The notes under the pieces: generated by a model | Told to the model about the DNA's origin: nothing | Database searches by the model: none | What the model saw: the letters and a program-made list of their open reading frames with translations, nothing else | Made by a program: the position numbers and the translations under genes | Origin: Microbacteriaceae bacterium | Lineage (GTDB): Bacteria > Actinomycetota > Actinomycetes > Actinomycetales > Microbacteriaceae | Direction: 5' to 3' | Length of the DNA stretch: 64,000 bases | NCBI GenBank assembly: GCA_035555435.1 | Contig: DATMGN010000017.1 | Coordinates: 10,775 to 74,774, forward strand | Shown: positions 1 to 64,000 of the stretch, one piece after another | Layout: each line of letters begins with the position of its first letter | Numbering within the stretch: the stretch's first letter is position 1

Positions 1-919
1 CGTTGGCGACGAACGCCTCGTCGACGGGGATGGCGATCGCCGCGTCGTATTCCGCGCGGGTGATGTAACCCTCGTTGAGCATGCCGTTGAGCACGACGCC
101 GTCGCGGCGATCGGCGTTCTCGGCGAACCGCTCGGCGGTGCCCTCCGGGTCCTCCGCGTCGAAGTACAGGTTGCGCGCGTTGGGGTACTGGACGATCGCG
201 ACGAGCGCGGCGGCCTGCGCGAGGTTCAGTTGAGAGGCGTGGATCCCGAAGTAGCGCTGCGCCGCCGCCTCGATGCCGTACGTCTGCGCGCCGAAGTACG
301 CGATGTTGAGATACGCGGTGATGATCTCCTTCTTCGTATACTTCTTCTCGAGGCCGACCGCGATCTTCATCTCCTTGATCTTGCGGTCGAAGCTCGTCGC
401 GGTCGCCTCCGCGTAGGCGGCACGGCGTTCTTCCTCGGTCGGGAGGTTGTACGCCTCCTGGATGAAGGTCTGCTTGACGAGCTGCATCGTCAGCGTCGAC
501 GCGCCCGACTCGATGCCGCCCGAGCTCACATTGCCGAGCGCCGCGCGAATGACGCCGGGGATGTCGATGCCGCCGTGCTCGTAGAAGCGCCGGTCTTCGG
601 CGGCGATGAGCGCGTCGATGACGTAGGGCGAGATCTGCGTGTAGGGGACCTCTTCGCGGTTCTGGTCGAAGACGGTCGCGACCTCGACCCAGCCGCCGTC
701 GCCGTGCGCCATGATGACGTTGCGCTGGGGGAGGTCGTCGAGCTCGAAGTAGTCGGGGATGGAGTCGAAGACGCCGATCGCGCTCGAGGCGGCGATCCCG
801 GTGAGGGCGACGGCGGGCGCCACCGTGACGGTCACGAGCACGCCAGCGACGGTGCCGAGCCCCACGAGGCCGAGGAGCCCGGTGAGCCAGTTGCGGCGCG
901 GAGCTTCCTGGGCAGACAT
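1..919 (-). CDS. class A penicillin-binding protein, N-terminal TM anchor plus GT51 transglycosylase part (runs off left edge)
   Basis: Own minus-strand translation from ATG (comp. 917-919): MSAQEAPRRNWLTGLLGLVGLGTVAGVLV... EDRRFYEHGGID ... GASTLTMQLVKQ ... RKIKEMKIAVGLEKKYTKKEIITAYLNIAYFG. Absent from the ORF track because there is no stop inside the window. Confidence 0.85.
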   Translation of the reverse strand, partial: MSAQEAPRRNWLTGLLGLVGLGTVAGVLVTVTVAPAVALTGIAASSAIGVFDSIPDYFELDDLPQRNVIMAHGDGGWVEVATVFDQNREEVPYTQISPYVIDALIAAEDRRFYEHGGIDIPGVIRAALGNVSSGGIESGASTLTMQLVKQTFIQEAYNLPTEEERRAAYAEATATSFDRKIKEMKIAVGLEKKYTKKEIITAYLNIAYFGAQTYGIEAAAQRYFGIHASQLNLAQAAALVAIVQYPNARNLYFDAEDPEGTAERFAENADRRDGVVLNGMLNEGYITRAEYDAAIAIPVDEAFVAN

Positions 920-972
920 AGACTCAAGGGTACGGGATGCGCCTTCGCGCCTAGCTGAACGGATGCCGCGAA

Positions 973-1131
973 ATGACTGTCTGGGAATACACCGTCACCC
1001 CGCTCCTCCTCCACCAGGAGGCGAAGATCCTCAACAACTGGGGCGCGGACGGATGGGAGCTCGTCTCGATCCAGCAGGGACCGCAGGGCGGGCTCATCGC
1101 GTTCCTGAAGCGCCCCGGCGCGACCGGCTGA
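973..1131 (+). CDS. DUF4177-like small protein (52 aa)
   Basis: Below track cutoff. MTVWEYTVTPLLLHQEAKILNNWGADGWELVSIQQGPQGGLIAFLKRPGATG. GC3-rich, GWELV core. Confidence 0.6.
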   Translation: MTVWEYTVTPLLLHQEAKILNNWGADGWELVSIQQGPQGGLIAFLKRPGATG

Positions 1132-1164
1132 TCGTCGACGAAAGAAACTTCTGAGGAGAACGCC

Positions 1165-1626
1165 ATGGGTGCCATCGCTGATCGTCTCGCCGAGTTGGGG
1201 CTCGAGCTTCCGGGGGTGGCCGCGCCGGCCGGGGCCTATGTCCCCGCCGTCGTGACCGGCAACCTCGTCTTCACGGCGGGGCAGTTGCCGTTCGCGGGGG
1301 GCGCGCTCCCGGCGACCGGCAAGGTGGGGGCGGAGGTCACGCCGGAGGCGGCGGCAGACTACGCGCGCACGGCCGCGCTCAACGCGCTCGCGGCGGCGGG
1401 GAACGCGATCGGCTCGCTCGACCGCGTCACCCGGGTCGTGAAGACGGTCGTCTTCGTCGCCTCGGCGCCCGACTTCAGCGGGCAGCCGGCGGTCGCAAAC
1501 GGCGCCTCGGGGCTGCTCGTCGACGTCTTCGGGGAGCCGGGCAAGCACGCCCGCTCCGCGGTGGGGGTCGCGGTGCTGCCGTTCGACGCGCCGGTGGAGG
1601 TCGAGCTGATCCTCGAGTTCGCGTGA
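1165..1626 (+). CDS. RidA/YjgF family protein
   Basis: 153 aa. ...GNLVFTAGQLPF... and C-terminal ARSAVGVAVLPFDAPVEVELILEF are typical of the RidA fold. Confidence 0.8.
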   Translation: MGAIADRLAELGLELPGVAAPAGAYVPAVVTGNLVFTAGQLPFAGGALPATGKVGAEVTPEAAADYARTAALNALAAAGNAIGSLDRVTRVVKTVVFVASAPDFSGQPAVANGASGLLVDVFGEPGKHARSAVGVAVLPFDAPVEVELILEFA

Positions 1627-1648
1627 GCCGCCGCCGCTCTCCGACTCG

Positions 1649-3214
1649 ATGGGCCCGCTCACGGACCCGCAGGCCCTCATGAAGCGGCCCCCTGAGCGAG
1701 CCGAAGGCGAGTCGAAGGGGCGCCTACGCCAGGACAGCCGCCTCGTCGAGCCGGGCGACGTGTTCGTCGCGCTTGACGGCGTCGTCCCCGCCCGCGGTGC
1801 CTGGGTCGCCGACGCGCTGGCGCGCGGCGCCGCGCAGGCCTGGGTCGACGCCGACCTCGCCGACGTCCCGCAGGACCCGCGGGTCATCGCGTTCTCCCCG
1901 CTCGTCGACGCCGTCGGGCAACTCGCGTCCGATTGGTACGGCCGCCCGTCGGAGCAGCTCACCGTCTTCGGCGTCACGGGCACGAACGGCAAGACGTCGA
2001 CGGTGCAGCTGCTCGCGCAGGCGTGGGAGATGCTCGGGCGTCGCGCGGCGACGATCGGCACGCTCGGCGCGGCGATGCACGGCGACGAGCTGACGCTGAA
2101 CGGCTACACGACGCCGCCCGTCACGCGCCTGCACGAGCTGCTCGCGGAGTTCCGCGAGCGCGGCGCGACGCACATCGCCCTCGAGGTGTCCTCGCACGCG
2201 CTCGAGGAGCAACGCGCCGACGGCGTCGCCTTCGACGCGGTGCACTACGCGAATCTGACGCGCGACCACCTCGACTACCACGGCTCAATGACGCACTACG
2301 CCGCCCAGAAGGCGAAGATCTACGCCCTCAATGTGCACGTTCCCACCCAGGGTGCGCCCAACGACGCGCACACTGGGGGCAAACGTGCACCTTGGCGGGG
2401 GGTGCCGCTCGCGGTGGGCAATCTCGACGACGAGACGGTGCGCGGCGAGTGGGGCGCGCTGGCGGACGGGCGCGAGCGGATCGGGTTGAGCTCGCGCGGC
2501 GCACCGGGTGCCGAGATCCGCGCGGAGCGGCTGCGCTTCGAGATCGCCGGCACGACCTTCGACCTCGTCGACGACGGCCCGGGCGGCGGGAGCGTGACCG
2601 TCACGTCGCCGCTCATCGGGCGGTTCAACGTCGACAACCTCCTCGCGGTCGTCGCGGTGCTGCGCCGCATCGACGGCATCCCGCTCGCGGACGTCGCCGC
2701 GATCATCCCGCGGCTGCGCGCCCCCAACGGTCGCATGTGGCGGATCCGCCCCGACGAGTCGCTGCCGACCGTCATCGTCGACGCGGGCCACACGCCGGAC
2801 GCGATGCGCCAGGCGGTGACGGCGCTCGGCGAGTACGGCTTCGAGCGGATCATCACGGTGTTCGGCGCGACCGGCGACCGCGACCCCGGCAAGCGGCCCG
2901 AGATGGCCCGGGCGATTGAGGACGGCTCCGACGTCGTCGTCGTGACGGATGACGACGTGCACGATGAGGACGGCGACCAGATCGTCGCGCAACTGCTCGA
3001 GGCGATGCGCAACCCCGCGGCCGCGACGGTGATCCGGGACCGGACCTCGGCCGTCGAGCACGCGATCCGGCTCGCGACGCCCGCCGATGTCGTGCTGCTC
3101 GCCGGCAAGGGGCACGAACCGATGCAGATCGTCGCGAACCACGTCGAGGTCCCGTACTCGGACATCGAGACGGCGGAGCGGGTGCTCGCGCGGCTGCTGG
3201 CCGAGCGAGGCTGA
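1649..3214 (+). CDS. Mur ligase family protein (MurE-like UDP-MurNAc-tripeptide synthetase paralogue)
   Basis: 521 aa. DSRLVEPGDVFVAL N-domain, P-loop GVTGTNGKTST, DNLLAVVAV and LLAGKGHE C-terminal motifs. Confidence 0.8.
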   Translation: MGPLTDPQALMKRPPERAEGESKGRLRQDSRLVEPGDVFVALDGVVPARGAWVADALARGAAQAWVDADLADVPQDPRVIAFSPLVDAVGQLASDWYGRPSEQLTVFGVTGTNGKTSTVQLLAQAWEMLGRRAATIGTLGAAMHGDELTLNGYTTPPVTRLHELLAEFRERGATHIALEVSSHALEEQRADGVAFDAVHYANLTRDHLDYHGSMTHYAAQKAKIYALNVHVPTQGAPNDAHTGGKRAPWRGVPLAVGNLDDETVRGEWGALADGRERIGLSSRGAPGAEIRAERLRFEIAGTTFDLVDDGPGGGSVTVTSPLIGRFNVDNLLAVVAVLRRIDGIPLADVAAIIPRLRAPNGRMWRIRPDESLPTVIVDAGHTPDAMRQAVTALGEYGFERIITVFGATGDRDPGKRPEMARAIEDGSDVVVVTDDDVHDEDGDQIVAQLLEAMRNPAAATVIRDRTSAVEHAIRLATPADVVLLAGKGHEPMQIVANHVEVPYSDIETAERVLARLLAERG

Positions 3215-3409
3215 CGGCGTCCTGTGCTCGGGTCGCTCGGCGGGGGAGCCCTGACCCGCGCGCCGACGAAGGACTTCGCGCGGGGCTAGGAGTATTCGCG
3301 CCGGATCGGTCCTACGGCCGCCGGAACTCCTACTCTCACGCACCGCACCGCACCGCGCCGCACCGCAGCGCACGCACCGCGCGCACCGCGCCGCCGCAGC
3401 GGGGGGTTG

Positions 3410-3952
3410 TCAGAGCGGGATCTCGTAGTGGATGAAGCCCGAGCGTTCGGCGACCCGGTCGTAGAGCCGGCGGGCGGTGTCGTTCGTCTCGGCGGTGAGC
3501 CAGTAGACCTTCGCCGAGCCATGCTCGGCCGCCCACGCGCGCACATGCTCGATGAGCGCCGCGCCCGCCCCGGCCCCGCGCGCGTCGGGCACGACGTAGA
3601 GGTCCTCGAGGTAGCAGTAGTCGGCGCGGGTCCACGTCGCGAGGTGCGTGAGCCAGTGGACCAGCCCGATCGCGCGCCCGTGGCCGTCTCGGGCGATCGC
3701 CCCGCGGAGGCGTGCTCGCGCATCCGCCGCGGCAACGTCGCTGCCCGAGGCCTCGCCGTGGTTGCCGACCACGGCACCCTCGGTCGCGTTCTGCCTCGCC
3801 TGGTCGGTCGCCGACTCCGGCGCGGTCAGGCGCGCGAACGTCGCCTCGGTCGTCGCGTCGTCGAGATCGCTCGCATAGAACGCGAGGTACGCGCCCCACA
3901 GCGCCGCCCACTCCTCGCGGTCCTCAGGGCGGATCGGCGTGATCTCGACCAT
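3410..3952 (-). CDS. GNAT family N-acetyltransferase
   Basis: 180 aa. Acetyl-CoA binding-type segment VVPDARGAGAGAALIEHVRAWAAEHG. Confidence 0.75.
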   Translation of the reverse strand: MVEITPIRPEDREEWAALWGAYLAFYASDLDDATTEATFARLTAPESATDQARQNATEGAVVGNHGEASGSDVAAADARARLRGAIARDGHGRAIGLVHWLTHLATWTRADYCYLEDLYVVPDARGAGAGAALIEHVRAWAAEHGSAKVYWLTAETNDTARRLYDRVAERSGFIHYEIPL

Positions 3953-3976
3953 CGGCCCAGCGTACGCGCGGCGAAA

Positions 3977-6010
<2,034 letters not shown>

Positions 6011-6301
6011 CGGCTCATCCTAAGGCGGCGGGGTGCGACGCTCCGAGCCCCGCAGGCCCGATGGCCGTAGTTTCGCGGGGCGCTCGGGGCGCGCGGATGC
6101 GGGCCGTATGTCAAGCGGGCGTTCAGGAAACCACCTGGTCGCACTCGGGGAGCGGGCGTACCATCTGTGGTACCGGTTCCCCCGGGATCGCGGTCGGGCG
6201 TCCCCCGCACCGACCGCGCAGGCGCCGCCTCCGACATCCCCCCTTGGAGGCGGCGCCCCTCTGTCTGCACTTCGCCATACGCTGGGGGCGGAGGTGGTCG
6301 T

Positions 6302-6751
6302 ATGCCGCTCGAGGGTGAGTACGGTCCGGGTACGTCGGGTTGGGCTCGCGCCCAGGCCGAGGCGTATGAGGCGTCCGGTGGCCGGGAGGCGGGGACGCTG
6401 CGCGACACGGGGATGTCGATCATCGTGCTGACGACGCTCGGCGCGAAGTCGGGGCTGCTCCGAAAGACGGCGCTAATGCGGGTGACCGATGGCGTGCGCT
6501 ACGCGGTGGTGGCGTCGCGCGGTGGCGCGCCGGAGCACCCGCAGTGGTACTGGAACATGCTCGCGAATCCGCTCGTGGAGCTCCAGGACGGCGAGGTCAA
6601 GCGCGACTATCGAGCCCGCGAGCTCGAGGGCGCGGAGCGTGATGATTGGTGGGCGCGCTCGGTCGATGCCTACCCGCCCTATGCGGAGTATCAGGCGCTG
6701 ACCTCGCGGACGATCCCGGTGTTGCTGCTGGAGCCGGTCGACGCGGTGTAG
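6302..6751 (+). CDS. DUF385 / deazaflavin-dependent nitroreductase family protein
   Basis: Track ORF 6167-6751, internal ATG 6302 preferred. ...[19 protein letters not shown]...[22 protein letters not shown]... is the family signature. Confidence 0.7.
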
Positions 6752-6856
6752 TCGCGCGCTCCCGCGGCTTGTCCACAGGGCGCGTCCGGGGCGAGTTGTT
6801 CATGGTCGGGGATCCTGGCAGAACGCCATGTCCGGCCACGCGCGTAGCGTGCCGGC

Positions 6857-7861
6857 ATGGCCGAGATCGTCCCGTTCCTGCCCCGTGAGCGTCGCCCCGG
6901 GGACGAGGCCCCGGTGCGGCGTCGCCCCGGTGCGGCGGACTTCGGCATGCTCGCGCCGCTCGTCGCGGACCCGCGGGTGACCGACGTCTTCGTCAACGGC
7001 GGCGGGGTGTGGGCGGACCGCGGCTCGGGCGCGCAGCGCCAGCCCGCGCTTGAACTCGACGTCGATGCGGCGCGGGCGCTCGCGGTGCGGCTCATCGGAC
7101 TGGCCGGGCGGCACGTCGACGAGAGCTCGCCCTGCGTGGACGCCCGCCTCGGCGACGGAGTCCGGGTGCATGTCGTGCTGCCGCCCGTCGCCGCGGCGGG
7201 CCCGTTCGTCTCGATCCGACTGCCCGCTGTCGAGCCGTGGAGCCTCGACTCGCTCGCCTCGACGGGCTTCCTCCCGGGTCGGATGGGCGCTCGCATCGCG
7301 GGGCTCGTCGCGCAGCGGCGGAACGTCCTGATCAGCGGCGCCGCCGGCTCCGGCAAGACGACGCTGCTGTCGGCGATGCTCGGCGTCGCGCCGCCCGCCG
7401 ACCGGATCATCGTGATCGAGGACGTCGGGGAGATCCGGGTCGCCCATCCGCACGTTGTGTCGCTCCAGGCGCGCCAGGCGAACCTCGAGGGCGCGGGCGA
7501 GATCGGGCTCGCGCGGCTCGTGCGCGAGGCGCTGCGTATGCGACCCGATCGGCTCGTGCTCGGCGAGTGCCGCGGGGAGGAGATCCGCGAGCTCCTCACC
7601 GCGCTCAACACCGGGCACGACGGCGGGGCCGGCACCATTCACGCGAACTCGCTCGGCGACGTGGCGGCCCGGCTCGAGGCGCTCGGCGCGCTCGCGGGCC
7701 TGAGCCCCGAGGCGGTCGGCCGACTCACGGCGAGTGCGCTGCACGCGGTCGTGCACGTCGAGCGGGGGCCTGGCGGTCGACGGGTTGCGGCGATCGGGTG
7801 CCCAGCGCTCGATGCGTCCGGGCGGCTCGTGATCGAGACGAGCTCGGCGGTGGGCCCGTGA
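6857..7861 (+). CDS. tadA: TadA/CpaF-type secretion ATPase
   Basis: 334 aa. Walker A GAAGSGKTTLLSAML, Walker B RIIVIED, LVLGECRGEE, GHDGGAGTIHAN. Confidence 0.85.
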   Translation: MAEIVPFLPRERRPGDEAPVRRRPGAADFGMLAPLVADPRVTDVFVNGGGVWADRGSGAQRQPALELDVDAARALAVRLIGLAGRHVDESSPCVDARLGDGVRVHVVLPPVAAAGPFVSIRLPAVEPWSLDSLASTGFLPGRMGARIAGLVAQRRNVLISGAAGSGKTTLLSAMLGVAPPADRIIVIEDVGEIRVAHPHVVSLQARQANLEGAGEIGLARLVREALRMRPDRLVLGECRGEEIRELLTALNTGHDGGAGTIHANSLGDVAARLEALGALAGLSPEAVGRLTASALHAVVHVERGPGGRRVAAIGCPALDASGRLVIETSSAVGP

Positions 7862-8856
7862 GGGTCATCCGTGCCTGGCGCGCGGCGGGACGCCGGGCAT
7901 CGTCGACGGATCTTGCCGAGATCGCCGCGCTCGTCCACCGGCTCGCCGTGCTGCTGAGCGCCGGCGTCGCCCCTGCGGCCGCGTGGCGCCACGCGGCGCC
8001 GGGACCGCTCGCGCCGATGGCTTCGCGGGTCGTCGACGCGGCGGCACGGGACGGTCCGGGGGTGATCCCTGACGCGGTGGCGGGGCTGGCCCGTGGCGAT
8101 CCCGGTGATGCGGTGCCGACGTCATCCGGTGCTGCACAGCTCCGGTCGAGCGCCGTGGCCCATGCGTGGACGGGGCTTGCGGCGACCTGGTGGGTCTCGG
8201 CCGCGGCCGGCGCGCCGCTCGCGCCGACGCTGCGGGTGTACGCGGAACTGCTCCGCGGCTTCGCCGCCGCGGAACGCGATCGGCGGATCGCTCTCGCGGG
8301 TCCGCGTGCGACGTCGCGGCTCGTCCTCGTGCTCCCGGCGGTCGCCGTCGCGTTCGGCGCGCTCCTCGGTCAGGACACGCTGGGTGTGCTGTTCGGCACA
8401 CCGATCGGCTGGGCGTGCCTCGGCATCGGCTCGGCGCTCGGGATCGCGGGTTGGGGGTGGACGCGCGCCCTGGTGCGTCGTGCCACCGGGGCGGAACCGT
8501 CGCCCGGGCTCGGCGAGGAGCTGACCGCCGTCGCGATGAGCGGGGGCGTGTCGGTGCCGCGTGCGCGAGAGCTCGTCGGCATCGCGTTCTCCCGGTATCG
8601 GCTCGCGGGTGACCGGACGCGTGCGGACTCGGCCCTCGCCCTCGCCGCGGCGGCCGGCGCGCCCGCCGGGGAGCTGCTGCGCGCCGAGGCGGAGGAGTGC
8701 CGCCGGACGACGATCGCGGATGCGAAGGAGCGGGCGGAGCGGCTCTCGGTGACGCTCATGCTCCCGCTCGGCGTGTGCGTGCTGCCCGCGTTCGTCGTGG
8801 TCGGGGTGCTCCCGCTCATGGTCGCCGTGGTCGGGTCGACGCTTGAAGTTGTATGA
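7858..8856 (+). CDS. type II secretion system F family membrane protein (TadB-like and TadC-like halves in one ORF)
   Basis: GTG 7858 overlaps the tadA stop (GTGA). One frame stays open for 332 codons. N half LAVLLSAGVAPAAAW...LVLVLPAVAVAFGALLG. C half LTAVAMSGGVSVPRA...LMLPLGVCVLPAFVVVGVLPLMV. Confidence 0.7.
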   Translation: MRVIRAWRAAGRRASSTDLAEIAALVHRLAVLLSAGVAPAAAWRHAAPGPLAPMASRVVDAAARDGPGVIPDAVAGLARGDPGDAVPTSSGAAQLRSSAVAHAWTGLAATWWVSAAAGAPLAPTLRVYAELLRGFAAAERDRRIALAGPRATSRLVLVLPAVAVAFGALLGQDTLGVLFGTPIGWACLGIGSALGIAGWGWTRALVRRATGAEPSPGLGEELTAVAMSGGVSVPRARELVGIAFSRYRLAGDRTRADSALALAAAAGAPAGELLRAEAEECRRTTIADAKERAERLSVTLMLPLGVCVLPAFVVVGVLPLMVAVVGSTLEVV

Positions 8857-8891
8857 CGATCATCTAGCCTGGGGGTCTACTCAATGACGAG

Positions 8892-10487
8892 ATGAGGGAT
8901 CTGCCGATGGTCGACGCCGCACCGTTCACCCTGCCGCCCGAGGCCCTCGCGAGGTTCCGCGAGATCCTGCCCGCCGACGCCGTGCATGTCGACGAGGCGG
9001 ACCGCGATGAGCTCCGCGACCCCTACTGGTATCAGGAGGATCGCTCCTACGACTCCTCGGCGGTGCTCTACCCGACTCAGGTCGAGGAGATCCAGGCGAT
9101 CGTGCGGGTGGCGAACGAGTTCGGGGTGCCGATCTGGACGAGCTCGCAGGGTCGCAACAACGGCTACGGCGGCCCGTCGCCGCGCGTCAAGGGCTCGGTG
9201 CTCATCTCGCTGCGGCGCATGAACCGCGTCCTGGAGATCAACCGCGAGCTCGCCTACGCGGTCGTCGAGCCGGGCGTGCGCTGGATGGACCTCGCCGAGG
9301 CGCTCGTCGAGGCGGGTGCCGACGACCTGCTGCTGTCGACTCCCGACGTCGGCTGGGGCAGCATCGTCGGCAACTCGATGGACAACGGCGTCTCCTATCT
9401 GCCCAACGGTGCCGACTTCATGGCGCCGACCGGGCTCGAGGTCGTGCTGCCCGACGGCGAACTGCTGCGCACCGGCCTCGGGGCCGCGCCCGGCAACAAG
9501 TCCTGGCACCTCTATAAGCGCGGGCTAGGCCCGACACTCGACCCGTTCTTCGCGCAGTCGAACTTCGGCATCGTGACCCGCATGGGCGTGTGGCTCATGC
9601 GCAAGCCCGAGGCGATGGCCTCGCTGCAGCTGTCGATCCCGCGCAATGATCAGCTCGGTCAGGCGATCGACATCATCCGCGAACTGCGGATGAGCGGTGC
9701 GATCCGCGGCGTGCCCGGCGTCTACTCCTTCCCCGTCATGGCGTGGCAGGTGCCGGAGCTCGGGGAATACATGGGCGGCAAGGGCGCCCTCCCGGAGGAG
9801 GAGTTGCAGCGGCTCGCAGAGGAGTCGGGGCTCGGCCGTTGGAGCGTCGGTGTCGGCGTCTGGGGCGACGCACCCGTCGTCGAGCACCATGTGAACCGCA
9901 TCAAGGAGCGGTGGGCGGAGATCGAGGGGTCGCGCGTCAGCCATGAGGGCCGCTACACCCGCGAGGAGTGGGGCCCGTTCGACGTGTTCCGCGACAAGAT
10001 CAACGGCGGCCACCCGACGCTGGAGATGCTCGACCTGGTCCCGGACGGTATCGGCCACCTCGCGTTCTCCCCGGTCATCCCGCTCGTCGGCGAGGAGATC
10101 GAGAAGTTCGAGCGGCTCATCAGCGCGTACATGCTCGAGCACATGGACGCGAACCTCTCCGCCGGCATGACGATCATCAACGACCGGTCGCTCATCATCG
10201 TCGTCAACCTCGACCTCGTGCTCGACGACGAGGAGCAGGTGAAGAACGCGTACAAGACGATCAAGCACATGGTCGAGCACTTCGGCAAGCTCGGTTACAC
10301 GGAGTACCGGGCGCACCTGGAGATCATGGACATCGCCTCGGCGCAGTACTCGTTCAACGATCACGCGTATCGCCGTTTCGTCGAGACGATCAAGGACGCG
10401 GTCGATCCGAACGGCGTCATCGCGCCGGGTCGGCACGGCATCTGGCCCGCTCGCTACCGGGGCGGACTGCCTCCGGGCAAGCGCTGA
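8892..10487 (+). CDS. FAD-binding oxidoreductase, vanillyl-alcohol oxidase / p-cresol methylhydroxylase (VAO) family
   Basis: 531 aa. FAD_binding_4-type N-domain (VLYPTQVEEIQAIVRVANEFGVPIWTSSQGRNNGYGG) and VAO-type C-terminal cap. Confidence 0.75.
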   Translation: MRDLPMVDAAPFTLPPEALARFREILPADAVHVDEADRDELRDPYWYQEDRSYDSSAVLYPTQVEEIQAIVRVANEFGVPIWTSSQGRNNGYGGPSPRVKGSVLISLRRMNRVLEINRELAYAVVEPGVRWMDLAEALVEAGADDLLLSTPDVGWGSIVGNSMDNGVSYLPNGADFMAPTGLEVVLPDGELLRTGLGAAPGNKSWHLYKRGLGPTLDPFFAQSNFGIVTRMGVWLMRKPEAMASLQLSIPRNDQLGQAIDIIRELRMSGAIRGVPGVYSFPVMAWQVPELGEYMGGKGALPEEELQRLAEESGLGRWSVGVGVWGDAPVVEHHVNRIKERWAEIEGSRVSHEGRYTREEWGPFDVFRDKINGGHPTLEMLDLVPDGIGHLAFSPVIPLVGEEIEKFERLISAYMLEHMDANLSAGMTIINDRSLIIVVNLDLVLDDEEQVKNAYKTIKHMVEHFGKLGYTEYRAHLEIMDIASAQYSFNDHAYRRFVETIKDAVDPNGVIAPGRHGIWPARYRGGLPPGKR

Positions 10488-10543
10488 GTCCGGTCCGGCC
10501 GTACTGAGTCCCGGCCGGCCGTGCTGAGTCCCGGCCGGTGTCG
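10484..10543. repeat. three tandem ~20-bp units (CTGAGTCC(C)GGNCCGGCCGTR)
   Basis: CTGAGTC recurs at 10484, 10504 and 10524. The first unit contains the oxidase stop codon. Confidence 0.8.
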
Positions 10544-10758
10544 CCGACGCCGGTCCGGGCCAACGCCTCACAGCCCGGCGATCGGGCGACTCGTCCCCAT
10601 TCGCCCCTGACGGCCGCCCGCGGGGCGGCGCGGCCTGCGAGACTCGACCCGCTCGTGCCAGGAGCGAAAGCGAGGACCGAGCCATGCACAGTCTCACCCG
10701 CCAGCGACCCGGCAGGGCACGCGGCCTCATCCTGCGGGGCTGGCTGCCCCGACCGGCC

Positions 10759-10959
10759 GTGACGCCGGGATTCAGAACGCCGGGCACGAGCCTGACGAGG
10801 GCCCTTTACGACGATACGGGGGCGACGACCGCGGAGTTCGCGATCGTCACGATGGCCGCGGTGGGCTTCGCTGGGCTGCTCGTCGTCATCCTGCGATCAG
10901 ACGGCGTGCGGGCGACGCTCGAGGGGCTCGTCGCGCGAGCGCTCGGCTCGGCGGGGTGA
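10759..10959 (+). CDS. DUF4244 (Flp-pilin-like) small membrane protein
   Basis: ...GATTAEFAIVTMAAVGFAGLLVVIL... Position before the TadE genes as in Rv3656c-type loci. Start uncertain (GTG 10759 or ATG 10684). Confidence 0.6.
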   Translation: MTPGFRTPGTSLTRALYDDTGATTAEFAIVTMAAVGFAGLLVVILRSDGVRATLEGLVARALGSAG

Positions 10960-11333
10960 GCCCTGCCGGTCGGCGTCGCACGGGGGCAGGCTCGGATCGC
11001 GGCAGCGCGACCGCGGAGCTCGCGGTCGCGCTGCCGGCGGTCGTGCTCGTGCTCGCCGCCTGCGTGGGCGCGCTGCAGCTCGCCGCGGTGCAGGTGCGGC
11101 TCCAGGACGCGGCGGCACTCGCCGCGCGCGCTGCGGCGCGGGGCGACCCCGTGCCCGGGGCGGCCGCTGGGATGGGCGCGCCGGGGTCGGAGACCGCAGA
11201 CACTGCGGCGTCGATCACTGTCTGGCGAGACGGCGCGATGCTGTGCGCGTCCGCGAGCACGTCCGCGCGCTGGGGTCCTGGCCTGCCGCCGATCGAACTC
11301 GCGGCGACGTCGTGTTCGGTCGCAGACAGGTGA
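10956..11333 (+). CDS. TadE family pilus assembly protein
   Basis: 125 aa. N-terminal RGSATAELAVALPAVVLVLAACVGALQ hydrophobic TadE signature. Confidence 0.7.
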   Translation: MSPAGRRRTGAGSDRGSATAELAVALPAVVLVLAACVGALQLAAVQVRLQDAAALAARAAARGDPVPGAAAGMGAPGSETADTAASITVWRDGAMLCASASTSARWGPGLPPIELAATSCSVADR

Positions 11334-11686
11334 GCGCCCGGGCTTGCGATCCCGAGCGGGGCGCCGGCACGGTGCTCGCGATCGGGCTCGTCGCCGCGAC
11401 GATCGGCCTCGCGCTCCTCGTGGCGCCGAGCGCCGCGGCCGCCGTCGCCCGGCATCGCGTCGCGGCGGCTGCGGATGCGGCAGCGATCGCGGCCGCCGCT
11501 GTCGTCGCCGGCTTCGACACCGGCCTCGGCGACGACCCGTGCGCGGTGGCGGCCCTGGTCGGCGCTCGCCACGGCGCCGACATAGTCGCGTGCGAGATCG
11601 ATGGGCTGACGGCGACCGTCAGGGCGCAGTTCTCGACGGCCGCTGGCGTCGTCCGAGCCGACGCGACCGCGGGCGTCGCGAGGTAG
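11330..11686 (+). CDS. Rv3654c-type TadE-like protein
   Basis: GTG 11330 overlaps the upstream stop (GTGA). ERGAGTVLAIGLVAATIGLALLV...AADAAAIAAA...CA...GA..V.C. Confidence 0.65.
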   Translation: MSARACDPERGAGTVLAIGLVAATIGLALLVAPSAAAAVARHRVAAAADAAAIAAAAVVAGFDTGLGDDPCAVAALVGARHGADIVACEIDGLTATVRAQFSTAAGVVRADATAGVAR

Positions 11687-11733
11687 CTGCGGTTCGTCGA
11701 GCGCGAGCTAGCTGCGGTTCGTCGAGCGCGAGC
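11684..11733. repeat. perfect 25-bp tandem duplication (TAGCTGCGGTTCGTCGAGCGCGAGC x2)
   Basis: Units at 11684-11708 and 11709-11733 are identical. The first begins with the TAG stop of the TadE-like gene. Confidence 0.9.
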
Positions 11734-11744
11734 ACCGCGCGAAC

Positions 11745-12002
11745 TCAGACGACCGGAGTGTCGCGGTCGGTCGTGACGCTCGAGACCCGTTCCCCCGTCG
11801 CCGGATCGACGACGGTGCGGCTCACTGTCTCCGAGCGGCCGCGCCGTGCGAGCAGCACGATCCCGAGGATGATGCCGATCGCGCCCGCGACCATCAGGAT
11901 GTAGCCGATCAGGCTGAGGTCGACCCATTCGACCTCCACATTGACCGCGAACGCGAGGATCGCGCCGATGACGAACACGCCGATGCCGGCTCCAAGGCTC
12001 AT
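11745..12002 (-). CDS. small two-TM membrane protein (DUF6458-like)
   Basis: ATG at comp. 12000-12002 preceded by GAAGGAGGAG. MSLGAGIGVFVIGAILAFAV...LIGYILMVAGAIGIILGIVLL. Confidence 0.6.
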   Translation of the reverse strand: MSLGAGIGVFVIGAILAFAVNVEVEWVDLSLIGYILMVAGAIGIILGIVLLARRGRSETVSRTVVDPATGERVSSVTTDRDTPVV

Positions 12003-12224
12003 GGGATCTCCTCCTTCGTCGGGCATGCCCGTCCAGCCCACTTCGGGTCGGCCGGTCGCCGAGAAGTAGCGTAGAAAGTAGTGCTACGGCACAGCAGGGC
12101 CTTGACTTGCGCGCACCGACATGGCATGGCCGAGTTGTCGAGCCTTGACGGGCGAACGGGAAACGGTGTGTATGGTTTCTGCTCGCAAGCAGTCCGCGTT
12201 GCAACAACAGGGGATAGGAGCGCC

Positions 12225-14897
12225 GTGCCCGGCAAGAAGCTCGTCATCGTCGAGTCGCCCGCCAAGGCGAAGACGATCGGCCAGTACCTCGGTGACGACT
12301 ACGAGGTGCTCGCGTCCGTGGGCCACATCCGGGACATCCCAAAGCCCTCCGAGCTGCCCGCCGACCTGAAGAAGGGCCCCTTCGGCGAGTTCGCCGTCGA
12401 CGTCGAGCACGGCTTCACCCCCTATTACGCGATCTCGCCGCGCAGCTCCAAGACGGTCACCGAGCTCAAGCGCGCGCTCAAGGGCGCCGACGAGCTCTAC
12501 CTCGCGACCGATGAGGACCGCGAGGGCGAGGCGATCGCCTGGCACCTGCTCGAGGTGCTGAAGCCGAAGGTGCCGGTCAAGCGGATGGTCTTCCACGAGA
12601 TCACCAAGGAGGCGATCGCCCGAGCGAAGGACTCGACGCGCGAGATCAATACGGCGCTCGTCGACGCGCAGGAGACCCGGCGCATCATGGACCGGCTGTT
12701 CGGCTGGAAGGCGTCCGATGTCGTTCGCCGCAAGGTCGGGCAGGCCGCGCAGTCGGCGGGCCGTGTGCAGTCGCCGGCCGTGCGTCTCGTCGTCGAGCGC
12801 GAGTGGGAGCGGATCCGCTTCCGCAGCGCCGAGTACTGGGATCTGCTCGCGACGCTCGACCCCGGATTCGATGCGACGCTGCAGCGCATCGCGGGCGAGC
12901 GCATCGCGGGCGGCAGCGACTTCGACCAGCGCGGCGAGCTCGTCAAGCACGCCCGCGTGCTTGGCGGCGCCGAGGCGAAGCGCCTCGCGGAGGCGCTTCG
13001 CGCCCCGGGCACCGAGTTCGAGGTCGTCAGCGTCGAGTCGAAGCCGTTCACCGCGAAGCCTGGCAAGCCGTTCACCACGTCGAGCCTCCAGCAGGAGGCG
13101 GGCCGCAAGCTCAAGTGGTCCTCGAAGCACGTCATGGACGTCGCGCAGTCGCTCTACCAGAACGGCTACATCACATATATGCGGACCGACTCCGTCGCGC
13201 TGTCGGACCAGGCGATCGCCGCGGCGCGGGCTCAGGCGACGGCGTTGTACGGCCCGGCGAGCGTGCCCGACAAGCCGCGCATCTACAAGTCGGCGTCGAA
13301 GAACGCGCAGGAGGCGCACGAGGCGATCCGACCCTCGGGCGAGAGCTTCCGCACTCCCGCATCGCTGAGCGGCGAGCTGCGCGGCGACGAGCTGCGCCTC
13401 TACGAGCTCATCTGGAAGCGCACAGTCGCCTCGCAGATGATCGACGCGACGAAGTCGACGACGACGATCACGCTCGCGGTCGACGCCGCGGGCGAGTCCG
13501 CCGAGTTCACGGCGAGCGGCACCGTCGTGCTCGTCCCCGGCTACCTCCAGGCGTATGAGGAGACCCGCGAGACGGACGACGCCGCCGACAGCGGCGAGGG
13601 CGAGGCAGAACGCCGGCTGCCCGACGTCGCGGTCGGCGCGCGTCTCGCGGTGCGCAGCATCGAGCCGCGGGATCACGCGACGAAGCCGCCCGCGCGCTTC
13701 ACGGAGGCGAGCCTCGTCGCGAAGCTCGAGGACCTCGGCATCGGCCGCCCGTCGACGTACGCGAGCACCATCCAGACGATCCAGAACCGCGGCTACGTCA
13801 AGAAGCAGGGCCAGGCGCTCGTGCCCGAGTGGGTCGCGTTCCCGCTTGTGACGCTGCTCGAGGAGGGCTTCGGCGAGTTCGTCTCCTACGACTACACGCG
13901 GGAGCTCGAGGACGACCTCGATCGTGTCGCGCGGGGCGAGCTCGACCGGGTCGACTGGTTGACGAAGTTCTACTTCGGTGAGGAGGGCCGCGAGGGCCTC
14001 GTCGAGGCGATCGCGGACGCGATCGAGAAGGTCGACCCTCGGGTGCTCAACGGCTATCCGATCACCGACGCGATCAGCGTGCGCGTCGGCAAGTACGGGC
14101 CGTTCCTCGCGGTCGACGAGGGCGGCGAGAAGCCGCGGGCCGTCAACATTCCGGCGGATCTCGCGCCCGATCAGCTCACCCGCGAGAAGGCGGAGGAGCT
14201 CGCGGCGGCACCCGTAGTCGGCGACCGGGTGCTCGGCCAGGACCCCGCGACCGGCTATGACATCGTCGTGAAGGGCGGACGCTTCGGACCGTATGTCACG
14301 GAGGTGCTCCCGGACGAGCTGACGCTCACCAAGTCGGGCAACAAGAAGGCGGGCGCGCCGAAGCCGCGCACCGGCTCGCTCTTCAAGGACATGAACGCGG
14401 AGACGATCGATCTCGATACCGCGCTGCGGCTGCTCAGCCTGCCGCGGATCGTCGGCGAGGACCCGGAGTCGGGCGAGCCGATCACGGCGCAGAACGGCCC
14501 CTACGGCCCGTACCTCAAGCGCGGCACGGACTCGCGCTCGATCGAGTCGGAGTCGCAGATCTTCGAGATCACGCTCGAGGAGGCGCTCGCGATCTACGCG
14601 CAGCCGAAGACGTTCGGCCGGCGCACCGCGTCCTCGGCGCTCGCCGAGTTCGGGCCGGATCCGGTCAGCGGCAAGGTCATCAAGCTCAAGGACGGCCGCT
14701 TCGGCCCGTACGTCACGGACGGCGAGACGAACGCGACGATCCCGCGGGGCGAGGATCTCGCCTCGATCGATCACGAGCGGGCGGTCGCACTGCTGCAGGC
14801 GCGCCGCGACCGCGGTCCGGCGGCGCCGCGGGGCAAGGCGGCCGCGAAGGCCAAGCCGAAGACGGCGACGAAGGCCAAGCCGAAGGCGAAGGCTTGA
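12225..14897 (+). CDS. topA: DNA topoisomerase I
   Basis: GTG 12225 after GGATAGGAG. VPGKKLVIVESPAKAKTIGQYLG (Toprim), YITYMRTDS active-site Tyr region, Lys/Ala-rich C-terminal tail. Confidence 0.95.
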   Translation: MPGKKLVIVESPAKAKTIGQYLGDDYEVLASVGHIRDIPKPSELPADLKKGPFGEFAVDVEHGFTPYYAISPRSSKTVTELKRALKGADELYLATDEDREGEAIAWHLLEVLKPKVPVKRMVFHEITKEAIARAKDSTREINTALVDAQETRRIMDRLFGWKASDVVRRKVGQAAQSAGRVQSPAVRLVVEREWERIRFRSAEYWDLLATLDPGFDATLQRIAGERIAGGSDFDQRGELVKHARVLGGAEAKRLAEALRAPGTEFEVVSVESKPFTAKPGKPFTTSSLQQEAGRKLKWSSKHVMDVAQSLYQNGYITYMRTDSVALSDQAIAAARAQATALYGPASVPDKPRIYKSASKNAQEAHEAIRPSGESFRTPASLSGELRGDELRLYELIWKRTVASQMIDATKSTTTITLAVDAAGESAEFTASGTVVLVPGYLQAYEETRETDDAADSGEGEAERRLPDVAVGARLAVRSIEPRDHATKPPARFTEASLVAKLEDLGIGRPSTYASTIQTIQNRGYVKKQGQALVPEWVAFPLVTLLEEGFGEFVSYDYTRELEDDLDRVARGELDRVDWLTKFYFGEEGREGLVEAIADAIEKVDPRVLNGYPITDAISVRVGKYGPFLAVDEGGEKPRAVNIPADLAPDQLTREKAEELAAAPVVGDRVLGQDPATGYDIVVKGGRFGPYVTEVLPDELTLTKSGNKKAGAPKPRTGSLFKDMNAETIDLDTALRLLSLPRIVGEDPESGEPITAQNGPYGPYLKRGTDSRSIESESQIFEITLEEALAIYAQPKTFGRRTASSALAEFGPDPVSGKVIKLKDGRFGPYVTDGETNATIPRGEDLASIDHERAVALLQARRDRGPAAPRGKAAAKAKPKTATKAKPKAKA

Positions 14898-15520
14898 CCG
14901 GCCGCTTCATCACGTTCGAGGGCGGCGACGGCTCCGGGAAGTCGACCCAGTCGGCGCTGCTCGCCGAGTGGCTCCTGGGGCTCGGCCGGGAGGTGGTGAC
15001 GACGCGCGAGCCGGGGGGTACGGAGCTCGGGGTCGAGATCCGTCACCTCGTGCAGCATCGCCGCGGCCATGTCGCGCCCCGCGCCGAGGCGCTCCTCTAC
15101 GCGGCGGATCGCGCGCACCACATCGCGACGGTCGTGCGTCCGGCGCTGGAGCGCGGCGCGGTCGTCGTGCAGGACCGCTACCTCGACTCCTCGGTCGCCT
15201 ACCAGGGTGCGGGGCGGCAGCTGAATTCCGAGGAGGTGCGCCGCTTGTCGCTCTGGGCGGCGCGGGACCTGCTGCCGGACATGACGTTCCTCCTCGATCT
15301 GGATCCGGCGATCAGCCGCGAGCGGCTCGGGGCGGGCGAGCGCGTCTACGACCGGCTCGAGGCCGAGGGCGGCGATTTCCCGGCGCGGGTGCGGGCGAAG
15401 TATCTGGAGCTCGCGGCGGCCGAGCCGGAGCGCTTCGTCGTGCTCGACGCGACGCTCCCGCTCGCCGAGCTCGCCGGGACGATCCGCACCCACGTCTCGA
15501 CGCTCCTGGACCGGGAGTAG
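14894..15520 (+). CDS. tmk: dTMP kinase
   Basis: 208 aa. ITFEGGDGSGKSTQ P-loop, DRYLDSSVAYQG. Confidence 0.9.
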   Translation: MTGRFITFEGGDGSGKSTQSALLAEWLLGLGREVVTTREPGGTELGVEIRHLVQHRRGHVAPRAEALLYAADRAHHIATVVRPALERGAVVVQDRYLDSSVAYQGAGRQLNSEEVRRLSLWAARDLLPDMTFLLDLDPAISRERLGAGERVYDRLEAEGGDFPARVRAKYLELAAAEPERFVVLDATLPLAELAGTIRTHVSTLLDRE

Positions 15521-15597
15521 TCGGGCGTTCACGGGCCATAGGCCCGCGACGGTAGTCGTGCTCGTGCACGGCGGAATGGTCGGGGGAGGCGGGTAGC

Positions 15598-16752
15598 GTG
15601 TGTGGCGTGCGCCCCGATCCCAAGCTCGACGAGCTGACCGGCCAGGAGGAGGCGGTGCGCATCGTCGAAGCGGCGGCCGCCTCGGACCAGCTCGCGCACT
15701 CATGGCTCATCACGGGCCCGCCCGGCTCGGGCCGGTCGACCCTCGCGTACGCGTTCGCCGCGCTGCTGCTCGGTCAGGGCGAGGACGACGGGGGCGCGCG
15801 CGCCCGCGCCATGGTCGAGGCGCGCACGCACCCGGACCTCTCGGCGCTCGCGACCGACCGCGTCGTCATCACGATGGACGAGGTGCGCCGGCTCGTCGCG
15901 ACGAGCCAGTACTCGCCGTCGGTCGCGCGCTGGCGCGTCGTCGTGATCGAGGACGCCGACCGCATGGCCGAGCGCACGTCGAACGTGCTGCTGAAGGCCC
16001 TGGAGGAGCCGCCGCCGCGCACCGTGTGGATCCTCTGCGCGCCGAGCGAGGCGGACCTGCTGCCGACGATCCGCTCGCGCGTGCGCACCCTGCGCCTCCG
16101 GGTGCCGGCGGTCGACGACGTGGCCAGGCTGCTCGTCGAGCGCGACGGCGTCGAGCCCGAGCTCGCCGAGCGGGTGGCGCGCGAGGCGCAGTCGCACATC
16201 GGCATGGCGCTGCGGCTCGCGCGGGACCCGGATGCGCGGGCGCGGCGTGCCCGCACGGTCGAGCTCGCCCTGTCGATCCGCGACGTGGGCGATGCGGCGC
16301 GGGGCGCGGGCGAGCTGCTGGAGATCGCGAAGGCGGACGCGGAGGCGTACGGCGCGCAGCAGGATGAGGCGGAGCGCGACGCGCTGCTGCGCACGCTCGG
16401 CATCGAGCCGGGCGGCACGATCCCGCCGGCGCTGCGGGCGCAGGTGCGCCAGCTCGAGGAGGACCAGAAGCGCCGTGCGACGCGGAGTCTGCGCGACGGC
16501 GTCGACCGCGTGCTCGTCGATCTCCTCTCGGTAGAACGCGATGTCCTGCTCGGCGCGCTCGGCGTCCCCGAGGGGTTCGTCAACCGCTCGGCGCAGGTGC
16601 AGCTCGCCGCGCGCGCCGAGGGTACGACGCCCGCGGCGGCGCTGCGCGCGCTCGATGCGATCGCGACGGCCCGCCGGCGGATCGAGGGCAACATCCCGCC
16701 GCTGCTCGCGCTGGAGGCGATGCTCATGTCGTTCAGAAGTGCGACTCGCTAG
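15598..16752 (+). CDS. holB: DNA polymerase III subunit delta prime
   Basis: 384 aa. AHSWLITGPPGSGRSTLAYAFA, VVVIEDADRM, SNVLLKALEEPP, ILCAPSEADLLPTIRSR. Confidence 0.88.
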   Translation: MCGVRPDPKLDELTGQEEAVRIVEAAAASDQLAHSWLITGPPGSGRSTLAYAFAALLLGQGEDDGGARARAMVEARTHPDLSALATDRVVITMDEVRRLVATSQYSPSVARWRVVVIEDADRMAERTSNVLLKALEEPPPRTVWILCAPSEADLLPTIRSRVRTLRLRVPAVDDVARLLVERDGVEPELAERVAREAQSHIGMALRLARDPDARARRARTVELALSIRDVGDAARGAGELLEIAKADAEAYGAQQDEAERDALLRTLGIEPGGTIPPALRAQVRQLEEDQKRRATRSLRDGVDRVLVDLLSVERDVLLGALGVPEGFVNRSAQVQLAARAEGTTPAAALRALDAIATARRRIEGNIPPLLALEAMLMSFRSATR

Positions 16753-16762
16753 GCTCGCCGCC

Positions 16763-18361
16763 ATGCCGCGCCGTCCAGCCCGTCCCGCCCGCATCCTCGG
16801 CCTCAGTGCAGCGGCGCTGGCCGCCCTCCTCGCCCTCGCCGGCTGCTACAACGGCGGCTCGCCGTTCTTCGGGCCGCGCGAGACGCCGGCGACGGCGACC
16901 CCGACGCCGTCGAGCGGTCCCTTCGCCGCCTACTTCGACCAGGTCGTCGACTGGCGGGCGTGCGACGCGGGGTTCGAGTGCGCGACGATCGCCGCGCCGC
17001 TGGACTGGGAGGACGAGTCGGACGAGCGCTCGCTCGACATCGCCGTCATCCGGCACCGCGCGAGTTCGACCGACCGGCTCGGCACGCTCTTCGTGAACCC
17101 GGGCGGGCCGGGCGCTTCCGGGGTCGACTTCGTCCGCGACTACGACTTCTGGTTCGTGAGCCCGGAGATCGTCGAGCGCTACGACATCGTCGGCTGGGAC
17201 CCCCGCGGCGCGGGGCGCACGGCGCCGGTCACCTGCTACACGGACCCCGACGACATCTCCGACTTCCTCTACGGGGTGCCCACCGTCGACCCGCAGGCGG
17301 ATCCCGAGGGCTGGGTCGACGAGCAGCTCGCGGCGGGCGCCGACTACGCGCAGGCGTGCCTCGCGGGCTCCGGGGAGAGTCTGGAGTTCGTCGACACCCT
17401 GTCGACGGTCCGGGATCTCGAGCTCATGCGCGCGCTGTCGGGGGATCCGGTGCTCAACTACCTCGGCTACTCCTACGGGACGGCGATCGGCGCGATCTAT
17501 GTCGACGAGTACCCGGAGCGCGTCGGCCGGGCGGTGCTCGACGGCGTGATGGACCGGGAGTCGGACCTCGCGACGCTCGCGATCTCGCAGCAGGCCGGGT
17601 TCGAGCGGGCGCTCACGAACTTCGTGCGCGGCTGCCCGGCGTTCTCCGACTGCCCGCTGTCGGGTGATCCCACCGTCGACCTCCCGCGCATCCACGCGGT
17701 GCTGGAGCAGTTCGAGGCGTCGCCCGTGTCGGGCGGCACGGCGGCGGCGGGCCGCGCGATGACGGGCCAGTCGCTCTCGACCGGCATGCTGCAGGCCTTG
17801 TACTCCGAGTCGCTGTGGCCGGCGCTCTCGACGCTGCTGTCGGAGGTGCTGCGGCCGGTCCCCGTCACGGAGACCGCCTGGCAGCTCGCCGACATGTACA
17901 ACGACTTCACGCCCGGCGTCGGGCTCGGGTCCAACATCCAGGATGCGCTCTGGGCGATCTACTGCGTCGACTATCCGGTCGAGCTCGACCCGGCGCGCCT
18001 CGCGGACCAGCAGGCGCGGCTCGCCGAGGCGGCGCCGACGCTCACCCTCGACCTGCCGGCGATGCCGGACCCCGTGTGCTCGCAGTGGCCGTTCGAGTAC
18101 CGCGGCGGCCAGCACGACCGGCTCACGGGCGCGGGTGCGGCCCCCGTGCTCATCATCTCGACGACGGGCGACCCGGCGACCCCGTACGAGGAGGGCGTGA
18201 AGCTCTCCGAGGACCTCGATTCGGGCGTACTCGTCTCGTTCGAGGGGGAGGGTCACACCGCCTACAGCCGCTACGGCGACCAGTGCATCGTCGATGCGGT
18301 GGACGGGTATCTGCTGCGGGGCGTGGTGCCGAGCGACGGGACCTGGTGCGAGTCGTTCTGA
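16763..18361 (+). CDS. secreted alpha/beta hydrolase lipoprotein (tripeptidyl-aminopeptidase-like)
   Basis: ATG 16763 gives MPRRPARPARILGLSAAALAALLALAGC (lipobox). Nucleophile elbow GYSYGT. The track start 16541 overlaps holB. Confidence 0.8.
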   Translation: MPRRPARPARILGLSAAALAALLALAGCYNGGSPFFGPRETPATATPTPSSGPFAAYFDQVVDWRACDAGFECATIAAPLDWEDESDERSLDIAVIRHRASSTDRLGTLFVNPGGPGASGVDFVRDYDFWFVSPEIVERYDIVGWDPRGAGRTAPVTCYTDPDDISDFLYGVPTVDPQADPEGWVDEQLAAGADYAQACLAGSGESLEFVDTLSTVRDLELMRALSGDPVLNYLGYSYGTAIGAIYVDEYPERVGRAVLDGVMDRESDLATLAISQQAGFERALTNFVRGCPAFSDCPLSGDPTVDLPRIHAVLEQFEASPVSGGTAAAGRAMTGQSLSTGMLQALYSESLWPALSTLLSEVLRPVPVTETAWQLADMYNDFTPGVGLGSNIQDALWAIYCVDYPVELDPARLADQQARLAEAAPTLTLDLPAMPDPVCSQWPFEYRGGQHDRLTGAGAAPVLIISTTGDPATPYEEGVKLSEDLDSGVLVSFEGEGHTAYSRYGDQCIVDAVDGYLLRGVVPSDGTWCESF

Positions 18362-18410
18362 GGCCGCCGATGCGCGGGAGGATCGCGTTCTGATCTGAGG
18401 GTTGCTTTTT

Positions 18411-18474
18411 TTCTACGCATGTAGAAATATCTCGGTAACAACCGTGACATCCATTGTCTACATCCGTAGGAAAT
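18411..18474. promoter_or_regulatory. two copies of an inverted-repeat operator-like motif upstream of the Liv-type operon
   Basis: TTTCTAC-GCAT-GTAGAAA (18411-18428) and TCTAC-ATCC-GTAGGAAA (18458-18474) in a conspicuously AT-rich 180-bp intergenic region. Confidence 0.5.
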
Positions 18475-18540
18475 ATTGGTCAACGTGGACCCCATCTGGC
18501 AAGAGCCGGCTGCCGACGCCGAACTGAAGGCGCCGACGCG

Positions 18541-19407
18541 ATGAGCGGCGTCTTCTTCCTGCAGCAGCTCCTCAACGGACTGAGCTTCGGCGCGCTGCTC
18601 TTCCTCATCGCGAGCGGATTCACGCTCATCTTCGGCCTCATGCGCATCTCGAACCTCGCGCACGGGGCGTTCTACCTCGTCGGCGCGTACACCGCGGTCG
18701 TCACGGTCGCGGCGACCCACAACTTCTGGCTCGGCCTCGGCGCGGGCGCCGTCGTCGCGGCCGTCATCGGGTTCGGGCTCGAACGCGGTCTGCTGCGGCG
18801 CGTGCGCGGCCGCGAGATGCCCGAGGTGCTGCTCACCGTCGGCGTCCTCTTCGTCATCGCCGACGTCGTGCTGTGGATCTTCGGCGGCGACCCCAAGTCG
18901 GTCAACTCCGGCAACGGCGCCCCCTCGGGTGCTCTCGTCATCGGCGACTTCACCTACCCCCAGTACCGGCTCTTCATCATCGGCGTGACCCTCGTCATCG
19001 GCACGGCGCTCTTCCTCGCCCAGCGCTACTCGAAGTTCGGGGCCGTCGTGCGCGCGGGCGTCGACAACCGGGAGGCGGCGTCCGCGCTCGGCATCAACAT
19101 CGACCGCGTCTTCACCTGGGTCTTCGTCGTCGGCGCCGCGCTCGCCGGCATCGCGGGAGCGATCGGCTCGGGGCTCCTCAGCCTCAGCCCGACGTCGGGC
19201 ACCGAGATGCTGCTCTACGCGATGGTCGTCGTCATCGTCGGCGGCCTCGGCTCGATCACGGGCGCCGCCGTCGGCGCCGTGCTCATCGGGCTCATCGACG
19301 CCTTCACGAAGGTGCTCTTCCCCGAGTTCGCCTACTTCACGATCTTCGCCCCGATGGGCCTCATCCTCGTCTTCCGTCCTCAGGGGCTGTTCGGGAGGGC
19401 GGCATGA
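18541..19407 (+). CDS. livH: branched-chain amino acid ABC transporter permease (LivH type)
   Basis: MSGVFFLQQLLNGLSFGALLFLIASGFTLIFGLMRISNLAHGAFYLVGAY. Confidence 0.85.
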   Translation: MSGVFFLQQLLNGLSFGALLFLIASGFTLIFGLMRISNLAHGAFYLVGAYTAVVTVAATHNFWLGLGAGAVVAAVIGFGLERGLLRRVRGREMPEVLLTVGVLFVIADVVLWIFGGDPKSVNSGNGAPSGALVIGDFTYPQYRLFIIGVTLVIGTALFLAQRYSKFGAVVRAGVDNREAASALGINIDRVFTWVFVVGAALAGIAGAIGSGLLSLSPTSGTEMLLYAMVVVIVGGLGSITGAAVGAVLIGLIDAFTKVLFPEFAYFTIFAPMGLILVFRPQGLFGRAA

Positions 19408-20426
19408 GCGAGCGCACCCGCACCGTCGTCAAGTGGACCGTCATCGTCGCCCTCGTCGCGATCGCCTGCGTCTTCCCCTACGTGCTCGGCAGCTACTACG
19501 TCTCGCTGCTGTCGATCGCGTTCATCGCCGCAATCCTCGCGAGCAGCATCAACGTGCTCGCGGGGAACGTCGGTCTCGTCTCGCTCGGGCACGCCGGCAT
19601 CGCCGCGGCGTCCGGCTACGGGCTCGCCTGGGCGTACCGGCAAGGCTGGGACCTCTGGGGCCAGCTCGGCATGGCGCTGCTCATGACCGCCCTCGCGAGC
19701 GTCATCTACGGGCTCATCTCGATGCGCACCCGCGGCATCTCGTTCCTCATGGTGACGCTCGCCGCGGGGATGATCGTCTACGGCATGGCCTACCGCTGGT
19801 CCTCGGTCACGGGCGGGACCAACGGGCTGCCCGGCATCCGGCGCCCGACGGGCATCGCGACGTACTGGGAGTTCTACTTTCTCGTGCTGGTCGCGTTCCT
19901 CGTCATCACGGTCGCGCTCGTCATCGTCGGCCGCTCCTCCTTCGGGCTCACGCTCAAGGGCATCCGCGACAGCGAGAGCCGGATGGTGAGCCTCGGCTAC
20001 AACGTCCCGATGTACAAGTTCGGCGCGATGCTCGTCTCGGGCGCGGTCGCGGGCATCGCGGGCGTCCTCGCCGTCTGGGACAGCGAGTTCATCAGCCCGG
20101 TCTCCGCCGGCTTCGCGGAATCTGCCATGAGCATGATCATGGTCGCGCTCGGCGGCATCGGGACCGTGATCGGCCCGCTCGTCGGGGCGGTGCTCGTGGT
20201 CTTCTTCCAGCACGTCCTGTCGAGCGTGTTCGAGCGCTGGCAGACGCTGCTCGGGATCCTCTTCATCCTCTCCGTCATCTTCGCGCCGCAGGGCATCGTC
20301 GGCGGGGTCTCCGACCTCGTCCGGCGGATCCGGCGACGGATCGGCGGGCCCGGCCCCGAGGTCCTCGCCGTCGACTTCCTTCCCACTCCGAACCACCGAA
20401 GCAACACTCGAAAGGACAAGCGATGA
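19404..20426 (+). CDS. livM: branched-chain amino acid ABC transporter permease (LivM type)
   Basis: ATG 19404 overlaps the livH stop. ...SINVLAGNVGLVSLGHAGIAA..., many TM segments. Confidence 0.85.
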   Translation: MSERTRTVVKWTVIVALVAIACVFPYVLGSYYVSLLSIAFIAAILASSINVLAGNVGLVSLGHAGIAAASGYGLAWAYRQGWDLWGQLGMALLMTALASVIYGLISMRTRGISFLMVTLAAGMIVYGMAYRWSSVTGGTNGLPGIRRPTGIATYWEFYFLVLVAFLVITVALVIVGRSSFGLTLKGIRDSESRMVSLGYNVPMYKFGAMLVSGAVAGIAGVLAVWDSEFISPVSAGFAESAMSMIMVALGGIGTVIGPLVGAVLVVFFQHVLSSVFERWQTLLGILFILSVIFAPQGIVGGVSDLVRRIRRRIGGPGPEVLAVDFLPTPNHRSNTRKDKR

Positions 20427-21697
20427 TCCGCAAGATAACCGCTGCCGCGGGGGTGACGTTCGCCGCCGCACTCGCCCTCACTGCGTGCGCGCCGTCGGCC
20501 GACCTCAGCGGCGGCCCCGCGTCGACGGACGCTCCGGCGTCCGGTGAGACCTTCCGCGTCGGCGTGCTTGCGCCGATGACCTCGTGGGCCGGCGCCATCG
20601 GCGTCGACATGCAGCAGGGCTGGGAGATGTTCCTCGCCGACCAGGGCACCGAGATCGGCAACTTCACGATCGAGACCGTCTGGGAGGACACCGCGAGCGA
20701 CCCCGACACGGCGCTCACGAAGGCGCGGAAGCTCGTCGAGGAGAACCAGGTCGACGTCGTGATCGGCCCGGTGCTCGCGAGCGAGGGCCTCGTCGTCGGC
20801 GACTACCTGACCCAGGCCGGGGTCGTGAACCTCGCGATGACCGCCGCGGACGACCTCACGCAGCGACTCGCCTCGCCGCTCGTGATCCGCACCGGATCGT
20901 TCACCGCGAGCCAGATGTCCTTCCCCGCCGGCGACTGGGCCGCGGAGCAGGGCTACACGTCCGCGGCGACCATCTGCGTCGACTACGCCTTCGGCTGGGA
21001 GAGCTGCGGCGGCTTCGTCTCCGCGTTCACCGCGGCTGGCGGCACGGTGACCGACCAGCTCTGGTACCCGGGCGACGCCTCGGACCTCAGCAGCTACGTG
21101 AGCCAGCTCGGCAGTCTCGACGTCGACGTTATCTTCGTCGGCTCGGCGGGCGGCACCGACAGCTCGAACTTCTTCCGCACCGCGAACGACTTCGGCCTGC
21201 TCTCGAAGACGCCGATCGTCAGCAACTGCTGCACGACCGACCAGGCGATCCTCGAGGATGTCGGCGACATCGCGCTCGGACAGATCTCCGCGTCGTTCTA
21301 CGCGGAGGGCAATGACGACCCGGTCGTCGCTGGCTTCGTCGAGCAGTACGAGGCGGAGTACGGCATCCTGCCGTCGCTCTACTCCTTCGCGGTGTACTCG
21401 ACGGGTCAGATGCTCTACGACGTGCTCGCCGACGCTTCGACGAAGCCCACGGGCGAGACGCTCGCGGACGCGATCCGCGGCGTCGACCTCGGCTCGACGA
21501 TCATCGGCTCCGGCTCGCTCGACGAGTACGGCAACCCCGTCGGACCGGTCTTCATCCGCGAGGTCGTCAAGCGCGCGGACGGCTCGCTCGTCAACGCGGT
21601 GATCGACACCTACGACAACGTCAGCCAGTTCTGGACGTTCGATCCGGCGGCCTACCTCGCGAACCCGCCGTTCAGCCAGGAGTTCCAGCAGCAATGA
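20423..21697 (+). CDS. ABC transporter substrate-binding lipoprotein (LivK/amide-urea family)
   Basis: MIRKITAAAGVTFAAALALTAC lipobox. Periplasmic_binding_6-like sequence. Confidence 0.8.
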   Translation: MIRKITAAAGVTFAAALALTACAPSADLSGGPASTDAPASGETFRVGVLAPMTSWAGAIGVDMQQGWEMFLADQGTEIGNFTIETVWEDTASDPDTALTKARKLVEENQVDVVIGPVLASEGLVVGDYLTQAGVVNLAMTAADDLTQRLASPLVIRTGSFTASQMSFPAGDWAAEQGYTSAATICVDYAFGWESCGGFVSAFTAAGGTVTDQLWYPGDASDLSSYVSQLGSLDVDVIFVGSAGGTDSSNFFRTANDFGLLSKTPIVSNCCTTDQAILEDVGDIALGQISASFYAEGNDDPVVAGFVEQYEAEYGILPSLYSFAVYSTGQMLYDVLADASTKPTGETLADAIRGVDLGSTIIGSGSLDEYGNPVGPVFIREVVKRADGSLVNAVIDTYDNVSQFWTFDPAAYLANPPFSQEFQQQ

Positions 21698-22488
21698 GCT
21701 CCTCCCAGGTCGTCCCCTCGCCGCCGGTGAACCCCGGCGGCGAGGGGACGGCCCTCATCCTGGACGGGGTCACCCGGCGCTTCGGCGGCCTCATGGCGCT
21801 GGCGGGCGTCAGTGTCATCCTGCCCAGGGGCGGCCGGCTCGCCGTCATCGGCCCGAATGGCGCCGGCAAGACGACGCTGTTCCGCCTCATCTCGGGGGAG
21901 ATGCGCGCGAGCGACGGCACGATCTCGCTCTTCGGCGAGGATGTGTCGCGCGCCAGCGAGCGGGCTCGCGCCCGGCGGGGCATCGCGCGCACCTTCCAGG
22001 TCTCCAACCTCTTCGTCGACCTCTCCGTCCTCGACAACGTCCGGATCGCTGCGCAGGCGGGGACGTCGCGTCCGCGCCGATTCTGGTGGCCGGTGTCCGA
22101 ACGCGATGCGGTCACCCTCCGAGCGAAGGCGATGCTCGAGCGCGTCGGGCTCGGCAGCCGCGGCGCGGACCCCGTCGCGGATCTCTCGCACGGCGAGCAG
22201 CGCCAGCTCGAGATCGCGATGGCGCTCGTCGTCGAGCCGCGCCTGCTGCTGCTCGACGAGCCGGCCGCGGGACTCTCGGCGGCGGAGCGGAAGGTGCTGC
22301 GCCGCCTGCTCGAGGAGCTGCCGGAGGGCCTCAGCCTCGTCCTCATCGAGCACGACATGTCGCTCGCGCTCGAGCTCGTCGACCACGTGCTCTGCCTCGA
22401 TAACGGTGTGCCGCTCGCCTACGGCACACCCGACGAGATCCGCGCCAACCCCGCCGTGCAGGCGGTCTACCTGGGCAGGAGGGACTGA
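21694..22488 (+). CDS. livG: ABC transporter ATP-binding protein (LivG type)
   Basis: GPNGAGKTTLF Walker A, LSHGEQRQLEIA signature, LLLLDEPAAGL Walker B. Confidence 0.88.
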   Translation: MSSSQVVPSPPVNPGGEGTALILDGVTRRFGGLMALAGVSVILPRGGRLAVIGPNGAGKTTLFRLISGEMRASDGTISLFGEDVSRASERARARRGIARTFQVSNLFVDLSVLDNVRIAAQAGTSRPRRFWWPVSERDAVTLRAKAMLERVGLGSRGADPVADLSHGEQRQLEIAMALVVEPRLLLLDEPAAGLSAAERKVLRRLLEELPEGLSLVLIEHDMSLALELVDHVLCLDNGVPLAYGTPDEIRANPAVQAVYLGRRD

Positions 22489-23240
22489 TGGCTGCTCCCG
22501 ATGAGCTCGAGCCCCGGCCCGAGACGCTGCTCGCGGTCGACGGGCTCGACGTTGGCTATGCGACGTCGCACGTCCTGAGCGGCGTGAGCCTCGCCGTCGG
22601 GGTCGGCGAGTCGCTCGGCATCCTCGGCCGCAACGGCATGGGCAAGACGACGCTCGTCCGCGCGATCATGGGTCTCAAGCCGCCGACGGTGACGGCAGGC
22701 GAGGTGCGCTTCGCGGGTGAGCGGGTGCTCGGGCTCGCGCCGCACCGCGTCGCGGGGCTCGGACTCGGGCTCGTGCCGCAGGGGCGCCAGGTGTGGGGGA
22801 GCCTCACCGTCCGGGAGAACCTGCGCATCGTCCCCGCGCGCCGTGTCGACCCCGGCGACGAGCCCTGGTCGGTCGAGCGCGTGTTCGACTTCTTCCCGCG
22901 TCTCGCGGAGCGCGAGCGCTCCTTCGCCCGCACCCTGTCGGGCGGCGAGCAGCAGATGCTCGCGATCGGCCGGGCGCTCATGACGAACCCGCGGCTGCTC
23001 GTCATGGACGAGCCGTCCGAGGGGCTCGCCCCCGCGGTGCTGCGCGTCATTCGCGACCGCCTTCAGGAGCTGCGCGCGCTCGGCCTCGCGGTGCTCGTCG
23101 CCGAGCAGAACGTCGACCTCGCGCTCGCGCTGTCCGACCGGATCGCGATTCTCGGCGAGCACGGGGCGATCGTGTGGGAGGGGCCGTCGCGTTCGCTCGT
23201 GAGCGATCCGGGGCCGATCCACGCGCACCTCGGACTTTGA
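22488..23240 (+). CDS. livF: ABC transporter ATP-binding protein (LivF type)
   Basis: GRNGMGKTTLV Walker A, LSGGEQQMLAIG signature, LLVMDEPSEGL Walker B. Confidence 0.88.
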   Translation: MAAPDELEPRPETLLAVDGLDVGYATSHVLSGVSLAVGVGESLGILGRNGMGKTTLVRAIMGLKPPTVTAGEVRFAGERVLGLAPHRVAGLGLGLVPQGRQVWGSLTVRENLRIVPARRVDPGDEPWSVERVFDFFPRLAERERSFARTLSGGEQQMLAIGRALMTNPRLLVMDEPSEGLAPAVLRVIRDRLQELRALGLAVLVAEQNVDLALALSDRIAILGEHGAIVWEGPSRSLVSDPGPIHAHLGL

Positions 23241-23267
23241 ACTTCATCCCCCACGAAAGGAATCGCA

Positions 23268-24554
23268 TTGTCCACATTCGAGCGCCTCGAACCGGATCCT
23301 TCGAAGGCCGACCACCTGCCCTATGCGCCCGCCGTCCTCGTGCCGGCGGGCTCCGAGTACTTCTTCCTGTCGGGCGTGAGCCCGCTGCCGCTCTACCACG
23401 CGCACCCGCACGTGCCGGAGGAGTGCGTGCTGCCGGATGACGCGGCCGAGCAGACGCGGCGGATGATGCGCAACCTCACCGATCAGCTCGCCGGCCTCGG
23501 CCTGGACTGGTCGCACGTCATTCACATCTACGAGTTCCTCACGGACATGCGCGACACGGATGCGGTGCACAAGCACATGTACGGGCACCTCGTCGAGACG
23601 CCGGGCACCGACGAGAACTGGACGCCGGCCTCGACGCTCATCGGCGTCAACCGGTTGAGCGCGCCCGGCGCGCGCGTCGAGTTCGACATCATCGCGGCAC
23701 GCCCGCCGTCGGGGCCGGTCGGGGCGCGCCCGCGGCCCGCTCAGGTCTCGGTGCGCGGCCACGGTCCGATCGCGTCGGTCGCGAGCGATGAGGAGCTGCT
23801 GTGGATGTCGGGGTCGACCGCGATCGACTTCTACCACCACCACCCCCACATCGAGGACGAGGAGGACGTGCCGTACCGCGCGAGCGGGCAGGTGAAGAAG
23901 ATCTTCGACATGTTCGACCCCGTGCTCGACTTCATGCGGGTCGGCTGGGGTGACGTCGTGAAGTTCTACGAATGGGGTACGGATTCGCGTGACTTCGCGG
24001 CGACCGACGCGGAGGTGGGCAAGCGGTTCGCGGGGCTCGCCGTCCACCCGCCGCGCACGACGGTCGACATCGACGCACTGAGCGGTCCCGCGGCCCGGCT
24101 CGAGCTCGAGATGATCGCGACCCGCGGCCCCAAGCCGGACGGACCGGCAGGGGAGCACGCGTCGGTCATCGAGATGCTGCACCCGCAGCCGGAGAAGGCC
24201 TACCTGCTGCCGTACGCGCCGGCGATCCGCGTGGCGGACGCGCCGCTGCACTTCCTCTCTGGGGTCGGGCCCCTGCCGACGGAGTCGAATGAGGCGATCC
24301 CGGACGACATCGCGCTGCAGACGAGGATGGCGATGGACAACCTCGACGTGCAGCTGGCCGCGCTGGGGCTCGGATGGCGCAACGTCGTCAAGGTCATCCA
24401 CCAGGTCATCGACATGCGCGAGGTCGAGCAGATCAGCACGGCGCTCGCGGAGCGCTACGGGACCTCCTGGACGCCGGCGGCGACCGTGACGGAGGTCGAT
24501 GCGCTGCCGCGCGAGGGCGCCCGCCTGCAGATGGATATCATCCTCGCCGGCTGA
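23268..24554 (+). CDS. three tandem RidA/YjgF-like domains in one 428-aa polypeptide
   Basis: Three ~140-aa repeats. (1) HLPYAPAVLVPAGSEYFFLSGV...GARVEFDIIAA. (2) ELLWMSGSTAID...AARLELEMIAT. (3) LLPYAPAIRVADAPLHFLSGV...GARLQMDIILA. Confidence 0.7.
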   Translation: MSTFERLEPDPSKADHLPYAPAVLVPAGSEYFFLSGVSPLPLYHAHPHVPEECVLPDDAAEQTRRMMRNLTDQLAGLGLDWSHVIHIYEFLTDMRDTDAVHKHMYGHLVETPGTDENWTPASTLIGVNRLSAPGARVEFDIIAARPPSGPVGARPRPAQVSVRGHGPIASVASDEELLWMSGSTAIDFYHHHPHIEDEEDVPYRASGQVKKIFDMFDPVLDFMRVGWGDVVKFYEWGTDSRDFAATDAEVGKRFAGLAVHPPRTTVDIDALSGPAARLELEMIATRGPKPDGPAGEHASVIEMLHPQPEKAYLLPYAPAIRVADAPLHFLSGVGPLPTESNEAIPDDIALQTRMAMDNLDVQLAALGLGWRNVVKVIHQVIDMREVEQISTALAERYGTSWTPAATVTEVDALPREGARLQMDIILAG

Positions 24555-24576
24555 GCGAGGCGGTCGTGGTGCCGGC

Positions 24577-25200
24577 TCAGGCGGTCGGCACCACGACCGG
24601 CGTCGGGTTGAGGTTGCGAATCCGGTCGATCACGGTGTCGACGATCCGCACCTGGTTGATCGGCGACGTCGTCTTGGGGTCCAGCAGCGGCACGACCTGC
24701 AGGCCGGTCGTCAGCCACAGCAGCTCGTCGACGACGAGCGCGGTCGCGACCTCCTCGCGGATCTCGGCGCTCGCGCGCGCGAGGTCGAGGTGCTGCTCGA
24801 AGAAGCCTCGCCAGATCGCGTGCGAGTCGGCGTGCACCTTCATGAGCGCGGGGATGGAGGCGGCGCGATCCCAGAACGCGACGGCGACGCGCGACTCGAT
24901 CTGGCGCTCGCGGTCCAGCGGCAGCATCTCCATGCACAGCGCCCGGATGGCGGCGAGTCCCGTCTTGTCGCCGGTCGCGAGGGCGGCCCGCTCGTTGATG
25001 CGGTAGAAGGTGCGCTGGTAGGCGGCGACGAGCAGCTCGTCCTTGTTGACGAAGTAGTGCTTGAGCCCGCCGTTGGCGAAGCCGGCCTCGGCCGCGATCT
25101 CGCGCATGGTCGCGGCCGCGAAGCCGCCCCGCGCGATGATCCGCCACGTCGCCTCGACGATCTCGATGCGACGCTGCTCATGGTCGACCTGCTTCGGCAC
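24577..25200 (-). CDS. TetR/AcrR family transcriptional regulator
   Basis: 207 aa. N-terminal HTH RRIEIVEATWRIIARGGFAAATMREIAAEAGFANGGLKHYFVNKDELL. Confidence 0.88.
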   Translation of the reverse strand: MPKQVDHEQRRIEIVEATWRIIARGGFAAATMREIAAEAGFANGGLKHYFVNKDELLVAAYQRTFYRINERAALATGDKTGLAAIRALCMEMLPLDRERQIESRVAVAFWDRAASIPALMKVHADSHAIWRGFFEQHLDLARASAEIREEVATALVVDELLWLTTGLQVVPLLDPKTTSPINQVRIVDTVIDRIRNLNPTPVVVPTA

Positions 25201-25227
25201 GTGCTGTCCTCCGAACGCCAGCCTATA

Positions 25228-25243
25228 GTCTCCCGCGGGAGAC
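25228..25243. promoter_or_regulatory. perfect 16-bp palindrome GTCTCCCGCGGGAGAC, 28 bp upstream of the TetR start
   Basis: Self-complementary over 16/16 positions. Candidate TetR auto-operator. Confidence 0.5.
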
Positions 25244-25303
25244 GAACCGAGCCCGTGTCCGGACGCGCTAGACTCTTTCGCGGTCCGGACTCGTTTCCGG
25301 CCC

Positions 25304-25344
25304 GCCGCCTTAGCTCAGTCGGCAGAGCATCTCACTCGTAATGA
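25304..25344 (+). pseudogene. 5' half of host tRNA-Thr(CGT), interrupted at the anticodon loop by the prophage (attL)
   Basis: GCCGCCT-TA-GCTC-AGTCGGCA-GAGC-A-TCTCA-CTCGTAA-TGA. The following sequence does not form the anticodon-stem 3' strand or a T arm. The matching 3' half is at 61227-61265. Confidence 0.85.
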
Positions 25345-25634
25345 TGAGGACCAGACTCGGGGGCAGGCTCGGCACTAGGCGGTCCCCATAGGAGCCAGTT
25401 CTGATCGACGCCGGTCGCGGCGCTGACCTTGGTGACGACTTCGGTGATCTTCCTGGGGGAGACGCCGTTCTCATAGCGAGCCCAATCGTTCTGACCTAGG
25501 CCGCATTTGACCGATGCCTCGGTTTGGTTCCAGCTCTTCGTCTGGCGGACCATCGCCAAGCGCGTACCGAACTCCGACGCGGTCGGGATCCACGCGCGTT
25601 CGGTCGCCTCGGGTACTGCACTCTGTGTTGTCAT
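25332..25634 (-). CDS. XRE-family phage repressor, prophage (truncated) form, 100 aa
   Basis: MTTQSAVPEATERAWIPTASEFGTRLAMVRQTKSWNQTEASVKCGLGQNDWARYENGVSPRKITEVVTKVSAATGVDQNWLLWG... HTH_XRE pattern. ORF crosses attL and ends in tRNA-derived sequence. Confidence 0.8.
   Translation of the reverse strand: MTTQSAVPEATERAWIPTASEFGTRLAMVRQTKSWNQTEASVKCGLGQNDWARYENGVSPRKITEVVTKVSAATGVDQNWLLWGPPSAEPAPESGPHHYE
25338..25344. repeat. attL crossover core GTAATGA
   Basis: Identical 7-mer at 61227-61233. Flanks partly similar (CTCGTAATGATGAGGACC vs CTTGTAATGAGAAGGTC). Confidence 0.75.
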
Positions 25635-25763
25635 GCAACAGATAGTGGCATAAGTCGCGCATAGCGCGCAATACGCGCGCGGGTATTTCCCAGGAACGGG
25701 TGCGCGACACGCCGCAAAAGATGTGTATTGCATCTAATGCGTGGGTATGCAACACTCAGACGC
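25635..25763. promoter_or_regulatory. divergent repressor / early-lytic control region with repeated ATGCAAYA half-sites
   Basis: ATGCAACA at 25633-25640 and 25747-25754. Inverted TATTGCAT at 25726-25733. GC-alternating block GCGCATAGCGCGCAATACGCGCGC at 25657-25680. Confidence 0.45.
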
Positions 25764-25952
25764 ATGACATCCGAAGTGTCGCATCTCACCACTAAGGAAG
25801 TGGCTAAGAGGTTCCGGGTCGATCCCTCGACCGTCCGCCGTTGGGCCGATTCCGGCTCCGTCCCGGCAACGAAGACACCGGGCGGTCGGTACCGGTTCGA
25901 CGCCGCCGACATCGACGCCCTCCTGACCTCCCCCGCGGAGAAGGCATCGTGA
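25764..25952 (+). CDS. excisionase-family (MerR-like) HTH DNA-binding protein, Xis/Cro candidate
   Basis: MTSEVSHLTTKEVAKRFRVDPSTVRRWADSGSVPATKTPGGRYRFDAADIDALL. Divergent from the repressor. Confidence 0.75.
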   Translation: MTSEVSHLTTKEVAKRFRVDPSTVRRWADSGSVPATKTPGGRYRFDAADIDALLTSPAEKAS

Positions 25953-26015
25953 GCGAGCTCTGGCCCGTGTCCCACGAAGCCGCTGTCGCCGAGATCGAGT
26001 GGATGACGAAGCGAC

Positions 26016-26219
26016 TCACCGCGATTGCAGAAAGCGTTCGATTCGCGCTATCCGTTCCGAGTTCTTATCGATCTGCTCCGCCAGCAGATTCAACGTGGAT
26101 TGCAGGGACACGAGCACGTCCCGCATCCACGGGTCGATCTGCGGGTGACCAGGGCTATACGTGCGACCGCTGTGCCACGTGTGGAACGCCGCGACGTTCT
26201 CCTTCGCAGAACTCGCCAT
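26016..26219 (-). CDS. hypothetical 67-aa protein, reverse-oriented, predicted coiled-coil C-terminus
   Basis: ATG comp. 26217-26219 preceded by GAAGGAGAAG. GC3-rich. MASSAKENVAAFHTWHSGRTYSPGHPQIDPWMRDVLVSLQSTLNLLAEQIDKNSERIARIERFLQSR. Confidence 0.55.
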   Translation of the reverse strand: MASSAKENVAAFHTWHSGRTYSPGHPQIDPWMRDVLVSLQSTLNLLAEQIDKNSERIARIERFLQSR

Positions 26220-26352
26220 TCGCTTCTCCTTCTGTCGGTGGCCCGGAAGTTGCACCTTCCGATCTGGCCGATGCAGCCACAGTAGGAGTCGCCCCGGACA
26301 CGGTGCCGCCTTCGGGCGCTGTGTCCGGGGACCCCAATGATGGGGGTGCGCG

Positions 26353-26529
26353 ATGAAGCTCCTCCGCGACATCCTCATCGTCGCCGCTGTGTTCGTCGTC
26401 GTGTTCACCGCGATCTGTTTCGTTCCGGTCGCGTTGGCGTTGGTCTTGTGGGCGGGTGTTCTCGCTTTGTTCGTGGTCGTGCCGGTGGGTGCGATCATTC
26501 GGCGTCGGTCACTCAGGAGCGGACGATGA
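26353..26529 (+). CDS. small two-TM membrane protein (58 aa)
   Basis: MKLLRDILIVAAVFVVVFTAICFVPVALALVLWAGVLALFVVVPVGAIIRRRSLRSGR. ATGA overlap with the next gene. Confidence 0.5.
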   Translation: MKLLRDILIVAAVFVVVFTAICFVPVALALVLWAGVLALFVVVPVGAIIRRRSLRSGR

Positions 26530-26810
26530 CCGCGACCGTGATCCCGTTCATTCCCCGCCCTGTGATGGAGAGCGGTCGGGAGGGTTGTGGGCCGCGTGTC
26601 CTGCCGGATGGTTGGGCGCGTGTGTCGACCGTCGTGCGATACGGGGATGACAAGGACGCCGTGTATTGGCATGGTCCCGTCGTCGCTCGCACCCCGGACG
26701 CGATCACGTTGACGATCTACGGCGAGGACGTCACGTTCCCGTTGGAGCAGCGTGCCCTGGTGAACGGGTGCGACATGCCGGTGCGACCGGGCTGGGTGGT
26801 GTCCGAATGA
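26526..26810 (+). CDS. hypothetical phage protein (94 aa)
   Basis: ATG 26526 after CAGGAGCGGAC. The upstream part of track ORF 26337 is Arg-rich junk. Confidence 0.55.
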   Translation: MTATVIPFIPRPVMESGREGCGPRVLPDGWARVSTVVRYGDDKDAVYWHGPVVARTPDAITLTIYGEDVTFPLEQRALVNGCDMPVRPGWVVSE

Positions 26811-27052
26811 GCGACACGCTCGCCGCGCTCCTGCATGTGGGGCAGACGGTGCAAACGCCCTTGTGGGATGCGGAGCTTCAGCGGCCGGCCCGCGCGGTGG
26901 TGACGTCGATCACGGCCATTGGTGAGCGTTTGCGCGTGTCCTATCGGTATCCGTCCGGGTACACGTCGGGGCAGTGGCTCAGTCCGCATGACCGTATCCC
27001 GGTCCCTGAATCGTCCGACCTGACCCCTCCTCGGCAGGTCGGCACCGGGTAG
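26807..27052 (+). CDS. hypothetical phage protein (81 aa)
   Basis: ATGA overlap with the upstream gene. GC3-rich. Confidence 0.55.
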   Translation: MSDTLAALLHVGQTVQTPLWDAELQRPARAVVTSITAIGERLRVSYRYPSGYTSGQWLSPHDRIPVPESSDLTPPRQVGTG

Positions 27053-27085
27053 CGAAAGCAGGGCCGGAGAGCCCAGCTACCCGCG

Positions 27086-27157
27086 CGGGGGTCGGACCCG
27101 AATCGACCCCCGCACCCAAACCACAGACAGAGAAAGCCCCCGGCGCGAACCGGGGGC
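27086..27157 (+). terminator. two GC-rich stem-loops in an early-region gap
   Basis: CGGGGGTCG...CGACCCCCG (27086-27112) and GCCCCCGG-cgcgaa-CCGGGGGC (27136-27157). No clear U-tract. Confidence 0.4.
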
Positions 27158-27185
27158 ACGACAACCGAAGGAATGGAGCCCTCGA

Positions 27186-27665
27186 ATGTCATCACAATCG
27201 TACGCCCCATACGACCTCAGAGCTGAGCAAGTGCAGGACGTTCCCCTTTTCGAGTCGATCGAAGCCGCATGGCCGACGATCACCGGTCTGTCACCTGCTG
27301 AGCATGAATACGACCGGCTCGTGTCGGGAGTGCCTGACTTGGCGCGACCAACCGATCCCGCTGAGTCGCACGCCGCGGCCCTCGCGATTCTCCCCAAGCG
27401 GAAGCGGTCACAGATCGCGGTCCTCAGGCTCATCGCAGAACTTGGATGGATCGACGGGCAGGAGTTGAACCGCGAGTACCGGGAACGGTACGCGAACACT
27501 GACATGCACCTTTCGTATGACTCGCCACGTAAGCGCGCGGGTGAGCTCATCGAACCCGGTCTCGTGCAGGTCCGCTCAGGGCATATCGCAGCGAACGGGA
27601 ATCCCGCACGCGAGTTCAAGATCACCGACCTGGGATGGGCACGACTGCGGGAGGTGACCGCGTGA
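27186..27665 (+). CDS. hypothetical phage protein (159 aa), possible winged-helix DNA-binding domain
   Basis: RBS GAAGGAATGGAG upstream. ...RSQIAVLRLIAELGWIDGQELNREY... Confidence 0.6.
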   Translation: MSSQSYAPYDLRAEQVQDVPLFESIEAAWPTITGLSPAEHEYDRLVSGVPDLARPTDPAESHAAALAILPKRKRSQIAVLRLIAELGWIDGQELNREYRERYANTDMHLSYDSPRKRAGELIEPGLVQVRSGHIAANGNPAREFKITDLGWARLREVTA

Positions 27666-28165
27666 TCAACATCAAGGACATCAAGCCAGGCGACACGATC
27701 GAGTTGACGTTCGAGAGCGTGAAGCTCATTCGTACGGCGACGTTGAACGGCCCGACGATCAATGCGCGGCTAGCGGTGGAGACGATGCCGCGCGGCACAT
27801 TCGTAAGCATCGCGCGCCTTATCGCCGACGGCTGGTCGATCACCGACCACAAGCCGAAGGTCGAACTGCCGACCGAGCCGGGCTGGTATCAGGCGGCATC
27901 GTTTCCCATCAGCGATCCGGGCTGGTATCCGTACGTCCTTGACGTAGACGGCGTCTGGCGCAGCTATGGCGACACCGGCTTCAAGGCGATGGACGACCCG
28001 GATGAACTGGCGACGGATGGCCCCCTCACCCGCCTCGTCCCCGAGGGCTCCGAGCGTGAGCAGGCAATCCAGGAAGTCATCGACTGGATCGGCTCGAGGC
28101 GAGCGGTAGCCGCCGAGATCACCCTGCTACGAGAGGCCCGTGAGCACTTCGGGGTCCAGTCGTGA
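27662..28165 (+). CDS. hypothetical phage protein (167 aa)
   Basis: GTGA overlap with the upstream stop. Coding-like GC3. Confidence 0.6.
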   Translation: MINIKDIKPGDTIELTFESVKLIRTATLNGPTINARLAVETMPRGTFVSIARLIADGWSITDHKPKVELPTEPGWYQAASFPISDPGWYPYVLDVDGVWRSYGDTGFKAMDDPDELATDGPLTRLVPEGSEREQAIQEVIDWIGSRRAVAAEITLLREAREHFGVQS

Positions 28166-28335
28166 TCCCGTTCCCGTCTCCTCTGTACCGGCGCCCGTCG
28201 TGGCGTGAGCGGTTCGGTTTCGCACTCGTGAACTACGTGCCGTGGTCGCCGACGCTCATCGCAGTGAGCATTCTCGCGGTCCTGATTGTGCCGCTCGCGG
28301 TGGTCGGCATGGTCGTGCTGGCGGTGACACGGTGA
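28162..28335 (+). CDS. small membrane protein (57 aa)
   Basis: GTGA overlap. ...PTLIAVSILAVLIVPLAVVGMVVLAV. Confidence 0.4.
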   Translation: MIPFPSPLYRRPSWRERFGFALVNYVPWSPTLIAVSILAVLIVPLAVVGMVVLAVTR

Positions 28336-28427
28336 ACCGCACCTGGTATCTGCTGAGCGTCATCGGCGGCAGCATCGTCGCGCTCATCGTCCTCATGGCG
28401 CTCGTGAACCTCGGGGTTCGCGCATGA
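28332..28427 (+). CDS. membrane peptide (31 aa)
   Basis: GTGA overlap. VNRTWYLLSVIGGSIVALIVLMALVNLGVRA. Confidence 0.3.
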   Translation: MNRTWYLLSVIGGSIVALIVLMALVNLGVRA

Positions 28428-29281
28428 GTGCGCTCACCGGCATTGTCCACGGCCTGCCCGAAGCCGACTACCACGCGCGGCCCGAACTGTCATCGACCGA
28501 AGCACGCCTGATCCTCGAGTCCCCGGCGAAGTACCGCTGGAAGAAAGACCACCCGCCGCTGGTCGCCCCGTCGAAGAAGTTCGACATCGGGTCCGCCGTT
28601 CACTCCAAGGTGCTCGGCACCGGGTACGACGTCGCGGTCATCCCTGACGAGATCCTCGCGTCCAACGGGGCGATCTCCACGAAGGAAGCGAAAGCGTTCG
28701 TGGATGAGGCACGCGCGGACGGGAAGATTCCGCTCAAGCGGGTCGACTTCGAACCGATCGACGCCGCCGCCGAATCCGTCCTCGCCCACCCGACCGCCCG
28801 AGCATTGTTCGATCAGCCCGGCGACGCCGAGGTGAGCGTGTTCGCGGAGATCGACGGCGTTCCCGTCCGAGCCCGGTTCGACTTCCTCCCCGAGCAGAGT
28901 GAGCGACGCCGGGTCGCGGTCGACTTGAAAACGGCTCGGGATGCGAGCTTCCGAGAGTTCGAACGGTCCATCGCATCACTCCGATACGACGTCCAGCGGT
29001 CCTGGTATCTCGCGGCACTCGACGCCGTGACTGGACCGATGCCGCACGGCTTGGAACCGGAGTTCGTGTACGTCGCGGTCGAGAAGGAACCGCCCTACCT
29101 CGTCGGTGTTCACGCGATCACCCCGCAATGGGCGGCGATCGGCGACGCGGCATCGGCGAAGGCTCGGCGGCTCTACGCGAGCTGCATGGAAGCGGGCGTG
29201 TGGCCCGGCTACCCCGAAGAAATCCAGTACCACGCGCCCCCGACGTGGCTCGTGATCCAAGCAGAGGAAGACGATGAGTGA
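28424..29281 (+). CDS. RecE-like PD-(D/E)XK exonuclease
   Basis: 285 aa. GLPEADYHARPELSSTEARLI..., ...RFDFLP...VAVDLKTARD... nuclease core. Directly upstream of recT. Confidence 0.7.
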   Translation: MSALTGIVHGLPEADYHARPELSSTEARLILESPAKYRWKKDHPPLVAPSKKFDIGSAVHSKVLGTGYDVAVIPDEILASNGAISTKEAKAFVDEARADGKIPLKRVDFEPIDAAAESVLAHPTARALFDQPGDAEVSVFAEIDGVPVRARFDFLPEQSERRRVAVDLKTARDASFREFERSIASLRYDVQRSWYLAALDAVTGPMPHGLEPEFVYVAVEKEPPYLVGVHAITPQWAAIGDAASAKARRLYASCMEAGVWPGYPEEIQYHAPPTWLVIQAEEDDE

Positions 29282-30086
29282 GGTTCAGGTTCGGCAGACG
29301 CCGGACATCATCCAGCAGGTCAACGCGTCGCAGTCGGGACTCGCCGCCGCCCTCGCGGACCGGATCGGTGTGGAGCGGTTCACGCGTGCCGCCGTCACGG
29401 TGCTCAGGACGACGCCCGCACTGTCGCGATGCACACCGGAGTCGGTACTTGGCGGGTTGTTCGTCGCCGCACAACTCGGCCTCGAGATCGGTGGTCCCCG
29501 TGCCTACGCACACTTGGTCCCGTACGGCAGAGACGCGCAACTGATCGTCGGCTACAAGGGCTACGTCGAGTTGTTCTACCGGGCCGGCGCGCGTGCGGTC
29601 ACAGCCGACATTGTTCGCGAGGGCGACGTGATTGAGCAGGCCACCGACGAGACGGGTCGGACCGTCATCCACTGGAAGAACGCGAATCCGCTGGACACCG
29701 ACCGCGCTCCGGTAGGCGCACTCGCGGTGGTTGTGCTGGCGTCTGGCGAGGTGTTGCAGAACTTCATGACGAAGGCGCAGATCCTCAAGCGCAAGCCGCG
29801 CACTTCAAAGGCCGGACCGTGGTCCGACTGGGAAGAGGAGATGTGGTTGAAGACGGTGCTGCGGGACACAGCCCGGACCGCACGCCTCTCGTCGGATGAT
29901 CTCGCTCTCGCGGTGCAGGCCGATCAGTCGATCACGACGGGGACCGGTGAGACGGCGAAGCGTCGTCATGTGGAGGTTGGTGAGGCCGAGTTCGAGCCGG
30001 TGACGGTCGCGGAACTGACGGCCCTGGTCGACGCTGAGCTCGATCCCGCGCACCCGGACTACGTGGCATCGGCAGACGAACGATGA
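29274..30086 (+). CDS. recT: RecT family single-strand annealing recombinase
   Basis: 270 aa. ...ESVLGGLFVAAQLGLEIGGPRAYAHLVPYG...QLIVGYKGYVELFYRAG... Confidence 0.8.
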   Translation: MSEVQVRQTPDIIQQVNASQSGLAAALADRIGVERFTRAAVTVLRTTPALSRCTPESVLGGLFVAAQLGLEIGGPRAYAHLVPYGRDAQLIVGYKGYVELFYRAGARAVTADIVREGDVIEQATDETGRTVIHWKNANPLDTDRAPVGALAVVVLASGEVLQNFMTKAQILKRKPRTSKAGPWSDWEEEMWLKTVLRDTARTARLSSDDLALAVQADQSITTGTGETAKRRHVEVGEAEFEPVTVAELTALVDAELDPAHPDYVASADER

Positions 30087-30319
30087 GCCGCGACTTTCCT
30101 CTCACGTCCGCTGACCTCCGGTACATCGCTGACCGCGTGGACGAGGTTTGCGCGGTGGTCGACCCGCCTGACGGTGAACTGAAGGACGGCGATTGGCGCT
30201 GGGGTCTACAGGTGACGATCTGGAACCAGGACGCCGCCGACGAAGACGACGTGGCTGGTGTGGTCGCTCCTCACGGCGACGGGTGGATCGGTTTCTATCC
30301 GAAGGGAATCGACCGTTGA
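30083..30319 (+). CDS. hypothetical phage protein (78 aa)
   Basis: ATGA overlap with recT. GC3-rich. Confidence 0.55.
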   Translation: MSRDFPLTSADLRYIADRVDEVCAVVDPPDGELKDGDWRWGLQVTIWNQDAADEDDVAGVVAPHGDGWIGFYPKGIDR

Positions 30320-30630
30320 CCCCCGCCGAGCGCCTACAGGCGGCAATCGACAAGCTCGAGCGGCTCAAGGCAGAGAGCGGCTACGTCGAGTTCAACGGGT
30401 GGCTTGCAGAGCCAAACCCCGGAGACACGGTGCGATCGCACCTTGAGCCGCGCGATGACTTGAGCCCGATCACGAACGATCCGCTTCTCGTCACCTTGCA
30501 TCGCACGATCGACGGGCAGATCGGCCTCCTCCAGTACACCCTCGGGATGCTCATCCACGATGACGTGCGCGCAGGGCAACTCGATCAGGTCCTCGCCCTC
30601 GCTGACGCGATCCTCGGGGGTGCCGAATGA
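30316..30630 (+). CDS. hypothetical phage protein (104 aa)
   Basis: TTG 30316 overlaps the upstream stop. Same frame as track ORF 30193-30630. Confidence 0.5.
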   Translation: MTPAERLQAAIDKLERLKAESGYVEFNGWLAEPNPGDTVRSHLEPRDDLSPITNDPLLVTLHRTIDGQIGLLQYTLGMLIHDDVRAGQLDQVLALADAILGGAE

Positions 30631-31352
30631 GCGCCCGGCCGAAACTCCTCGACCTGTTCTGCTGTCAGGGCGGTGCGTCCGAAGGTTACCGGCGTGCAGG
30701 GTTCGACGTGTACGGCAACGACATTGACCCGCAACCGCGCTACCCGTTCATGTTCACGAAGGGAGACGCGCTACTGACGCTGCGCCGACTACTCGCGGGC
30801 GATCCGGTGCCGTTCGGTGATGGGACCGGCCGCCTCGACTGGATGCACCTGTGGGACTTCGATGCGATTCACGCGAGCCCGCCGTGTCAGACGTTCACGG
30901 CGTACCGTCGCCGTGGCGCTGGGGTCGGGGATTCCTACCTGAATCTGATCCCCGAGACCCGCGAGTTGCTCGAACGAACCGGCCTGCCCTGGGTGATCGA
31001 GAACGTCGAAGGTGCGCGCGGTGAGCTCCGCGAATCAGTCCGCGTTTGCGGGTCGTCGTTCGGGCTCGACGTTCGCAGGCATCGGCTCTTTGAGTCGAGC
31101 GAGGCAATGTCTGGAACCGTCTGCGATCACGCATGGCAGACGCCCCGTTTCCCCCCAGCTACGAATCGCACGAACTTGCGCCGCACTGTCGAGGTAGGCG
31201 TCTGGCGTATTCCGCTGAACGTGCAGCAGGACGCGATGGGTGGGCTGGAGTGGATGACTCTCCGTGGGCTGTCCGAAGCGATCCCGCCGGCCTACACCGA
31301 GTTCATTGGCACCCAGCTCCTCGCTTCCCTCTCTGGGGAGGTGACCGCATGA
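30627..31352 (+). CDS. DNA (cytosine-5)-methyltransferase, compact
   Basis: Motif I LDLFCCQGGAS, IV SPPCQ, VI ENV, VIII RRHRLF, X AIPPAY. Confidence 0.8.
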   Translation: MSARPKLLDLFCCQGGASEGYRRAGFDVYGNDIDPQPRYPFMFTKGDALLTLRRLLAGDPVPFGDGTGRLDWMHLWDFDAIHASPPCQTFTAYRRRGAGVGDSYLNLIPETRELLERTGLPWVIENVEGARGELRESVRVCGSSFGLDVRRHRLFESSEAMSGTVCDHAWQTPRFPPATNRTNLRRTVEVGVWRIPLNVQQDAMGGLEWMTLRGLSEAIPPAYTEFIGTQLLASLSGEVTA

Positions 31353-32065
31353 CCTGCAAGAAGAAGAAGCCGTCCGAGTTTACGGAAGCAGTTGGCACAT
31401 GCCGGCACTGTGGCTCGGAGCTTCTGCAGAAGCGCGGAGAGAGCCGGGGACACTTCAGCACTCGGAAGTTCTGTGACCTCGATTGCTACCAAGCGAATGT
31501 TGATGTGCCGTGCTCATACCCAGGATGTGGTGGACGAAAGCTGGCGCGGGGATTGTGCTCAAAGCACTACGCCCGCGTTCGAGCAAACGGCTCCCCAGAA
31601 GTCGTCCGTCGCATAGTCGGAGCTTCGCTCGCCGAGCGTCTAGCCGCGTATTCCCGGCCCGATGGGGACTGTCTTGTTTGGTTTGGGGGTACTCACCGGA
31701 GTGGTCACGGGAAGATTCAAGTCTCGGGCAGGTCTATTGGTACGCACCGCATCGCATTCATCGAAGCGTATGGGCCGATTCCTGAAGGCTTGGTTGTTCG
31801 TCACAAGTGCGACAACCCACCGTGCATTCGCCCGGAGCATCTTGAGTTGGGGACCTCTGCGGACAATACGAACGACCGGACGATCCGAGGTCGAACGTCT
31901 ACCGCGAGACGCAAACTCGACGCCACGCAAGTGGTTGAAGTTCGGAGGCGAATCTTGGCGGGCGACTTCAAGCGAGACATTGCTATGGATTTCGGCGTCG
32001 TTCCGACTGTGATCTCCAATATCGCACTTGGCCGTGCCTACGTCGGGGTGGGGGTGACGGTGTGA
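31349..32065 (+). CDS. HNH (HNH_3-type) endonuclease with C-terminal HTH
   Basis: VVRHKCDNPPCIRPEHLELGTSADN. N-terminal Cys clusters. ATGA overlap. Confidence 0.75.
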   Translation: MTCKKKKPSEFTEAVGTCRHCGSELLQKRGESRGHFSTRKFCDLDCYQANVDVPCSYPGCGGRKLARGLCSKHYARVRANGSPEVVRRIVGASLAERLAAYSRPDGDCLVWFGGTHRSGHGKIQVSGRSIGTHRIAFIEAYGPIPEGLVVRHKCDNPPCIRPEHLELGTSADNTNDRTIRGRTSTARRKLDATQVVEVRRRILAGDFKRDIAMDFGVVPTVISNIALGRAYVGVGVTV

Positions 32066-32469
32066 TCCCGAAATCGCTCGTGAAGCGAGTCCTGGCCCGT
32101 GACCACGGCATGTGCGTGATCGCCGGCCCGCCCTGCACTCGTGACGCCACAGTCGCTGACCATCGCGTCAATCGTGGGCATGGCGGATCGAAGGTACTGA
32201 ACGATCTCGCGAACCTGATCGCCGCGTGCGGGCTGTGCAACGGATGGAAAGAGGACGTGGACGGCGAAGCTCTCATCGAGCTGCGCCGTCGCGGCGTCCG
32301 AGTGCAACCCGACTCGACTCATGCGAAGTCGCTCCTGCGCGCACAGATCACCCCGGTCGAGTATCCGAACGGCATGGTCGTCATCCTCACGTCGTCAGGC
32401 GATCGGCTCGCACAGGTGCTCATGAAGTCCGCGGGTGTGTCGATCCACGCGGACAGGAAGGTCAGCTGA
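32062..32469 (+). CDS. HNH endonuclease
   Basis: 135 aa. ...ATVADHRVNRGHGGSKVLNDLANLIAACGLCNGWKED. Confidence 0.7.
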   Translation: MIPKSLVKRVLARDHGMCVIAGPPCTRDATVADHRVNRGHGGSKVLNDLANLIAACGLCNGWKEDVDGEALIELRRRGVRVQPDSTHAKSLLRAQITPVEYPNGMVVILTSSGDRLAQVLMKSAGVSIHADRKVS

Positions 32470-33140
32470 TGGCGAAGGAGATTCGCACAGTCAAACGTGA
32501 CCTGTGGCGTTCGGACGATTTCAACGGCCTGTCCCGTGACGCTCGCCTCACATGGGTTGCGCTCATCAGCTACGCGGACGACCACGGCAGGTTCAAAGCC
32601 GACCCTCGGGAACTGTGGGCGTTCGCATGGTTGCACGACGGCGACATGCATGTGGAGGACGTCGGTCACCACCTGGCCGAGATGGTCGAGCGGGGCATGA
32701 TTCACGCCTATTCGGTGGACGGTCGGGACTATTTCGAGATCCCAACATGGTCGAAGCATCAGCGGGTGGATAACGCGGCGAAGTCTCCTATTCCTGCCCC
32801 TCGCGGCGATTCGCCGCAGTCTGCCGCGGTTCGCGGCGAACTGCCGCACGCTGCCGCTGGAGGGGAGGGGAGGGGAGAGGAAGGGAGGGGAGATGCCGCG
32901 GACCGCGGCGAACCCCCCGCCCCGTTCTGCTCGAAGCATCCCGGCGGTACGGATGATCCGTGCCGGGCGTGCGGGAACGCGCGTCGTCGTCGGGATGAGT
33001 GGGATGCGGAGGTTCGTAATCGGGCGACTCCGACTCCGAAGCGTGGTCCGTGCGATCACTCGAAAGCAACCAAGCAGGGTCTGACGGTGTGCGAGTGCGA
33101 TGCGCGACTCGAGGACGGCGTATGGAGGGCAGTCGCATGA
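32469..33140 (+). CDS. hypothetical phage protein, possible replication/DNA-binding function
   Basis: 223 aa. N-terminal ...RLTWVALISYADDHGRF... Gly/Glu/Arg low-complexity linker, Cys-rich C-terminus. Confidence 0.5.
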   Translation: MAKEIRTVKRDLWRSDDFNGLSRDARLTWVALISYADDHGRFKADPRELWAFAWLHDGDMHVEDVGHHLAEMVERGMIHAYSVDGRDYFEIPTWSKHQRVDNAAKSPIPAPRGDSPQSAAVRGELPHAAAGGEGRGEEGRGDAADRGEPPAPFCSKHPGGTDDPCRACGNARRRRDEWDAEVRNRATPTPKRGPCDHSKATKQGLTVCECDARLEDGVWRAVA

Positions 33141-34201
33141 AGCCGTACTACGCCGACGATCTCGTGACGCTGCATCAGGGCGATGCGCTCGATGTGTCCC
33201 GCGAGCTCGATCCGGGGTCGGTGCAGACGATCGTCACATCACCGCCATACTTCGGCCTCCGCGATTACGGAGTCGACGGTCAGCTCGGCGCTGAGCAGTC
33301 CGTGCAGGAGTACGTCGACCGGATGGTTGCCCTATTCCGCAGCCTCCGTGACGTGCTCGCGGATGACGGGACGCTGTGGCTCAATCTCGGCGACTCGTAC
33401 AGCGGTGCCGGCCCGTCCGGGGCGTCCTACGACTCAGCAACGACTAGACGCCGCGCTGAGGGTGACGGCATGGACGGCAAGTTTCGCGTCTCTAAGCGGC
33501 TCGCAGAGCGTGATCTGGACTACTCGCGCAAGAAGCCCGTCCCTACCAGTGGGATACCGGCAAAGAACCTTATCGGCGTCCCGTGGCGTGTCGCGTTCGC
33601 GCTCCAAGACGACGGGTGGATTCTCCGGTCGGACATCATCTGGGCGAAACCGAACCCGATGCCGGAGAGCGTGGCGGACCGGCCGACGAAGGCGCACGAG
33701 TACCTGTTCCTGATGAGTAAGTCGCCCCGGTACTACTACGACGCGGAGGCGATCAAGGAACCGGCGATCACAGGATTCAACGGGTCCGAGTTCCACACGG
33801 GCAAGACGGGCGAGCATCAGCTCGAGCGTGCGTCGAAGCAGCCACGATTCGGGGGGAATAAATACGGGCTCGGCAACGACACCCCGAAGTCGGGGAACGA
33901 GTACGCACCGAACGGACGGGCGAACAAGCGCACCGTCTGGTCTGTGCCCACGGTGCCGTTCAGTGAGGCGCACTTCGCCGTATACCCGCCTGAACTGATC
34001 CGCCCCTGCATCCTCGCCGGCTCGAGGCGTGGCGACACCGTGCTCGACCCGTTCTCGGGCTCTGGAACGACGGGCATGGTCGCCACGCAGGAGGGACGCC
34101 GCTACATCGGCGTCGACCTGAATCGGGAGTACCTCGAGCTGAGTCTGCGGTCGAGGTTCGCTCAGCCGGTGCTCGACATGACGGGCGGTGATGTCGCATG
34201 A
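33137..34201 (+). CDS. DNA methyltransferase, beta class (N4-cytosine or N6-adenine)
   Basis: Motif IV IVTSPPYFGLRDYG precedes motif I LDPFSGSGTTG. IWAKPNPMPES. Confidence 0.8.
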   Translation: MKPYYADDLVTLHQGDALDVSRELDPGSVQTIVTSPPYFGLRDYGVDGQLGAEQSVQEYVDRMVALFRSLRDVLADDGTLWLNLGDSYSGAGPSGASYDSATTRRRAEGDGMDGKFRVSKRLAERDLDYSRKKPVPTSGIPAKNLIGVPWRVAFALQDDGWILRSDIIWAKPNPMPESVADRPTKAHEYLFLMSKSPRYYYDAEAIKEPAITGFNGSEFHTGKTGEHQLERASKQPRFGGNKYGLGNDTPKSGNEYAPNGRANKRTVWSVPTVPFSEAHFAVYPPELIRPCILAGSRRGDTVLDPFSGSGTTGMVATQEGRRYIGVDLNREYLELSLRSRFAQPVLDMTGGDVA

Positions 34202-34509
34202 GTCAGGTCAAGATCCGCAATATCACCGCGACGGTCGAGGGCAGTGACCTGTGGCGGGCTGAGTCGAAACTCGGTGCGGATGGGCTGCGGTCGGGGATTA
34301 CGGCCGCGGTCGAGTCGGCGGTGCGAGTCATGGCGACATCGGGGCATCGGTCCCTGTCGGCGCGCGTCGCGGAACTGCATCGTGCGGGCTTGTGTGACGC
34401 GTTGATCGCAGGCGAGCTGAACGTCGTGAAGTACCGCGTCGGTGATATTCGCCGGCGTCTCGGATTGGAACCGAACCGGTGCCACCGGTCGGGAGGAAGG
34501 CGACAGTGA
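34198..34509 (+). CDS. hypothetical phage protein (103 aa)
   Basis: ATGA overlap with the methyltransferase. Possible C-terminal HTH. Confidence 0.5.
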   Translation: MSQVKIRNITATVEGSDLWRAESKLGADGLRSGITAAVESAVRVMATSGHRSLSARVAELHRAGLCDALIAGELNVVKYRVGDIRRRLGLEPNRCHRSGGRRQ

Positions 34510-34631
34510 ACGTCCTCAAATCCCCGGATTCGAACGTCCGTTCGATAGAATCAAAGCGGCCCCAAACCGAGTGCGCTAACACTCGCCGGGGCCTAACCCT
34601 CAACCAAGGTCTAGTTGATTGGAGGGCTACC

Positions 34632-35114
34632 GTGAATGGTACCCAAGACCCCCTTATCGTTGCTCGCTTCTGGAGCAAGGTCGAAGTGCGTCGCCCAGGC
34701 GAATGCTGGGACTGGCGCGCGAAGTCAGTCGGGAGCGGCGGTCACGGAGTGTTCCGCCCGAGCAAGTCCCTCCCACTAGTGAAGGCTCACAGATTCGCGT
34801 GGGAGGCCGCACATGGCCCCATCGCAGACGGAGTCATTCTTCGCCATCGATGCGATAACGCTGGGTGTTGCAATCCCGCGCACATGATCCCCGGCACTCA
34901 GGCCCAGAACGTGGCCGACATGCACATGCGCCGCCGTCGCCGCTACAAGACCCAGTTCTCGGACCAGCAGATCATCCAGATTCGCGAGCGGTATCTCGCC
35001 GGAGAGTCGCAGAGGTCGCTCGCTCAAGAGTTCGAGTGCTCGCAGAGCTACATATCCATGATCGTTCGCGGCGTCCGAGGCGTCGCGGCAATGAAGGGAA
35101 TCAGAGATGAATGA
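34632..35114 (+). CDS. HNH (HNH_3-type) endonuclease with C-terminal HTH, paralogue of 31349-32065
   Basis: GTG 34632 after GGAGGG. ...[26 protein letters not shown]...[17 protein letters not shown]. Confidence 0.7.
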
Positions 35115-35574
35115 AACCGTCGTTTGCGTCGTCGGCAACCTGACCGCCGACCCGGAGTTGCGTTTCACGCAGTCGGGTCTCGCGGTCGTGAACTTCACGA
35201 TCGCTAGTACGCCGAAGACGTTCGACAAGGCGAAGAACGAGTGGGTCAACGGCGAGACGCTGTTCCTGCGGGCGTCGTGCTGGCGTGAGTTCGCGGAGCA
35301 TGTCGCGGGCAGTCTCTCGAAGGGTTCGCGGGTCGTCGCGACGGGGAAGCTGCGGTCGCGTGCGTATGAGACCCGTGAGGGTGAGAAGCGGACGTCGATT
35401 GAGTTGGATGTGGACGAGATTGGTCCGTCGCTGCGATATGCGACGGCGACTGTGACCAGGAGCGCGTCAAACGACCGAGCAAACGGCTCACCAAGCGCGA
35501 TTTCAGGGAATGACTCGTGGAATGCGCCCGCAGATTGGACGGAGGTCGGCAATGTCTCCGAAACGCCGTTCTAG
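35107..35574 (+). CDS. ssb: single-stranded DNA-binding protein
   Basis: [29 protein letters not shown] fold, C-terminal tip SETPF. Confidence 0.9.
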
Positions 35575-35839
35575 TCACATTGAGGGTCTGACGGAGTACG
35601 CGACCGAGCGAGAGACAACGGTCACCTACTCGCCGGGTGATCCGGTCGTGCGGATCTGGACGAGCGTCGCGAAGCATCTGCGGGCGTTCCGAGCTGACTC
35701 GGGCTACTCCGAAACGAGGTCTTGGCCGGCTGACGGTCTGACCCCCGAGGCGGCTGAGTTCACGATTCGCCGTGACTTGTACGAAGTGGCTCGTGGGCGT
35801 CGTCGTCCGCGTGGTCCGAAGGGAGACGCCGATGCCTGA
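35552..35839 (+). CDS. hypothetical phage protein (95 aa)
   Basis: Internal ATG of track ORF 35510-35839. Start uncertain. Confidence 0.45.
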
Positions 35840-36086
35840 CACCTACACGCCGACGACGGGGGAGGTGCGCGACACATTCGCAGCGTTTCACTACACGAGC
35901 CGTCATGGGTCGGAGGTCGCCACCGAGTTCGACCGGTGGCTAGCGCAGGAGCAGGCGAAGGCGTGGGATGAGGGTGCGCTGTGGGCTGCTGTCGAGTGCG
36001 GCGTCATTGCCAACGAGCACGGGCGGTTTCTCGCTCCCGGCGACAACCCCTACCGCGCTCGTCTCTCCTCTGGAGGTGAGGGATGA
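35832..36086 (+). CDS. hypothetical phage protein (84 aa)
   Basis: ATG 35832 in track ORF 35772-36086. Confidence 0.5.
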   Translation: MPDTYTPTTGEVRDTFAAFHYTSRHGSEVATEFDRWLAQEQAKAWDEGALWAAVECGVIANEHGRFLAPGDNPYRARLSSGGEG

Positions 36087-36235
36087 GCGAGCCATGCCCG
36101 TACTGCGGGCGCTTCATGCGTCAGGTCTGGCACCAGGCGTCCGACGAGCCGGACAGTTGGCAGGACTACTGGCGATGCGTCCAGCACGAGAAGCACAAGA
36201 AGGACCATCCAGACGATTTCGGAGGCCCCCGATGA
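36083..36235 (+). CDS. small zinc-ribbon-like protein (50 aa)
   Basis: MSEPCPYCGRFM...WRCVQHEKH. ATGA overlaps at both ends. Confidence 0.45.
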   Translation: MSEPCPYCGRFMRQVWHQASDEPDSWQDYWRCVQHEKHKKDHPDDFGGPR

Positions 36236-36447
36236 CCTCCATCCAGCAGGCCGCAGAAGGCGCTGAGTGGGCGCTTGAGCGTGCGGCGCGTGTCGTGGAA
36301 TCGAACCTTGGGCGGTCGTGGATCGGCACTGAGACGCCGAGGGACATCGCCACCGCTATCCGTTCCCTGTCCACCACGTCTATCCCGATTTCCGGATCAT
36401 CCGGGTCTGATCGCGAAAACACGATAAAGGAGGAGAGCAATGAGTGA
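36232..36447 (+). CDS. hypothetical phage protein (71 aa)
   Basis: ATGA overlap. In frame with track ORF 35968-36447. Confidence 0.45.
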   Translation: MTSIQQAAEGAEWALERAARVVESNLGRSWIGTETPRDIATAIRSLSTTSIPISGSSGSDRENTIKEESNE

Positions 36448-36685
36448 GATTCAAGCGTCGGGGCGCTACAGGGTCTGGTACATCCCGCAGGTTCCGATGC
36501 CTGCATTCGAGCGAGAGTTCAGCGACCTGGAGACAGCGAAGGTGGTCCTCAACGCGATCATCGACTTCTCGATTTTCGAGTTCGAGAGCCGAATCAAGCC
36601 GGACTACTCCGACATGGCAGGTATCGCTGTTTGGGACGGCGAGGACTGGGAAGATCTGGACGAGAGCGAGTGGTCTGATGCCTGA
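36440..36685 (+). CDS. hypothetical acidic phage protein (81 aa)
   Basis: Track ORF. RBS AAGGAGGAG upstream. Confidence 0.6.
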   Translation: MSEIQASGRYRVWYIPQVPMPAFEREFSDLETAKVVLNAIIDFSIFEFESRIKPDYSDMAGIAVWDGEDWEDLDESEWSDA

Positions 36686-36995
36686 TCTCGATGCCCTGCT
36701 GACCGAGGCGGATCAGTTCGTCGCTACTCGCGGTGAGTCTCGACGCGACACAGATCTCGTGCAGCGTCTCGCATCCGCTCTCCGTTCCGTCCAGGTACCG
36801 GTGACCGAGGAGATGGGATGGGAGTACGGGGTCACGCGCGATCCCGGTTCGGCGTACGCGGAGTACACGGTCGGAACTGAGGGTGTGGTTCGCGAGTACG
36901 CGGCGAAACGCCCGCACCTCCACGCGTGTCGCCGACGCAAGGCTGGCCCCTGGGAGACCTTGCCCACCCCCGGCACCACAACAGAGGAGGAATGA
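36678..36995 (+). CDS. hypothetical phage protein (105 aa)
   Basis: ATG 36678 inside track ORF 36444-36995. Confidence 0.5.
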   Translation: MPDLDALLTEADQFVATRGESRRDTDLVQRLASALRSVQVPVTEEMGWEYGVTRDPGSAYAEYTVGTEGVVREYAAKRPHLHACRRRKAGPWETLPTPGTTTEEE

Positions 36996-36998
36996 GAG

Positions 36999-37184
36999 AT
37001 GGCCCGACAGTTCATTGCGATCGTCACCGTTGAGGACGGGACGACGTTCAATCAGATTCGAGAGGCGGCGCAGTCGTTCATCGAGTGTACGCCGATGTTC
37101 GTCGAGGCGGTTCGGTTCACGGAGGCGCGGGAGTATCGCCTTCCGCCACTTTCGGAGCCGACCCCATCCGTAGGGGAGGAATGA
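36999..37184 (+). CDS. hypothetical phage protein (61 aa)
   Basis: Track ORF. GGAGGAATGAGAGATG junction. Confidence 0.5.
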   Translation: MARQFIAIVTVEDGTTFNQIREAAQSFIECTPMFVEAVRFTEAREYRLPPLSEPTPSVGEE

Positions 37185-37187
37185 GAG

Positions 37188-37529
37188 ATGAAGCGCACCA
37201 ATGAGATCCAGGGCACCCGACGACTTCCCGATCTCGACTACCGAGAGAACTTCTCCATGCGGAAGGACCCCCCAGGCACCTACGTCAAGATCGTGAACTT
37301 CCCGCCGATGGCGGTTGGGCCGACAAACCTCACGGGCGACCTTTGGTTCGTGATTACACCGAATGGACTGCTTGGCAATCTCGGCAATCACACCGTGCGA
37401 GAGGAAGATGACGGCACGATCTCCGTGAATCCTGGGGATGGGTCCAGTAACAGCATTCTCGTCAACGGGGGTGAACAGGGCTCCTGGCATGGATACATCA
37501 CTCGTGGCCTGTGGTGGAGCCTCGCATGA
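37188..37529 (+). CDS. hypothetical phage protein (113 aa)
   Basis: Track ORF. Identical GGAGGAATGAGAGATG junction. Confidence 0.55.
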   Translation: MKRTNEIQGTRRLPDLDYRENFSMRKDPPGTYVKIVNFPPMAVGPTNLTGDLWFVITPNGLLGNLGNHTVREEDDGTISVNPGDGSSNSILVNGGEQGSWHGYITRGLWWSLA

Positions 37530-38035
37530 CCGCCATCGACCTCGACGCGATCCGAGCACGACACCGGAAGACCCGAGTGCAGGTCGGCTCCGAGACGCAC
37601 GGTGGCCCACCGCAGTACGGCGACGTGTGCGTCCAGTCAGGGTGTGGTGTGGCGTGGCCCTGCGAGACTGCCGCGCTCCTGGCGGAGATTGACCGTCTCC
37701 TCGCCCTGGTGTCCGAACCGCCGACCGACGACGAGGTGAAGGCGCTGGTTGCCGTGCTTGACCCCGCAGATTCGTCGCGGCACAGCGGGCGTCTCTGGGC
37801 AGGTCGAAGCCTTCATGCTACTCAGGCCCAGGAGATTGCTAACGCGATCATCGCCGCTGGCTTCACCCGCCGCCCCATGCCGAGCGAGGACGAGATCGCT
37901 CGCGCGATGGCCGCTGCGATCAACTCGGAGACGGGACAGGAGTCCGGCTGGACGTTGACGCCTGGCGGTGGAGAACGAATGGTCAGGATCTGCGCCGCCA
38001 CTGCACTCGCCCTGTTCAAGGGAGCCGAGGGATGA
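37526..38035 (+). CDS. hypothetical phage protein (169 aa)
   Basis: ATGA overlap. Track ORF 37511-38035. Confidence 0.55.
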   Translation: MTAIDLDAIRARHRKTRVQVGSETHGGPPQYGDVCVQSGCGVAWPCETAALLAEIDRLLALVSEPPTDDEVKALVAVLDPADSSRHSGRLWAGRSLHATQAQEIANAIIAAGFTRRPMPSEDEIARAMAAAINSETGQESGWTLTPGGGERMVRICAATALALFKGAEG

Positions 38036-38169
38036 CGTTCAAGATGCATCGCCGGACTGACCCGGCGTGCCGCCGACACCGCGTACCGAGGTGGTGGTTC
38101 GACCGGTGGTGGTTCGACCGGAATCGCGGCTATAGCTGCCAGGTCTGCATGAAGGGGGCAGAGGGATGA
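38032..38169 (+). CDS. small Arg/Trp-rich protein (45 aa) with in-frame 15-bp tandem duplication
   Basis: ATGA overlaps at both ends. ...RWWFDRWWFD... Confidence 0.35.
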   Translation: MTFKMHRRTDPACRRHRVPRWWFDRWWFDRNRGYSCQVCMKGAEG

Positions 38170-38522
38170 CCCCCGACGAGATGAAGGCGCTGATCGACAG
38201 TGTGGCCCACGATATTGTGGAGCACCGCTGGCCGCACGTCGATGCTGAGGTATTCGAGGAGCTTCGACAGGCGCATCTCGATCTCGCAGAGAAGATCGTC
38301 ACCGAGGTCCTAGCCGCCCTGTCCGCTCACCCCGCCGAGGAGACGGACAGCGCACGACGACTGCTGTGGATCATCGCTGATCGCAACATCGACGGCATCA
38401 CAATCTCAGATGCGGAGCTTGTGGCCGTGCCGCGCTTGCCGGGGATCAGCGTCGAGCGCGACCTCGAACGGGGCGTCACGGTGATTCGCGCGGTCCCTAC
38501 TGACAGGGAGGCCGACGCATGA
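38166..38522 (+). CDS. hypothetical phage protein (118 aa)
   Basis: Track ORF, overlapping junctions. Confidence 0.55.
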   Translation: MTPDEMKALIDSVAHDIVEHRWPHVDAEVFEELRQAHLDLAEKIVTEVLAALSAHPAEETDSARRLLWIIADRNIDGITISDAELVAVPRLPGISVERDLERGVTVIRAVPTDREADA

Positions 38523-39232
38523 TCGCCGACAGCGAGTTTCGCGATAGGAGAGACATGAACACCCTGCTCGACGTCGACGCTGACGTGTCTATCCGTAAAC
38601 TCGTCGCCCCGTGGTCTGACGTGCTGTCCCCGAAGGAAACCGGGACGGGTCGGTATCAGCCGGTCGATTACCCGCCACTGCTGGACATGCTCGATGAGGC
38701 GTGCCGATCAAATATTGGGGGTGTGCCGACTGGGGGTCGCTCGGACCCATCCGCACGGAACCTACTGAACCTCGAGGCGCACATGCTTCGGGAGCATATT
38801 GACGGGACGGTGCGCGCGTGGCTTCGGGAACTGTCGAAAGCGCGTGCCGAGGTCGAGTTGAAGTCTGCTCTGGCGCAGCTCGCCGGAGTGCTGAACGCAC
38901 ACCATGCGGCGGGGACGATGCCGGATAGTGAGTGGGAGCGGATCAGCCGATTCTTCCCGCGGTGGTGTGACCGAATCTGGCAGTTGTTTGACCCGCCCGT
39001 CGTGAAGGAACTTGCGGGTGCGTGCCCTTCCTGCACGGAGACGACGTTCACGGGCCTCGACGGGGCGAAGACAACGGCGCTCATCGCGTACTACTGGAAG
39101 GGCATCCGGCCGGAAGCAAAATGTCAGAGGTGCGGGGAACACTGGAGTGGCGAGCGGGCGTTGCTTGATCTCGGCTACCACCTGGGCGCAACGGTCGACG
39201 AGGACGCACTGCGAGAAATGGGAGTGCTGTGA
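38519..39232 (+). CDS. hypothetical phage protein (237 aa) with C-terminal CxxC...CxxC
   Basis: Track ORF. ...GACPSCTE...KCQRCGEHW. Confidence 0.55.
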   Translation: MIADSEFRDRRDMNTLLDVDADVSIRKLVAPWSDVLSPKETGTGRYQPVDYPPLLDMLDEACRSNIGGVPTGGRSDPSARNLLNLEAHMLREHIDGTVRAWLRELSKARAEVELKSALAQLAGVLNAHHAAGTMPDSEWERISRFFPRWCDRIWQLFDPPVVKELAGACPSCTETTFTGLDGAKTTALIAYYWKGIRPEAKCQRCGEHWSGERALLDLGYHLGATVDEDALREMGVL

Positions 39233-39861
39233 GACTGCAAAAGGTCAGGATGAGAACCACGAACGGGGAGTCCGAGATGCGGTTCTACTGCCGGTTGTGC
39301 CGCAGTCACATCTCACGTCCGTCCGCCTATGAGATCGATCATCGCAATCCCGGGATATGCGATCTCTGCTCAGAGCTTGTACTGAGTTTGATGCGCGACC
39401 ACGGCTCAAAGTGGGCGACGCTGGACAAGCGGGAGTTTGAACAACGACTTGGCGAGGACGAGCGCGAGAGGAAACACCGGAAGAGTGTTGAGCGCCTTGC
39501 GCGCGGGAGTACCGACCCTGGCTGGGTCTACTACGTCGAGCAGGGCGACCTCATCAAGATCGGGTACTCCGCGAACCCGCTCGGCCGGATGAAGTCCTAT
39601 GGCCCGACCGCCCATCTGATGGCGGTTCACCCAGGGACGCTCGCTCTCGAGAAAGAGATCCATGCGCAGTTCCGCCGCTACCTCGCTCGCGGCAGGGAGT
39701 GGTTCTCTCGGCATGAAGTGGTCCTTGCCCATGTTGCAAGCGTCCGAGAGCGATTCGGCGACCCGTCCGTCTTCGCCTACGCCTACACGATTCCGCCAGA
39801 GAAACGTGGCTCCGGCGTGTCGCAGCGAAAAACATCAGCGCGCTTCCAACTCGTCAGGTAG
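39229..39861 (+). CDS. T5orf172 / GIY-YIG-like domain protein with N-terminal zinc ribbon
   Basis: FYCRLCRSH...CDLC, then WVYYVEQGDLIKIGYSANPLGRMKSY...EKEIHAQF...GREWF. Confidence 0.65.
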   Translation: MRLQKVRMRTTNGESEMRFYCRLCRSHISRPSAYEIDHRNPGICDLCSELVLSLMRDHGSKWATLDKREFEQRLGEDERERKHRKSVERLARGSTDPGWVYYVEQGDLIKIGYSANPLGRMKSYGPTAHLMAVHPGTLALEKEIHAQFRRYLARGREWFSRHEVVLAHVASVRERFGDPSVFAYAYTIPPEKRGSGVSQRKTSARFQLVR

Positions 39862-39899
39862 ACTCGCGAGTACGCGCCATTAGTGCGCTCTGAATCGGG

Positions 39900-39926
39900 A
39901 AGCCTCGCCTCGAGCGGGGCTTTCGT
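39900..39926 (+). terminator. stem-loop plus T-rich tail ending the early operon
   Basis: AAGCCTCGC-ctcga-GCGGGGCTT followed by TCGTCATT. Lies in a 215-bp non-coding gap. Confidence 0.5.
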
Positions 39927-40076
39927 CATTCCCACGGCCGATCGCACGACGACGGCTCTTTTCGCCGTTGCGGCCCTGATCTTCCCGACTCCCGAGACAC
40001 ACTCACACCGCCCTGAGCGGTCATGCTCGCGAGATTGTCGGGATCACCCCTCACCCGCTCGCACGGGAGGTACAGC

Positions 40077-40304
40077 ATGTCCAAACTTGCGGAGCGTATC
40101 GCTCAGGCTCAACCGAAACCGCGTCTACGGTTGGATGATTGGTTCGCCGGCCTCGATGCTGAGGACCGTGCAGCCGTGCAGAACGTGGCACTCGACCCGG
40201 CATGGACGAACGTCATGCTGGTCTCATTCCTCGCAGGTGAGGGATTGGAGATCGGCAAGGACGCGGTGGCGGCGTGGAGGGCTCGCCTTGGGTTCCGTCG
40301 CTGA
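40077..40304 (+). CDS. hypothetical small protein (75 aa), possible HTH / small-terminase-like
   Basis: ATG 40077 after GGGAGG. MSKLAERIAQAQPKPRLRLDDWFAGLDAEDRAAVQNVALDP... Confidence 0.5.
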   Translation: MSKLAERIAQAQPKPRLRLDDWFAGLDAEDRAAVQNVALDPAWTNVMLVSFLAGEGLEIGKDAVAAWRARLGFRR

Positions 40305-41118
40305 GCGGATCGCCGCTCTGACGCCTGCTGCTGCGAACGTCAAGATCCTCACGATCGACGTTGAACGCCAGCGGGGTAAGTGGGAGATCGAAGGTTGGGA
40401 ACCAACCTATAAGCGGGCTTGGTTCCCGATGGAGACGATGGTGCGCCGGCCGCGGATCATGTGTTTCGCGGCGAAGTGGTACGGCTCCGATGATGTGATC
40501 TACGCGGATGAGCGTGGCTCGAACGGGCGCGGTACGGGTGGTGCACGACGCATGGTGCAGACCATGTGGGATCTATTGGATGCCGCCGACGTCGCGGTGA
40601 CGTTCAATGGCGACAGGGCTGATATCCCGTGGATGAACGAAGAGTTCAAGTACGCGGGACTACCGAAGCCGATGCCGTTCAAGTCAATCGACCTGTATAA
40701 GCAATCGAAACGGGTACGCGACCTGCCGTACAAGTCGCTGCGGTATCTCGCACGCGAGTTCGGATCACAGCAGAAACTCGAACACGACGGCCCCGACCTG
40801 TGGAAACTGTGCCTCGACGGCGACCCGGACGGGTGGACGTTGATGGAGGCGTACAACCGTCAGGATGTCATCGCGACCGAATCGCTTTGGCTCGACGAAC
40901 TCCCCTGGTTGGACGGCGCAACCCACATGGGCATCCTCATCGGCGACGACAATGCGCGCCGATGCCCGAACTGTGGCGGCTCGAACTTGACACGCCACCA
41001 CAAGCCAGCTCGAGCTCATGTGCGCGAGTACGAATCGTTCCGCTGTGACGACTGCGGCACCCCTGTCCGGTCGAACATTCTCGTCGGCAAACCGCAATAC
41101 ACGCGGCCGATCCGTTGA
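40288..41118 (+). CDS. RNase H-fold 3'-5' exonuclease (DnaQ/PolB-exo-like) with C-terminal zinc ribbon
   Basis: TTG 40288 after GGAGGG. ILTIDVERQ (ExoI-like), VTFNGDRADIPW, AYNRQDV. CPNCGG...CDDCG. Confidence 0.65.
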   Translation: MGSVAERIAALTPAAANVKILTIDVERQRGKWEIEGWEPTYKRAWFPMETMVRRPRIMCFAAKWYGSDDVIYADERGSNGRGTGGARRMVQTMWDLLDAADVAVTFNGDRADIPWMNEEFKYAGLPKPMPFKSIDLYKQSKRVRDLPYKSLRYLAREFGSQQKLEHDGPDLWKLCLDGDPDGWTLMEAYNRQDVIATESLWLDELPWLDGATHMGILIGDDNARRCPNCGGSNLTRHHKPARAHVREYESFRCDDCGTPVRSNILVGKPQYTRPIR

Positions 41119-41204
41119 CCGCTTTCCCACGCATTACCGCGTGATCCGCACCTAACGCTTGCAATCCCAATCAAGGGAGGCAGTGATGTGTCCTGACTGC
41201 GAGC

Positions 41205-41465
41205 ATGACCCCTGCCGTTGCCGAGTCCCGGAGACGGATTGTGTCTGACACGCCCGACTGGGTTCCTGACCCGCGTCCCGTACCTGCCGAACTCGAGCCC
41301 AACTACCGCGCCGTGCCGCCCGACCACACGATCAACCCCGCCGACCTCGACGAAGACCAGCATCCGACCTCCGCATGGTTGACCATCGGCGACGTTGTTG
41401 ACACCGACACGTGGAAACGGCTCCGGGCGATGCTGCTGGACGAGATTAACCAAGACCGCGCATGA
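41205..41465 (+). CDS. hypothetical phage protein (86 aa)
   Basis: Track ORF. ATGA overlap with the next gene. Confidence 0.45.
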   Translation: MTPAVAESRRRIVSDTPDWVPDPRPVPAELEPNYRAVPPDHTINPADLDEDQHPTSAWLTIGDVVDTDTWKRLRAMLLDEINQDRA

Positions 41466-41947
41466 TCCCCGTCGTCATCGGCTCACACCCTGACTCACCG
41501 TGGATCAAAGACTGGTCACCCCGCAAGATCGGCAATCGCCCCGTCTATGTGCATCGCAACGGTGGATACGAACTCGCGGCCCTAAGAGCCGCCCCCTATA
41601 GCCGGTTCCTGTTCCTGCAGGACTCCTGCGAAGTCCTGCACCCGTCATTCTGGGATGTCATCGACCACCTCGACGGCCCCTCGTGGCTATTCGGCTTACC
41701 CGGCATGTATCTCGGCGTGTACGACCACGCCGACCTCGCACCCATCCTGAACGAAGCGCCCGACCCGGTCGACAAAGCCATGTCGATCCAATGGGAGGGA
41801 CGCATCCGAGAGCGGCTCCCATATCCGACGCTCTGGCCCGACGTCGTCGACGCATCCGGCCGGTACGAGGAACGTCACGGGCGCATGAACCTCGTATTAG
41901 AGAACGACCTCCTACGCAAGTGGAAAGGCAACTGGGGTCAAGGATGA
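41462..41947 (+). CDS. hypothetical protein (161 aa), weak GT-A-like features
   Basis: MIPVVIGSH... and ...FLFLQDSCEV... Translationally coupled to the cytidylyltransferase. Confidence 0.5.
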   Translation: MIPVVIGSHPDSPWIKDWSPRKIGNRPVYVHRNGGYELAALRAAPYSRFLFLQDSCEVLHPSFWDVIDHLDGPSWLFGLPGMYLGVYDHADLAPILNEAPDPVDKAMSIQWEGRIRERLPYPTLWPDVVDASGRYEERHGRMNLVLENDLLRKWKGNWGQG

Positions 41948-42360
41948 GACACGCCATCACGCTCGGCACGTTCGATCCGCTCCACGCCGGCCACCTCGGC
42001 CTATTCAGCCAATGTCGCCGACTCGCAGACACACTCACGGTCGCCGTCAACTCAGACGACTTCGTGACGACGTACCGGGGCAAACCGCCTCTCATGCCCG
42101 AGTTTCACCGCATGGCTGTCATCGACGGCCTGCAGATGGTCAACTACGTCATTCTGAACCGGGGCGGCGCACTGCAACGTGACGTCATCCTCGACTCAGG
42201 TGCGGACCTCATCGTCATCGGAGACGATTGGGCGGCGAAGGACTACTACGGGCAGCTCGGCATCACGCAAGGGTGGCTGGACGCCAACGGCATCCAACTC
42301 GTGTACGTGCCCCGCACCGGCGAATGGTCATCCACCGCCATTAAGACGCGAGCTACTTGA
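41944..42360 (+). CDS. cytidylyltransferase-family nucleotidyltransferase (TagD-like)
   Basis: MRHAITLGTFDPLHAGHLGLF (HxGH motif)...VIGDDW...STAIK. Confidence 0.75.
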   Translation: MRHAITLGTFDPLHAGHLGLFSQCRRLADTLTVAVNSDDFVTTYRGKPPLMPEFHRMAVIDGLQMVNYVILNRGGALQRDVILDSGADLIVIGDDWAAKDYYGQLGITQGWLDANGIQLVYVPRTGEWSSTAIKTRAT

Positions 42361-42658
42361 TCCCGACAGCCCGCCGAGCATTCACGACCCGCACCTGAGA
42401 CGGAATCGTGAACACGTCGATGATCCATCCGATCGCGAAGACCCCCGCAGTCAACAGGTAGAGAATCCCCGTACCGACCTTCCCCAGGTAGAAACGGTGC
42501 CCACCGAACAAGCCGAGCAAAGCCCAGAACAGGTACGCGATACCCGTCGACTTCGGTGGCAACGGCGGACCATGCTGCGGCGCAGGAGCGGATACGTTCA
42601 CAACGATGTGCGGTGCGTCCTGAGCAACCACAGGCGGCGTAACAGAAGCGTCAGTCAT
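42353..42658 (-). CDS. TM2 domain-containing membrane protein, reverse-oriented moron
   Basis: 101 aa. ...YLFWALLGLFGGHRFYLGKVGTGILYLLTAGVFAIGWIIDVF... Confidence 0.75.
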   Translation of the reverse strand: MTDASVTPPVVAQDAPHIVVNVSAPAPQHGPPLPPKSTGIAYLFWALLGLFGGHRFYLGKVGTGILYLLTAGVFAIGWIIDVFTIPSQVRVVNARRAVGIK

Positions 42659-42716
42659 GCCCAGACCCTAGCGGCTGCCCCCACCCCGCGATAGACCGCA
42701 ATAGGGGGGAGACGAC

Positions 42717-42974
42717 ATGGCACACCCCAAATACACCGGCGCCTACCTAGCTATCCGCCGAGCCTGGTCCGCCGTCGTCGCACGCGGAGACGCAACCTGC
42801 CACGAGCCCATCTGCCTCATGCCCAATAGGGCGATAGCCCCAGGGTCACGTTGGCACCTGAGCCACGACACCACAGGCACACGCATCCTCGGCCCATCAC
42901 ACGCCCGATGCAACACCAGCGAAGGCGCAACACGAGGCAACGCCGACCGAGCTTCACGGTTCCTCAAGCTCTGA
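42717..42974 (+). CDS. HNH endonuclease (terminase-associated)
   Basis: 85 aa. CHEPICLMP...WHLSHD...HARCN. Immediately upstream of the large terminase. Confidence 0.7.
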   Translation: MAHPKYTGAYLAIRRAWSAVVARGDATCHEPICLMPNRAIAPGSRWHLSHDTTGTRILGPSHARCNTSEGATRGNADRASRFLKL

Positions 42975-43064
42975 CAACTCGCCAGATTCTTTTCATTTGC
43001 ATAGACCTGACGACCCCGCCATCTTCTTTTTGTGTGTGAGAGGTGATTTCTCATCGCCGACACG

Positions 43065-44558
43065 TTGAACCTGCGCGAAGTGCTCGAATCTCGCGGGGAC
43101 CCGATGGATGCGATGCGGTCTGAGTGGCTGGCTGATCTGCGGGCGGTGCCGGAGGATTCCGCGCCGCCGTTGGCGATGTCGGGGACACATGCAGATGCGG
43201 TCGGCTCGTATGGCTGGGACTGTCTCGGATGGCTTAAGTCGCAGGGTTTGATGCGGAAGCCGCGGTGGTGGCAGGCGCTGGCGATTGTGCGTCAGTACGA
43301 GCATGATGCGGATGGCCGGCTGGTGTGGCGGGAGATCATCGAGTCTGGTCCGCGCCGGATTGGGAAGTCGACGCGGCTTCGGGGGTCGGCGTTATGGCGT
43401 GTCGCGCACCCGGACGTGTTCGGTGAGGATCAGCTCGCGATGTTGGTGAGTAAGGATCTGGCGATTGGTCGTGAGATTCATTCGCGGTCGTGGCCGTGGG
43501 CGACGGGGCGTGGATGGAATGTCGTTCGGAACCTGACTCAGACTGAGGTTGGTACGGATACGGGCAGGTGGCTGCTGCGGTCGCATGATGCGGTGTACGG
43601 CTATGACGTCGGCTATGGGCAGGTCGATGAGTCGTGGGATGTGAAGCCGGCGGCGATTGAGGATGGTCTCGAGCCGGCGATGCTTGAGCGGGAGAGTCCG
43701 CAACTGCATTTGACGTCGACGGCCCATGTGAGGGCATCTTCGTTGATGCGTGGTCGGATCACGGATGCGATCCTCGGCTTGCATGATGACACTCTCCTGC
43801 TGTTCTGGGGTGCGACCCCGGATGCGGATTTTGATGATCCTGCGGTGCGTCGGTCAGCGTCCCCGCATTGGTCGAAAGACCGTGAGGCGTTGGTCGAGCG
43901 CACCTATATTGCCGCGAAGTCTGGGGTTAGTGAGTTCGATGATCCTGATCCGGTGCGCGGTTGGGCGGCGCAATACCTGAACGTGTGGCCGATGCTGTTC
44001 GGTGATTCGGCGTCGAAGGTTCTTCCGAAGTGGGGTGACATTGCGGCTCCGGTGCGCGTGGGTCGTCCCAGTGGGCTGGGGGTGGCGACGGACCCGGATG
44101 GCACTTGGCTGTCGTTCGGTGCTGCGGTGGAGGGCGAGCCGCTACATCTCGGCCTGCTGACTCGCCTTCCGGTGTCGCAGCGGCCGACGTTCATTGCGGA
44201 GGTTGCGCGCGTCTCGCACGAGTACGACTGCCCGGTGGTCATCGACAAGGGCGGCCCGGCGTCGTTCCTGATCTCAGACTTTGAGCGGGTTGGGATTCGC
44301 CTTGAGCTGATCGGCACCGATCGGTACGTCCAGTCGGTCGCGGACCTCGTGCAAGCGGTCGACGCTGACGAGGTCGAGCACGGCGGATACCCGGATTTGG
44401 ATGCTGCGACGGTCGCGGCTGACTGGCGTTTGATTGGTGATCGGCGAGTGTTCGCTCGTCGCTCAGGTGACATTTCAGCCCTGGAGGCCGTCGCGCTCGC
44501 CCACCACGGTGCATTATCCGCCCCTGCGGTTCGCGACTGGATGAGCACATTCGGATGA
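43065..44558 (+). CDS. terminase large subunit
   Basis: 497 aa. Walker-A-like SGPRRIGKST, ...GQVDESWD (Walker B-like), C-terminal nuclease-like part. In-frame ATG 43104 is an alternative start. Confidence 0.8.
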   Translation: MNLREVLESRGDPMDAMRSEWLADLRAVPEDSAPPLAMSGTHADAVGSYGWDCLGWLKSQGLMRKPRWWQALAIVRQYEHDADGRLVWREIIESGPRRIGKSTRLRGSALWRVAHPDVFGEDQLAMLVSKDLAIGREIHSRSWPWATGRGWNVVRNLTQTEVGTDTGRWLLRSHDAVYGYDVGYGQVDESWDVKPAAIEDGLEPAMLERESPQLHLTSTAHVRASSLMRGRITDAILGLHDDTLLLFWGATPDADFDDPAVRRSASPHWSKDREALVERTYIAAKSGVSEFDDPDPVRGWAAQYLNVWPMLFGDSASKVLPKWGDIAAPVRVGRPSGLGVATDPDGTWLSFGAAVEGEPLHLGLLTRLPVSQRPTFIAEVARVSHEYDCPVVIDKGGPASFLISDFERVGIRLELIGTDRYVQSVADLVQAVDADEVEHGGYPDLDAATVAADWRLIGDRRVFARRSGDISALEAVALAHHGALSAPAVRDWMSTFG

Positions 44559-44566
44559 GGAGTGTC

Positions 44567-44710
44567 ATGCCTACGATCCTGCTCGAGCTCGTCGCTGTGC
44601 TCGCCCTTGTGGCGTTCGCTGTCGTTACGTGGTGGCCCGCCGCTCTTCTTGTCGTCGCGCTCAGCGCCGGTTTCGTTGCTTGGAATCTGAATCGGGAGGG
44701 TCGTCGATGA
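44567..44710 (+). CDS. small membrane protein (47 aa)
   Basis: MPTILLELVAVLALVAFAVVTWWPAALLVVALSAGFVAWNLNREGRR. ATGA overlap with portal. Confidence 0.4.
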   Translation: MPTILLELVAVLALVAFAVVTWWPAALLVVALSAGFVAWNLNREGRR

Positions 44711-45834
44711 GCCTCTTCTTCCGATCTGAGCGACGGTCGTATACCGGGGGGTGGTCCGCGACCGGCGGCGGCCAAGCCGTGAGTGAGGAGCGCGCGACGC
44801 ATCTCGTCCCGGTGCTCGCGTCGATCCGGCACATCGTTGATTTCGTCTCAACACTTCCCGTGGATTTCTACCGCAAGTCTGACAACGCTCGCGTGCCCGC
44901 CTCAGTTCCAGCCCTGATCCGCAACGTGGAGGACACGGTGGGGCTCGACACGTGGTTCGGGCAGATCGCGTATGGGCTGGTGACTCGCGGAAACGCGGTC
45001 GGGCATGTGTCGGCGATGGGCCAGTCGGGTCCGTTGATGATCGAGTGGGCGGATCAGTGGTCATCGTTCGGTAATGGGGATGATGATCCGTGGTTCATCA
45101 AGGGTCGGCAGTTCGGGCCGAGGTCGGTGCAGCAGGTTCGGTGGATTGTCCCGCCTGGTAAGCGGCTTGGTCTGTCTCCGATTGAGCATTATGCGTCGAT
45201 GGTCCGGGCGGGTCTCGCGGCGCAGGAGTACGCGAACATTGGCCGCGGCGGTGGCCTACCGTTGGCGGAGATCACGAACACGGCGTTGTCGGAGATGCCA
45301 GCCGAACTGATCACTGCGGTGCAGACGAAAGCTGCGGCATCGTTCGCGTCGGGACAGCCGTTTGTGCACGGTAAGGATTGGAAGCTCTCAGCGGTCGATA
45401 TTCCGCCGAATCAGCTGCAGTTCCTGGAGACGCTCAAACTGTCCGCGAACGCTATCGCGTCGATCTATGGCATTGACCCTCGCGAGATCGGCGGGTCAGC
45501 CTCGGAGTCGTTGACGTACACGAATGACGAGTCTCGGCCACTGACTCGCGCGCACAATCTGCGGCCCTATCTGGTGCGGATTGAGAACGCTGTGAACCGG
45601 TGGATATCGGGCCCGGTCTACATGAAGTTCAACATCGACGCGACGATTCGGGCGGACACGAAGACCCGTACCGAAGTGGTGGGAGCGAAGATCGCTGACG
45701 GCCGCATGTCGGTCAATGAGGCGCGCGCCCTCGAGGATCTCGAGCCGGTCGCCGGCGGTGACTTCCATAACGTCCCATCCCCAAAGTCCGACATTCAGAA
45801 CGGAACCCCTAACACGACCGGGAGCAAGCCATGA
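44707..45834 (+). CDS. portal protein (HK97 family)
   Basis: 375 aa. Position between terminase and protease. ...QLQFLETLKLSANAIASIYGIDPREIG... Confidence 0.8.
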   Translation: MSLFFRSERRSYTGGWSATGGGQAVSEERATHLVPVLASIRHIVDFVSTLPVDFYRKSDNARVPASVPALIRNVEDTVGLDTWFGQIAYGLVTRGNAVGHVSAMGQSGPLMIEWADQWSSFGNGDDDPWFIKGRQFGPRSVQQVRWIVPPGKRLGLSPIEHYASMVRAGLAAQEYANIGRGGGLPLAEITNTALSEMPAELITAVQTKAAASFASGQPFVHGKDWKLSAVDIPPNQLQFLETLKLSANAIASIYGIDPREIGGSASESLTYTNDESRPLTRAHNLRPYLVRIENAVNRWISGPVYMKFNIDATIRADTKTRTEVVGAKIADGRMSVNEARALEDLEPVAGGDFHNVPSPKSDIQNGTPNTTGSKP

Positions 45835-46505
45835 CCGAAACCGAGCGTCGCCTCACCGTCGCGACCGTGGAGGTGCGCGCCGAGCAGACGCGCACTATCG
45901 GCGGCTACGCGGCGAAGTTCAACACCTTCTCGCAGAACCTTGGCGGGTTCATCGAGCGGATCGCCACGAGCTTCTTCAACAAGTCTCGTGGTGACGGGTG
46001 GCCGGGCGTGCTCGCCCGCTACAACCATGACGACAACATGCTGCTCGGCACGACTGCCGCGGACACGCTGCGGCTCGCGATCGACGACATCGGCCTGTCG
46101 TACGAGGTGGACGCGCCGGCAGCTCGCGCCGACGTGTTCGAGCTCGTGCAGCGCGGCGACGTCGCGAAGTCGTCGTTCGCGTTCAACGTGTTCGAGGACG
46201 ACTGGAGCGTGAACGAGTCCGGGTTCCCGATCCGCACCCTCATCTCGGGACGCCTCTACGACGTCGCCCCGGTGAACACCCCCGCATACGACGACACGTC
46301 GGTCGGGATCCGAGCGCTCGACTCGCTGGCTCGCAAGTTCGACTGCGACCTCGCCGAGATCCGCAACCTCGCCGCCGACCAGCGCCTCGGCGACCTGTTC
46401 GCGCCGCCCGCGATCGTTGTCGACTTGGCCCCTGCGCCAGTCGTCGCCGATAGCACTGAGCGATCGGCGCGCGCTGCACTCGCGAAGGCGCTCTCCCTCA
46501 CCTAG
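45831..46505 (+). CDS. prohead maturation protease (HK97/S78 family)
   Basis: ...IGGYAAKFNTFSQNLGGFIERI...ARYNHDDNMLLG...GDVAKSSFAF... Confidence 0.85.
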   Translation: MTETERRLTVATVEVRAEQTRTIGGYAAKFNTFSQNLGGFIERIATSFFNKSRGDGWPGVLARYNHDDNMLLGTTAADTLRLAIDDIGLSYEVDAPAARADVFELVQRGDVAKSSFAFNVFEDDWSVNESGFPIRTLISGRLYDVAPVNTPAYDDTSVGIRALDSLARKFDCDLAEIRNLAADQRLGDLFAPPAIVVDLAPAPVVADSTERSARAALAKALSLT

Positions 46506-46633
46506 TTCATACCTCCGAGCCGTATCGGGCAGCGACCACGCACCCGACCGGCCCGGCGCACCGAAACACCATCCGGCAGGGTCACCCCCACCGGGCATCG
46601 AAGCACTCAATCGATTCCCGGAAAGGGGAAACC

Positions 46634-47833
46634 ATGTCCACTCTTGTGGAGCAGCTGCGCGAGCAGCGCAGCGCACTCATCCAGAAGGCCACCGACATCG
46701 CTCAGGCGAGCGTCGCGGAGGGCCGCAACCTCACGGTCGAGGAGCAGGCGAGCTTCGACCAGATCATCGCGGACGCTGAGGGCCTCGGCCAGCGTGCCGC
46801 CGACCTCATCGCCGCGGAGCAGCGTTCGGCCGACATCGAGGCGTCGTTCATTCCGAGCGCGCAGCGTACGGCCCCGGATGGCTCCCCGCTCGGGGATTGG
46901 GCACGGTCGGCTCAGCCCGGTGCCGCGTTCGATCTGCGAGCGTCGCGACCGGGTCTGGAGAACCGTGCGATCGAGTCGTTCCGCCGCGGTGAGCAGCGGG
47001 CGATGACGATGGGCGGCACGTCCGCTGACGCGGTCTACTCGTCACTGTGGGAGACGGCGGTTTCGACTAGCCAGATCCTGCAGGCCGGCGTGCAGATCAT
47101 CACCACTCAGGACGGCAACACGCTGCCCATGCCCGCGGTGACCGCGCACGCGGTTGGCGCTTCGGCGGCGGCGAACGCTCCCGTCAGCGCGTCGGATGCG
47201 GGCCTGTCGCTCGTGAACCTGTCGGTGTCGAAGAACGGTTACCTGACGCTCGTCCCGTACGAGCTCACCCAGGACGCCACGTTCGATCTCGACGGTTACC
47301 TGTCGCGTGCGGCGGGTCGTGAGCTGGGCAACCAGATCAGCCAGATCGCAGCCTCTGCGCTCATCGCCGGGGCGACCGTGTCGGGTGCGACTGCGCCGAC
47401 CGCGTCGGTGGCGGCGTCGGGTGTGACGTTCACGAACGCGCTGAAGACGCTGTTCTGGGCCGTCGCGGGACCGTACCGCAACCAGGGCTCCTGGCTGCTG
47501 TCGGACGGTGCTGCTGCGGCGATCGACAAGATCACCGACGCGCAGGGCCGCTACGTACTCCAGCAGGACCTCACCGGGGCGTTCCCGTTCCGGCTCCAGT
47601 CCAAGCCCGTGTTCACGGATTACACGCTGCCGGCACCTACGGGCACCGCGAAGCCGATCTACTTCGGTGACTTCTCGGCGCTCGCGGTCCGCATCGCGGG
47701 TGGTATCCGGTTCGAGCGGTCGGCGGAGTACGCGTTCGGCAACGACCAGATCGCGTACCGGGCGCTCGTGCGTACGGGCGCGGCGGTCCTCGATGTGAAC
47801 GCGATCAAGTTCCTCGCGCTCACGGCGTCCTGA
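46634..47833 (+). CDS. major capsid protein (HK97 fold)
   Basis: 399 aa. N-terminal coiled-coil delta domain MSTLVEQLREQRSALIQKATDIAQ..., typical position. Confidence 0.85.
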   Translation: MSTLVEQLREQRSALIQKATDIAQASVAEGRNLTVEEQASFDQIIADAEGLGQRAADLIAAEQRSADIEASFIPSAQRTAPDGSPLGDWARSAQPGAAFDLRASRPGLENRAIESFRRGEQRAMTMGGTSADAVYSSLWETAVSTSQILQAGVQIITTQDGNTLPMPAVTAHAVGASAAANAPVSASDAGLSLVNLSVSKNGYLTLVPYELTQDATFDLDGYLSRAAGRELGNQISQIAASALIAGATVSGATAPTASVAASGVTFTNALKTLFWAVAGPYRNQGSWLLSDGAAAAIDKITDAQGRYVLQQDLTGAFPFRLQSKPVFTDYTLPAPTGTAKPIYFGDFSALAVRIAGGIRFERSAEYAFGNDQIAYRALVRTGAAVLDVNAIKFLALTAS

Positions 47834-47848
47834 GGGGGGTGACCTGAG

Positions 47849-48268
47849 ATGGCTATTGGTGACATCCGAGGTATCCCGAATCAGTACGTCATTGTCCTGA
47901 ACGGTGAGGACCGTTCCGGGGAGACGACGAGCTGCTCGATCGGCAGGTCGGGCAAGTCGTCGCAGACGTTCGCGGAGTACCGTTCCGGCGGGGCGAAGTC
48001 CCTCAAGGCGACGGTGCTGCAGAACTTCGCGACGGGCTCGATCTGGACCATGTCGACCACACCGTCCCTCATCGGAACGAGCGTGACCGGCATGTTCCTC
48101 CCGCAGGGGTCGGCATCGGGTCGTCCGAAGTTCACGGTGACCGCGACCATCGCTGCCCCGTCCTCTGACGAGTATGTCGGTGGCGACGGCGGGGAGTCGA
48201 CGGCGGACAACCCGACGATCGACATCGAGTGGCAGCTCGTCGGCGACTGGTCTCAGGCGACGATCTGA
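47849..48268 (+). CDS. hypothetical virion protein (139 aa), candidate major tail tube or head decoration protein
   Basis: Directly after the capsid gene and followed by a 13-bp perfect stem-loop. No tube-sized gene lies between the connectors and the chaperone. Confidence 0.35.
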   Translation: MAIGDIRGIPNQYVIVLNGEDRSGETTSCSIGRSGKSSQTFAEYRSGGAKSLKATVLQNFATGSIWTMSTTPSLIGTSVTGMFLPQGSASGRPKFTVTATIAAPSSDEYVGGDGGESTADNPTIDIEWQLVGDWSQATI

Positions 48269-48275
48269 TCAAGCC

Positions 48276-48313
48276 GGGAGTGGCGGGCGTCCGTGCCTTC
48301 GCCCGCCACTCCC
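48276..48313 (+). terminator. perfect 13-bp stem-loop GGGAGTGGCGGGC / GCCCGCCACTCCC
   Basis: Arms at 48276-48288 and 48301-48313, 12-nt loop, no U-tract. May act as an attenuator or RNA stabiliser. Confidence 0.5.
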
Positions 48314-48347
48314 TCTCAAGGCACTAAGGCACCCGAAGGGCATTCGC

Positions 48348-49325
48348 GTGACTGCACCTCTGCGAATCGCGGCCGTCGAAGATGGTACGGCTTGCGGTTA
48401 CTACAGAATCCGGCTCCCGTTCGAGGAGATGCGTAAGCACGGGCACGAGATGGAGTATGCGCGCACGGCCGAACAGTTTGACGAGTCGTGGCCGATCCTC
48501 GTGGCACAGCGTTTTGGTTATCCGGGGTTCGAGCTCGAGTGGTTGAAGCTGTTTCGGAAGCACGCAATGGTGTGGGAAACCGACGACGATCTTTGGGCGA
48601 TTGATCCGGTCAATAAGCGCGCCGCGGAGGTGTTCACCCGCGACTACCTCAAGGGTCTGGAGTTTTGCGTCCGCTCGGCTCGGCTCGTGACGGTGACGAA
48701 CGATCATCTGGCTGAGCGCATGTCGCGCTTCAACCCGAACGTCGCGGTCGTGCCGAACATGATCGACGCGGCCCTGCCGACCATGAATCGCGTTCGTCGT
48801 GACAAGGTCACGATCGGTTGGGCTGGCGGCGACTCGCATCGTCGTGATCTTGCAAGGATCGTTGCTCCCCTGCATCGGATTGTGCGGACTACAGCCGCGG
48901 TCGTGCACACGATCGGTCAGGACTTCTCTGACGTGTTGCGGCTGCCAGTTGATCGGCACCGGCACACCGGGTGGGAATCAAGGCTCATCAAATACTACTC
49001 GAGCCTCGATTTCGACATCGGCCTGGCACCGATCGAGAACACCACGTTTACCCGGTCCAAGTCCTACATCAAAGCGCTCGAATATGGCGCGCTCGGCATC
49101 CCGGTGATCGCCTCCGACGTCGGCCCGTACCGGGAGTACGTCGAGGACGGGGTGACCGGGTTCCTCGTGAGGAAGGAATCGGAATGGATCGACCGCATGC
49201 AACTACTGATCGACGATGCGGACTTGCGGGAGCGGATGGGTGCTGCTGCGCGCGAGAAAGCGACCAGGCACACGATTGCGGCCGGGTGGCCTCTTTGGGA
49301 GCAGGCGTACCGTCGCGTCGCGTGA
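48348..49325 (+). CDS. GT-B fold glycosyltransferase (GT1/GT4-like) within the structural module
   Basis: GTG 48348. ...SKSYIKALEYGALGIPVIASDVGPYREYVEDGVTGFLV... is the typical C-terminal donor-binding motif. Confidence 0.75.
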   Translation: MTAPLRIAAVEDGTACGYYRIRLPFEEMRKHGHEMEYARTAEQFDESWPILVAQRFGYPGFELEWLKLFRKHAMVWETDDDLWAIDPVNKRAAEVFTRDYLKGLEFCVRSARLVTVTNDHLAERMSRFNPNVAVVPNMIDAALPTMNRVRRDKVTIGWAGGDSHRRDLARIVAPLHRIVRTTAAVVHTIGQDFSDVLRLPVDRHRHTGWESRLIKYYSSLDFDIGLAPIENTTFTRSKSYIKALEYGALGIPVIASDVGPYREYVEDGVTGFLVRKESEWIDRMQLLIDDADLRERMGAAAREKATRHTIAAGWPLWEQAYRRVA

Positions 49326-49380
49326 CGTGGCCGCCGGCGACTGAGACTGCGGTGCCGCCGCGTCGTGAGGAGGTGCGCTG

Positions 49381-49716
49381 ATGGCCGTCACGTACCAGCA
49401 GGTACTCGCCGAGGCGGGTGCCGGCGCGAACGACAAGACGCTCGCGGAGCGTGTTCTCGCTGAGGCGGAGGAGCATGTTACTGACTTCCTCGCCGAGAAC
49501 CTGCTCGACGAGTCGCGTCCCGTGCCGTCTGAGGTTGCAGATTCGGCGGTGCTGCGCTGCGCGGTGGATTTGTTCGCCCGCGCGAATGCCCCGTTCGGCA
49601 CTCAGGTGCTCCCGGACGGGTCGGGGCAGATGATCGCCCAGCGTCTCGGCGCGGACCCGCTCGGCGGCGTGTATGCACTCGTGCGCGCATGGGCGGCAAG
49701 GGTCGGCCTCGGATGA
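49381..49716 (+). CDS. head-tail connector (gp6-like)
   Basis: 111 aa. Position and ...EHVTDFLAENLL...LRCAVDLFAR... pattern. Confidence 0.6.
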   Translation: MAVTYQQVLAEAGAGANDKTLAERVLAEAEEHVTDFLAENLLDESRPVPSEVADSAVLRCAVDLFARANAPFGTQVLPDGSGQMIAQRLGADPLGGVYALVRAWAARVGLG

Positions 49717-50153
49717 GCGACGAAGAGCTCCCGGACGAGACGCCCGAGGAGCCGCCGGCCCCGACGTCCGACCTGGCCTCTGCTCGTACTGCGCTCGCGA
49801 CACTGCTGAACTCGATCGAGGGTGTGCGCGCGGTCACCGAGATCCCGAAGACGTTCACCCCGCCGATCGTGTGGATCGCCGCGGGTCTGCCGTATCGTCA
49901 GCGGGCGCAGGCGATCGGCCGTAAGCGCATCAACCTCGTCGCGGTGTGCCTCGGTGGGATGTCTACGAACGACGCGTCCCTCGCTGCTACAGAGGAGCTC
50001 GCCGAGCTCGTCGCCGACAAGGTCGACACGTCCACCGTGTTCGCGTTGGACCCGACCGCCGAGATGGATCAGCCGCGCCTCTACCCGTCGGCGCAGAACC
50101 AGGAGATGCTCGGCATCGCCGTCAACATCATGTGCGAGTCCACTCGTGGTTGA
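49713..50153 (+). CDS. head-tail joining / tail completion protein (DUF3168-like)
   Basis: 146 aa. ATGA overlap. ...IPKTFTPPIVWIAAG... Confidence 0.5.
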   Translation: MSDEELPDETPEEPPAPTSDLASARTALATLLNSIEGVRAVTEIPKTFTPPIVWIAAGLPYRQRAQAIGRKRINLVAVCLGGMSTNDASLAATEELAELVADKVDTSTVFALDPTAEMDQPRLYPSAQNQEMLGIAVNIMCESTRG

Positions 50154-50646
50154 CATCGAGTGGAACACGAAGCAGCTGGCGGCGCTCGCAAAGTCGATGC
50201 AAGCCGACCGCGACGGGCGTGCGCTGCGGAAGCAGATGAACGCCCAGTTCGACTCGATCACTGAGGACCTCCGCGATCGGCTCTACCGGGGCGTGAGCTC
50301 CCTTCCCGGTGTTGGTTCGTACTCACGGGATTTGGCCGAGTCGGTGCAGTTCAAAACGAAGCTCATCGGTGGCAAGAACGCTCGCGTGTCGATCGTCGGT
50401 ACTGGCAAGACCGCGAAGGGTAAGACCCGCGAGACCGGCAAGCTCCTCGAGGCCGGTTACTTGTACCACCCGGCATGGGGCTACTGGCGGTCGAGTCCAC
50501 CACCTGCGAGCTTGCGCCAGCAAGTCCCTGCGGGTCCCCGAATGGTGACCGATGCGCTGAGCCGTTCCGAACCGAACGTCCGCTCGGAGATCCTCTACGT
50601 CCTGAATGACTACCTCGATCGACTCACTGAAATACGAAAGGCATGA
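50146..50646 (+). CDS. HK97 gp10-like neck/tail component
   Basis: GTG 50146. 166 aa. Position before the chaperone. Confidence 0.5.
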   Translation: MVDIEWNTKQLAALAKSMQADRDGRALRKQMNAQFDSITEDLRDRLYRGVSSLPGVGSYSRDLAESVQFKTKLIGGKNARVSIVGTGKTAKGKTRETGKLLEAGYLYHPAWGYWRSSPPPASLRQQVPAGPRMVTDALSRSEPNVRSEILYVLNDYLDRLTEIRKA

Positions 50647-50933
50647 CCATGAGCAAGACCCTTACTGCTAACGAAGTGTCCGAGTCCCTCACCGGCTTCG
50701 ATGAGATCGCGATCAAGCAGCAGTTCGGCGGCACGATCCGCACTCTCACTCAGGAAGATCCGACTCAGTACATGCGCGCACTCGTGTTCGTTCTCGAGCG
50801 TCGTGCCGGCAAGAAGGATGCGGAGGCGTACCACGTCGCCCAGTCCATGTCGCTGATCGAGGTCAAGGACCGGCTGCCGCAGGAGGACGCGAACGCGGAT
50901 TTCGACGAGCAGCCGACTACGACGACGCCCTGA
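50643..50933 (+). CDS. tail assembly chaperone (G-like)
   Basis: 96 aa, acidic. Immediately upstream of the tape measure gene. Confidence 0.65.
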   Translation: MTMSKTLTANEVSESLTGFDEIAIKQQFGGTIRTLTQEDPTQYMRALVFVLERRAGKKDAEAYHVAQSMSLIEVKDRLPQEDANADFDEQPTTTTP

Positions 50934-51073
50934 CGATCGCCTACTGGTGCGCGGCGACCGGGCAACCGGCGTCGTCATGGTTCACCCTCGACCGTCTTCA
51001 ACGGCACGCGTTCCTTGATGTCGCGAAAGAGATCGCCGACGAACGCAAGAAAGCGGCTAAGCGTAGGAGGTGA
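50933..51073 (+). CDS. -1 frame extension of the tail assembly chaperone (GT-like product)
   Basis: 47-codon open frame (TIAYWCAATGQPASSWFTLDRLQRHAFLDVAKEIADERKKAAKRRR) with no in-frame ATG/GTG/TTG. Ends 3 nt before the tape measure start. Confidence 0.55.
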   Translation, partial: TIAYWCAATGQPASSWFTLDRLQRHAFLDVAKEIADERKKAAKRRR

Positions 51074-51076
51074 CCC

Positions 51077-53110
51077 GTGGCGAAAGACGTCCAGATTGAT
51101 CTGATCGTTGATCCGAAGAAGGCGATCAAGGGAATCGACGACGTTTCGGATCGGGCCGAAACAGCCTCCAAGGTCCTCGCTGGTCTCGGCGGGTTCGCTG
51201 CGGGCGCACTCGCGGTCGGTGCGGCGGGTGCTGCAGCGCTCGGCGGCGCGGTCGTGTCGGCGTATGCGGACTTCGAGCAGCTCGCTGGCGGTGTCGACAA
51301 GCTGTTCGGTGACGCGTCGGATTCGGTCATGGAGTACGCGTCGCGCGCTGCGGAGTCGGCGGGTCTGTCGACGAACCGCTACTTGGACACGGTCACGTCG
51401 TTCAGCGCGTCCCTGATCTCCGGTCTGGGCGGCGACCAGGCGAAGGCCGCGCAGATCGCGGACATCGCGATCACCGACATGGCCGATAACGCGAACACGT
51501 TCGGCACGTCGATGGAGATGCTCCAGACGACGTATCAGGGCTTCGCCAAGGGCCAGTTCGCGATGCTCGACAACCTCAAGCTCGGCTATGGCGGCACGGC
51601 CGGTGAGATGGCGCGCCTCATCAACGACTCCGGTGTGCTCAACGGTGCGTTCGAGGTGACCGCGCAGAACGTCAAGGACATTCCGTTCTCGACGATGGTC
51701 GAGGCGATTCACCAAGTCCAGACCGAGCTCAACATCACGGGCACGACGGCGAAGGAAGCCGCGTCGACGATCACTGGATCGTTCGAGGCGACCAAGGCGT
51801 CGCTCATGAACCTCGTCACTGGTCTCGGCGACGCGAACGCGGACTTCGATGCGCTCGTGAGCAGTCTCGCGACGAACGCCGGGAACCTCATCGCGAACGT
51901 CGCTGGGGTGCTCGAGCAGCTCGCGACCGGTCTGCCGCAGATCGTTCCGACGTTGCTCGCCGCGGTGGAGAAGCTCGTCCCGACGCTCCTCGAGGTCGGC
52001 GCGAGGCTCGTCGAGGCGGTCCTGGATGGCCTGATCAAGATGGCACCGGCACTGATCAGTGGAGCGGTCCCCCTCATCCTCAATCTCGTCACCGGTCTGC
52101 TGCGGCAGGTCCCCGCGCTCCTGACGGCGGGTGTGCAGATCGTCGTCGCGGTCGTGCAGGGCATTGCCCGGGCCCTACCGACGTTGATCCCGTCGGTCGT
52201 GAAGGCGATCGTCAACGGCATTCTCACGTTGACGTCGCCAACCAATCTGAACGCACTGCTCAAGGCGGGCCTCGGGTTGGTGACGGGACTCGTCAAGGGC
52301 ATCATCACGGCGTTGCCGATCATCATTGACGCACTGCCGACGATCATTCTCAACATCGTCAACTTTATTGTGGGCGCGATTCCGCAGCTGATTGATGCGG
52401 GTATTCAACTGTTCATGTCGATCGTTGCCGCTTTGCCGGACATCATCCACGGCATTGTTGCCGCGATTCCGAAGATCATCGTCGGCATCACGACCGCGTT
52501 GGTCGAGGCGATCCCGGCGCTCATCACGGGCGGGATCGAACTGTTCGTCGCGCTCATCGCCGAGCTGCCGACCATCATCGTCGAGATTGTTAAGGCGATT
52601 CCCGAGATCGTGGTCGGCATTGTCACGGCGTTCACGAAGCCGGAGACGATGGCGCGGATGGCGCAGGCCGGTATGAGTCTCATTCAGGGCCTCATCGACG
52701 GTATCGGCAGCATGGTCGGAGCGGTCGTGAAGTCTGTTGAGGATGTTGCGAACAGCATCGTCGGGGGCATCGCGGACTTCCTGGGCATCCACTCGCCGTC
52801 GACTGTGTTCGCGGACATTGGTCGTTACTCGATCATGGGCCTAGAGAAGGGTCTGAGTGGTCGGAACAACATCAGCTCGATCATGGGGAAGCTCTCCGGG
52901 CAAGTTGCTGGTGGTTTCGCTGGGGCCCTTGCGGCGGATGCGAAGATCACGGTCGCGCGTTCCTACGGTGCGGCGGACGAGTCCAGTGTCACCGCCCCAC
53001 GCTCGATCACTGTGAACAACACGTACAACGTGGGCGATCAGGATCCGCGTCTCGTGGGTCGTCAAGCTGGCCGTGAGGTCATGCGTCAGTTGGCTGGGGT
53101 GCTGGTGTGA
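51077..53110 (+). CDS. tape measure protein
   Basis: 677 aa. Ala/Gly/Leu/Ile-rich helical repeats. Position after the chaperones. Confidence 0.88.
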   Translation: MAKDVQIDLIVDPKKAIKGIDDVSDRAETASKVLAGLGGFAAGALAVGAAGAAALGGAVVSAYADFEQLAGGVDKLFGDASDSVMEYASRAAESAGLSTNRYLDTVTSFSASLISGLGGDQAKAAQIADIAITDMADNANTFGTSMEMLQTTYQGFAKGQFAMLDNLKLGYGGTAGEMARLINDSGVLNGAFEVTAQNVKDIPFSTMVEAIHQVQTELNITGTTAKEAASTITGSFEATKASLMNLVTGLGDANADFDALVSSLATNAGNLIANVAGVLEQLATGLPQIVPTLLAAVEKLVPTLLEVGARLVEAVLDGLIKMAPALISGAVPLILNLVTGLLRQVPALLTAGVQIVVAVVQGIARALPTLIPSVVKAIVNGILTLTSPTNLNALLKAGLGLVTGLVKGIITALPIIIDALPTIILNIVNFIVGAIPQLIDAGIQLFMSIVAALPDIIHGIVAAIPKIIVGITTALVEAIPALITGGIELFVALIAELPTIIVEIVKAIPEIVVGIVTAFTKPETMARMAQAGMSLIQGLIDGIGSMVGAVVKSVEDVANSIVGGIADFLGIHSPSTVFADIGRYSIMGLEKGLSGRNNISSIMGKLSGQVAGGFAGALAADAKITVARSYGAADESSVTAPRSITVNNTYNVGDQDPRLVGRQAGREVMRQLAGVLV

Positions 53111-53946
53111 TCATCGAACTGGCGGGTATCACGTTCGCGGATTCAGGTCGTGGTTGGGTGTTCGCCGATCTCGTGGACTGGTACACGGTTCCCGACTCGA
53201 AGGCAGAAGATGAGTCGATTCCGCAGGGTCATGGGTCGTTTGATCCCGGCGTGGATTGGCGGTCTTCGGCGGCGATTTCGTTCACGGCTGCGTATATCGG
53301 CAACTCAGCAGCGGAAGTACTTGAGGCGGTCGAGGAGTTCAACTCTGCCGGGACGTCTGAGGACATCCAGGTCATGCGCGTCACTGATGTGTTGCGGGCG
53401 ACGAGTCGGCAAGTATCGATCCGCCGTATCGGTGTACCAGACTTCTATAACTACGACTCGTTCGAAGCACAGTTCGCGGTGGATGTGCTCGCGTGGGATC
53501 CGCTGCGGTATGGCGATCCTGTAGTCACAACTACGGGTTTGCCGTCCTTGTCGGGTGGTCTCGCGTTCCCGATTGTGTTCCCGATTGATTTCGCGTCGGC
53601 TGGTGATCCGGGGCGCCTGGTCTTGACGAACGCGGGTAAGCAGCCATCGCGGCCGCAGTTCACAGTGACGGGTGGGTTGGCTGGCGGGTTCTCGCTGGTC
53701 TGTATTGAGACGGGGCAGGAGATCCGTTTCGAGTTCCCGCTGTCGGTCTCGGACGTCGTGACAGTGGATGCTCGGTCGGGTCAGGCGTGGATCAATGACG
53801 AGTCGAATGTCCTCTCGGGCTACCTCACAAAGTCGGAGTGGTTCCCAGTGCCGGCTGGTGGGGTGCGGACGGTGCAGTTCAATGCGATCGGCGCGGTCAC
53901 GGGGACGCCGACGTTGACGGGCATTGTGTCCCCGGCTTGGTTGTGA
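53107..53946 (+). CDS. distal tail protein (Dit-like)
   Basis: 279 aa. GTGA overlap with the tape measure stop. Confidence 0.65.
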   Translation: MIIELAGITFADSGRGWVFADLVDWYTVPDSKAEDESIPQGHGSFDPGVDWRSSAAISFTAAYIGNSAAEVLEAVEEFNSAGTSEDIQVMRVTDVLRATSRQVSIRRIGVPDFYNYDSFEAQFAVDVLAWDPLRYGDPVVTTTGLPSLSGGLAFPIVFPIDFASAGDPGRLVLTNAGKQPSRPQFTVTGGLAGGFSLVCIETGQEIRFEFPLSVSDVVTVDARSGQAWINDESNVLSGYLTKSEWFPVPAGGVRTVQFNAIGAVTGTPTLTGIVSPAWL

Positions 53947-53953
53947 GGTTGTC

Positions 53954-55204
53954 GTGGAGGTTGTGACGCGGGTTCTGATCGGGGATCTGCTGACGGGGCG
54001 TCGCATTCTCGATATTCCGTACTCGAAGTTGTCGTGGAGTGTGTCGCGGAATGCGGCCGAGTCGATCAGCTTGACGGTGCCGTTGACGTCTCGTCTGGTG
54101 CGTCGGTTGGATTTGCGCAACGCGACGACGCCGGCGAAGACGTTCATGGCGGTCTTGTTGGATGATGTGCCGATTGCGGCGGGTCCGATTTGGCGTCGCC
54201 AGTATGCGAAGGCGACCGGGTTGTTGGATCTCGCGGCGGCGGGCATGTGGTCGTATTTCGATCACCGGCACATCATTCCGGCATTGGCTGCATCGCAGGG
54301 TGTGGTGGATCCGGTGACGGGTGAGTCGATCAACGACACGGTCTTGACGAATCTGTCGTACGGGACGATCGCGAAGCGCATCGTGCAGCAGGCTCGCACT
54401 TGGACGGGCGGCAACGTGCCGATCGTGTTCCAGGATGATGAGGCTGGAACGTACACGCGCACCTATTTGGGTGCGACGCTCAAGAAAGTTGGCGAAGCCC
54501 TCGCGGACTTCATCGACTTGAGGAACGGCATCGACATTCGCTTCCAGCCGCGGTTCACGTCGGACCGGCTTGGCATCGAATGGGTGTTGCAGACCGGGAC
54601 TCTCACGCAGCCGTATCTTCGTTCCCCGCAGGTGCATCGTTGGGATTACACGGTCCCGAAGCCGTCGATCCGGAACCTGTCCGAAGTGGAGGACGCGTCT
54701 CGGATGGCGGGGCTCGCGTGGTTCACGTCGGGCCGTCAGGAGGGTACGGCCCTCGCGGTCCAGTCCTCAGATGGTGTGCTGGCGGGTGCGGGGTATCCGC
54801 TGCTTGAACTCGCGGATGCGTCCCATTCGGATGTGACGATCGAAGCGACGTTGCAGGAGTATGCGGACAACGCGATCCTCCTGGGTCGGGCACCGATGTC
54901 GGCGTGGTCGTTCGAAGCGAAAGCGTCGGGCAGTCCGCGTGCGGGCCAGTATTGGCCGGGCGATCTTGCGGAGATCCTGGTTGGCGATGATCCGTGGCTC
55001 GGAAACCGTTGGGGCACGACGGTGCCGACCGATCTTCTGCCAGCCCCGGACCTGTATCCGTCCGATGATCTCCTCCCGGATGGTGGGTCGTTCTATTTCC
55101 CACCGAAGCCGGTGACGCATGTGCGGGAGATCGCGTCGATCTCGGGGGATGAGAAGAGCCGTTGGGTTTCCGTTGTGACCGAAGAGCAGATTGAGGTGAG
55201 CTGA
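53954..55204 (+). CDS. tail tip / baseplate hub minor tail protein (Tal-like)
   Basis: GTG 53954 after GAGG. ...RVLIGDLLTGRRILDIPYSKLSWS... Confidence 0.6.
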   Translation: MEVVTRVLIGDLLTGRRILDIPYSKLSWSVSRNAAESISLTVPLTSRLVRRLDLRNATTPAKTFMAVLLDDVPIAAGPIWRRQYAKATGLLDLAAAGMWSYFDHRHIIPALAASQGVVDPVTGESINDTVLTNLSYGTIAKRIVQQARTWTGGNVPIVFQDDEAGTYTRTYLGATLKKVGEALADFIDLRNGIDIRFQPRFTSDRLGIEWVLQTGTLTQPYLRSPQVHRWDYTVPKPSIRNLSEVEDASRMAGLAWFTSGRQEGTALAVQSSDGVLAGAGYPLLELADASHSDVTIEATLQEYADNAILLGRAPMSAWSFEAKASGSPRAGQYWPGDLAEILVGDDPWLGNRWGTTVPTDLLPAPDLYPSDDLLPDGGSFYFPPKPVTHVREIASISGDEKSRWVSVVTEEQIEVS

Positions 55205-56499
55205 TGCCGTTCGATCCGATCGTCTTCGCGGACCGTAGTAAGCCGGCGTTGAATGCGGCCGCGCTCGCGCATATGCAGACGCAGTACGACCAGGCTGTTG
55301 CGGATGCTGCTACGGCAGCAAATGCCGCATATGGGCAGGTGTTCCAGGTGTCGGCATACGAGACGATCCACGCCGCCTATGCGGCTCTCGTCAGCGCGGG
55401 CGGCGGCACGCTTCAGATTCGTGGTGACGTTTCCGTGGAAACCGATTTCATTATGAGCGAGAACGTGACATGCCTGGTTGATGGGTACGGAGGGCGGCTC
55501 CTTCCTGCGCCGGGTGTCATCGCCCTCGGCATGGAAGTTGGACCATCCGACGTGACGTTGATTGCCGTCGAGGGGCTCGAGATCGATGCCACCAACCAGG
55601 GCGGAACGGCGGGTGGCGCAACCGGAATCCGAGTGAAGGACCACCTCGGCGCAGTGATCCGCGACGTTGTTATCAAGCAGTGCGCGACAGGCATCCTCAT
55701 CACCGATAGCCCCGGAAAGTGGTCGGAGTCATCCCAGCTCGATGCCGTCCGTATCGAGGAATGCGCGATCGGGATCGACGTGCAGAACGACGGCGGCACT
55801 GGATCATTCGGCTATGCCGGTTGGGGGCGCGTCGCGATCTACGGTGTCCCCGAAGGCGGCGTCGGCTTCCGTGTCGGTGCTGGCGCAAACCTATACCACT
55901 TCACGCTCGCGCGGCTCGTGGTGCAGACGTCAGGCGCCGTCGCGTCGGGCACCGCGACCCTTATGGAAGTCGCTGGAGTCATCCGACGCGACAGTACGAT
56001 CAACGCTGTATTTGAGTCCTCGGCCTCAGCATTCTCGGGCACCCGAAACGGCCTGGCGCTCGTCTCGGGCGCGACCATCGACGGCCTGGGCCTCCGTGCC
56101 TATTTTCAAGGCACGTTCACGAACAAGATCTACAACCCCGCGACAGTCGCATTCCAGTTCCGCGAGGACAACGACCGCGACTTGAAGGCCAGCGCCTCCG
56201 GGCAAGACCTCGCCGACTATTGGGTGTTCGGCGACGCATTCGCGCGGACGATCATGAGACCCGGCCGCATCATGCTGGGGTCCGGCGCGGCGGCCCCGGA
56301 CGCGCAGATTGTGCGCTGGGGCCCCGACCTGGCGGGGCCGGACACGGGCGACTCATGGCGTGTCGACGGCACCTGGAACGGCGGCAATCTCCGCCTCGGC
56401 AACTACCGGCTATGGGTCGACGCATCAGGGAATCTTCGCATCAAGTCCTCGGCCCCGTCCTCGGATATGGACGGCACGGTAGTCGGCGCTCAGTCCTGA
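55204..56499 (+). CDS. minor tail protein with right-handed beta-helix (pectate-lyase-like) domain, candidate depolymerase
   Basis: 431 aa. ...GGGTLQIRGDV..., ...IRVKDHLGAVIRDVVIKQCATGILITDS..., repeated GxxI/V turns. Confidence 0.6.
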   Translation: MPFDPIVFADRSKPALNAAALAHMQTQYDQAVADAATAANAAYGQVFQVSAYETIHAAYAALVSAGGGTLQIRGDVSVETDFIMSENVTCLVDGYGGRLLPAPGVIALGMEVGPSDVTLIAVEGLEIDATNQGGTAGGATGIRVKDHLGAVIRDVVIKQCATGILITDSPGKWSESSQLDAVRIEECAIGIDVQNDGGTGSFGYAGWGRVAIYGVPEGGVGFRVGAGANLYHFTLARLVVQTSGAVASGTATLMEVAGVIRRDSTINAVFESSASAFSGTRNGLALVSGATIDGLGLRAYFQGTFTNKIYNPATVAFQFREDNDRDLKASASGQDLADYWVFGDAFARTIMRPGRIMLGSGAAAPDAQIVRWGPDLAGPDTGDSWRVDGTWNGGNLRLGNYRLWVDASGNLRIKSSAPSSDMDGTVVGAQS

Positions 56500-56579
56500 C
56501 AAGACCGGTTATCTGCCCCACTCGGCGAGCTCGGAAGTCTCGTCGAGTTCGTTGCTTTCCTTCCGTGAGGAGCAGATCG

Positions 56580-57257
56580 ATGCCACGTAGAGGACTGCCC
56601 GAGGAGGGCGCGGGTGAGATCGCTGCCGTGTTCAAACGGCAAGATCGCCGTCTTCGCATGTTGGAGATGCCGACTGGGGAGCAGTTGGCTCGTGCGCTGG
56701 AGAAGGTCCAGCAACTCATCACGGATCTGCCGGGACTGGTTGCAGCAGCAGCGACGTCGTTCCTGTCGACCGGCTTCACGACGGGGAGTATGACGGCGAC
56801 GGGGGATGTGACGTCCGCCACGGGCACTGTCACCGGGGCATTCCACAACCCGAACATCATCACGAACCAGATCACCACCCCGCGCACGAGCGTGTGGGCG
56901 CAGGACTCGGACGGGCTACTCGGCTGGGCGTCGTCGTCGCGCACGCAGAAGGACAACATCCGGGATTCCGGCGTCGACCCCCGCGCAGTGCTTCAGATCA
57001 GCTCTGTCTTGTTCAACTACAAAGCCGAGCTCGAGAAGCACGCCCTCGACCCCGAGTACGTCGTCGCCGACGAGTTCGGCGCGATCGCTGAGGATCTCCA
57101 CGACCTCGGGCTCGGCGTCGTCGTCGACTACTGGCCTGACGGGTCACCGCGAGGCATCAACTACACGATGCTCGGACTGCTCGCAGTCGAAGCCGCGAAG
57201 CACCTCGACGCGCGGCTGACTGCGGTTGAGGGTCGTCTGGACGCTGCGGGGCTCTAG
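56580..57257 (+). CDS. tail fibre protein with C-terminal S74 intramolecular-chaperone peptidase domain
   Basis: ATG 56580 after GAGGAG. ...LGWASSSRTQKDNIRD...INYTMLGLLAVEAAKHLDARL... Confidence 0.65.
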   Translation: MPRRGLPEEGAGEIAAVFKRQDRRLRMLEMPTGEQLARALEKVQQLITDLPGLVAAAATSFLSTGFTTGSMTATGDVTSATGTVTGAFHNPNIITNQITTPRTSVWAQDSDGLLGWASSSRTQKDNIRDSGVDPRAVLQISSVLFNYKAELEKHALDPEYVVADEFGAIAEDLHDLGLGVVVDYWPDGSPRGINYTMLGLLAVEAAKHLDARLTAVEGRLDAAGL

Positions 57258-57631
57258 TCCTCAAGCCACGCGACGCACTGATCGCCCTCGCCGTACTTCA
57301 CGCACTGTTGGCCTTGGTCGTTCAGATCGTGGCAGTTCGACTCGTTGCCGTACTCGTCCACGTGGTTGGCGATCGTCCCTTCCGGGCATAGCACCGGCTG
57401 GGGTGGCACCTCGACCTGGACCGGTTCAGGCGCTGGCACGGCGACCTCGACGACCGGTTCCGGCGTCGGAGTCGGTGTGGCCTTCGGTGCGGGGGTGACT
57501 TCCGCGATCTGAACCACGGTCGGGGTCGGTTCCGGTGCTGGGGTTTGCCCGCCGAGCGCGAACGCGGTCGCACCCGCGGCGATGACCAACGCACCACCAC
57601 CGGCAATACCGCCGATCAGCCAACGATTCAT
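57254..57631 (-). CDS. reverse-oriented membrane-anchored Pro-rich / Cys-rich protein (moron)
   Basis: MNRWLIGGIAGGGALVIAAGATAFALGG, Pro/Thr/Glu/Val linker, C-terminal CPEG...NCHD...QCVKYGEGDQC. Start may be GTG at 57652. Confidence 0.6.
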   Translation of the reverse strand: MNRWLIGGIAGGGALVIAAGATAFALGGQTPAPEPTPTVVQIAEVTPAPKATPTPTPEPVVEVAVPAPEPVQVEVPPQPVLCPEGTIANHVDEYGNESNCHDLNDQGQQCVKYGEGDQCVAWLED

Positions 57632-57674
57632 GCGGCCGAGTGTACGCCGCACTCACGACAAGAGGGAGTACCCA

Positions 57675-58835
57675 ATGACGCTAGGTGATGGTTTCCCCGC
57701 CGGTAGCGGCACCGTCGACTCGACCGAACTGCGGAAGGCCCTCGCCGGACTAATCCTGCGGGACACGTCCGGGAACGCTCGCGCAGGCATCTTCCCTGCA
57801 CACACGTCCGCGCTCGTCACGGCGAAGGCATCCATGGCGGTCGACGTCGCCGCGTTCACTGGCTGCACGGTGCGTGGTGGTGGTCCGATCTTCATGGCGA
57901 ACGACGGCACCGTCACCGTCAGTGTCGATGCGGCACCTGGATCGAACTCCCGCATCGATGTCGTCTACTTCAAGCAGAACGAGTCCGCCTCCCCGTATTC
58001 GGATGCGAATGACAATCCGGTCTTCGGGGTGGAGAAGGGCACCGCGGGCGCTGTCCCGGTGAAGCCCACCATTCCCACGGGTGCGGTCGAGCTTGCAACG
58101 ATCCTCATCCCGTCCGGGGTGTCGGCGACGAACGCAGGCGGCGTGGTCATCACGCAAACATTCCCGTTCACCGCAACCACAGGCGGACCCATCTGGGTCC
58201 GCAACGCAACCGAACGCGGCGCACTCAGCACCTACCCGGCAGGCACCCGAGTACGGCAACTCGACACTGCACACACGTACGAAAGCAACGGCACGGTATT
58301 GACCACCGTCGAGGCCGAAACACGGATCCTGCCCACGTCAGTCGCCGGCACGGGTGTGACGTTGGACACGGCAGCCGCCATCGTCGCGTTCACCGCCTCG
58401 TCCTCGATCTCCATCAACGGATGCTTCACCGCGGAGTTCAACGAGTACCGGATCATCATCGACATCGCGTCGGCTTCAGCAGGCGCATCGATTACGTTCC
58501 GCTTCCGCGCGTCTGGCACTGACCTGTCCTCATCCTCCTACTCGCAGCTCATCGAAACTGTGTCCGGTACGTCGATCGCGGTCACCTCGCCAGCCACTGC
58601 GACCTCCGGCCGGTTCGGTCAAACCCAGACCACCGGAGCGCACATTGTGGCCAGGGTGACCCGTCCTGCTTCCACCGCGAACCCGAAGCTCGCATACGGC
58701 GACACGGACGACCCGACCCCAGTGAAGCAGCGCGTGACGAACTCGATCGCCTCGGCCACGTCGTTCGACGGAATCACGATCATTCCGTCTACGGGGAACA
58801 TCACTGGAACCGTTCGCATCATCGGAATCCGCTAG
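57675..58835 (+). CDS. minor tail / receptor-binding protein
   Basis: ATG 57675 after AGAGGGAG. 386 aa, Thr/Ser/Gly/Ala-rich beta-type sequence. Confidence 0.6.
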   Translation: MTLGDGFPAGSGTVDSTELRKALAGLILRDTSGNARAGIFPAHTSALVTAKASMAVDVAAFTGCTVRGGGPIFMANDGTVTVSVDAAPGSNSRIDVVYFKQNESASPYSDANDNPVFGVEKGTAGAVPVKPTIPTGAVELATILIPSGVSATNAGGVVITQTFPFTATTGGPIWVRNATERGALSTYPAGTRVRQLDTAHTYESNGTVLTTVEAETRILPTSVAGTGVTLDTAAAIVAFTASSSISINGCFTAEFNEYRIIIDIASASAGASITFRFRASGTDLSSSSYSQLIETVSGTSIAVTSPATATSGRFGQTQTTGAHIVARVTRPASTANPKLAYGDTDDPTPVKQRVTNSIASATSFDGITIIPSTGNITGTVRIIGIR

Positions 58836-59488
58836 TGCGAATCCAGCTACTCCGACCAGCACCGGGACACGTTTCGACGACGTTCGCGGAACATGCGGCC
58901 CGTGCTGTTGTCTACCTGTTCTGCGGCATTGACTTCGGCTGGTCGACGTCGGCGGACTGGCGAGTCACAGCTGCCACATCTGGTCGAGTGATCTTCGCCG
59001 GCTACTCCGGCAAGGACTACGGCAACCTCGTCGTCATCGACCACGGCAACGGGATCACGACCTGGTATGCCCACCTCGACTCGTTCACCGTGACAGTCGG
59101 TCAGATGGTCGTCGCCGGACAGCACCTCGGCGTGATGGGTTCCTCCGGGAACGCCAAGGGACGGCACTTGCATTTCGAGTTGCGGATCAACGGTGTGCAG
59201 GTCGACCCGGAACCCTATTTCGTCAACTCAATCCTCGATTTGGAGAAGGCCATGTATGCAGTTCGGAACAAGCGTGGGTCGATCTGGCTCATCTCGGGTG
59301 GTTCGGTTGTCGTGCCGATGAACGGGGCCCAGTGGGCGGCGGTCGGTAAAGCGTTCCCTGGTCTGCCGCTCGTCCAGTTCGACACTGACGCTGACGCTGA
59401 CAAGTTCGTAGCGTCATTCGCCGGCTCGACGAGTGTGACGCAGTTCACGTTGGTGCCGTCCGGTCAGATCGACCTCGTCGCGAAGTAG
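58835..59488 (+). CDS. M23 family metallopeptidase endolysin
   Basis: ...GNLVVIDHGNGITTWYAHL...GSSGNAKGRHLHFELRINGVQVDP... Confidence 0.85.
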   Translation: MRIQLLRPAPGHVSTTFAEHAARAVVYLFCGIDFGWSTSADWRVTAATSGRVIFAGYSGKDYGNLVVIDHGNGITTWYAHLDSFTVTVGQMVVAGQHLGVMGSSGNAKGRHLHFELRINGVQVDPEPYFVNSILDLEKAMYAVRNKRGSIWLISGGSVVVPMNGAQWAAVGKAFPGLPLVQFDTDADADKFVASFAGSTSVTQFTLVPSGQIDLVAK

Positions 59489-59497
59489 GAGGAACCC

Positions 59498-59755
59498 ATG
59501 TCTGAGATCATCCCCAGTCCGGTGAAGCTTGCTGCGAAGCGCGCGTTCATCCGCACACTCGCGCAGGGGTACGCGACCACACTCGGCGGCACGGTCGTGT
59601 CGGTGCCGATCATCCTCGGACTCATCCAGGGCACGGAAGCATGGGTGCCGATCATCGTCGCCGTCGCCGTCGCTGTCGTGTCGCCGTTCATCGGTGCTGC
59701 GGCCGCGTACTTCGGAATGCTGCGCGACGGCATCCCCGACGAGTACAAGGGCTGA
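59498..59755 (+). CDS. holin (two TM)
   Basis: 85 aa. ...GGTVVSVPIILGLI...WVPIIVAVAVAVVSPFIGAAAAYF. Follows the lysin. Confidence 0.65.
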   Translation: MSEIIPSPVKLAAKRAFIRTLAQGYATTLGGTVVSVPIILGLIQGTEAWVPIIVAVAVAVVSPFIGAAAAYFGMLRDGIPDEYKG

Positions 59756-59757
59756 GC

Positions 59758-59991
59758 GTGAGCGAGGGTCTCGCGGTCGCGATCATCTCCGCGATCGTCG
59801 TGGCGGGCGGCGCGGGGCTGACGTTCATCACGACGCAGCTCGTACGCCTCAACCGCCGGATCCAGAAGCTCGAGAAACGCGACCGTCTCTCGTGGCTGTA
59901 CATCCGCTCACTGATTGATCACGGCTATAAGCACGCCCCGCACGTTCCGCTGCCTGAGCCGCCCGAAGGTTGGCTCGAAGACACTGAGTAG
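59758..59991 (+). CDS. single-TM lysis-cassette membrane protein
   Basis: GTG 59758. VSEGLAVAIISAIVVAGGAGLTFITTQLVRLNRRIQKLEKRD... Confidence 0.5.
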   Translation: MSEGLAVAIISAIVVAGGAGLTFITTQLVRLNRRIQKLEKRDRLSWLYIRSLIDHGYKHAPHVPLPEPPEGWLEDTE

Positions 59992-60005
59992 CATCTGCAC
60001 GACAT

Positions 60006-60049
60006 CGCCCCGCGCGACTTGACTTCGGTCGGTCGCGCGGGGCGTTTTT
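60006..60049 (+). terminator. rho-independent terminator of the late/lysis operon
   Basis: 13-bp perfect stem CGCCCCGCGCGAC / GTCGCGCGGGGCG followed by TTTTT. Confidence 0.8.
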
Positions 60050-60109
60050 CGTGTTCCCGGACAAAGCCGCTTGTTAGGACGCTCCCCGCGCCCGACCGTG
60101 CGGTATGAG

Positions 60110-60184
60110 TGGAGCCCTCGGTCAGGATTGAACTGACGGCCTTCCCATTACGAGTGGGATGCTCTACCACTGAGCTACGAGGGC
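60110..60184 (-). tRNA. phage-encoded tRNA-Thr (anticodon CGT), CCA encoded
   Basis: Manual cloverleaf: GCCCTCG-TA-GCTC-AGTGGTA-GAGC-A-TCCCA-CTCGTAA-TGGGA-AGGCC-GTCAG-TTCAATC-CTGAC-CGAGGGC-T-CCA. All four stems are fully paired. Confidence 0.92.
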
Positions 60185-60197
60185 GCGGTCCACGATC

Positions 60198-61052
60198 CTA
60201 CGCGGCGAGGCGTTCCGTTTCCAACTCGGCGGGGAGTTGCAGCACGTTGCTCGCCTCCTGCATCTTCCAGCCGCTGACGAGCGTGTAGATCTGCGTCGAC
60301 TGCACCGACTCGTGGCGCATCATCTCCTTCACCACGATCACGTCGATACCGTTCTCTAGGAGTTCGGTGGCGTGGTAGTGGCGCAGCGAATGAGGGGTGC
60401 TCCTGACCCCGGCGACGACCATCACATGGTGAATGGATGAGTGGACGGCTTTGCGGCTGACGTGCGGACTGTCGCCCTGGTAGGCGGGAAACCATAGGCC
60501 CTCACGCGGGAACCCGGCATTGGTCGCGTAGTCCTCCACGACGTGGCTGAGCGGAATCGGTTTTGTCTTCCCACCCTTGGACGGCACCCATACGACGCGC
60601 GCACCCCAGTCGATCCATGAGCCGTCGAACGCGGCGATCTCGAACGTGCGTAGGCCCATGAACGCGGCGAGGAGGATCATCATCCGCCCGCGTCGGCGCT
60701 TCACATGCGCGAGCATCGCGGCGAGCTGCGCGGGGGAGACGGGGTGGGGCACACCCTTGGGTCGGCTCATCACCGGCACTTCGTCCATCGGGTTCGTGCG
60801 CCGACGCTTAGACGCGACGAGCCACGCACAGTAGGACCGGAGTGCGGTTTGGTATGTCCACCGGGTGACGGCTGCGAGTCCTTTGCGTCCAAGGAATGCG
60901 ATGAGTTGCGCGGACGTGAACTTGAGCGGGTGCGCGCCGGAGAACGCGATGAACTGGCGCAGGATTCGCTCGCGTTCGGTGATGGTTCGTTCGCTCAGAT
61001 GTTTGACCTGTTGCCAGGCGCGCCAGTCGGCGCAGACGCGGTCAACGTGCAT
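60198..61052 (-). CDS. int: tyrosine recombinase / phage integrase
   Basis: 284 aa. ...HSLRHYHATELLENG...VQSTQIYTLV (HxxR...Y). C-terminus ...ELETERLAA. Confidence 0.92.
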   Translation of the reverse strand: MHVDRVCADWRAWQQVKHLSERTITERERILRQFIAFSGAHPLKFTSAQLIAFLGRKGLAAVTRWTYQTALRSYCAWLVASKRRRTNPMDEVPVMSRPKGVPHPVSPAQLAAMLAHVKRRRGRMMILLAAFMGLRTFEIAAFDGSWIDWGARVVWVPSKGGKTKPIPLSHVVEDYATNAGFPREGLWFPAYQGDSPHVSRKAVHSSIHHVMVVAGVRSTPHSLRHYHATELLENGIDVIVVKEMMRHESVQSTQIYTLVSGWKMQEASNVLQLPAELETERLAA

Positions 61053-61226
61053 GGGTCCTCCCTCGGGTCGGCGGATGTCAGGAGGCTAGGTCGGCGCGGC
61101 ATAGCGACACACGCCCAATAGGGGGGTTAGATTCGGGACCGCCCGCTCAGATGGGGTCCAGGACCTCTATGCGACCCGTGATCCGATCCAGGGTCCGATA
61201 GCGACCTCTCGGGGAGTGGTGGCCTT
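61053..61226. promoter_or_regulatory. attR phage arm (P arm of attP) with short repeats
   Basis: WWGCGACM at 61101, 61169 and 61198. GGTCC-A-GGACC palindrome at 61155-61165. GGGTCC at 61053, 61154 and 61191. Confidence 0.35.
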
Positions 61227-61265
61227 GTAATGAGAAGGTCGTGGGTTCGATTCCCACAGGCGGCT
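61227..61265 (+). pseudogene. 3' half of host tRNA-Thr(CGT) (attR core plus anticodon-stem 3' strand, variable loop, T arm, acceptor 3' strand)
   Basis: GTAA-TGAGA-AGGTC-GTGGG-TTCGATT-CCCAC-AGGCGGC-T. AGGCGGC pairs with GCCGCCT at 25304-25310 and TGAGA with TCTCA at 25330-25334. Confidence 0.85.
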
Positions 61266-61293
61266 CCCTTAGTCTCGAACGGATCACAAGGGA

Positions 61294-62532
61294 GTGATAC
61301 CGATGTCGGGTGAGTTCCGCCGATACCTCTTTGCCCATGGCGACGAACGCCTGAGCGGCATCCGCGACGCCGACCCGTACGAGTACCGCGAGCTCGCGAA
61401 GCTCGATCCGTTCACGGGCGGTCTGATCCGCAACTGGGCTCCGCTCTATCCGGCCGAGTTCCGCGGGATCACGACCGATGGCGTTCTGATCCCCGATCTC
61501 TTCCCCATCGACGCGCCGGTCGACCCGGAGGAGGTCGCGCCGACCGCCGAGATGGTCGAGGCGGCCGAGGCGCTGCTCGCGGCGGTCGCGCCCGAGGACC
61601 TGTCGCGCCTGCGCTACCCCGTCGACGCGGTCGAGTGGCAGTCATGGTCGAACCCCGAGTTCATGATCCACGACACGGGGCTGCGCCTGGAGTTCCAGCC
61701 GGAGGCGGTGCGCGAGGCGGTGCTCGACCTCGTCGGCGCGAGCCTCGGCAGCGAGGGCCTGCGGCAGGTGCGCACACTGATGCGGATCAACGGCTTCCTC
61801 GGCGAGGTCAACGACCTGCAGAACGTCATGAACGAGTTCTCCTACCATGTCGCCCTCTACGGCGAGCCCTCCCTCACCGAGCCGTGGGGCTGGCAGCTGT
61901 TCGGCCACCACATGGCGACGAACTGCTTCGTGTGGGGTGACCGGCTGACGCTCACGCCGACGTTCCTCGGCGCCGAGCCGAACGAGATCGACGACGGCCC
62001 CTTCAAGGGCTCGAGCGTCTTCACGGGGCGGATCCGGCTCGCGCGCGAGCTCATCGCGAGCCTGACGGATGAGGAGCGGGCGGCCGCGCGGTCGTTCGAG
62101 GAGATGGTCGCGCCGGAGATGTCGGACGGCCGGGTCGACCCGGGCGACGAGCGGCACCTCGGCGGCGCGTTCCAGGACAACCGCGTCGTGCCGTACGAGG
62201 GCCTGCGGGTGCGCGAGCTCGCGGAGGACTCGCAGGATCTGCTCCTCGCGCTCGTCGCGGAGTCGCTCACCCATTGGCCGGAGGGCCCGGCGAAGGCGCG
62301 CCTGCGGCAGGTGCGCGAGCACCTCGACGACACGTGGTTCGACTGGATCGGCGGCTTCGGACCCGACGACCCGTTCTACTACCGGATCCAGAGCCCGGTC
62401 GCGTTCTTCGAGCTCGACCATCACTGCGGCGTCTTCCTCAGCAATCGTCACCCGGCGGTCTTCCACATCCACACCGTCGAGCGCACACCGAACGGCAACG
62501 ACTACGGTCGCGCGTGGCTCCGGCAGCGCTAG
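61294..62532 (+). CDS. DUF3500 domain-containing protein
   Basis: 412 aa. ...WGWQLFGHHMATNCFV..., ...FYYRIQSPVAFFELDHH... Confidence 0.65.
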   Translation: MIPMSGEFRRYLFAHGDERLSGIRDADPYEYRELAKLDPFTGGLIRNWAPLYPAEFRGITTDGVLIPDLFPIDAPVDPEEVAPTAEMVEAAEALLAAVAPEDLSRLRYPVDAVEWQSWSNPEFMIHDTGLRLEFQPEAVREAVLDLVGASLGSEGLRQVRTLMRINGFLGEVNDLQNVMNEFSYHVALYGEPSLTEPWGWQLFGHHMATNCFVWGDRLTLTPTFLGAEPNEIDDGPFKGSSVFTGRIRLARELIASLTDEERAAARSFEEMVAPEMSDGRVDPGDERHLGGAFQDNRVVPYEGLRVRELAEDSQDLLLALVAESLTHWPEGPAKARLRQVREHLDDTWFDWIGGFGPDDPFYYRIQSPVAFFELDHHCGVFLSNRHPAVFHIHTVERTPNGNDYGRAWLRQR

Positions 62533-62593
62533 GCGATCGGGGGGTGCCCCAACCGCCTAGTGTGGTGGTCGCGGGGGAATGCGAGGAGGCGGC

Positions 62594-63826
62594 ATGTCGC
62601 AGCGGGATTCCGTGAGGACGAGCTTCTGGCTGCTCATCGTCACCGTGATGATCGTCGCGGCGAACCTGCGCACGACCGTCCAGGGCGTCGGCTCGCTCAT
62701 CGACCAGATGGGCGCGGACACGGGCCTGACGCCGACGGCGCTCGGGCTGCTCGCCTCCCTGCCGCTGCTCATGTACGCGCTCGTCTCGCCGCTCGCGCAC
62801 GCGATCAGCCACCGCTTCGGGATGAACCGGACGACGCTCGCGACGCTCGTCGTGCTGCTCGCGGCGACGGTGCTGCGCTCGGTCGACGCGGGGCTCGTAC
62901 CGTTGTGGGCCGGCACGGTCCTGACGGGCGCGGCGATCGCGGTCGCGAACGTGCTCATGCCGGCGGTCATCAAGCACTGGTTCCCGGACCGGCTGCACAC
63001 GGTCATGCCGGTCTACACGGCGGTGCTCGCGGGCACCGGTGCGGTCGCCTCCGGGCTCGTGGTGCCTATTTCGCATGTGGCCTGGTCGGACGGCGAGGCC
63101 GGCTGGCGCTTCGCGCTGCTGACGACCGGCATCCTCATCGTGCCGGCGATCGTGATGTGGCTCATCGCGATGCGCCGGACGGGGCCGGACCGGGTGGCGG
63201 GCGAGCCGCAGGAGCCGCGGCGCAAGGGCATCTGGGCCGACCCGGTCGCCTGGCTCGTCGCGCTCTATATGGGCTTCCAGGGCGCCGCGTTCTACATGCT
63301 CGTCACCTGGCTGTCCCCCCTGTCGATCTCCTACGGGACGGGGGAGGTGCAGGCGGGCGTCGAGGTCATGGTCATGCAGCTGTTCTCGCTCGGCGGCTCG
63401 CTCTCGGTGCCGTTCCTGCTGCGTGGCTGGGGTCGACGCTGGGTGCCGGCGCTTGTGCCGTTCCCGGGGATCGTCGGTCTCGTCGGGCTCATGATCTGGC
63501 CGGCGTCGGCGTGGCTGTGGAGCCCGCTGTTCGGATATGCCTCCGGCGCGATGTTCGCGATCTCGATGTGGCTCATGGCCGACCGCGCCCGTAACCGCAC
63601 GGACGCGACGTCACTGTCGGGCATGGCGCAGTCGGCGGGCTACCTCATCTGCGGGATCGGGCCGATCGCGTTCGCCGCGCTGCACACCGCGACGGGCGGC
63701 TGGGTGCTCTCGCTGTGTCTCGCCGCGGTGTGCATGGTCGGGCTCGTGGTGGTCGGCTTCCTGCTGCGCGATCACCGCTACGCGCTGGACGGCCGCGCGG
63801 CGGCAGAACGCGAGTCCCGGGCCTGA
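62594..63826 (+). CDS. MFS transporter (CynX/NimT-like)
   Basis: ATG 62594 after GAGGAGG. About 12 hydrophobic segments. Confidence 0.75.
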   Translation: MSQRDSVRTSFWLLIVTVMIVAANLRTTVQGVGSLIDQMGADTGLTPTALGLLASLPLLMYALVSPLAHAISHRFGMNRTTLATLVVLLAATVLRSVDAGLVPLWAGTVLTGAAIAVANVLMPAVIKHWFPDRLHTVMPVYTAVLAGTGAVASGLVVPISHVAWSDGEAGWRFALLTTGILIVPAIVMWLIAMRRTGPDRVAGEPQEPRRKGIWADPVAWLVALYMGFQGAAFYMLVTWLSPLSISYGTGEVQAGVEVMVMQLFSLGGSLSVPFLLRGWGRRWVPALVPFPGIVGLVGLMIWPASAWLWSPLFGYASGAMFAISMWLMADRARNRTDATSLSGMAQSAGYLICGIGPIAFAALHTATGGWVLSLCLAAVCMVGLVVVGFLLRDHRYALDGRAAAERESRA

Positions 63827-63897
63827 GCGCCCCTCGCGTCGCGCCGCCGCGGGATGGTTCGGTGGCGTACTGTCAGGTTCCCTGGCATTCTTATCGC

Positions 63898-64000
63898 ATG
63901 CCGCAACGAAGCGAGATCACGTTCCTCTACCTGCTCAAGCGGGCGGAACTCGCGGCGAAGAAGCGCCTCGAGGAAGTGCTCGAGCCCTTCGACATCACGG
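63898..64000 (+). CDS. MarR-like transcriptional regulator, N-terminal fragment (runs off right edge)
   Basis: MPQRSEITFLYLLKRAELAAKKRLEEVLEPFDIT. Only 34 codons are visible. Confidence 0.35.
   Translation, partial: MPQRSEITFLYLLKRAELAAKKRLEEVLEPFDIT

Follow-up and report, generated by a model that had tools for sequence, protein, structure and literature searches.

A Microbacteriaceae Prophage Apparently Combining a Brujita-Type Integration-Dependent Immunity Cassette with a tRNA-Dependent Lysogeny Arrangement

The Prophage and the Interrupted Host tRNA Gene

The window considered here is a 64-kb stretch of Microbacteriaceae DNA. It contains a siphovirus-like prophage of 35.9 kb, which differs from its surroundings in base composition, with a G+C content of 0.70–0.74 in the flanks versus 0.61–0.68 (mostly 0.62–0.66) between 26 and 62 kb. 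The genes and sites discussed below are collected in Table 1. The prophage lies between two copies of the 7-bp crossover core GTAATGA, and a search for a longer flanking direct repeat that might serve as an alternative att site found none. The open reading frames (ORFs) of the switch cassette and of the structural module are all intact. When the DNA of the early region was compared with 50,697 phage records, the sole match was an 83-bp segment of Gordonia phage GMA1 (two accessions), so there is no close sequenced phage among these records.

Table 1. Positions of the prophage, its switch genes and its attachment sites in the window
Feature	Position	Strand	Remarks
Host tRNA-Thr(CGT), 5′ part	25304..25344	+	tRNA positions 1–41, ending in the attL core
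attL hybrid pseudo-tRNA	25304..25384	+	Host 5′ half and decayed phage copy of the 3′ half
rep, prophage form	25332..25634	-	100 aa, HTH_31; ends ...GPHHYE
attL core GTAATGA	25338..25344		7-bp crossover; tRNA positions 35–41
Prophage body	25345..61226		RecT/exonuclease, methyltransferases, terminase, portal, protease, capsid, tape measure, M23 lysin
rep-cro intergenic control region	25635..25763		129 bp; motif ATGCAATAC and block CGTATTGCGCGCTATGCGCGACTTATGC common to relatives
Divergent cro-like (MerR-like HTH_17) gene	25764..25952	+	62 aa; Pfam HTH_17, E 7.7e-15
Phage tRNA-Thr(CGT)	60110..60184	-	Starts 13 nt after the int stop
Small tyrosine integrase (int)	60198..61052	-	284 aa; Pfam PF00589, E 8.9e-21; ends ...ERLAA
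Spacer, viral rep stop to int start	61053..61166	-	114 nt; ribosome-binding site GAGGGAGGA
Detached rep 3′ end	61167..61226	-	19 codons KATTPREVAIGPWIGSRVA and TAG (comp. 61167–61169)
attR core GTAATGA	61227..61233		Second copy of the 7-bp core
Orphan host tRNA-Thr(CGT), 3′ part	61227..61265	+	tRNA positions 35–73
Reconstructed attP junction			GGTGGCCTT-GTAATGA-TGAGGACCAG
Reconstructed attB junction			CTCACTC-GTAATGA-GAAGGTCG

The insertion splits a host tRNA-Thr(CGT) gene. Once positions 25304–25344 and 61234–61265 are joined, the result is a perfect tRNA-Thr(CGT) cloverleaf that is called by ARAGORN. The comparison with relatives lacking the prophage, suggested by the original prediction, gave the expected picture: in two related Microbacteriaceae/Micrococcales metagenome-assembled genomes (MAGs L006 and L007), a TetR gene, an uninterrupted tRNA-Thr(CGT) and a DUF3500 gene are contiguous at the same locus, and the rebuilt host junction aligns without a break to one of these two empty sites.

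What then remains of the host gene after integration? With a core of only 7 bp, the tRNA is not rebuilt at attL. The hybrid found there retains the acceptor strand AGGCGGT and has no T-arm; it shows indels when aligned to a tRNA 3′ half, and its minimum-energy fold is not a cloverleaf. Its Rfam tRNA score is 29.1 bits, for a cut-off of 29, versus 71.2 for the phage-borne tRNA described below, and ARAGORN calls no tRNA in it. The hybrid was considered as a working tRNA and rejected for want of a T-arm.

The Repressor Gene and Its Two Ends

The repressor gene (rep) was originally predicted to read through the core and to end within the host tRNA, and this was reproduced: the last codon of the 100-aa prophage form, GAG, and its TGA stop are positions 29–34 of the host tRNA. 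The further prediction that rejoined phage ends would keep the frame open for 19 more codons was likewise recovered by reconstruction. With 25345 joined to 61226, rep encodes 118 aa (...GPHHY-KATTPREVAIGPWIGSRVA, with a tail ending in ...GPWIGSRVA), and the protein therefore finishes in -SRVA rather than in the HHYE of the prophage form. The detached 3′ end is expressed only from an excised or viral genome.

In DNA of 63% G+C, 19 open codons carry no significance in themselves, and it is the conservation of the tail in relatives that lifts it above chance. The corresponding sequences are KSTPSREVAIGPWIGSRVA in L018, where the differences comprise both silent and replacement changes, RVPSSDNVISGPWKNIA in L020, and ..VVGPWAGSDAA in L023. 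The viral Rep proteins end in RVA in this phage and in L001, NIA in L020, KVA in Elesar, HAA in Brujita, VAA in Bowser, WAA in EricDab and PAA in Clown. Homologues of Rep in phage collections are annotated as immunity repressors (Brujita, Babsiella, Island3, Gordonia phages, and Mycobacterium abscessus prophages), and the annotation of the M. abscessus prophage records places attP inside the repressor.

Relatives also occur in the unintegrated state. In L001, a MerR gene on the minus strand, rep, a 130-nt spacer and int follow one another without interruption; rep contains a tRNA 3′ half in reverse complement, and the gene order spans what are the two ends of the present prophage. In L020–L022, the order is a minus-strand MerR gene, rep (...GPNHY-RVPSSDNVISGPWKNIA), 98 nt, int and tRNA-Thr(CGT). 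The phage studied here was met only as a prophage: the identical 100-aa Rep is present on public contigs, five of them in one index and nine in a further reading, with the integrated state in all four places examined. Its attP junction had no match, either as a 36-mer in IMG/VR or as a 26-mer in the JGI metagenomes, and neither the exact 118-aa Rep nor a 151-aa form with an alternative start is present in a collection of 15 billion proteins; the viral form is thus reconstructed, not observed. A 20-mer match to attP in contig L010 was dismissed as chance, this contig being AT-rich and without other similarity to the window. IMG/VR scans with a rep relative and with the phage tRNA sequence returned no matches, and the scan with int returned a single relative, 39% identical and without a tRNA.

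The fact that public data yield only integrated copies would be expected of a decaying, non-inducible prophage, in which one old insertion would have left a truncated rep and a broken tRNA as frozen traces and not as parts of a present switch. Such a reading is highly improbable given the intact cassette and structural ORFs, and given that the detached 19-codon end of rep keeps an open frame and has a conserved counterpart in L018. Moreover, a near-identical prophage is present in several samples, including one variant in gene content, and relatives exist as free genomes.

The Integrase, the Cro-Like Gene and the Control Region

As had been predicted, int follows viral rep on the same strand, with its ATG at complement 61052 and the 114-nt spacer between them; the corresponding spacers measure 133 nt in Brujita, 130 nt in L001 and 98 nt in L020. 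The integrase is made of a SAM-like and a catalytic domain only, and the arm-binding domain is absent. Its C-terminal ...ERLAA reads, at the level of sequence, as a degradation signal, and an -AA end is found in all eight integrases compared (8/8).

On the other side of rep lies the small divergent cro-like gene, whose HTH_17 fold is excisionase-like, as in Brujita gp35, so that a role as recombination directionality factor (RDF) is possible. The region separating it from rep would carry divergent promoters and operators. None of the E. coli-type promoters and terminators sought around rep and cro reached a score, these models being uninformative for an actinobacterium of 70% G+C.

In circularised form, the cro-like gene (+) is thus followed by the 129-bp gap, rep (-), 114 nt and int (-), which is the arrangement of Brujita. 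The layout has the features by which integration-dependent immunity is recognised: a compact int-rep-cro group with rep and int co-oriented, cro divergent and a rep-cro region in the range of ~130–200 bp, together with an attP inside the rep frame and, in the reconstruction, C-termini that differ between the forms of 118 and 100 aa.

The Phage-Borne tRNA-Thr(CGT)

Directly after int stands the only tRNA gene of the prophage, which had gone unmentioned in the original prediction, and its anticodon is identical to that of the broken host gene. Where the core reads GTAATGA this tRNA reads GTAATGG, with a compensated change of the 29:41 base pair, as a result of which the phage's own integrase may act on it poorly. 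A putative promoter of its own, TTGGAA-18 nt-TAGGAT, overlaps the end of int. Three elements expected of tRNA-dependent lysogeny are found together: a tyrosine integrase with a tRNA attB, a core too short to rebuild the tRNA, and a cognate phage tRNA.

The int-tRNA-Thr(CGT) arrangement is also present in L018, L019, L020, L021, and L023, and the whole rep/attP-int-tRNA module recurs in relatives whose integrases are 71–88% identical. In three more distant integrase relatives (L024–L026, 44–46% identity) the adjacent tRNA is absent, which confines the tRNA module to the closer lineage. No tRNA was found within 20 kb around rep-int in L001.

The phage tRNA would compensate for the broken host tRNA-Thr(CGT). 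Phage tRNAs have several proposed roles (PMC10865867), and this one might instead be unrelated to the host gene and serve codon supply during lytic growth, where ACG is the commonest threonine codon of the phage (49%), or else counter a tRNA-targeting defence. Either role is unlikely to account for the gene, since it is the sole tRNA of the prophage, carries exactly the anticodon of the destroyed gene and adjoins int, and since in close relatives such a tRNA co-occurs with a decayed core while L001, with its full core, has none in the 20 kb. As for the host, ACG makes up 57% of its threonine codons (~30 per 1000 codons). A tRNA-Thr(UGU) might decode ACG through wobble, in which case the host tRNA-Thr(CGT) may be non-essential.

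Comparison with Known Systems

The closest known counterpart is the cassette of Brujita (Cluster I1), formed by gp33 (int), gp34 (rep) and gp35, for which integration-dependent immunity was described (Broussard et al., 2013; PMC3694055). Between Brujita and this phage, the integrases are 40% identical (gp33, E 7e-59), the repressors 37% (E 6e-19, in an alignment that spans the junction, HY-KAT versus HY-QTT), and gp35 and the MerR/HTH_17 cro-like protein 68% (E 4e-17). Gene order and strands are the same and the rep-int spacer is of similar length; in both phages, attP falls on the same Tyr codon within the 3′ end of rep and covers the anticodon loop of a tRNA-Thr, and Int ends in -AA. The proposed layout of integration-dependent immunity is consequently well supported, the two cassettes being homologous and collinear and not merely alike in arrangement. 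Brujita differs in that its attP holds ~40 bp of a tRNA 3′ half (encoding GESNPRPIHY), as against 7 identical bp here, and in that no tRNA gene occurs within 4.2 kb around the cassette, whereas this phage has one and does not rebuild that of its host. The ends of the Rep tails (-HAA versus -RVA) and the hosts (Mycobacterium versus Microbacteriaceae) differ as well. An attB in the anticodon loop, which had been put forward as a distinguishing feature, does not separate the two phages, because the core of Brujita starts at the same position of tRNA-Thr; the actual distinction is a core reduced by decay to 7 bp, with the result that the tRNA is not rebuilt.

In BPs too, integration sets two isoforms of the repressor, gp33(136) and gp33(103), and both Int and Rep are C-terminally tagged; activity resides in the short prophage form, and both forms bind DNA alike (PMC4557955). 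The BPs repressor is, however, of another sequence type and loses 33 residues, against 19 replaced by one here, and its attB is another tRNA, which BPs rebuilds.

The similar DNA binding of the two BPs forms (PMC4557955) suits a simpler view, in which the overlap of attP and rep would be an inherited by-product, both Rep forms being equally stable and active and immunity independent of integration. Two traits of the present tail agree with this: it ends in -RVA when published ssrA-like tags end in -AA, and its middle part is poorly conserved between L001 and this phage. Nevertheless, phages with rep bodies of different HTH types have retained a GPW...[V/I/A]A-stop tail, all relatives retain -AA at the end of Int, and the cassette is homologous to one with a demonstrated mechanism, all of which makes a mere by-product distinctly unlikely.

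tRNA-dependent lysogeny has been described for Fionnbharth (K4), Cluster L, Gaia (X) and Gordonia CQ2/DL phages (Guerrero-Bustamante and Hatfull, 2024; PMC10865867). These share with the present phage a tyrosine integrase, a tRNA attB, a cognate phage tRNA (in Gaia also just 3′ of int) and a host tRNA that is not rebuilt. Their cores are of 8–17 bp versus 7 bp here, their integrases, of two other families, resemble that of lambda and have arm-binding domains, and an attP inside the repressor gene is not described for them. They target tRNAs for Lys, Ile2 and Leu, as against Thr(CGT) in this phage, for which the requirement for the phage tRNA is predicted.

Several repressors of M. abscessus prophages and Gordonia phages are homologous to this Rep, and these elements resemble the present one in having a predicted attP in rep, a near stop in attL and tagged C-termini; those with a tRNA attB are reported to rebuild the tRNA, and no cognate phage tRNA is reported for them (PMC8092301, PMC5559632). 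Integration-dependent immunity had already been predicted for phages or prophages of Gordonia, Streptomyces and M. abscessus and discussed for Bifidobacterium prophages. The claim of a different host lineage thus holds insofar as a host family is added, but as an extension it is modest. In the literature, no description of both mechanisms in one phage was found, and reviews up to late 2025 give them as separate examples.

A Proposed Mechanism

The element is probably an apparently complete temperate prophage whose cro-like/rep/int switch is a Brujita-type integration-dependent immunity cassette joined to a tRNA-dependent lysogeny arrangement. In the free phage genome, rep (118 aa) and int would both be read the same way, starting at the promoter region beside the divergent cro-like gene, attP being placed 19 codons before the end of rep. 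Strand exchange by the small tyrosine integrase would take place inside GTAATGA, a sequence of the anticodon loop and stem in the host tRNA-Thr(CGT). Integration would then swap the last 19 residues of Rep (...GPWIGSRVA) for one Glu followed by a stop codon, both provided by the tRNA, and would place 36 kb between int and the rep promoter. Homology with BPs and Brujita suggests that the long Rep is short-lived or inactive owing to its C-terminal tail and that the 100-aa Rep is the stable immunity repressor, so that immunity would be set only after integration; Int (...RLAA) would itself be sensitive to proteases.

A second layer would be added by the tRNA. Unlike in Brujita and L001, the tRNA 3′ half in attP has decayed (7 bp identical, T-arm gone), and integration would in consequence inactivate the host tRNA, while the phage would supply the cognate tRNA-Thr(CGT) directly 3′ of int, as in the tRNA-dependent lysogeny arrangement. 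More tentatively, and at somewhat less than even likelihood, a lineage of Microbacteriaceae phages may have fused two integration-contingent checks into one module of ~2.3 kb (cro, rep with attP, int, tRNA), such that integration would activate the repressor by loss of its tail and destroy an important host tRNA replaceable only by the prophage, on which the lysogen would then rely for the decoding of ACG.

Implications

Microbacteriaceae have few characterised temperate phages. Among actinobacteriophages, no departures from the lambda model are better known than integration-dependent immunity and tRNA-dependent lysogeny, and both apparently reside here in one cassette, where a single integration event would set immunity and at the same time create a dependence of the host on its prophage. 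tRNA-dependent lysogeny would thereby gain a third integrase family, whose members are small and lack an arm-binding domain, as well as tRNA-Thr as a target and the Microbacteriaceae as hosts. The comparison also offers a snapshot of how such a module may originate: in L001 and Brujita, attP holds a full tRNA half and the examined sequence lacks a phage tRNA, and in the present lineage the half has decayed and a phage tRNA is present. This fits a scenario left open in 2024, in which acquisition of a tRNA relaxes selection on the core (PMC10865867). In practical terms, the 100-aa form and not the 118-aa form would be the choice for cloning an immunity marker, and an integrating vector built on int and attP of this phage would need the tRNA gene.

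Elesar, an Arthrobacter phage of Cluster FF that carries a homologue of rep and, beside its int, a tRNA gene, was considered as a second combined case and not counted, because this tRNA is an Arg(TCT) and the GTAA-containing site in rep looks Thr-like. Finally, one of the two empty sites, that of the sister host lineage L006, bears at the attB locus exactly the phage-type tRNA, including its 11-nt leader, which hints that such phages can overwrite the tRNA allele of a host, or that hosts take up the phage allele and so escape integration.

Prophage Boundaries and the Split Host tRNA

The 7-bp crossover core GTAATGA is found in two copies, and corresponds to positions 35–41 of a host tRNA whose positions 1–34 precede the first copy and whose positions 42–73 follow the second. 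Joined via one core, the halves give GCCGCCTTAGCTCAGTCGGCAGAGCATCTCACTCGTAATGAGAAGGTCGTGGGTTCGATTCCCACAGGCGGCTC, which folds into a clean cloverleaf and is called tRNA-Thr(CGT) by ARAGORN. A longer direct repeat flanking the prophage was looked for, and none was found. The G+C content is 0.70–0.74 in the flanks vs. 0.61–0.68 (mostly 0.62–0.66) at ~26–62 kb, and the prophage genes include RecT/exonuclease, methyltransferases, terminase, portal, protease, major capsid, tape measure, minor tail proteins and an M23 peptidase. From its sequence, the prophage looks like a complete 35.9-kb siphovirus-type element. The original prediction had proposed a comparison with the uninterrupted tRNA-Thr locus of a relative. 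A search with the flanking DUF3500 gene leads to Microbacteriaceae/Micrococcales MAGs, and in two of these (L006 and L007) an intact tRNA-Thr(CGT) lies directly between the TetR gene and DUF3500, the L007 locus aligning without a break to the rebuilt window junction. Both tRNA loci are empty attB sites.

Within the prophage, the capsid and tail genes are separated by a gene resembling glycosyltransferases (phrog_7162, “moron” category, E 9e-63), and the early region carries two DNA methyltransferase-like genes (DNA_methylase, a weak match, and N6_N4_Mtase). In L004, a variant prophage, this region contains two further genes, both for HNH endonucleases.

Coordinates of the features discussed (in the window unless another sequence is named)
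Feature	Position	Strand
Core GTAATGA, first copy (attL)	25338-25344	
Core GTAATGA, second copy (attR)	61227-61233	
Prophage rep, ATG	25634	-
Viral rep, TAG stop	61167-61169	-
Upstream in-frame ATG	25733	-
rep-cro intergenic region	25635-25763	
cro-like gene	25764-25952	+
int, ATG	61052	-
Phage tRNA-Thr(CGT)	60184..60110	-
GTAATGG in phage tRNA	60144-60150	-
Phage-type tRNA block	60110-60195	-
Phage-type tRNA block, L006	3832-3915	
Phage-type tRNA block, L018	2521-2606	
Host TetR-family gene	25200..24577	-
Region of possible rep read-through	24577-25331	-
Methyltransferase-like genes	30627-31352; 33050-34201	+
Glycosyltransferase-like gene	48174-49325	+
End of L005	25315	
Cassette of Elesar (L016)	3390-6052	
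Cassette of Bowser (L014)	3986-5776	
Prophage junction, L026	3300-3350	

Prophage and Predicted Viral Forms of the Repressor

The original prediction's description of the core, of the crossover within the tRNA and of the rep frame is reproduced throughout. The prophage form of rep, an HTH_31 protein, has 100 aa and ends ...ESGPHHYE (C-terminus -HHYE): HHY is encoded through the core, and the last codon and stop (GAG-TGA) are tRNA positions 29–34. Joining 25345 to 61226 gives the predicted viral form, of 118 aa, ending ...GPHHYKATTPREVAIGPWIGSRVA. In this circular form, int (a tyrosine integrase of 284 aa) follows on the same strand after a 114-nt spacer. A 19-codon open extension in G+C-rich DNA is not remarkable when taken alone; it is the comparative data that give it meaning. 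The viral form of the window phage was searched for in public data and not observed.

The upstream in-frame ATG in the rep-cro gap is probably part of a DNA motif rather than a start codon. This intergenic region shares ATGCAATAC with the related contig L001, and contains a block, CGTATTGCGCGCTATGCGCGACTTATGC, kept directly upstream of rep in Arthrobacter phage Elesar; both are candidate operator or promoter elements. On the other side, a host TetR-family gene lies 131 nt downstream of rep on the same strand, and a search for a terminator-like site found none. Transcripts from the rep promoter would cross the tRNA 5′ half in antisense into this gene, and lysogeny might alter the expression of the host regulator.

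Homology to the Brujita Cassette

Integration-dependent immunity has been worked out in three phages, Brujita among them (PMC3694055). Among sequenced phages, tblastn relates rep to genes annotated as immunity repressors in Brujita, Babsiella, and Island3 (Cluster I1), in several phages of Gordonia and in prophages of M. abscessus, and in the M. abscessus records attP is annotated as within the repressor. The Brujita cassette consists of MerR-like gp35 (-), rep gp34 (+), 133 nt, and int gp33 (+), a plan shared with the window. The claim that the layout is of the BPs/Brujita type is borne out, as int (40% identity, E 7e-59), the cro-like MerR/HTH_17 protein (68%, E 4e-17) and rep (37%, E 6e-19) are all homologous and collinear with Brujita. 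The repressor alignment even extends past the junction (HY|KAT in the window vs. HY|QTT). Like the window gene, Brujita rep places a Tyr codon on the GTAA of the anticodon loop, and its codons GESNPRPIHY are the reverse complement of TAATGAATAGGTCGGGGGTTCGATTCCCCCAGGCGGCTCC, a tRNA-Thr 3′ half. By homology, the window cassette is a new member of the integration-dependent immunity systems. As to the different host lineage, Microbacteriaceae are not listed as a host family in the searched literature on such immunity; this is however a modest extension, because the mechanism was already predicted in phages or prophages of Gordonia, Streptomyces and M. abscessus, and discussed for Bifidobacterium prophages.

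Conserved C-terminal Tails

The 38-kb Logan contig L001 is unintegrated and carries HTH_17 (-), rep, 130 nt, and int. Its translated similarity runs from window 25.3–25.9 kb straight into 61.0–53 kb, in agreement with the gene order expected of the circular form. Its rep has the reverse complement of a full tRNA T-arm and acceptor strand inside, and ends ...KRKRVA. Three independent Logan runs (L020–L022, Int 71% identical to the window) are likewise unintegrated, with a MerR-like gene (-), then rep (133 aa), a 98-nt spacer, int and tRNA-Thr(CGT) in this order. Although the repressor they encode has another type of HTH, its C-terminus reads ...SGPNHY-RVPSSDNVISGPWKNIA, and the core-flanking DNA AGTCTGG[A/T]CCT[A/C]ATCATTACA[G/A]GG is kept between them and the window. 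L018 and L019, in which Int is 88% identical, occupy the integration site used in the window and keep the detached tail as KSTPSREVAIGPWIGSRVA, while L023 (Int 73% identical) has the tail ...VVGPWAGSDAA. These tails define a conserved peptide of GPW, a few residues, and [V/I/A]-A-stop.

Every Int compared ends in -AA: RLAA in the window, RRAA in L001, RLAA in L020, PRAA in L023, LSAA in Brujita, DPAA in Bowser, AAAA in EricDab, PSAA in Clown, and PQAA in Elesar. In E. coli, ssrA-tag variants with an -LVA end are degraded strongly by ClpXP; the -VA end of the viral Rep is therefore compatible with a degradation tag.

A Broken Host tRNA and a Phage-borne tRNA-Thr(CGT)

The phage sequence to the right of the attL core (TGAGGACCAGACTCGGGGGCAGGCTCGGCACTAGGCGGTCC) is a decayed copy of a tRNA 3′ half: it keeps the acceptor strand AGGCGGT, but has lost the T-arm and has a 7-nt insertion. 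The Rfam tRNA model gives the attL hybrid 29.1 bits, equal to the cut-off, vs. 71.2 for the phage tRNA, and ARAGORN calls no tRNA on the hybrid. Two points had escaped the original prediction: the host tRNA-Thr(CGT) is not rebuilt after integration, and the phage brings a putative replacement. The single intact tRNA in the window is this tRNA-Thr(CGT), inside the prophage and starting 13 nt past the int stop. All relatives whose Int is at least 71% identical have the int-tRNA-Thr(CGT) pair; a tRNA beside int is absent from the 20-kb locus of L001, which has the full core, and from the relatives with Int 44–46% identical. Among the Thr codons of the host, ACG is the most frequent (57%, ~30 per 1000 codons).

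tRNA-dependent lysogeny is defined by a tyrosine integrase with its attB in a tRNA, a core of ~8–17 bp from which the tRNA is not rebuilt, and a cognate phage tRNA (PMC10865867). At the sequence level, the window arrangement has all three defining features, and as in phage Gaia the cognate tRNA lies directly downstream of int. It differs from the known phages of this kind in its integrase, which belongs to a third family, small and without an arm-binding domain, and in its target, tRNA-Thr, which is new. The literature search found no paper describing both mechanisms in one phage. Each term occurs in 23 papers, and both together in three: the 2024 paper on tRNA-dependent lysogeny (PMC10865867), a 2025 review and a paper on genome synthesis. 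The 2024 paper and the review treat the two as separate phenomena.

Proposed Mechanism

Geometry, homology and module conservation are direct observations, and the steps that may connect them can be proposed by analogy with BPs and Brujita (PMC3694055, PMC4557955). Upon infection, the rep promoter would drive both the 118-aa rep and int, the former product being ineffective owing to its tail and the latter (...LAA) protease-sensitive. Once Int acts, recombination at GTAATGA would cut the tail off, yielding the stable 100-aa repressor, and would part int from the rep promoter, fixing the prophage state. As in Fionnbharth and Gaia, the same event would inactivate the host tRNA-Thr(CGU), and ACG decoding would pass to the prophage tRNA, whose promoter may be a TTGGAA-18 nt-TAGGAT element overlapping the end of int.

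The Logan contig L005 (SRR7976150) ends exactly 23 nt beyond the core. At the Logan assembly k of 31, this is the point where the path would merge with an intact-tRNA path, as in a mixed population; it is a weak hint that lysogens and intact-tRNA cells coexist in that sample.

Related Cassettes in Elesar and Bowser

Elesar (Cluster FF) has a rep homologue (44% identity) which ends ...PVRKVA and contains CCTTGTAAT like the window attP. Its small Int ends -QAA and directly adjoins a tRNA-Arg(TCT), which is not the cognate tRNA of a Thr-type site; the literature leaves the Cluster FF integration system open. Gordonia phage Bowser has a rep homologue (41%), with tagged rep (-MVAA) and int (-DPAA), and no tRNA within 4 kb. 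No attP was found in or near its rep (PMC5559632), for which a very short core like the window's could be the reason.

tRNA Alleles and Possible Core Specificity

The phage tRNA-Thr(CGT) is identical at 73/73 positions to the chromosomal tRNA of the sister MAG L006, at the syntenic TetR-tRNA-DUF3500 locus, and in L018 (the 88% relative) the match also takes in a leader of 11 nt, TCGTTGACCGC (block of ~85 nt at 100%). The split tRNA of the window and the L007 tRNA are of another type, with ~17 differences. Either the phage would have taken up a host allele, or a host allele would have been overwritten. All four phage-borne tRNAs (window, L018, L020, L023) have GTAATGG at the crossover, with a compensated C29-G41 pair, vs. 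GTAATGA in the core. GTAATGA is also carried by host tRNAs at or beside integration sites (window, L018's host, L026, the half-tRNA starting L023) and by the intact L007 gene, an empty site. This difference may shield the phage tRNA against the phage's own integrase, and may make hosts of the L006 type poor integration targets. In L026 (Microbacteriaceae bacterium SG_E_30_P1, GCA_029893205.1), another prophage, with an Int 44% identical and no phage tRNA, adjoins the orphan 3′ half of a tRNA-Thr, and the junction reads TCATTAC|AAG as in the window; across Microbacteriaceae, the anticodon loop of tRNA-Thr(CGT) seems to be a widespread target of this integrase family.

Follow-up and report, generated by a model that had tools for sequence, protein, structure and literature searches.

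We report a prophage in a Microbacteriaceae host that divides the host gene for tRNA-Thr(CGT) in two, restores it at neither junction and carries a tRNA-Thr(CGT) gene of its own behind its integrase gene. In the reading that we favour, with a probability of roughly 0.85, a small Brujita-type tyrosine integrase without an arm-binding domain split the host gene, the phage tRNA replaces it, and the same integration truncates the phage repressor. A short core without a rebuilt tRNA, combined with a cognate phage tRNA, is tRNA-dependent lysogeny, and since this phenomenon is already known the surprise is modest. The attP cassette embedded in the repressor gene is, by its predicted arrangement, the layout of integration-dependent immunity. 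The window, that is, the whole 64-kb stretch of DNA that was analysed, contains the entire element and both of its host junctions (Table 1).

Table 1. Features of the prophage and its attachment sites (positions in the window)
Feature	Position	Strand	Sequence, evidence or remark
Host tRNA-Thr(CGT), 5' part at attL	25304-25344	+	GCCGCCTTAGCTCAGTCGGCAGAGCATCTCACTCGTAATGA; ends with the 7-bp core
Prophage-form repressor, HTH protein, 100 aa, ending ...GPHHYE-stop	25332-25634	-	Pfam HTH_31; gene call in L120
Core GTAATGA at attL	25338-25344	+	tRNA positions 35-41
Prophage, ~35.9 kb, siphovirus-type, complete	25345-61226	.	Gene content and G+C
Phage heptamer AGGCGGT	25378-25384	+	Pairs with the host acceptor 5' strand, giving a borderline Rfam match
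Divergent HTH_17/MerR-like gene, 62 aa, Cro- or Xis-like	25764-25952	+	Pfam; 129 nt from the repressor start codon
G+C-rich hairpin (CGCCCCGCGCGAC...GTCGCGCGGGGCG) 3' of the phage tRNA	60006-60044	-	Read from the sequence
Phage tRNA-Thr(CGT), CCA encoded	60110-60184	-	ARAGORN; Rfam 71.2 bits
Candidate promoter for the phage tRNA, TTGGAA-18 nt-TAGGAT	60195-60224	-	Read from the sequence and conservation
Tyrosine integrase (Int), 284 aa, C-terminus ...ERLAA	60198-61052	-	Pfam PF00589 (Phage_integrase), 8.9e-21
Detached repressor 3' end: 19-residue tail KATTPREVAIGPWIGSRVA and stop codon	61167-61226	-	attL and attR joined
Host tRNA-Thr(CGT), displaced 3' part at attR	61227-61265	+	GTAATGAGAAGGTCGTGGGTTCGATTCCCACAGGCGGC

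Occupied and empty attachment sites

The insertion of this tyrosine-integrase element falls inside the anticodon loop and stem of the host tRNA-Thr(CGT) gene. At attL the gene is left with its acceptor 5' strand, its D arm, and the 5' strand and loop of the anticodon arm. The remainder, displaced to attR at a distance of 35.9 kb, runs from the core through the 3' strand of the anticodon stem, the variable loop and the T arm to the 3' strand of the acceptor. The heptamer GTAATGA, which recurs at attR (61227-61233), is the sole overlap between the two halves and the only identity common to attP and attB (7 bp). A second copy of the tRNA 3' half was not found in the 64-kb window with up to three mismatches allowed. 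The DNA between the halves has a G+C content of about 0.63, versus about 0.70 in the host, and encodes RecE/RecT, large terminase, portal, major capsid, tape measure and minor tail proteins, an M23 peptidase lysin and a holin.

A scan for the tRNA 5' half plus core, with one genome per species, showed that the joined halves correspond to an intact tRNA-Thr(CGT) gene at 28 of 28 loci in 27 actinobacterial genomes, mostly Microbacteriaceae, with one copy each. The 3' half was identical to window positions 61234-61265 at ten of these loci, and the genes neighbouring the tRNA in the window were found at none of the 28. Contigs from the same host were obtained by a look-up of the neighbouring TetR protein. 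Two metagenome contigs with an identical TetR neighbour (L122 and L123) carry, in this order, the TetR gene, an intact tRNA-Thr(CGT) gene and a DUF3500 gene. Their flanks are identical to those of the window, they match the attB that had been reconstructed beforehand from attL and attR, and their uninterrupted tRNA gene scores 73.9 bits with Rfam. Further contigs from three assemblies (L124-L126) break off within the core, which is the assembly behaviour expected for a mixture of lysogens and non-lysogens. The attL junction of the window is also present in an independent assembly (L121), and the attL and attR junctions recur in the independent assemblies ERZ27256372, SRR7976247 and SRR7976147. 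The empty sites and the recurring junctions together establish that the insertion is real, precise and polymorphic in nature. The interrupted tRNA-Thr(CGT) gene is probably single-copy in this host and needed by it.

No tRNA is rebuilt at the junctions

ARAGORN called no tRNA at attL or attR. With Rfam, attR scored 18.9 bits, below threshold, and attL (25304-25384) scored 29.1 bits against RF00005, for which the gathering score is 29. The attL alignment is local: it retains the intact host 5' two-thirds, leaves 27 bases unaligned in place of the entire T arm and tolerates two mismatches in the anticodon stem. The covariance model thus nominally reaches its cut-off at attL, but with the T arm skipped this is no sign of a functional tRNA. 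The acceptor pairing that gives the borderline match (GCCGCCU/AGGCGGU, with G1-U72) involves a phage heptamer that is not present in the sister attP sites L032 and L042 and that resembles the acceptor segment CACAGGCGGCTCCC of phage Brujita and of L045, an unintegrated relative described below; the heptamer may be left over from a longer core or may be due to chance. The minimum-free-energy fold of the attL hybrid contains no cloverleaf.

As attP lacks the tRNA 3' half, integration destroys the host tRNA-Thr(CGT) gene and thereby inactivates it. An earlier note on this DNA had located the split in the anticodon loop, at coordinates and with sequences that we could reproduce, and had pointed out that neither junction rebuilds the gene, that a T arm is missing from the phage sequence at attL, where the anticodon stem is mismatched, and that attR cannot supply a 5' half. 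The ARAGORN and Rfam results bear this description out, as does the prophage-free counterpart with its intact gene and identical flanks. The further conclusion of that note, that the lysogen loses tRNA-Thr(CGT), holds for the inactivated host gene but not for the lysogen as a whole, in which the prophage encodes a canonical tRNA-Thr(CGT).

A phage tRNA-Thr(CGT) linked to the integrase gene

The phage tRNA-Thr(CGT) is the sole tRNA that ARAGORN detects in the 64 kb. Its first base lies about 13-14 nt past the integrase stop codon and it folds as a perfect cloverleaf. Host and phage tRNA-Thr have G1-C72, C2-G71, the CGU anticodon and U73 in common; the acceptor stem reads GCCGCCU in the host tRNA and GCCCUCG in the phage tRNA. 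The int-tRNA unit occurs at the same spacing in eight relatives (L030, L031, L032, L033, L035, L036, L039 and L041); for six of them (L030, L031, L039, L041, L032 and L033) Int identities are 88%, 87% and 71%. At acceptor-stem pairs 4-69, 5-68 and 7-66 both sides have changed between two lineages with pairing kept, and these compensatory changes are evidence of selection for a working phage tRNA. The earlier note had named the phage tRNA as a probe target only and had not tied it to the split gene.

ACG contributes 60% of the threonine codons in the host genes sampled and 52% in those of the phage. It is the main threonine codon in both, so that codon usage gives the phage no particular need for this tRNA and its loss would be felt by the host. 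Taking the cognate anticodon, the position and the conservation of the unit together, the phage tRNA-Thr(CGT) most likely supplies the function that is missing from the split host gene.

For this purpose the phage tRNA has to be transcribed from the integrated prophage and hence needs a promoter of its own. The candidate promoter overlaps the end of int, with the int stop codon falling within the -10 element, and it has a counterpart with equal spacing in L032 (TTTGAA/TAAGAT). It is a weak consensus match (8/12) and was missed by the consensus scan. On the other side of the tRNA, the G+C-rich hairpin is a possible terminator of the int-tRNA unit; the terminator scan depends on a T-tail and did not call it. 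Altogether, the consensus promoter and terminator scans returned nothing in the int-tRNA or rep-cro regions. We infer that lysogens express the phage tRNA and that it makes up for the lost host gene. A counterpoint is that integration separates int and the tRNA from the repressor promoter and that the sole candidate promoter of the tRNA is weak. A search of IMG/VR for the free attP junction of the window's own phage, and for its tRNA, gave no match, and among isolated phages searched for a similar tRNA or int-tRNA cassette only unrelated tRNA or integrase-only matches were found.

An arm-less integrase and an attP inside the repressor gene

Pfam recognizes only SAM-like and catalytic domains in Int, without an arm-binding N-terminal domain, and the protein is about 40% identical to the Int of mycobacteriophage Brujita when aligned end to end. 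Lunt and Hatfull reportedly found in 2016 that Brujita Int uses a 6-base overlap. Int of the window ends in -RLAA, and an -AA end is found in most members of the family.

The gene for the prophage-form repressor spans attL, and its last codon (Glu) and TGA stop come from the anticodon stem of the host tRNA. Integration thereby exchanges the last 19 residues of the repressor for E-stop and leaves the 19 codons behind at attR, just upstream of int. The viral form of the repressor, reconstructed from attL and attR, is 118 aa long and ends in ...GPHHYKATTPREVAIGPWIGSRVA followed by a stop codon (also written ...HHYKATTPREVAIGPWIGSRVA followed by a stop codon). That attP lies inside the repressor gene is a reconstruction for the window and is directly visible in unintegrated relatives. 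These have the order rep-int-tRNA (L032-L034, with Int 71% identical; L040/L042, with Int 87-90% identical) and carry TCATTAC, the reverse complement of the core, in the repressor codons (N/H)-H-Y, after which a similar tail follows; the 19-residue tail is conserved in unintegrated L032 and L042. The repressor and Brujita gp34 share 36% identity (E 1e-18), and the crossover HY occupies the same residue in both. The divergent gene next to the repressor gene also has its equivalent in the Brujita layout, where gene 35 takes the place of the HTH_17/MerR-like gene. Neither the repressor-embedded attP nor the arm-less Brujita-like Int had been mentioned in the earlier note.

The -LAA end of Int and the tail of the viral repressor may act as degradation signals. 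The viral repressor tails end in -RVA, -RVS or -NIA and are not clearly ssrA-like, for which -AA is typical, and degradation control of the repressor is therefore only a proposal.

Long-core relatives and the integrase family

Among the relatives, the unintegrated L045 (Int 44% identical) has a repressor gene with a 42-bp block, GTAATGAGAAGGTCGTGGGTTCGATTCCCACAGGCGGCTCCC, that is identical to the 3' part of the tRNA-Thr(CGT) gene split in the window. As part of the repressor this 42-bp core encodes ...GSRLWESNPRPSHYK..., and the C-termini of the L045 proteins are -PAA (repressor) and -IAA (Int). No tRNA was found in the 168 nt of contig past int of L045. The Brujita gp34 gene likewise contains a whole tRNA 3' half on the antisense strand (TAATGAATAGGTCGGGGGTTCGATTCCCCCAGGCGGCTCC), and no tRNA gene was found 3' of int in Brujita. 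In four further relatives (L043, L044, L047 and L048) TCATTAC is again the crossover, and a complete tRNA 3' half lies on the antisense strand.

We sorted 49 informative metagenome loci of the Int family by whether an antisense T arm plus acceptor occurs upstream of int and whether a same-strand tRNA lies directly past int. The antisense T arm without the downstream tRNA was found in 27 of the 49 loci, the downstream tRNA without the T arm in 6 and neither feature in 16, and not one of the 49 loci had both. The six loci with a downstream tRNA belong to an Arg-CCT lineage (n = 5) and a Lys-TTT lineage (n = 1). A tRNA past int was thus seen only where attP would lack the tRNA 3' half, a suggestive pattern that comes from few lineages and is not a statistical result. 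When their attP core was sought by a tRNA match upstream of int, the Arg-CCT and Lys-TTT lineages gave nothing informative, and we regard them as candidates only for further cases.

Alternative explanations

It seems improbable that the phage tRNA is unrelated to the split gene and serves lytic translation or anti-defence, with the host tolerating the loss by means of another copy or of a tRNA-Thr(UGU) that reads ACG. PMC10865867 does give other reasons proposed for the tRNAs of many phages, and the host is a metagenome-assembled genome, in which a second tRNA-Thr(CGT) or UGU wobble is conceivable. However, the anticodon is exactly that of the destroyed gene, and the tRNA is attached to int in every relative examined. 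An unrelated function is also difficult to reconcile with the use of ACG by the phage, which is not above that of the host, with the single copy of the host tRNA sequence in the 27 related genomes, with the missing tRNA gene in the long-core siblings L045 and Brujita, and with the sorting of the 49 loci, where a downstream tRNA without a T arm (6) and the reverse (27) occur but never both.

The two remaining alternatives concern the split itself. It is very unlikely that the split is a chimera created in assembly, or that a phage which rebuilds its real target elsewhere made a dead-end insertion at a secondary site, although the window comes from a metagenome assembly and secondary-site integration is documented for tRNA-deleted mutants in PMC10865867. 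A chimera would not be expected to have the same junctions in three independent assemblies. Moreover, a relative with an 88% identical Int is integrated at the same core and adjoins the same DUF3500 gene, and GTAATGA is the crossover across this Int subfamily. The unintegrated attP sites of three lineages have no T arm and therefore could not rebuild any tRNA. We find it hardly credible that the attL hybrid still works as an unusual tRNA. Its score just above the gathering score and its paired acceptor speak for such a function, but the match is obtained by skipping the whole T arm and accepting two mismatches in the anticodon stem, and the intact gene scores far higher. We rejected this candidate on the threshold score with its skipped T arm, on the ARAGORN result and on the fold; in addition, the region is repressor coding sequence, and the heptamer that closes the acceptor is missing from the sister attP sites.

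Proposed mechanism and its implications

We propose that a temperate siphovirus-type phage of a Microbacteriaceae host would integrate by means of its small Brujita-type tyrosine integrase, an arm-less enzyme that would exchange strands within GTAATGA of the tRNA-Thr(CGT) gene. Integration would truncate the repressor, whose 19-residue C-terminal tail would be replaced by a Glu-stop read from the host tRNA, and would part int and the tRNA from the repressor gene and its promoter. The host tRNA gene would be lost and the phage tRNA would decode ACG in the lysogen. The phage tRNA reads GTAATGG where attB has GTAATGA, and this one-base difference might protect the phage's tRNA gene from its own integrase.

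It is tempting to go further and to propose that two unusual lysogeny systems, both known from work of the Hatfull laboratory, were fused here in a single module, rep-attP-int-tRNA, with the repressor 3' region set free, attP reduced in size and the solution reached repeatedly; we give this joint reading even odds. An int-linked cognate tRNA would have freed the 3' coding region of the repressor from having to encode the tRNA 3' half as well, and the identity in attP would then have shrunk to no more than the overlap that an arm-less recombinase requires. Such an int-linked tRNA may have arisen repeatedly in this integrase family, with Thr-CGT and the candidate Arg-CCT and Lys-TTT lineages as instances. 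If the fused-module reading is true, int and the tRNA would both be needed for any stable, immune lysogen.

The present case is new in several respects: an arm-less Int is combined with a repressor-embedded attP, the tRNA is of the Thr-CGT isotype, the host belongs to the Microbacteriaceae, the core measures 7 bp, and long-core and short-core elements occur as a natural pair. It extends tRNA-dependent lysogeny past lambda-like integrases and cultured Mycobacterium and Gordonia phages to uncultured Microbacteriaceae, and it places the phenomenon in nature, as the metagenomes hold lysogens, empty sites and free attP forms. The 42-bp core without a tRNA gene and the 7-bp core with one form a natural matched pair for the same tRNA target, which can be used to ask which of the two states is older. 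On the practical side, predictors of prophages and attB sites that expect long attL/attR repeats or a restored tRNA will overlook such elements or misplace their ends, and the compact int-tRNA cassette with its minimal attP could become an integration vector for actinobacteria.

Comparison with known systems

tRNA-dependent lysogeny has been shown experimentally for Fionnbharth and related phages (Guerrero-Bustamante & Hatfull 2024, mBio, PMC10865867). The phages concerned are Fionnbharth, LeBron, Cain, Gaia, BrutonGaster, OneUp and Mollymur, and also Lj965 of Lactobacillus johnsonii. In the phenomenon as published, the phage tRNA is needed for viable lysogens and its deletion leads to clear plaques; integration-proficient plasmids with and without the tRNA were used in the same study (PMC10865867). 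The prophage described here resembles these phages in having a tyrosine integrase, an attB inside a tRNA gene, a very short core (8-17 bp in the published cases), a tRNA that is not rebuilt and a phage tRNA that shares its anticodon with the split host tRNA. The position of the tRNA downstream of int is likewise found in Gaia (PMC10865867). The published phages also have long-core relatives without a tRNA gene, Ximenita versus Cain and Omega versus Gaia (PMC10865867), and the corresponding long-core counterparts of the window are L045 and Brujita.

The differences are nevertheless considerable. The published integrases are lambda-like, with arm-binding domains and arm sites, whereas the Int studied here is arm-less and its attP lies within a repressor gene. 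The isotype is Thr-CGT, compared with Lys-TTT, Ile2-CAT and Leu-CAA in Table 2 of PMC10865867, the host is a member of the Microbacteriaceae, and the core of 7 bp is shorter than any listed in that paper. The requirement for the tRNA, shown by experiment in the published work, is putative here. Integration-dependent immunity is brought up in PMC10865867 merely as a contrast.

Integration-dependent immunity is the system to which the repressor-embedded attP relates. It is said to have been described by Broussard and colleagues in 2013. In both the known members and the window, integration truncates the repressor and host tRNA sequence provides the stop codon, an arm-less Int ends in -LAA, attB lies in a tRNA gene and a Cro- or MerR-like gene is divergently oriented; the Brujita proteins are 40% (Int) and 36% (repressor) identical to those of the window. 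The known members are the mycobacteriophages BPs, Brujita and Charlie and prophages of Gordonia and M. abscessus. According to review, these systems keep the host tRNA by means of a core of about 35 bp that carries the tRNA 3' end (PMC9262239). In contrast, such a core is missing from the window, which has 7 bp, no T arm and a separate tRNA gene past int; the endings of the viral repressor tails are -VA, -VS or -IA in place of -AA. A tRNA 3' end in the core, as it is also present in L045 and Brujita, is a property of the known members and not of the immunity mechanism itself.

Within the literature open to search, we found no paper reporting both lysogeny systems in one phage. The nearest published case to a combination of the two is the M. 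abscessus tandem prophage prophiT36-2a/2b (Amarh et al. 2023, PMC9934374). It resembles the prophage in the window in its integration-dependent immunity and in an impaired tRNA-Thr at attL that needs compensation, but the proposed source of compensation in that case is a second, tandem prophage that restores the tRNA, not a phage tRNA gene (PMC9934374).

Core, junctions and the detached repressor tail

Every copy of the phage tRNA-Thr(CGT), in the window and in the metagenome relatives L030 and L032, reads GTAATGG with a C29-G41 pair, whereas the host attB carries GTAATGA with a U29-A41 pair. This lone mismatch lies within what is presumed to be the overlap region, and it might protect the phage's own tRNA gene from integrase-mediated recombination with attP.

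The hybrid anticodon loop formed at attR has the sequence CTTGTAA, which would correspond to a TGT anticodon. Its CTT, phage DNA to the left of the core, is also present in L045 (CGACTTGTAATGA), the sibling with a 42-bp core and no tRNA gene, and codes for the conserved Y-K of the repressor. The repressor tail that integration detaches is kept as (R)EVA(I/V)GPWIGSRV(A/S) or NVISGPWKNIA in the window, L032 and L042. It terminates in -VA, -VS or -IA, as opposed to the -AA of ssrA-like tags, and if this candidate degradation signal is one, its sequence would make it atypical. On the attL side, the split host tRNA gene keeps its promoter to the left of the junction; this promoter now faces the prophage and runs antisense to the repressor gene, and no obvious terminator was seen.

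Three independent metagenome contigs (L124, L125 and L126) stop exactly within the 7-bp core, as is characteristic of a fork in the assembly when one sample holds both lysogens and non-lysogens.

Sub-threshold matches of the Rfam model 'Plastid-ycf2 5'UTR' lie antisense to the tRNA sequences in the window, and the model likewise matches mycobacteriophage Brujita and the empty-site contig L122; we rejected these matches as an artefact of tRNA-like symmetry.

Positions of the features discussed (window coordinates unless a contig is named)
Feature	Position	Strand	Remark
Phage tRNA GTAATGG	60141-60147	-	tRNA positions 35-41
Detached repressor tail	61167-61226	-	conserved
Detached repressor tail, L032	L032:1533-1586		conserved
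Detached repressor tail, L042	L042 about 2330-2390		conserved
TTGGAA-18 nt-TAGGAT	60195-60224	-	overlaps integrase stop codon
attR hybrid loop	61219-61233	+
Host tRNA promoter to repressor gene	about 25250-25634
Core at contig ends	25338-25344
Rfam match	60112-60184	+	rejected
Rfam match	61201-61266	-	rejected
tRNA-Arg(CCT), L057	L057:1085-1158
tRNA-Arg(CCT), L080	L080:1264-1337

The int-tRNA unit and other tRNA-bearing lineages

The motif TTGGAA-18 nt-TAGGAT overlaps the end of int, and the 14 nt separating int from the tRNA gene are almost invariant between lineages whose integrases are only 71% identical. A promoter of the phage tRNA, or a signal for its processing, may lie here.

Within the same arm-less integrase family, tRNA-Arg(CCT) follows int on the same strand after 21 nt in L070-L073 and L075, and tRNA-Lys(TTT) does so after 0 nt in L100. 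No antisense tRNA 3' half was found upstream of int in these six contigs; the ORF that precedes int in L070 terminates in -IAA. Both lineages are candidates for further modules of the tRNA-dependent lysogeny type. In L057 and L080, an opposite-strand tRNA-Arg(CCT) starts at the base next to the integrase stop codon, a spacer-less layout unlike the int-tRNA arrangement of the window.

Follow-up and report, generated by a model that had tools for sequence, protein, structure and literature searches.

A Microbacteriaceae prophage in which tRNA-dependent lysogeny is probably built into an integration-dependent immunity cassette

Phages that disrupt the host tRNA gene used for integration and replace it with a tRNA of their own were described by Guerrero-Bustamante and Hatfull (mBio 2024; PMC10865867) under the name tRNA-dependent lysogeny. 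In these phages a tyrosine integrase acts on an attB inside a tRNA gene, the common core is short (~8-17 bp), integration leaves the tRNA unrestored, and lysogeny depends on a phage-encoded tRNA of matching isotype, as demonstrated experimentally in the mycobacteriophages Fionnbharth, LeBron and Gaia. The phages concerned are Fionnbharth (K4), Cain (K6), LeBron (L) and Gaia (X), together with the Gordonia phages BrutonGaster, OneUp and Mollymur, and the tRNAs used are tRNA-Lys-TTT, tRNA-Ile2-CAT and tRNA-Leu-CAA. A prophage of Lactobacillus johnsonii, Lj965, is cited in the same paper as another case in which the tRNA is not rebuilt and a cognate tRNA is carried, as in the prophage described here. 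Lj965 however infects a member of the Firmicutes, and that account says nothing of integration-dependent immunity in its case.

Integration-dependent immunity (Broussard et al. 2013, via PMC9262239 and PMC5559632) is treated as a separate phenomenon both in PMC10865867 and in a 2025 review. It is described for BPs, Brujita, Charlie, the cluster P phages (BigNuz) and Gordonia phages. Its elements are adjacent and co-oriented rep and int genes beside a divergent HTH gene, an attP inside rep, an attB in a tRNA gene, ssrA-like ends on Rep and Int, and a stop codon made by the junction. [quoted passage not shown] The tandem prophages prophiT36-2a/2b of M. abscessus T36 (PMC9934374, PLoS One 2023) are integration-dependent-immunity prophages at a tRNA-Thr attB, for which the attL tRNA was judged impaired and complementation by the tRNA-Thr(cgt) of prophiT36-2b, about 2 kb from attR, was speculated. 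A preliminary description of the locus reported here knew of no described case coupling the two systems. In spirit that statement does not hold, since disrupt-and-replace is established in PMC10865867 and the T36 work had already proposed complementation by a tRNA-Thr(cgt) in this setting. Our literature search returned no paper describing tRNA destruction by a single phage together with an attP in rep and a tRNA conserved in the int cassette. What is new here is the clean fusion of the two systems, the tRNA isotype (Thr-CGU), the integrase family and the host family, and not the principle.

The locus lies in a 64-kb stretch of metagenome-derived DNA from an uncultured Microbacteriaceae bacterium, hereafter the window. 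We put the probability that tRNA-dependent lysogeny is here built into an integration-dependent-immunity cassette at roughly three in four, judging from comparisons of sequence. The features on which this reading depends are the following (window coordinates, strand, identity and basis of assignment):

25304-25337, plus strand: 5' portion of the split host gene for tRNA-Thr(CGT), up to anticodon C34 (sequence comparison, Rfam)
25338-25344, plus strand: attL core GTAATGA, 7 bp (junction comparison)
25332-25634, minus strand: immunity repressor in its truncated prophage form, 100 aa, with the C-terminus ...GPHHYE and stop (Pfam HTH_31, PHROG transcriptional repressor)
25345-61226, no strand: prophage, ~35.9 kb (GC shift, PHROGs and Pfam matches)
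25764-25952, plus strand: divergent MerR/HTH_17 (Cro/Xis-like) gene beside rep (Pfam PF12728, 7.8e-15)
60110-60184, minus strand: phage tRNA-Thr(CGT), the proposed stand-in for the split host gene (ARAGORN, Rfam RF00005, cloverleaf fold, conservation after int)
60185-60200, minus strand: int stop codon (TAG) and 13-nt spacer, TAGGATCGTGGACCGC (alignment of relatives)
60198-61052, minus strand: tyrosine integrase, 284 aa, without arm-binding domain (Pfam PF00589, 8.9e-21)
61167-61226, minus strand: detached 3' remnant of the viral rep ORF, KATTPREVAIGPWIGSRVA and stop (in frame with rep across the reconstructed attP)
61227-61233, plus strand: attR core GTAATGA, 7 bp, the overlap region, which spans part of the anticodon loop and stem (junction comparison)
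61234-61267, plus strand: 3' portion of the host gene for tRNA-Thr(CGT), displaced by the prophage and comprising the 3' strand of the anticodon stem, the variable loop, the T arm and the 3' acceptor strand (contiguous with the 5' half in L013 and L014)

The prophage is marked by a drop in GC content from ~0.70 to 0.63 between ~25.3 and ~61.2 kb. Its genes, assigned with PHROGs and Pfam, include a repressor, RecE/RecT, terminase, portal, major head, tape measure, M23 endolysin, holin-like genes, tRNA and int, a set that looks complete. The host tRNA-Thr(CGT) gene is split by the prophage and is rebuilt at neither junction. With the core counted, the 5' part at attL covers 25304-25344 (41 nt) and the 3' part at attR covers 61227-61267, of which 34 nt remain after the core; attL and attR overlap exactly only in GTAATGA, or over 10 bp with one mismatch when read as CTYGTAATGA. 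ARAGORN called a tRNA-Thr(cgt) when the host halves were joined, and no tRNA on attL, attR or the reconstructed attP. Two natural empty sites from other samples (L013 and L014), 98-99% identical to the window flanks, hold the intact host tRNA-Thr(CGT) with the exact sequence, between TetR and DUF3500 genes. The anticodon match between the phage tRNA and the gene it interrupts, first pointed out in the preliminary description, is confirmed by the joined halves and by these empty sites.

A closer examination of the junctions led to two further candidates that were both rejected. The hybrid sequence at attL (25304-25384, plus strand) matches the Rfam tRNA model with 29.1 bits against a gathering score of 29, the host 5' acceptor strand being paired with phage AGGCGGT and 27 nt being skipped at the place of the T arm; this hybrid has no T arm, and the match is indicated as chance rather than as a working tRNA. 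A decayed tRNA 3' half in attP gave an alignment p of only ~0.03-0.06 against shuffles, and nothing of the kind was found in the attPs of the closest relatives (L033 and L024). We also noticed that, in contigs originating from several sequencing runs, L015-L019 end at window positions 25340-25344 and L009 and L010 at 61256. Such ends at or near the att core suggest branching of the assembly graph, with lysogen and non-lysogen (or free phage) forms present in the same samples.

The organization of the cassette closely follows that of integration-dependent immunity. The rep and int genes are adjacent and co-oriented, attP lies within the rep ORF, and the gene order of endolysin, holin-like genes, int, rep and divergent MerR-like HTH gene is identical in Brujita, in which gp35 occupies the position of the HTH gene. 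The integrase is 40% identical, over 97% of the protein, to Brujita gp33 and the cluster P integrases, and gp33 likewise targets the anticodon loop of a tRNA-Thr. In the prophage the rep ORF crosses attL and takes its TGA stop from the anticodon stem of the host tRNA, while in the reconstructed attP it runs on in frame as ...HHYKATTPREVAIGPWIGSRVA and stop. Tails homologous to that of the window are present in the intact attP-form genes of L033 (...GPWIGSRVS and stop) and L024 (...GPWKNIA and stop). The placing of attP within the rep ORF is supported, as the preliminary description had it. Recombination takes place at the H-Y codons of rep, ...HY(K/Q), in the window, Brujita and BigNuz alike.

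The C-termini of both proteins resemble degradation tags. Viral Rep ends in -VA, -VS, -IA or -AA (...GSRVA in the window; compare -RVA in BigNuz and -HAA in Brujita), and Int ends in the ssrA-tag-like ...ERLAA, and all 5 close homologs keep the final -AA (-LAA/-RAA). The segment at 61167-61226 is a putative degradation tail that integration would take off Rep, and Rep and Int may be under proteolytic control through their C-terminal residues. For the HTH_17 gene of excisionase type at 25764-25952, a Cro-like and an Xis-like role are both conceivable; integration-dependent-immunity systems are described as working without a directionality factor. As far as the comparison goes, the cassette fits the published systems with one exception, which is that its core of 7 bp does not hold the tRNA 3' end. 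In Brujita and BigNuz the 3' half is encoded by rep, and the 5-6 kb of DNA read around int contain no tRNA, whereas the window prophage has no 3' half and a complete tRNA after int.

The tRNA is separated from the int stop codon (60198-60200) by a 13-nt gap and lies on the same strand. It is the only tRNA called by ARAGORN in the 64-kb window, is 75 nt long with an encoded CCA, matches the Rfam tRNA model RF00005 over its whole length (71.2 bits, E=1.5e-13) and folds into a clean cloverleaf (-28.7 kcal/mol, z=-2.8), so that the three methods agree on the intact gene that had been noticed initially. The stem differences from the host copy given at that time are also correct (GCCCTCG versus GCCGCCT in the acceptor stem, TCCCA versus TCTCA in the anticodon stem and GTCAG versus GTGGG in the T stem), and the gene is not a duplicate of the att sequence. 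Among three phage tRNA variants and the host copy, base pairs are retained at 100%; six pairs carry changes on both sides, a count reached in 0 of 500 shuffles, with none in slid controls. This pattern argues for selection on the phage gene to work as a tRNA, its intactness being held through compensatory changes. The pairs G1-C72 and C2-G71 and the anticodon (including G35 and U36) are invariant across the phage variants and the host; G1-C72, C2-G71, G35 and U36 are identity elements for ThrRS. The 7-nt anticodon loop CTCGTAA is the same in the host and in every phage variant.

One difference in the anticodon stem may have a bearing on the integrase. Pair 29-41 is C29-G41 in all phage tRNA variants and U29-A41 in the targeted host tRNAs, and the phage tRNA reads GTAATGG where attP and attB read GTAATGA. 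Heterology in the overlap region blocks exchange by tyrosine recombinases, and the change to C29-G41 may for this reason shield the phage tRNA from attack by the integrase encoded next to it.

The stop codon and spacer, TAGGATCGTGGACCGC, are nearly invariant among the relatives and better conserved than the last ~10 codons of int. TAGGAT within this stretch is a possible -10-like element or processing signal for the tRNA. Following integration, the rep promoter is separated from int and the tRNA. A promoter and terminator scan around the tRNA returned nothing; it used the sigma-70 consensus, and for promoters of actinobacteria such a result carries no information. [quoted passage not shown] It resembles a terminator for the late operon, and tRNA transcription arriving from the opposite side might likewise stop there.

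The association of this tRNA with int extends to the close relatives. All Int relatives of 71-100% identity with enough downstream sequence have a tRNA-Thr(CGT) directly after int, which, for these relatives, answers in the affirmative the earlier question of whether related phages carry it. In contigs from other samples with Int identities of 71-90% (L022/L023/L030, L032, L024-L026 and L027), the tRNA-Thr(cgt) begins 13-30 nt after int. In L027 a 17-nt insertion stands between the conserved stop and spacer and the tRNA, and L031 reaches its contig end after the first 26 nt of the tRNA. The attP forms seen in L033/L031 and L024-L026 have a TCATTAC core within a full-length rep ORF, and the tRNA 3' half is absent. 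L022, with an Int 88% identical to that of the window, is a different phage that occupies this site and shares its core; outside the host flank, att, int, the tRNA and a further ~75 nt it has essentially no similarity to the window (L022:1-2681). In L033:2466-3119 the DNA similarity to the window starts at the att core (61233 leftwards), and the N-termini of the repressors differ. The block of rep tail, int and tRNA therefore seems to behave as a mosaic module. The close Int subfamily comprises five integrase clusters at 90% identity only, all metagenomic, and for this reason the linkage of int and tRNA may partly reflect recent common descent.

An exact search of IMG/VR with the core of the phage tRNA gave 0 matches, and blastn against isolated phages gave no close tRNA. 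No Int relatives between 47% and 71% identity were found by profile search, and an Int scan of genome and viral contigs gave only relatives of 33-46% identity. P0021 (46% identity) was set aside as uninformative, being part of a multi-integrase element.

More distant relatives provide the comparison with the tRNA-rebuilding state. Six outgroups with Int identities of 35-47% (Brujita, BigNuz, the IMG/VR contig L001, L045, L047 and L051) encode the complete 3' half of tRNA-Thr within rep, and for Brujita and BigNuz this half is known to be in frame (GSRLGESNPRPIHYQ). The repressor of L045 is 60% identical to that of the window, and TCATTACAAGG recurs in L047. No phage tRNA was found around int in any of the six, in the DNA read of about 2-3 kb for the two phage records and 5-10 kb for the contigs. 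Two states are thus seen across the relatives, namely a short core with an own tRNA versus a full 3' half in rep with no phage tRNA, and their co-occurrence is strict, which is the pattern predicted if the phage tRNA replaces the host gene. The outgroups suggest that the 7-bp core and the phage tRNA were derived from the canonical state with the tRNA 3' half in rep, and this polarity bears, for the lineage of the window, on the evolutionary direction left open in PMC10865867.

A further group of integrases with 40-44% identity (L044, a Microbacteriaceae genome, 5800-5860; L005; and L034; a Leucobacter MAG and a JGI metagenome contig are among the sources) was observed next to a displaced tRNA-Thr 3' half. 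Their cores read TCATTAC or GTTTACAAGG, and in these three the sequence read beyond int contained no tRNA gene of the phage.

In crude sets of ORFs, threonine is most often encoded by ACG, with a share of 58% among the Thr codons of the host and 50% among those of the phage, at about 31-33 per 1000 codons.

The observations can be read in other ways. The window is a metagenome contig, and the split tRNA could in principle be an artefact of chimeric assembly, or the mark of a defective prophage at a secondary site. We consider this highly improbable: both att junctions were found again at 100% identity in independent assemblies (L007-L012), a second phage (L022) occupies the same site with the same core, junctions in other hosts (L027 and L044) have the same core, attP forms with this core were seen directly, and the prophage gene set looks complete. 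A more serious alternative, although still an unlikely one, is that the host can do without its tRNA-Thr(CGU), because it has another copy of the gene or because tRNA-Thr(UGU) reads ACG by wobble, and that the phage tRNA merely eases a cost or hitchhikes with int. The window covers only one tRNA locus, and the modified U34 of tRNA-Thr(UGU) can read ACG in some bacteria, both of which leave room for dispensability. Against it stand the compensatory changes by which the phage tRNA has been kept intact, its strict association with the loss of the 3' half from attP, and the rank of ACG as the top Thr codon. Actinobacteria, moreover, usually have minimal tRNA sets. The set of M. smegmatis is one such case (PMC10865867).

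The phage tRNA could instead serve chiefly in lytic growth, by codon supplementation or evasion of anticodon nucleases, its match to the attB isotype being incidental or a relic of an earlier host. This is a common explanation of phage tRNAs, as discussed in PMC10865867, and the sequence of the phage tRNA is unlike the copy of the present host. We nevertheless regard a mainly lytic role as quite improbable, even less likely than a dispensable host gene. The use of ACG is alike in phage and host, the CTCGTAA loop is the same as that of the host and so carries no nuclease-evading change, and the tRNA is the sole one in the phage, with a chance of about 1 in 45 that it would match the targeted anticodon at random. 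In addition, the stretches around int that were read in the six tRNA-rebuilding outgroups contain no phage tRNA. Replacement of the host tRNA by the phage tRNA is strongly suggested by the comparative evidence, that is, the strict co-occurrence, the compensatory changes and the prevalence of ACG. The functional replacement put forward in the preliminary description is, on this comparison, well supported and probable.

Under the preferred reading, tRNA-dependent lysogeny within an integration-dependent-immunity cassette, the phage module consists of rep, int and the tRNA. The attP is the 7-bp overlap GTAATGA, with short imperfect inverted repeats on either side, located in the rep ORF at codons H-Y-K, and the host tRNA-Thr(CGU) gene is the partner with whose anticodon loop the short armless Int recombines it. 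As a result of integration, Rep loses its C-terminal tail (...GPWIGSRVA), so that Rep ends at the TGA supplied by the tRNA and is presumably stable and active. The host tRNA is at the same time split beyond repair because attP has no tRNA 3' half, and the phage tRNA-Thr(CGU) would then provide ACG decoding in the lysogen. The phage tRNA would thereby be needed for a viable or fit lysogen, and loss of the prophage would be penalised unless excision is precise. Within this scheme, the sequences directly show the anatomy, the two junctions, the natural empty site, the attP forms of relatives, the conserved linkage of int and tRNA and the covariation in the tRNA, and we infer the tag-dependent proteolysis, the expression and charging of the phage tRNA, and the essentiality of the host gene.

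We regard as evenly balanced the wider proposal that a sublineage of Microbacteriaceae phages has fused two lysogeny controls in a portable cassette of rep tail, int and tRNA, derived from a canonical ancestor with the 3' half in rep. In such a cassette the repressor would need integration to become active, and integration itself would kill the cell or impose a cost on it if the linked tRNA-Thr(CGU) were not expressed, and C29-G41 may protect that tRNA from Int.

Compared with the phages of PMC10865867, the window prophage has the same combination of a tyrosine integrase with an attB in a tRNA gene, a core too short to rebuild that gene, and an own tRNA of the same isotype. The tRNA of Gaia also lies downstream of int, and related long-core phages without a tRNA are known in that system, the same contrast as among the relatives of the window phage. 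The isotype differs, being Thr-CGT in the window phage, and so does the integrase family. In the Fionnbharth group the enzymes are lambda-like and have an arm-binding domain as well as arm sites, while the window Int is armless. The mapped attPs of Fionnbharth and Boilgate are intergenic and upstream of int, whereas the attP of the window lies inside the rep ORF. The 284-aa length of Int, its tag-like C-terminus and the Microbacteriaceae host are likewise unlike those phages. The requirement for the tRNA was established experimentally in the phages of PMC10865867 and is only deduced here. The differences from prophiT36-2a/2b are of another kind. That tandem pair has a 40 bp core and rebuilds the tRNA with two acceptor-stem mismatches, whereas the window holds a single phage that destroys the tRNA outright; the tRNA of prophiT36-2b is absent from other MabB prophages, while that of the window is conserved in the int cassette across the sublineage.

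If the preferred reading is correct, tRNA-dependent lysogeny extends into an integration-dependent-immunity switch in which attP is additionally bound by rep coding. Prophage and attB finders that need long tRNA-derived cores would miss such phages. The compact module of rep tail, int and tRNA is also a possible basis for integration vectors in Microbacteriaceae.

Two minor observations were made along the way. Sub-threshold matches to the Rfam family 'Plastid-ycf2 5UTR' lie antisense to the phage tRNAs of L022, L023, L024, L025 and L027 and appear to be an artefact of a tRNA-like model. The tape-measure gene contains, at 52373-52955, units of ~25 nt repeated at spacings of 33 nt and 99 nt, which are ordinary tape-measure repeats.

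Follow-up and report, generated by a model that had tools for sequence, protein, structure and literature searches.

The integrase gene (int) at the right end of a prophage in a Microbacteriaceae genome encodes a protein ending in -RLAA, and the locus raises the question of whether this ending serves as a signal for proteolysis within a lysogeny switch or is there for some other reason. A free C-terminal Leu-Ala-Ala is the end of the ssrA tags of E. coli and mycobacteria and the motif by which ClpX recognises such proteins; degradation through ssrA-type degrons depends on ClpXP and is lost when AA is changed to DD. In the stretch of 64,000 nucleotides analysed here, which is called the window below, the C-terminus of Int reads ...LQLPAELETERLAA (...PAELETERLAA) and is followed by a TAG stop codon at 60198-60200. 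The initial annotation had placed the -RLAA ending on the complementary strand and had likened its last residues to the ssrA tag; both readings stand, with the codons running from 60212 to 60201 before the TAG and a free C-terminal -LAA present on Int. Unlike the ssrA tag, -RLAA is encoded in the gene and is not added by trans-translation, and the preceding ETER does not resemble the rest of that tag. Since the tail is part of the ORF, it is described here as ssrA-like rather than as an ssrA tag. No tmRNA gene was found within the window by ARAGORN. The int ORF begins with an ATG at 61052-61050, just 5′ of which lies a GGGAGG Shine-Dalgarno sequence, and the protein has no arm-binding domain and only a weak, N-terminal Pfam match to the SAM-like core-binding domain. 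An identical Int protein was called on 8 contigs from several samples, all of which carry the integrated form or are broken inside tRNA repeats. Because the protein is the same on all 8, its C-terminus is no assembly artefact, and this source of the -RLAA ending was rejected.

Proteolysis of an integrase is a known element of integration-dependent immunity, which has been described in phages of three types, BPs, Brujita, and Charlie (PMC3694055). [quoted passage not shown] A single C-terminal substitution in BPs Int stabilises the protein, raises integration, and destabilises integrated plasmids (PMC3694055), and stabilisation of the BPs repressor by A135E leads to more lysogeny (PMC4557955). 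In all described members, a long common core of 25-45 bp rebuilds the host tRNA (PMC9262239). The best annotated relatives of the present Int come from cluster I phages such as Brujita and Island3; the top match is WST1. In direct comparison, Int is 40% identical to that of Brujita (5e-58), 39% to that of Charlie (7e-59), and 29% to that of BPs (4e-14).

The prophage, which spans roughly 25.3-61.2 kb, stands out from its surroundings by a G+C content of about 0.63, compared with about 0.71 in the flanks and about 70% for the genome. Its genes, as assigned with PHROGs, include RecE/RecT, large terminase, portal, protease, major capsid, tape measure, Dit, and an M23 lysin, so that it appears to be a complete, siphovirus-type prophage with rep at its left end and int at its right end (Table 1). 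At the left junction the 5′ half of a host tRNA-Thr(CGT) runs up to ...CTCGTAATGA; its 3′ half comes after ...CTTGTAATGA at the right junction. The identity of the 5′ part to intact tRNA genes given in the table was taken over 45-50 nt, that is, the 5′ half and a few upstream bases. The 3′ part is identical over 40-42 nt in nine of 13 Microbacteriaceae genomes and has one mismatch in the other four; a partial Rfam tRNA match also covers 61219-61265. The rebuilt attB junction (...CACTCGTAATGAGAAGGTC...) is absent from the window and occurs exactly in these 13 genomes, one of them a complete chromosome, once in each and always within an intact tRNA-Thr(CGT). The genera concerned are Leifsonia, Pseudolysinimonas, Agromyces, Arenivirga, and Schumannella. 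The TetR and DUF3500 genes that flank the prophage showed no synteny with the surroundings of the intact attB in other genera.

Table 1. Features of the prophage, its attachment sites, and the rep-int-tRNA region, in coordinates of the window.
Feature	Position	Strand	Basis
Host tRNA-Thr(CGT), 5′ part, ending in the attL core GTAATGA (25338-25344)	25304..25344	+	94-98% identical to intact tRNA genes
Prophage-form repressor rep, 100 aa, HTH_31, ends ...GPHHYE	25332..25634	-	ORF, Pfam, att reconstruction
Prophage body, ~35.9 kb	25345..61226	.	Composition, PHROGs, att junctions
Divergent Cro-like gene, HTH_17/MerR-type	25764..25952	+	PF12728, 7.7e-15; position as Brujita gp35
Phage tRNA-Thr(CGT), CCA encoded, 13 nt 3′ of the int stop	60110..60184	-	ARAGORN; Rfam tRNA 71.2 bits
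int, tyrosine integrase, 284 aa	60198..61052	-	ORF; Pfam PF00589, 8.9e-21
Codons R281-L282-A283-A284, putative ssrA-like degron	60201..60212	-	Terminal -AA enriched and position-specific in relatives
rep 3′ remnant, predicted viral-form repressor tag: KATTPREVAIGPWIGSRVA + stop 61167-61169	61167..61226	-	attP reconstruction; same remnant in L086/L087
attR copy of the 7-bp common core GTAATGA	61227..61233	+	att reconstruction
Displaced host tRNA-Thr(CGT), 3′ part: 3′ anticodon stem, T arm, acceptor strand	61234..61265	+	

The core GTAATGA falls in the H-Y codons near the 3′ end of rep, and the crossover thus lies inside the repressor ORF, 174 nt from int. A single codon (Glu, 25335-25337) separates the core from the TGA stop of the prophage form, which is situated at 25332-25334 inside the 5′ half of the host tRNA-Thr DNA. 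The protein is 36% identical to Brujita gp34 (E 1e-18). When attP is reconstructed from the two junctions, the rep frame is carried on to ...HHYKATTPREVAIGPWIGSRVA, yielding a predicted viral form of 118 aa that ends in -GSRVA and stops 114 nt before the int ATG. An -RVA tail is also found on the repressor of a Brujita-like relative (L024). The predicted attP junction (...GGTGGCCTTGTAATGATGAGGACCAG...) had no match in the viral contigs searched (viral_contigs). Its one match in the metagenome contigs (metagenome_contigs; L101) was rejected as a chance hit on an unrelated low-G+C contig that has no int, rep, or tRNA. As no free-phage attP sequence was found in either set, the viral repressor stays a reconstruction. 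Both rep and int are read leftwards and the HTH_17 gene is divergent from them; that rep and int are neighbours in the phage would follow from attL and attR taken together. The protein in the Cro position has the excisionase-type HTH_17 fold, as has Brujita gp35, and its ORF may alternatively start from a TTG at 25728. The initial annotation had placed attP inside the repressor gene, had predicted a viral extension ending in -SRVA, and had taken the -LAA tail of Int together with such an attP as fitting integration-dependent immunity. The first point is borne out by a core in the last rep codons and a stop supplied by host tRNA DNA, the second is reproduced by the attP reconstruction, and the third is supported in that every sequence-level hallmark it invoked has been found.

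Within the host tRNA-Thr(CGT), the core GTAATGA maps to the anticodon loop, and integration is predicted to destroy this tRNA without rebuilding it. No tRNA was found at attL by ARAGORN, and the attL hybrid scores 29.1 bits against the Rfam tRNA model, for which the cut-off is 29. This score rests on the 5′ half and on a retained acceptor strand (AGGCGGT), a fossil that is still visible in the repressor gene. In the hybrid, 27 unrelated nt stand in place of the T arm and the anticodon loop has 10 nt; it does not fold as a cloverleaf (z -0.66), whereas the rebuilt host tRNA and the phage tRNA fold cleanly, the latter with z -2.8. With a core of only 7 bp, no functional tRNA is predicted to be rebuilt, as judged from sequence and fold. 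With the host copy left broken, its function would have to be taken over by the phage tRNA-Thr(CGT) beside int. The loss of the host tRNA-Thr(CGT) and the putative replacement role of the tRNA beside int had been missed in the initial annotation. Consensus scans for promoters and terminators around int/tRNA and around rep/cro returned nothing, with a tool that covers actinobacterial signals poorly.

This arrangement is found more than once. A second prophage (L086/L087), with different tail genes, is inserted at the same split tRNA and carries an identical tRNA after int; its Int is 88% identical to the present one and ends in -RRAA. At the nucleotide level the two prophages are 72-94% identical in the body of int, and 99-100% identical both between the rep remnant and the start of int and in the tRNA and its flank. 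In one viral contig (L055), a repressor gene whose product ends in -AVAA is followed by int and then by tRNA-Arg(TCT); this repressor gene has an 8-nt match to the anticodon region and no T-arm sequence, which hints that the combination of integration-dependent immunity with a phage tRNA recurs. Two other loci (L026 and L045) have a tRNA right after int, but without an upstream rep.

A survey of the C-termini of related integrases, as had been suggested in the initial annotation, bears on the meaning of the tail. A search of the viral contigs with the single Int sequence gave one locus, and an alignment-based search was used to collect the relatives there. The -AA ending occurs in 21 of 41 database homologues of Int, in 40 of 75 distinct Int tails from viral contigs (IMG/VR loci), and in 35 of the best 150 representatives of 50%-identity clusters, of which 68 end in Ala. 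It could be supposed that such an ending is a functionless by-product of an Ala-rich proteome of high G+C content, and the G+C content of the genome, the 10.7% Ala of the Int relatives, and the lack of -AA in about half of them all agree with this supposition. Composition, however, leads one to expect a terminal AA in about 1.1% of cases, and six-frame ORFs of the same viral-contig loci as the 75 tails end in -AA in 50 of 1279 cases (3.9%), against 23-53% in the relatives. Among the 211 six-frame ORFs in the window that have 100 aa or more, two end in -AA, and int alone ends in -LAA. Moreover, the AA dipeptide is found 40 times at the terminus of the 75 tails, and each of the 29 positions before it has only 0-5 occurrences. 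In an alignment of relatives (A1), the fold is conserved to Y256 and through an ‘AIxxLxLP’ segment, after which a spacer of 0 to about 45 aa leads to a terminal (R)(L/R)AA. Even among the five closest relatives the spacer differs in sequence and length while the end is kept (ELETERLAA, ELESQRRAA, ELESGRLAA, LEDTPRAA, and FEQTRLAA), a pattern expected under selection on the extreme C-terminus. Chance was rejected on this enrichment and position specificity; to judge from these counts the -AA ending of Int is not accidental, and the by-product explanation is quite unlikely. Terminal -AA is rather a widespread, position-specific trait of the Brujita/Charlie-type integrase family, and being family-wide and confined to one position it provides independent evidence for selection on the extreme C-terminus. 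In GenBank, Brujita Int ends in -LSAA and its Rep in -EHAA, Charlie Int in -SAVS and its Rep in -DSAA, and BPs Int in -VAGF and its Rep in -KAS. By its residues, -RLAA is closer to the canonical ssrA ending than any of these tails. The definition of the tag is nevertheless a loose one, because about half of the relatives lack -AA and both of the studied BPs proteins end otherwise. The trait extends beyond the integrase: in 22 of 45 viral-form IMG/VR loci, the same-strand repressor-like ORF just upstream of int also ends in -AA, and an architecture with two tags is therefore common in this family. In many cases this upstream ORF also codes for a peptide from a tRNA T arm, such as GESNPRPIHYQ.

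Selection on a C-terminus can have reasons other than turnover. In other tyrosine recombinases C-terminal segments contact the neighbouring protomer, and MuA is remodelled by ClpX rather than destroyed, so that the conserved end of Int might serve the recombinase itself, either as a protomer contact or as a handle for remodelling. The AF2 model of Int (mean pLDDT 92.3) has a short helix of moderate confidence over residues 275-283 (pLDDT 66-79) instead of a clearly disordered tail, and the segment before the tail is conserved (‘LxLP’), both of which would suit a role in recombination. Confidence in the model drops toward the C-terminus (81, 79, 76, and 66), and the model is not decisive on whether the tail is exposed. 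Against such a role, a spacer between fold and AA that varies from 0 to about 45 residues is a poor fit with a fixed structural contact, and a single C-terminal substitution in BPs stabilises Int (PMC3694055). The repressor ORFs of these cassettes, which are unrelated to int, carry the same terminal AA, as a shared degron would explain and recombinase mechanics would not. A purely recombinational role is thus improbable, if somewhat less so than a by-product of composition. Far harder to believe is that int encodes a chromosomal recombinase of the XerC/XerD type, or is a dead remnant, and that its tail has nothing to do with a phage switch. Some relatives are indeed named ‘integrase/recombinase XerD’ in their source, and the weak match of the N-terminal SAM-like domain could be taken in the same sense. 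The gene, however, is situated on the attR side of a 36-kb prophage that looks complete, close to the crossover core; the catalytic residues R135, K159, H221, R224, H247, and Y256 are all intact and correspond to invariant columns in the alignment with 28 relatives; the best annotated relatives are phage integrases; and the second prophage, with other tail genes, has the same int-tRNA unit at the same site. The Xer reading was rejected on prophage position, phage relatives, and intact catalytic residues.

The -RLAA ending is thus probably a genome-encoded, ssrA-like C-terminal degron on the Int of an integration-dependent immunity cassette, and the protease that acts on it would most likely be ClpXP. 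We infer the degradation of Int and its phenotypic effect from sequence, geometry, homology, and conservation, each of which is directly established. In the free phage, rep (118 aa, -SRVA), int (-RLAA), and probably the tRNA would be read leftwards as one unit, and a host AAA+ protease, most likely ClpXP, would keep viral Rep and Int scarce. Where enough Int survives, attP would recombine over the 7-bp overlap with the host tRNA-Thr(CGT), in its anticodon loop. Recombination would remove the tail of the repressor and leave a stable prophage form of 100 aa (-HHYE) that would set up immunity. After integration, ongoing degradation of Int would make excision rare, and the tRNA-Thr(CGT) beside int would have to take over from the host copy.

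On these grounds we tentatively put forward a wider proposal, which is possible but rather doubtful at present: the rep-attP-int-tRNA unit may merge two systems that have been described separately, integration-dependent immunity and tRNA-dependent lysogeny. On that reading, the one crossover that splits tRNA-Thr(CGT) at its anticodon loop would both stabilise the repressor and make the cell depend on the phage tRNA. As the latter begins only 13 nt past the end of int and no promoter of its own was detected, int and an essential tRNA may have to be transcribed together in the lysogen; Int would then be held down, and the prophage kept stable, by the -RLAA degron rather than by a silent int gene. 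The locus suggests that integration-dependent immunity can shed the long core that restores a tRNA, switching to a replacement tRNA borne by the phage. The tail itself would extend a known device, a proteolytically unstable Int that sets the lysogeny decision, from mycobacteriophages to prophages of uncultured Microbacteriaceae. If confirmed, the unit would be a self-contained module of about 2.2 kb that couples immunity, integration, and host dependence, with possible uses in high-G+C actinobacteria as a synthetic switch or a vector for integration.

Among known systems, tRNA-dependent lysogeny matches the tRNA side of the cassette. It has been described for Fionnbharth, LeBron, Cain, BrutonGaster, Mollymur, and Gaia, in which the phage tRNA is required for viable lysogens, the host tRNA being essential and single-copy (Guerrero-Bustamante and Hatfull 2024, PMC10865867). 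Their core is short, 8-17 bp against 7 bp in the present prophage; like the present one it falls within a host tRNA gene, and it leaves no functional tRNA behind, as is predicted here too. The phage tRNA has the same anticodon, and that of Gaia is likewise located downstream of int (PMC10865867). The integrases of these phages belong to other families (Fionnbharth/LeBron and Gaia/Omega), a trait of the members and not of the phenomenon, and the alignment of Fionnbharth Int with the present Int is limited to 110 aa (E 1e-5). In these phages attP does not run through the repressor, and an excise gene is annotated in Fionnbharth. Integration-dependent immunity is kept apart from tRNA-dependent lysogeny, as a distinct system, both in the 2024 paper (PMC10865867) and in an overview of 2025. 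In a limited literature search, no description was found of one cassette that has a short, non-restoring core in the repressor gene and a cognate tRNA beside a tagged int. The tail would thus be a new instance of a known device, and the cassette, as far as that search goes, would join two published mechanisms in a previously undescribed form.

Of the integration-dependent immunity phages, Brujita (gp33 Int, gp34 Rep, gp35 Cro-like) and Charlie (gp34 Int, gp35 Rep) are most alike, with integrases 39-40% identical to the present one over about 97% of the length. They share with it rep, attP, and int in leftward order, a divergent MerR/HTH_17 gene, a core in the 3′ end of rep, and an attB in a tRNA gene. 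Tails of the -AA type are found on their Int and Rep, as on the present Int (-RLAA); the viral Rep here has a reconstructed -SRVA. In Brujita and other relatives in viral form, the 3′ end of rep encodes the T arm of the tRNA (peptide GESNPRPIHYQ), so that the tRNA is rebuilt there. Here, unlike in Brujita, only 7 bp are common, the T arm is replaced by unrelated sequence, and a phage tRNA follows int; the host, too, is a Microbacteriaceae bacterium and not a Mycobacterium. BPs (gp32 Int, gp33 Rep) has the same circuit logic, which has been dissected experimentally, and both of its proteins are tagged (PMC4557955, PMC9262239). Its repressor has 103 aa in the prophage and 136 aa in the virus, compared with 100 and 118 aa here, and host DNA provides the stop in both (PMC4557955, PMC9262239). 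The 35-bp core of BPs restores tRNA-Arg (PMC9262239). The nearest precedent is the pair prophiT36-2a/2b of M. abscessus, tandem integration-dependent immunity prophages with attB in tRNA-Thr, of which prophiT36-2b has its own tRNA-Thr(cgt) (PMC9934374). In that pair the core is long and the tRNA at attL is rebuilt with two mismatches in the acceptor stem, by which it is thought to be impaired; the phage tRNA is located about 2 kb from attR, and compensation between the two prophages has been proposed (PMC9934374). In the present locus, by contrast, one prophage does both: it interrupts the anticodon loop and brings in the tRNA, which lies immediately behind its own int.

The prophage in the window is integrated through a core of just 7 bp (GTAATGA), and the host tRNA-Thr(CGT) is not restored. 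[quoted passage not shown] It matches the host tRNA's acceptor 3′ strand and stands at roughly the expected spacing. Its presence brings the score of the Rfam tRNA model up to 29.1 bits (threshold 29) despite the missing T arm. AGGCGGT looks like a fossil of a long, tRNA-restoring ancestral core.

Location of the features discussed (window positions unless a contig is named)
Feature	Position	Remark
Host tRNA-Thr(CGT) halves	25304-25344 and 61227-61265	broken in anticodon loop by prophage
Phage DNA adjoining attL, containing AGGCGGT	25345-25384	
rep-cro intergenic region	25635-25763	
Likely DNA methyltransferases	30627-31352 and 33050-34201	
HNH-like ORF	31133-32065	
tRNA and 3′ flank	60070-60170	
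Phage tRNA-Thr(CGT)	60110-60184	13 nt past int stop
rep remnant to int start	61020-61170	non-coding
Second prophage	L086 1364-2730 and L087 1-1370	
rep, int and tRNA of L055	2496-3870	viral contig, ~54% G+C; order rep, int, tRNA-Arg(TCT)

A second prophage at the same site (L086/L087) has the same attR junction and is adjoined by the same DUF3500 host gene; its integrase, with the tail -RRAA, is 88% identical to that of the window, and its tRNA-Thr(CGT) is identical to the phage tRNA there. Because these parts are shared and the tail and lysis genes differ, the attP-int-tRNA unit appears to be mobile between phage backbones. Between the two prophages, identity reaches 99-100% in two stretches: the non-coding DNA separating the rep remnant and the int start, and the tRNA plus its 3′ flank. 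In the int coding region it is only 72-94%. Such near-identical stretches may contain regulatory or Int-binding sequences, or else recombination boundaries; scanning for consensus promoters turned up none.

One integrase subgroup shares the tail motif ...P.RSGR(R/L)AA, longer than the terminal AA alone; this is a candidate extended recognition element. The subgroup comprises six IMG/VR loci (L017, L026, L034, L039, L048 and L057) and four integrase proteins (P0030, P0031, P0034 and P0060).

In the viral contig L055, rep and int end in -GAVAA and -VELL, respectively, and tRNA-Arg(TCT) begins 8 nt past the int stop. The 3′ end of its rep contains ATTCTAATCC, which resembles the tRNA-Arg(TCT) anticodon region, and lacks T-arm sequence. 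L055 may be a second lineage uniting integration-dependent immunity and tRNA-dependent lysogeny.

The early region of the window prophage encodes two likely DNA methyltransferases (a C5-type PPCQ motif in one, SPPY in the other) and an HNH-like ORF between them, all recognized by motifs in the translations only. Between rep and cro, (A)TGCAAC/GTTGCAT-like words are repeated near both start codons and are candidate operator half-sites.

The split, non-rebuilt tRNA-Thr(CGT) of the window prophage and its phage-borne tRNA-Thr(CGT) match tRNA-dependent lysogeny, published in 2024, which is here joined with integration-dependent immunity.
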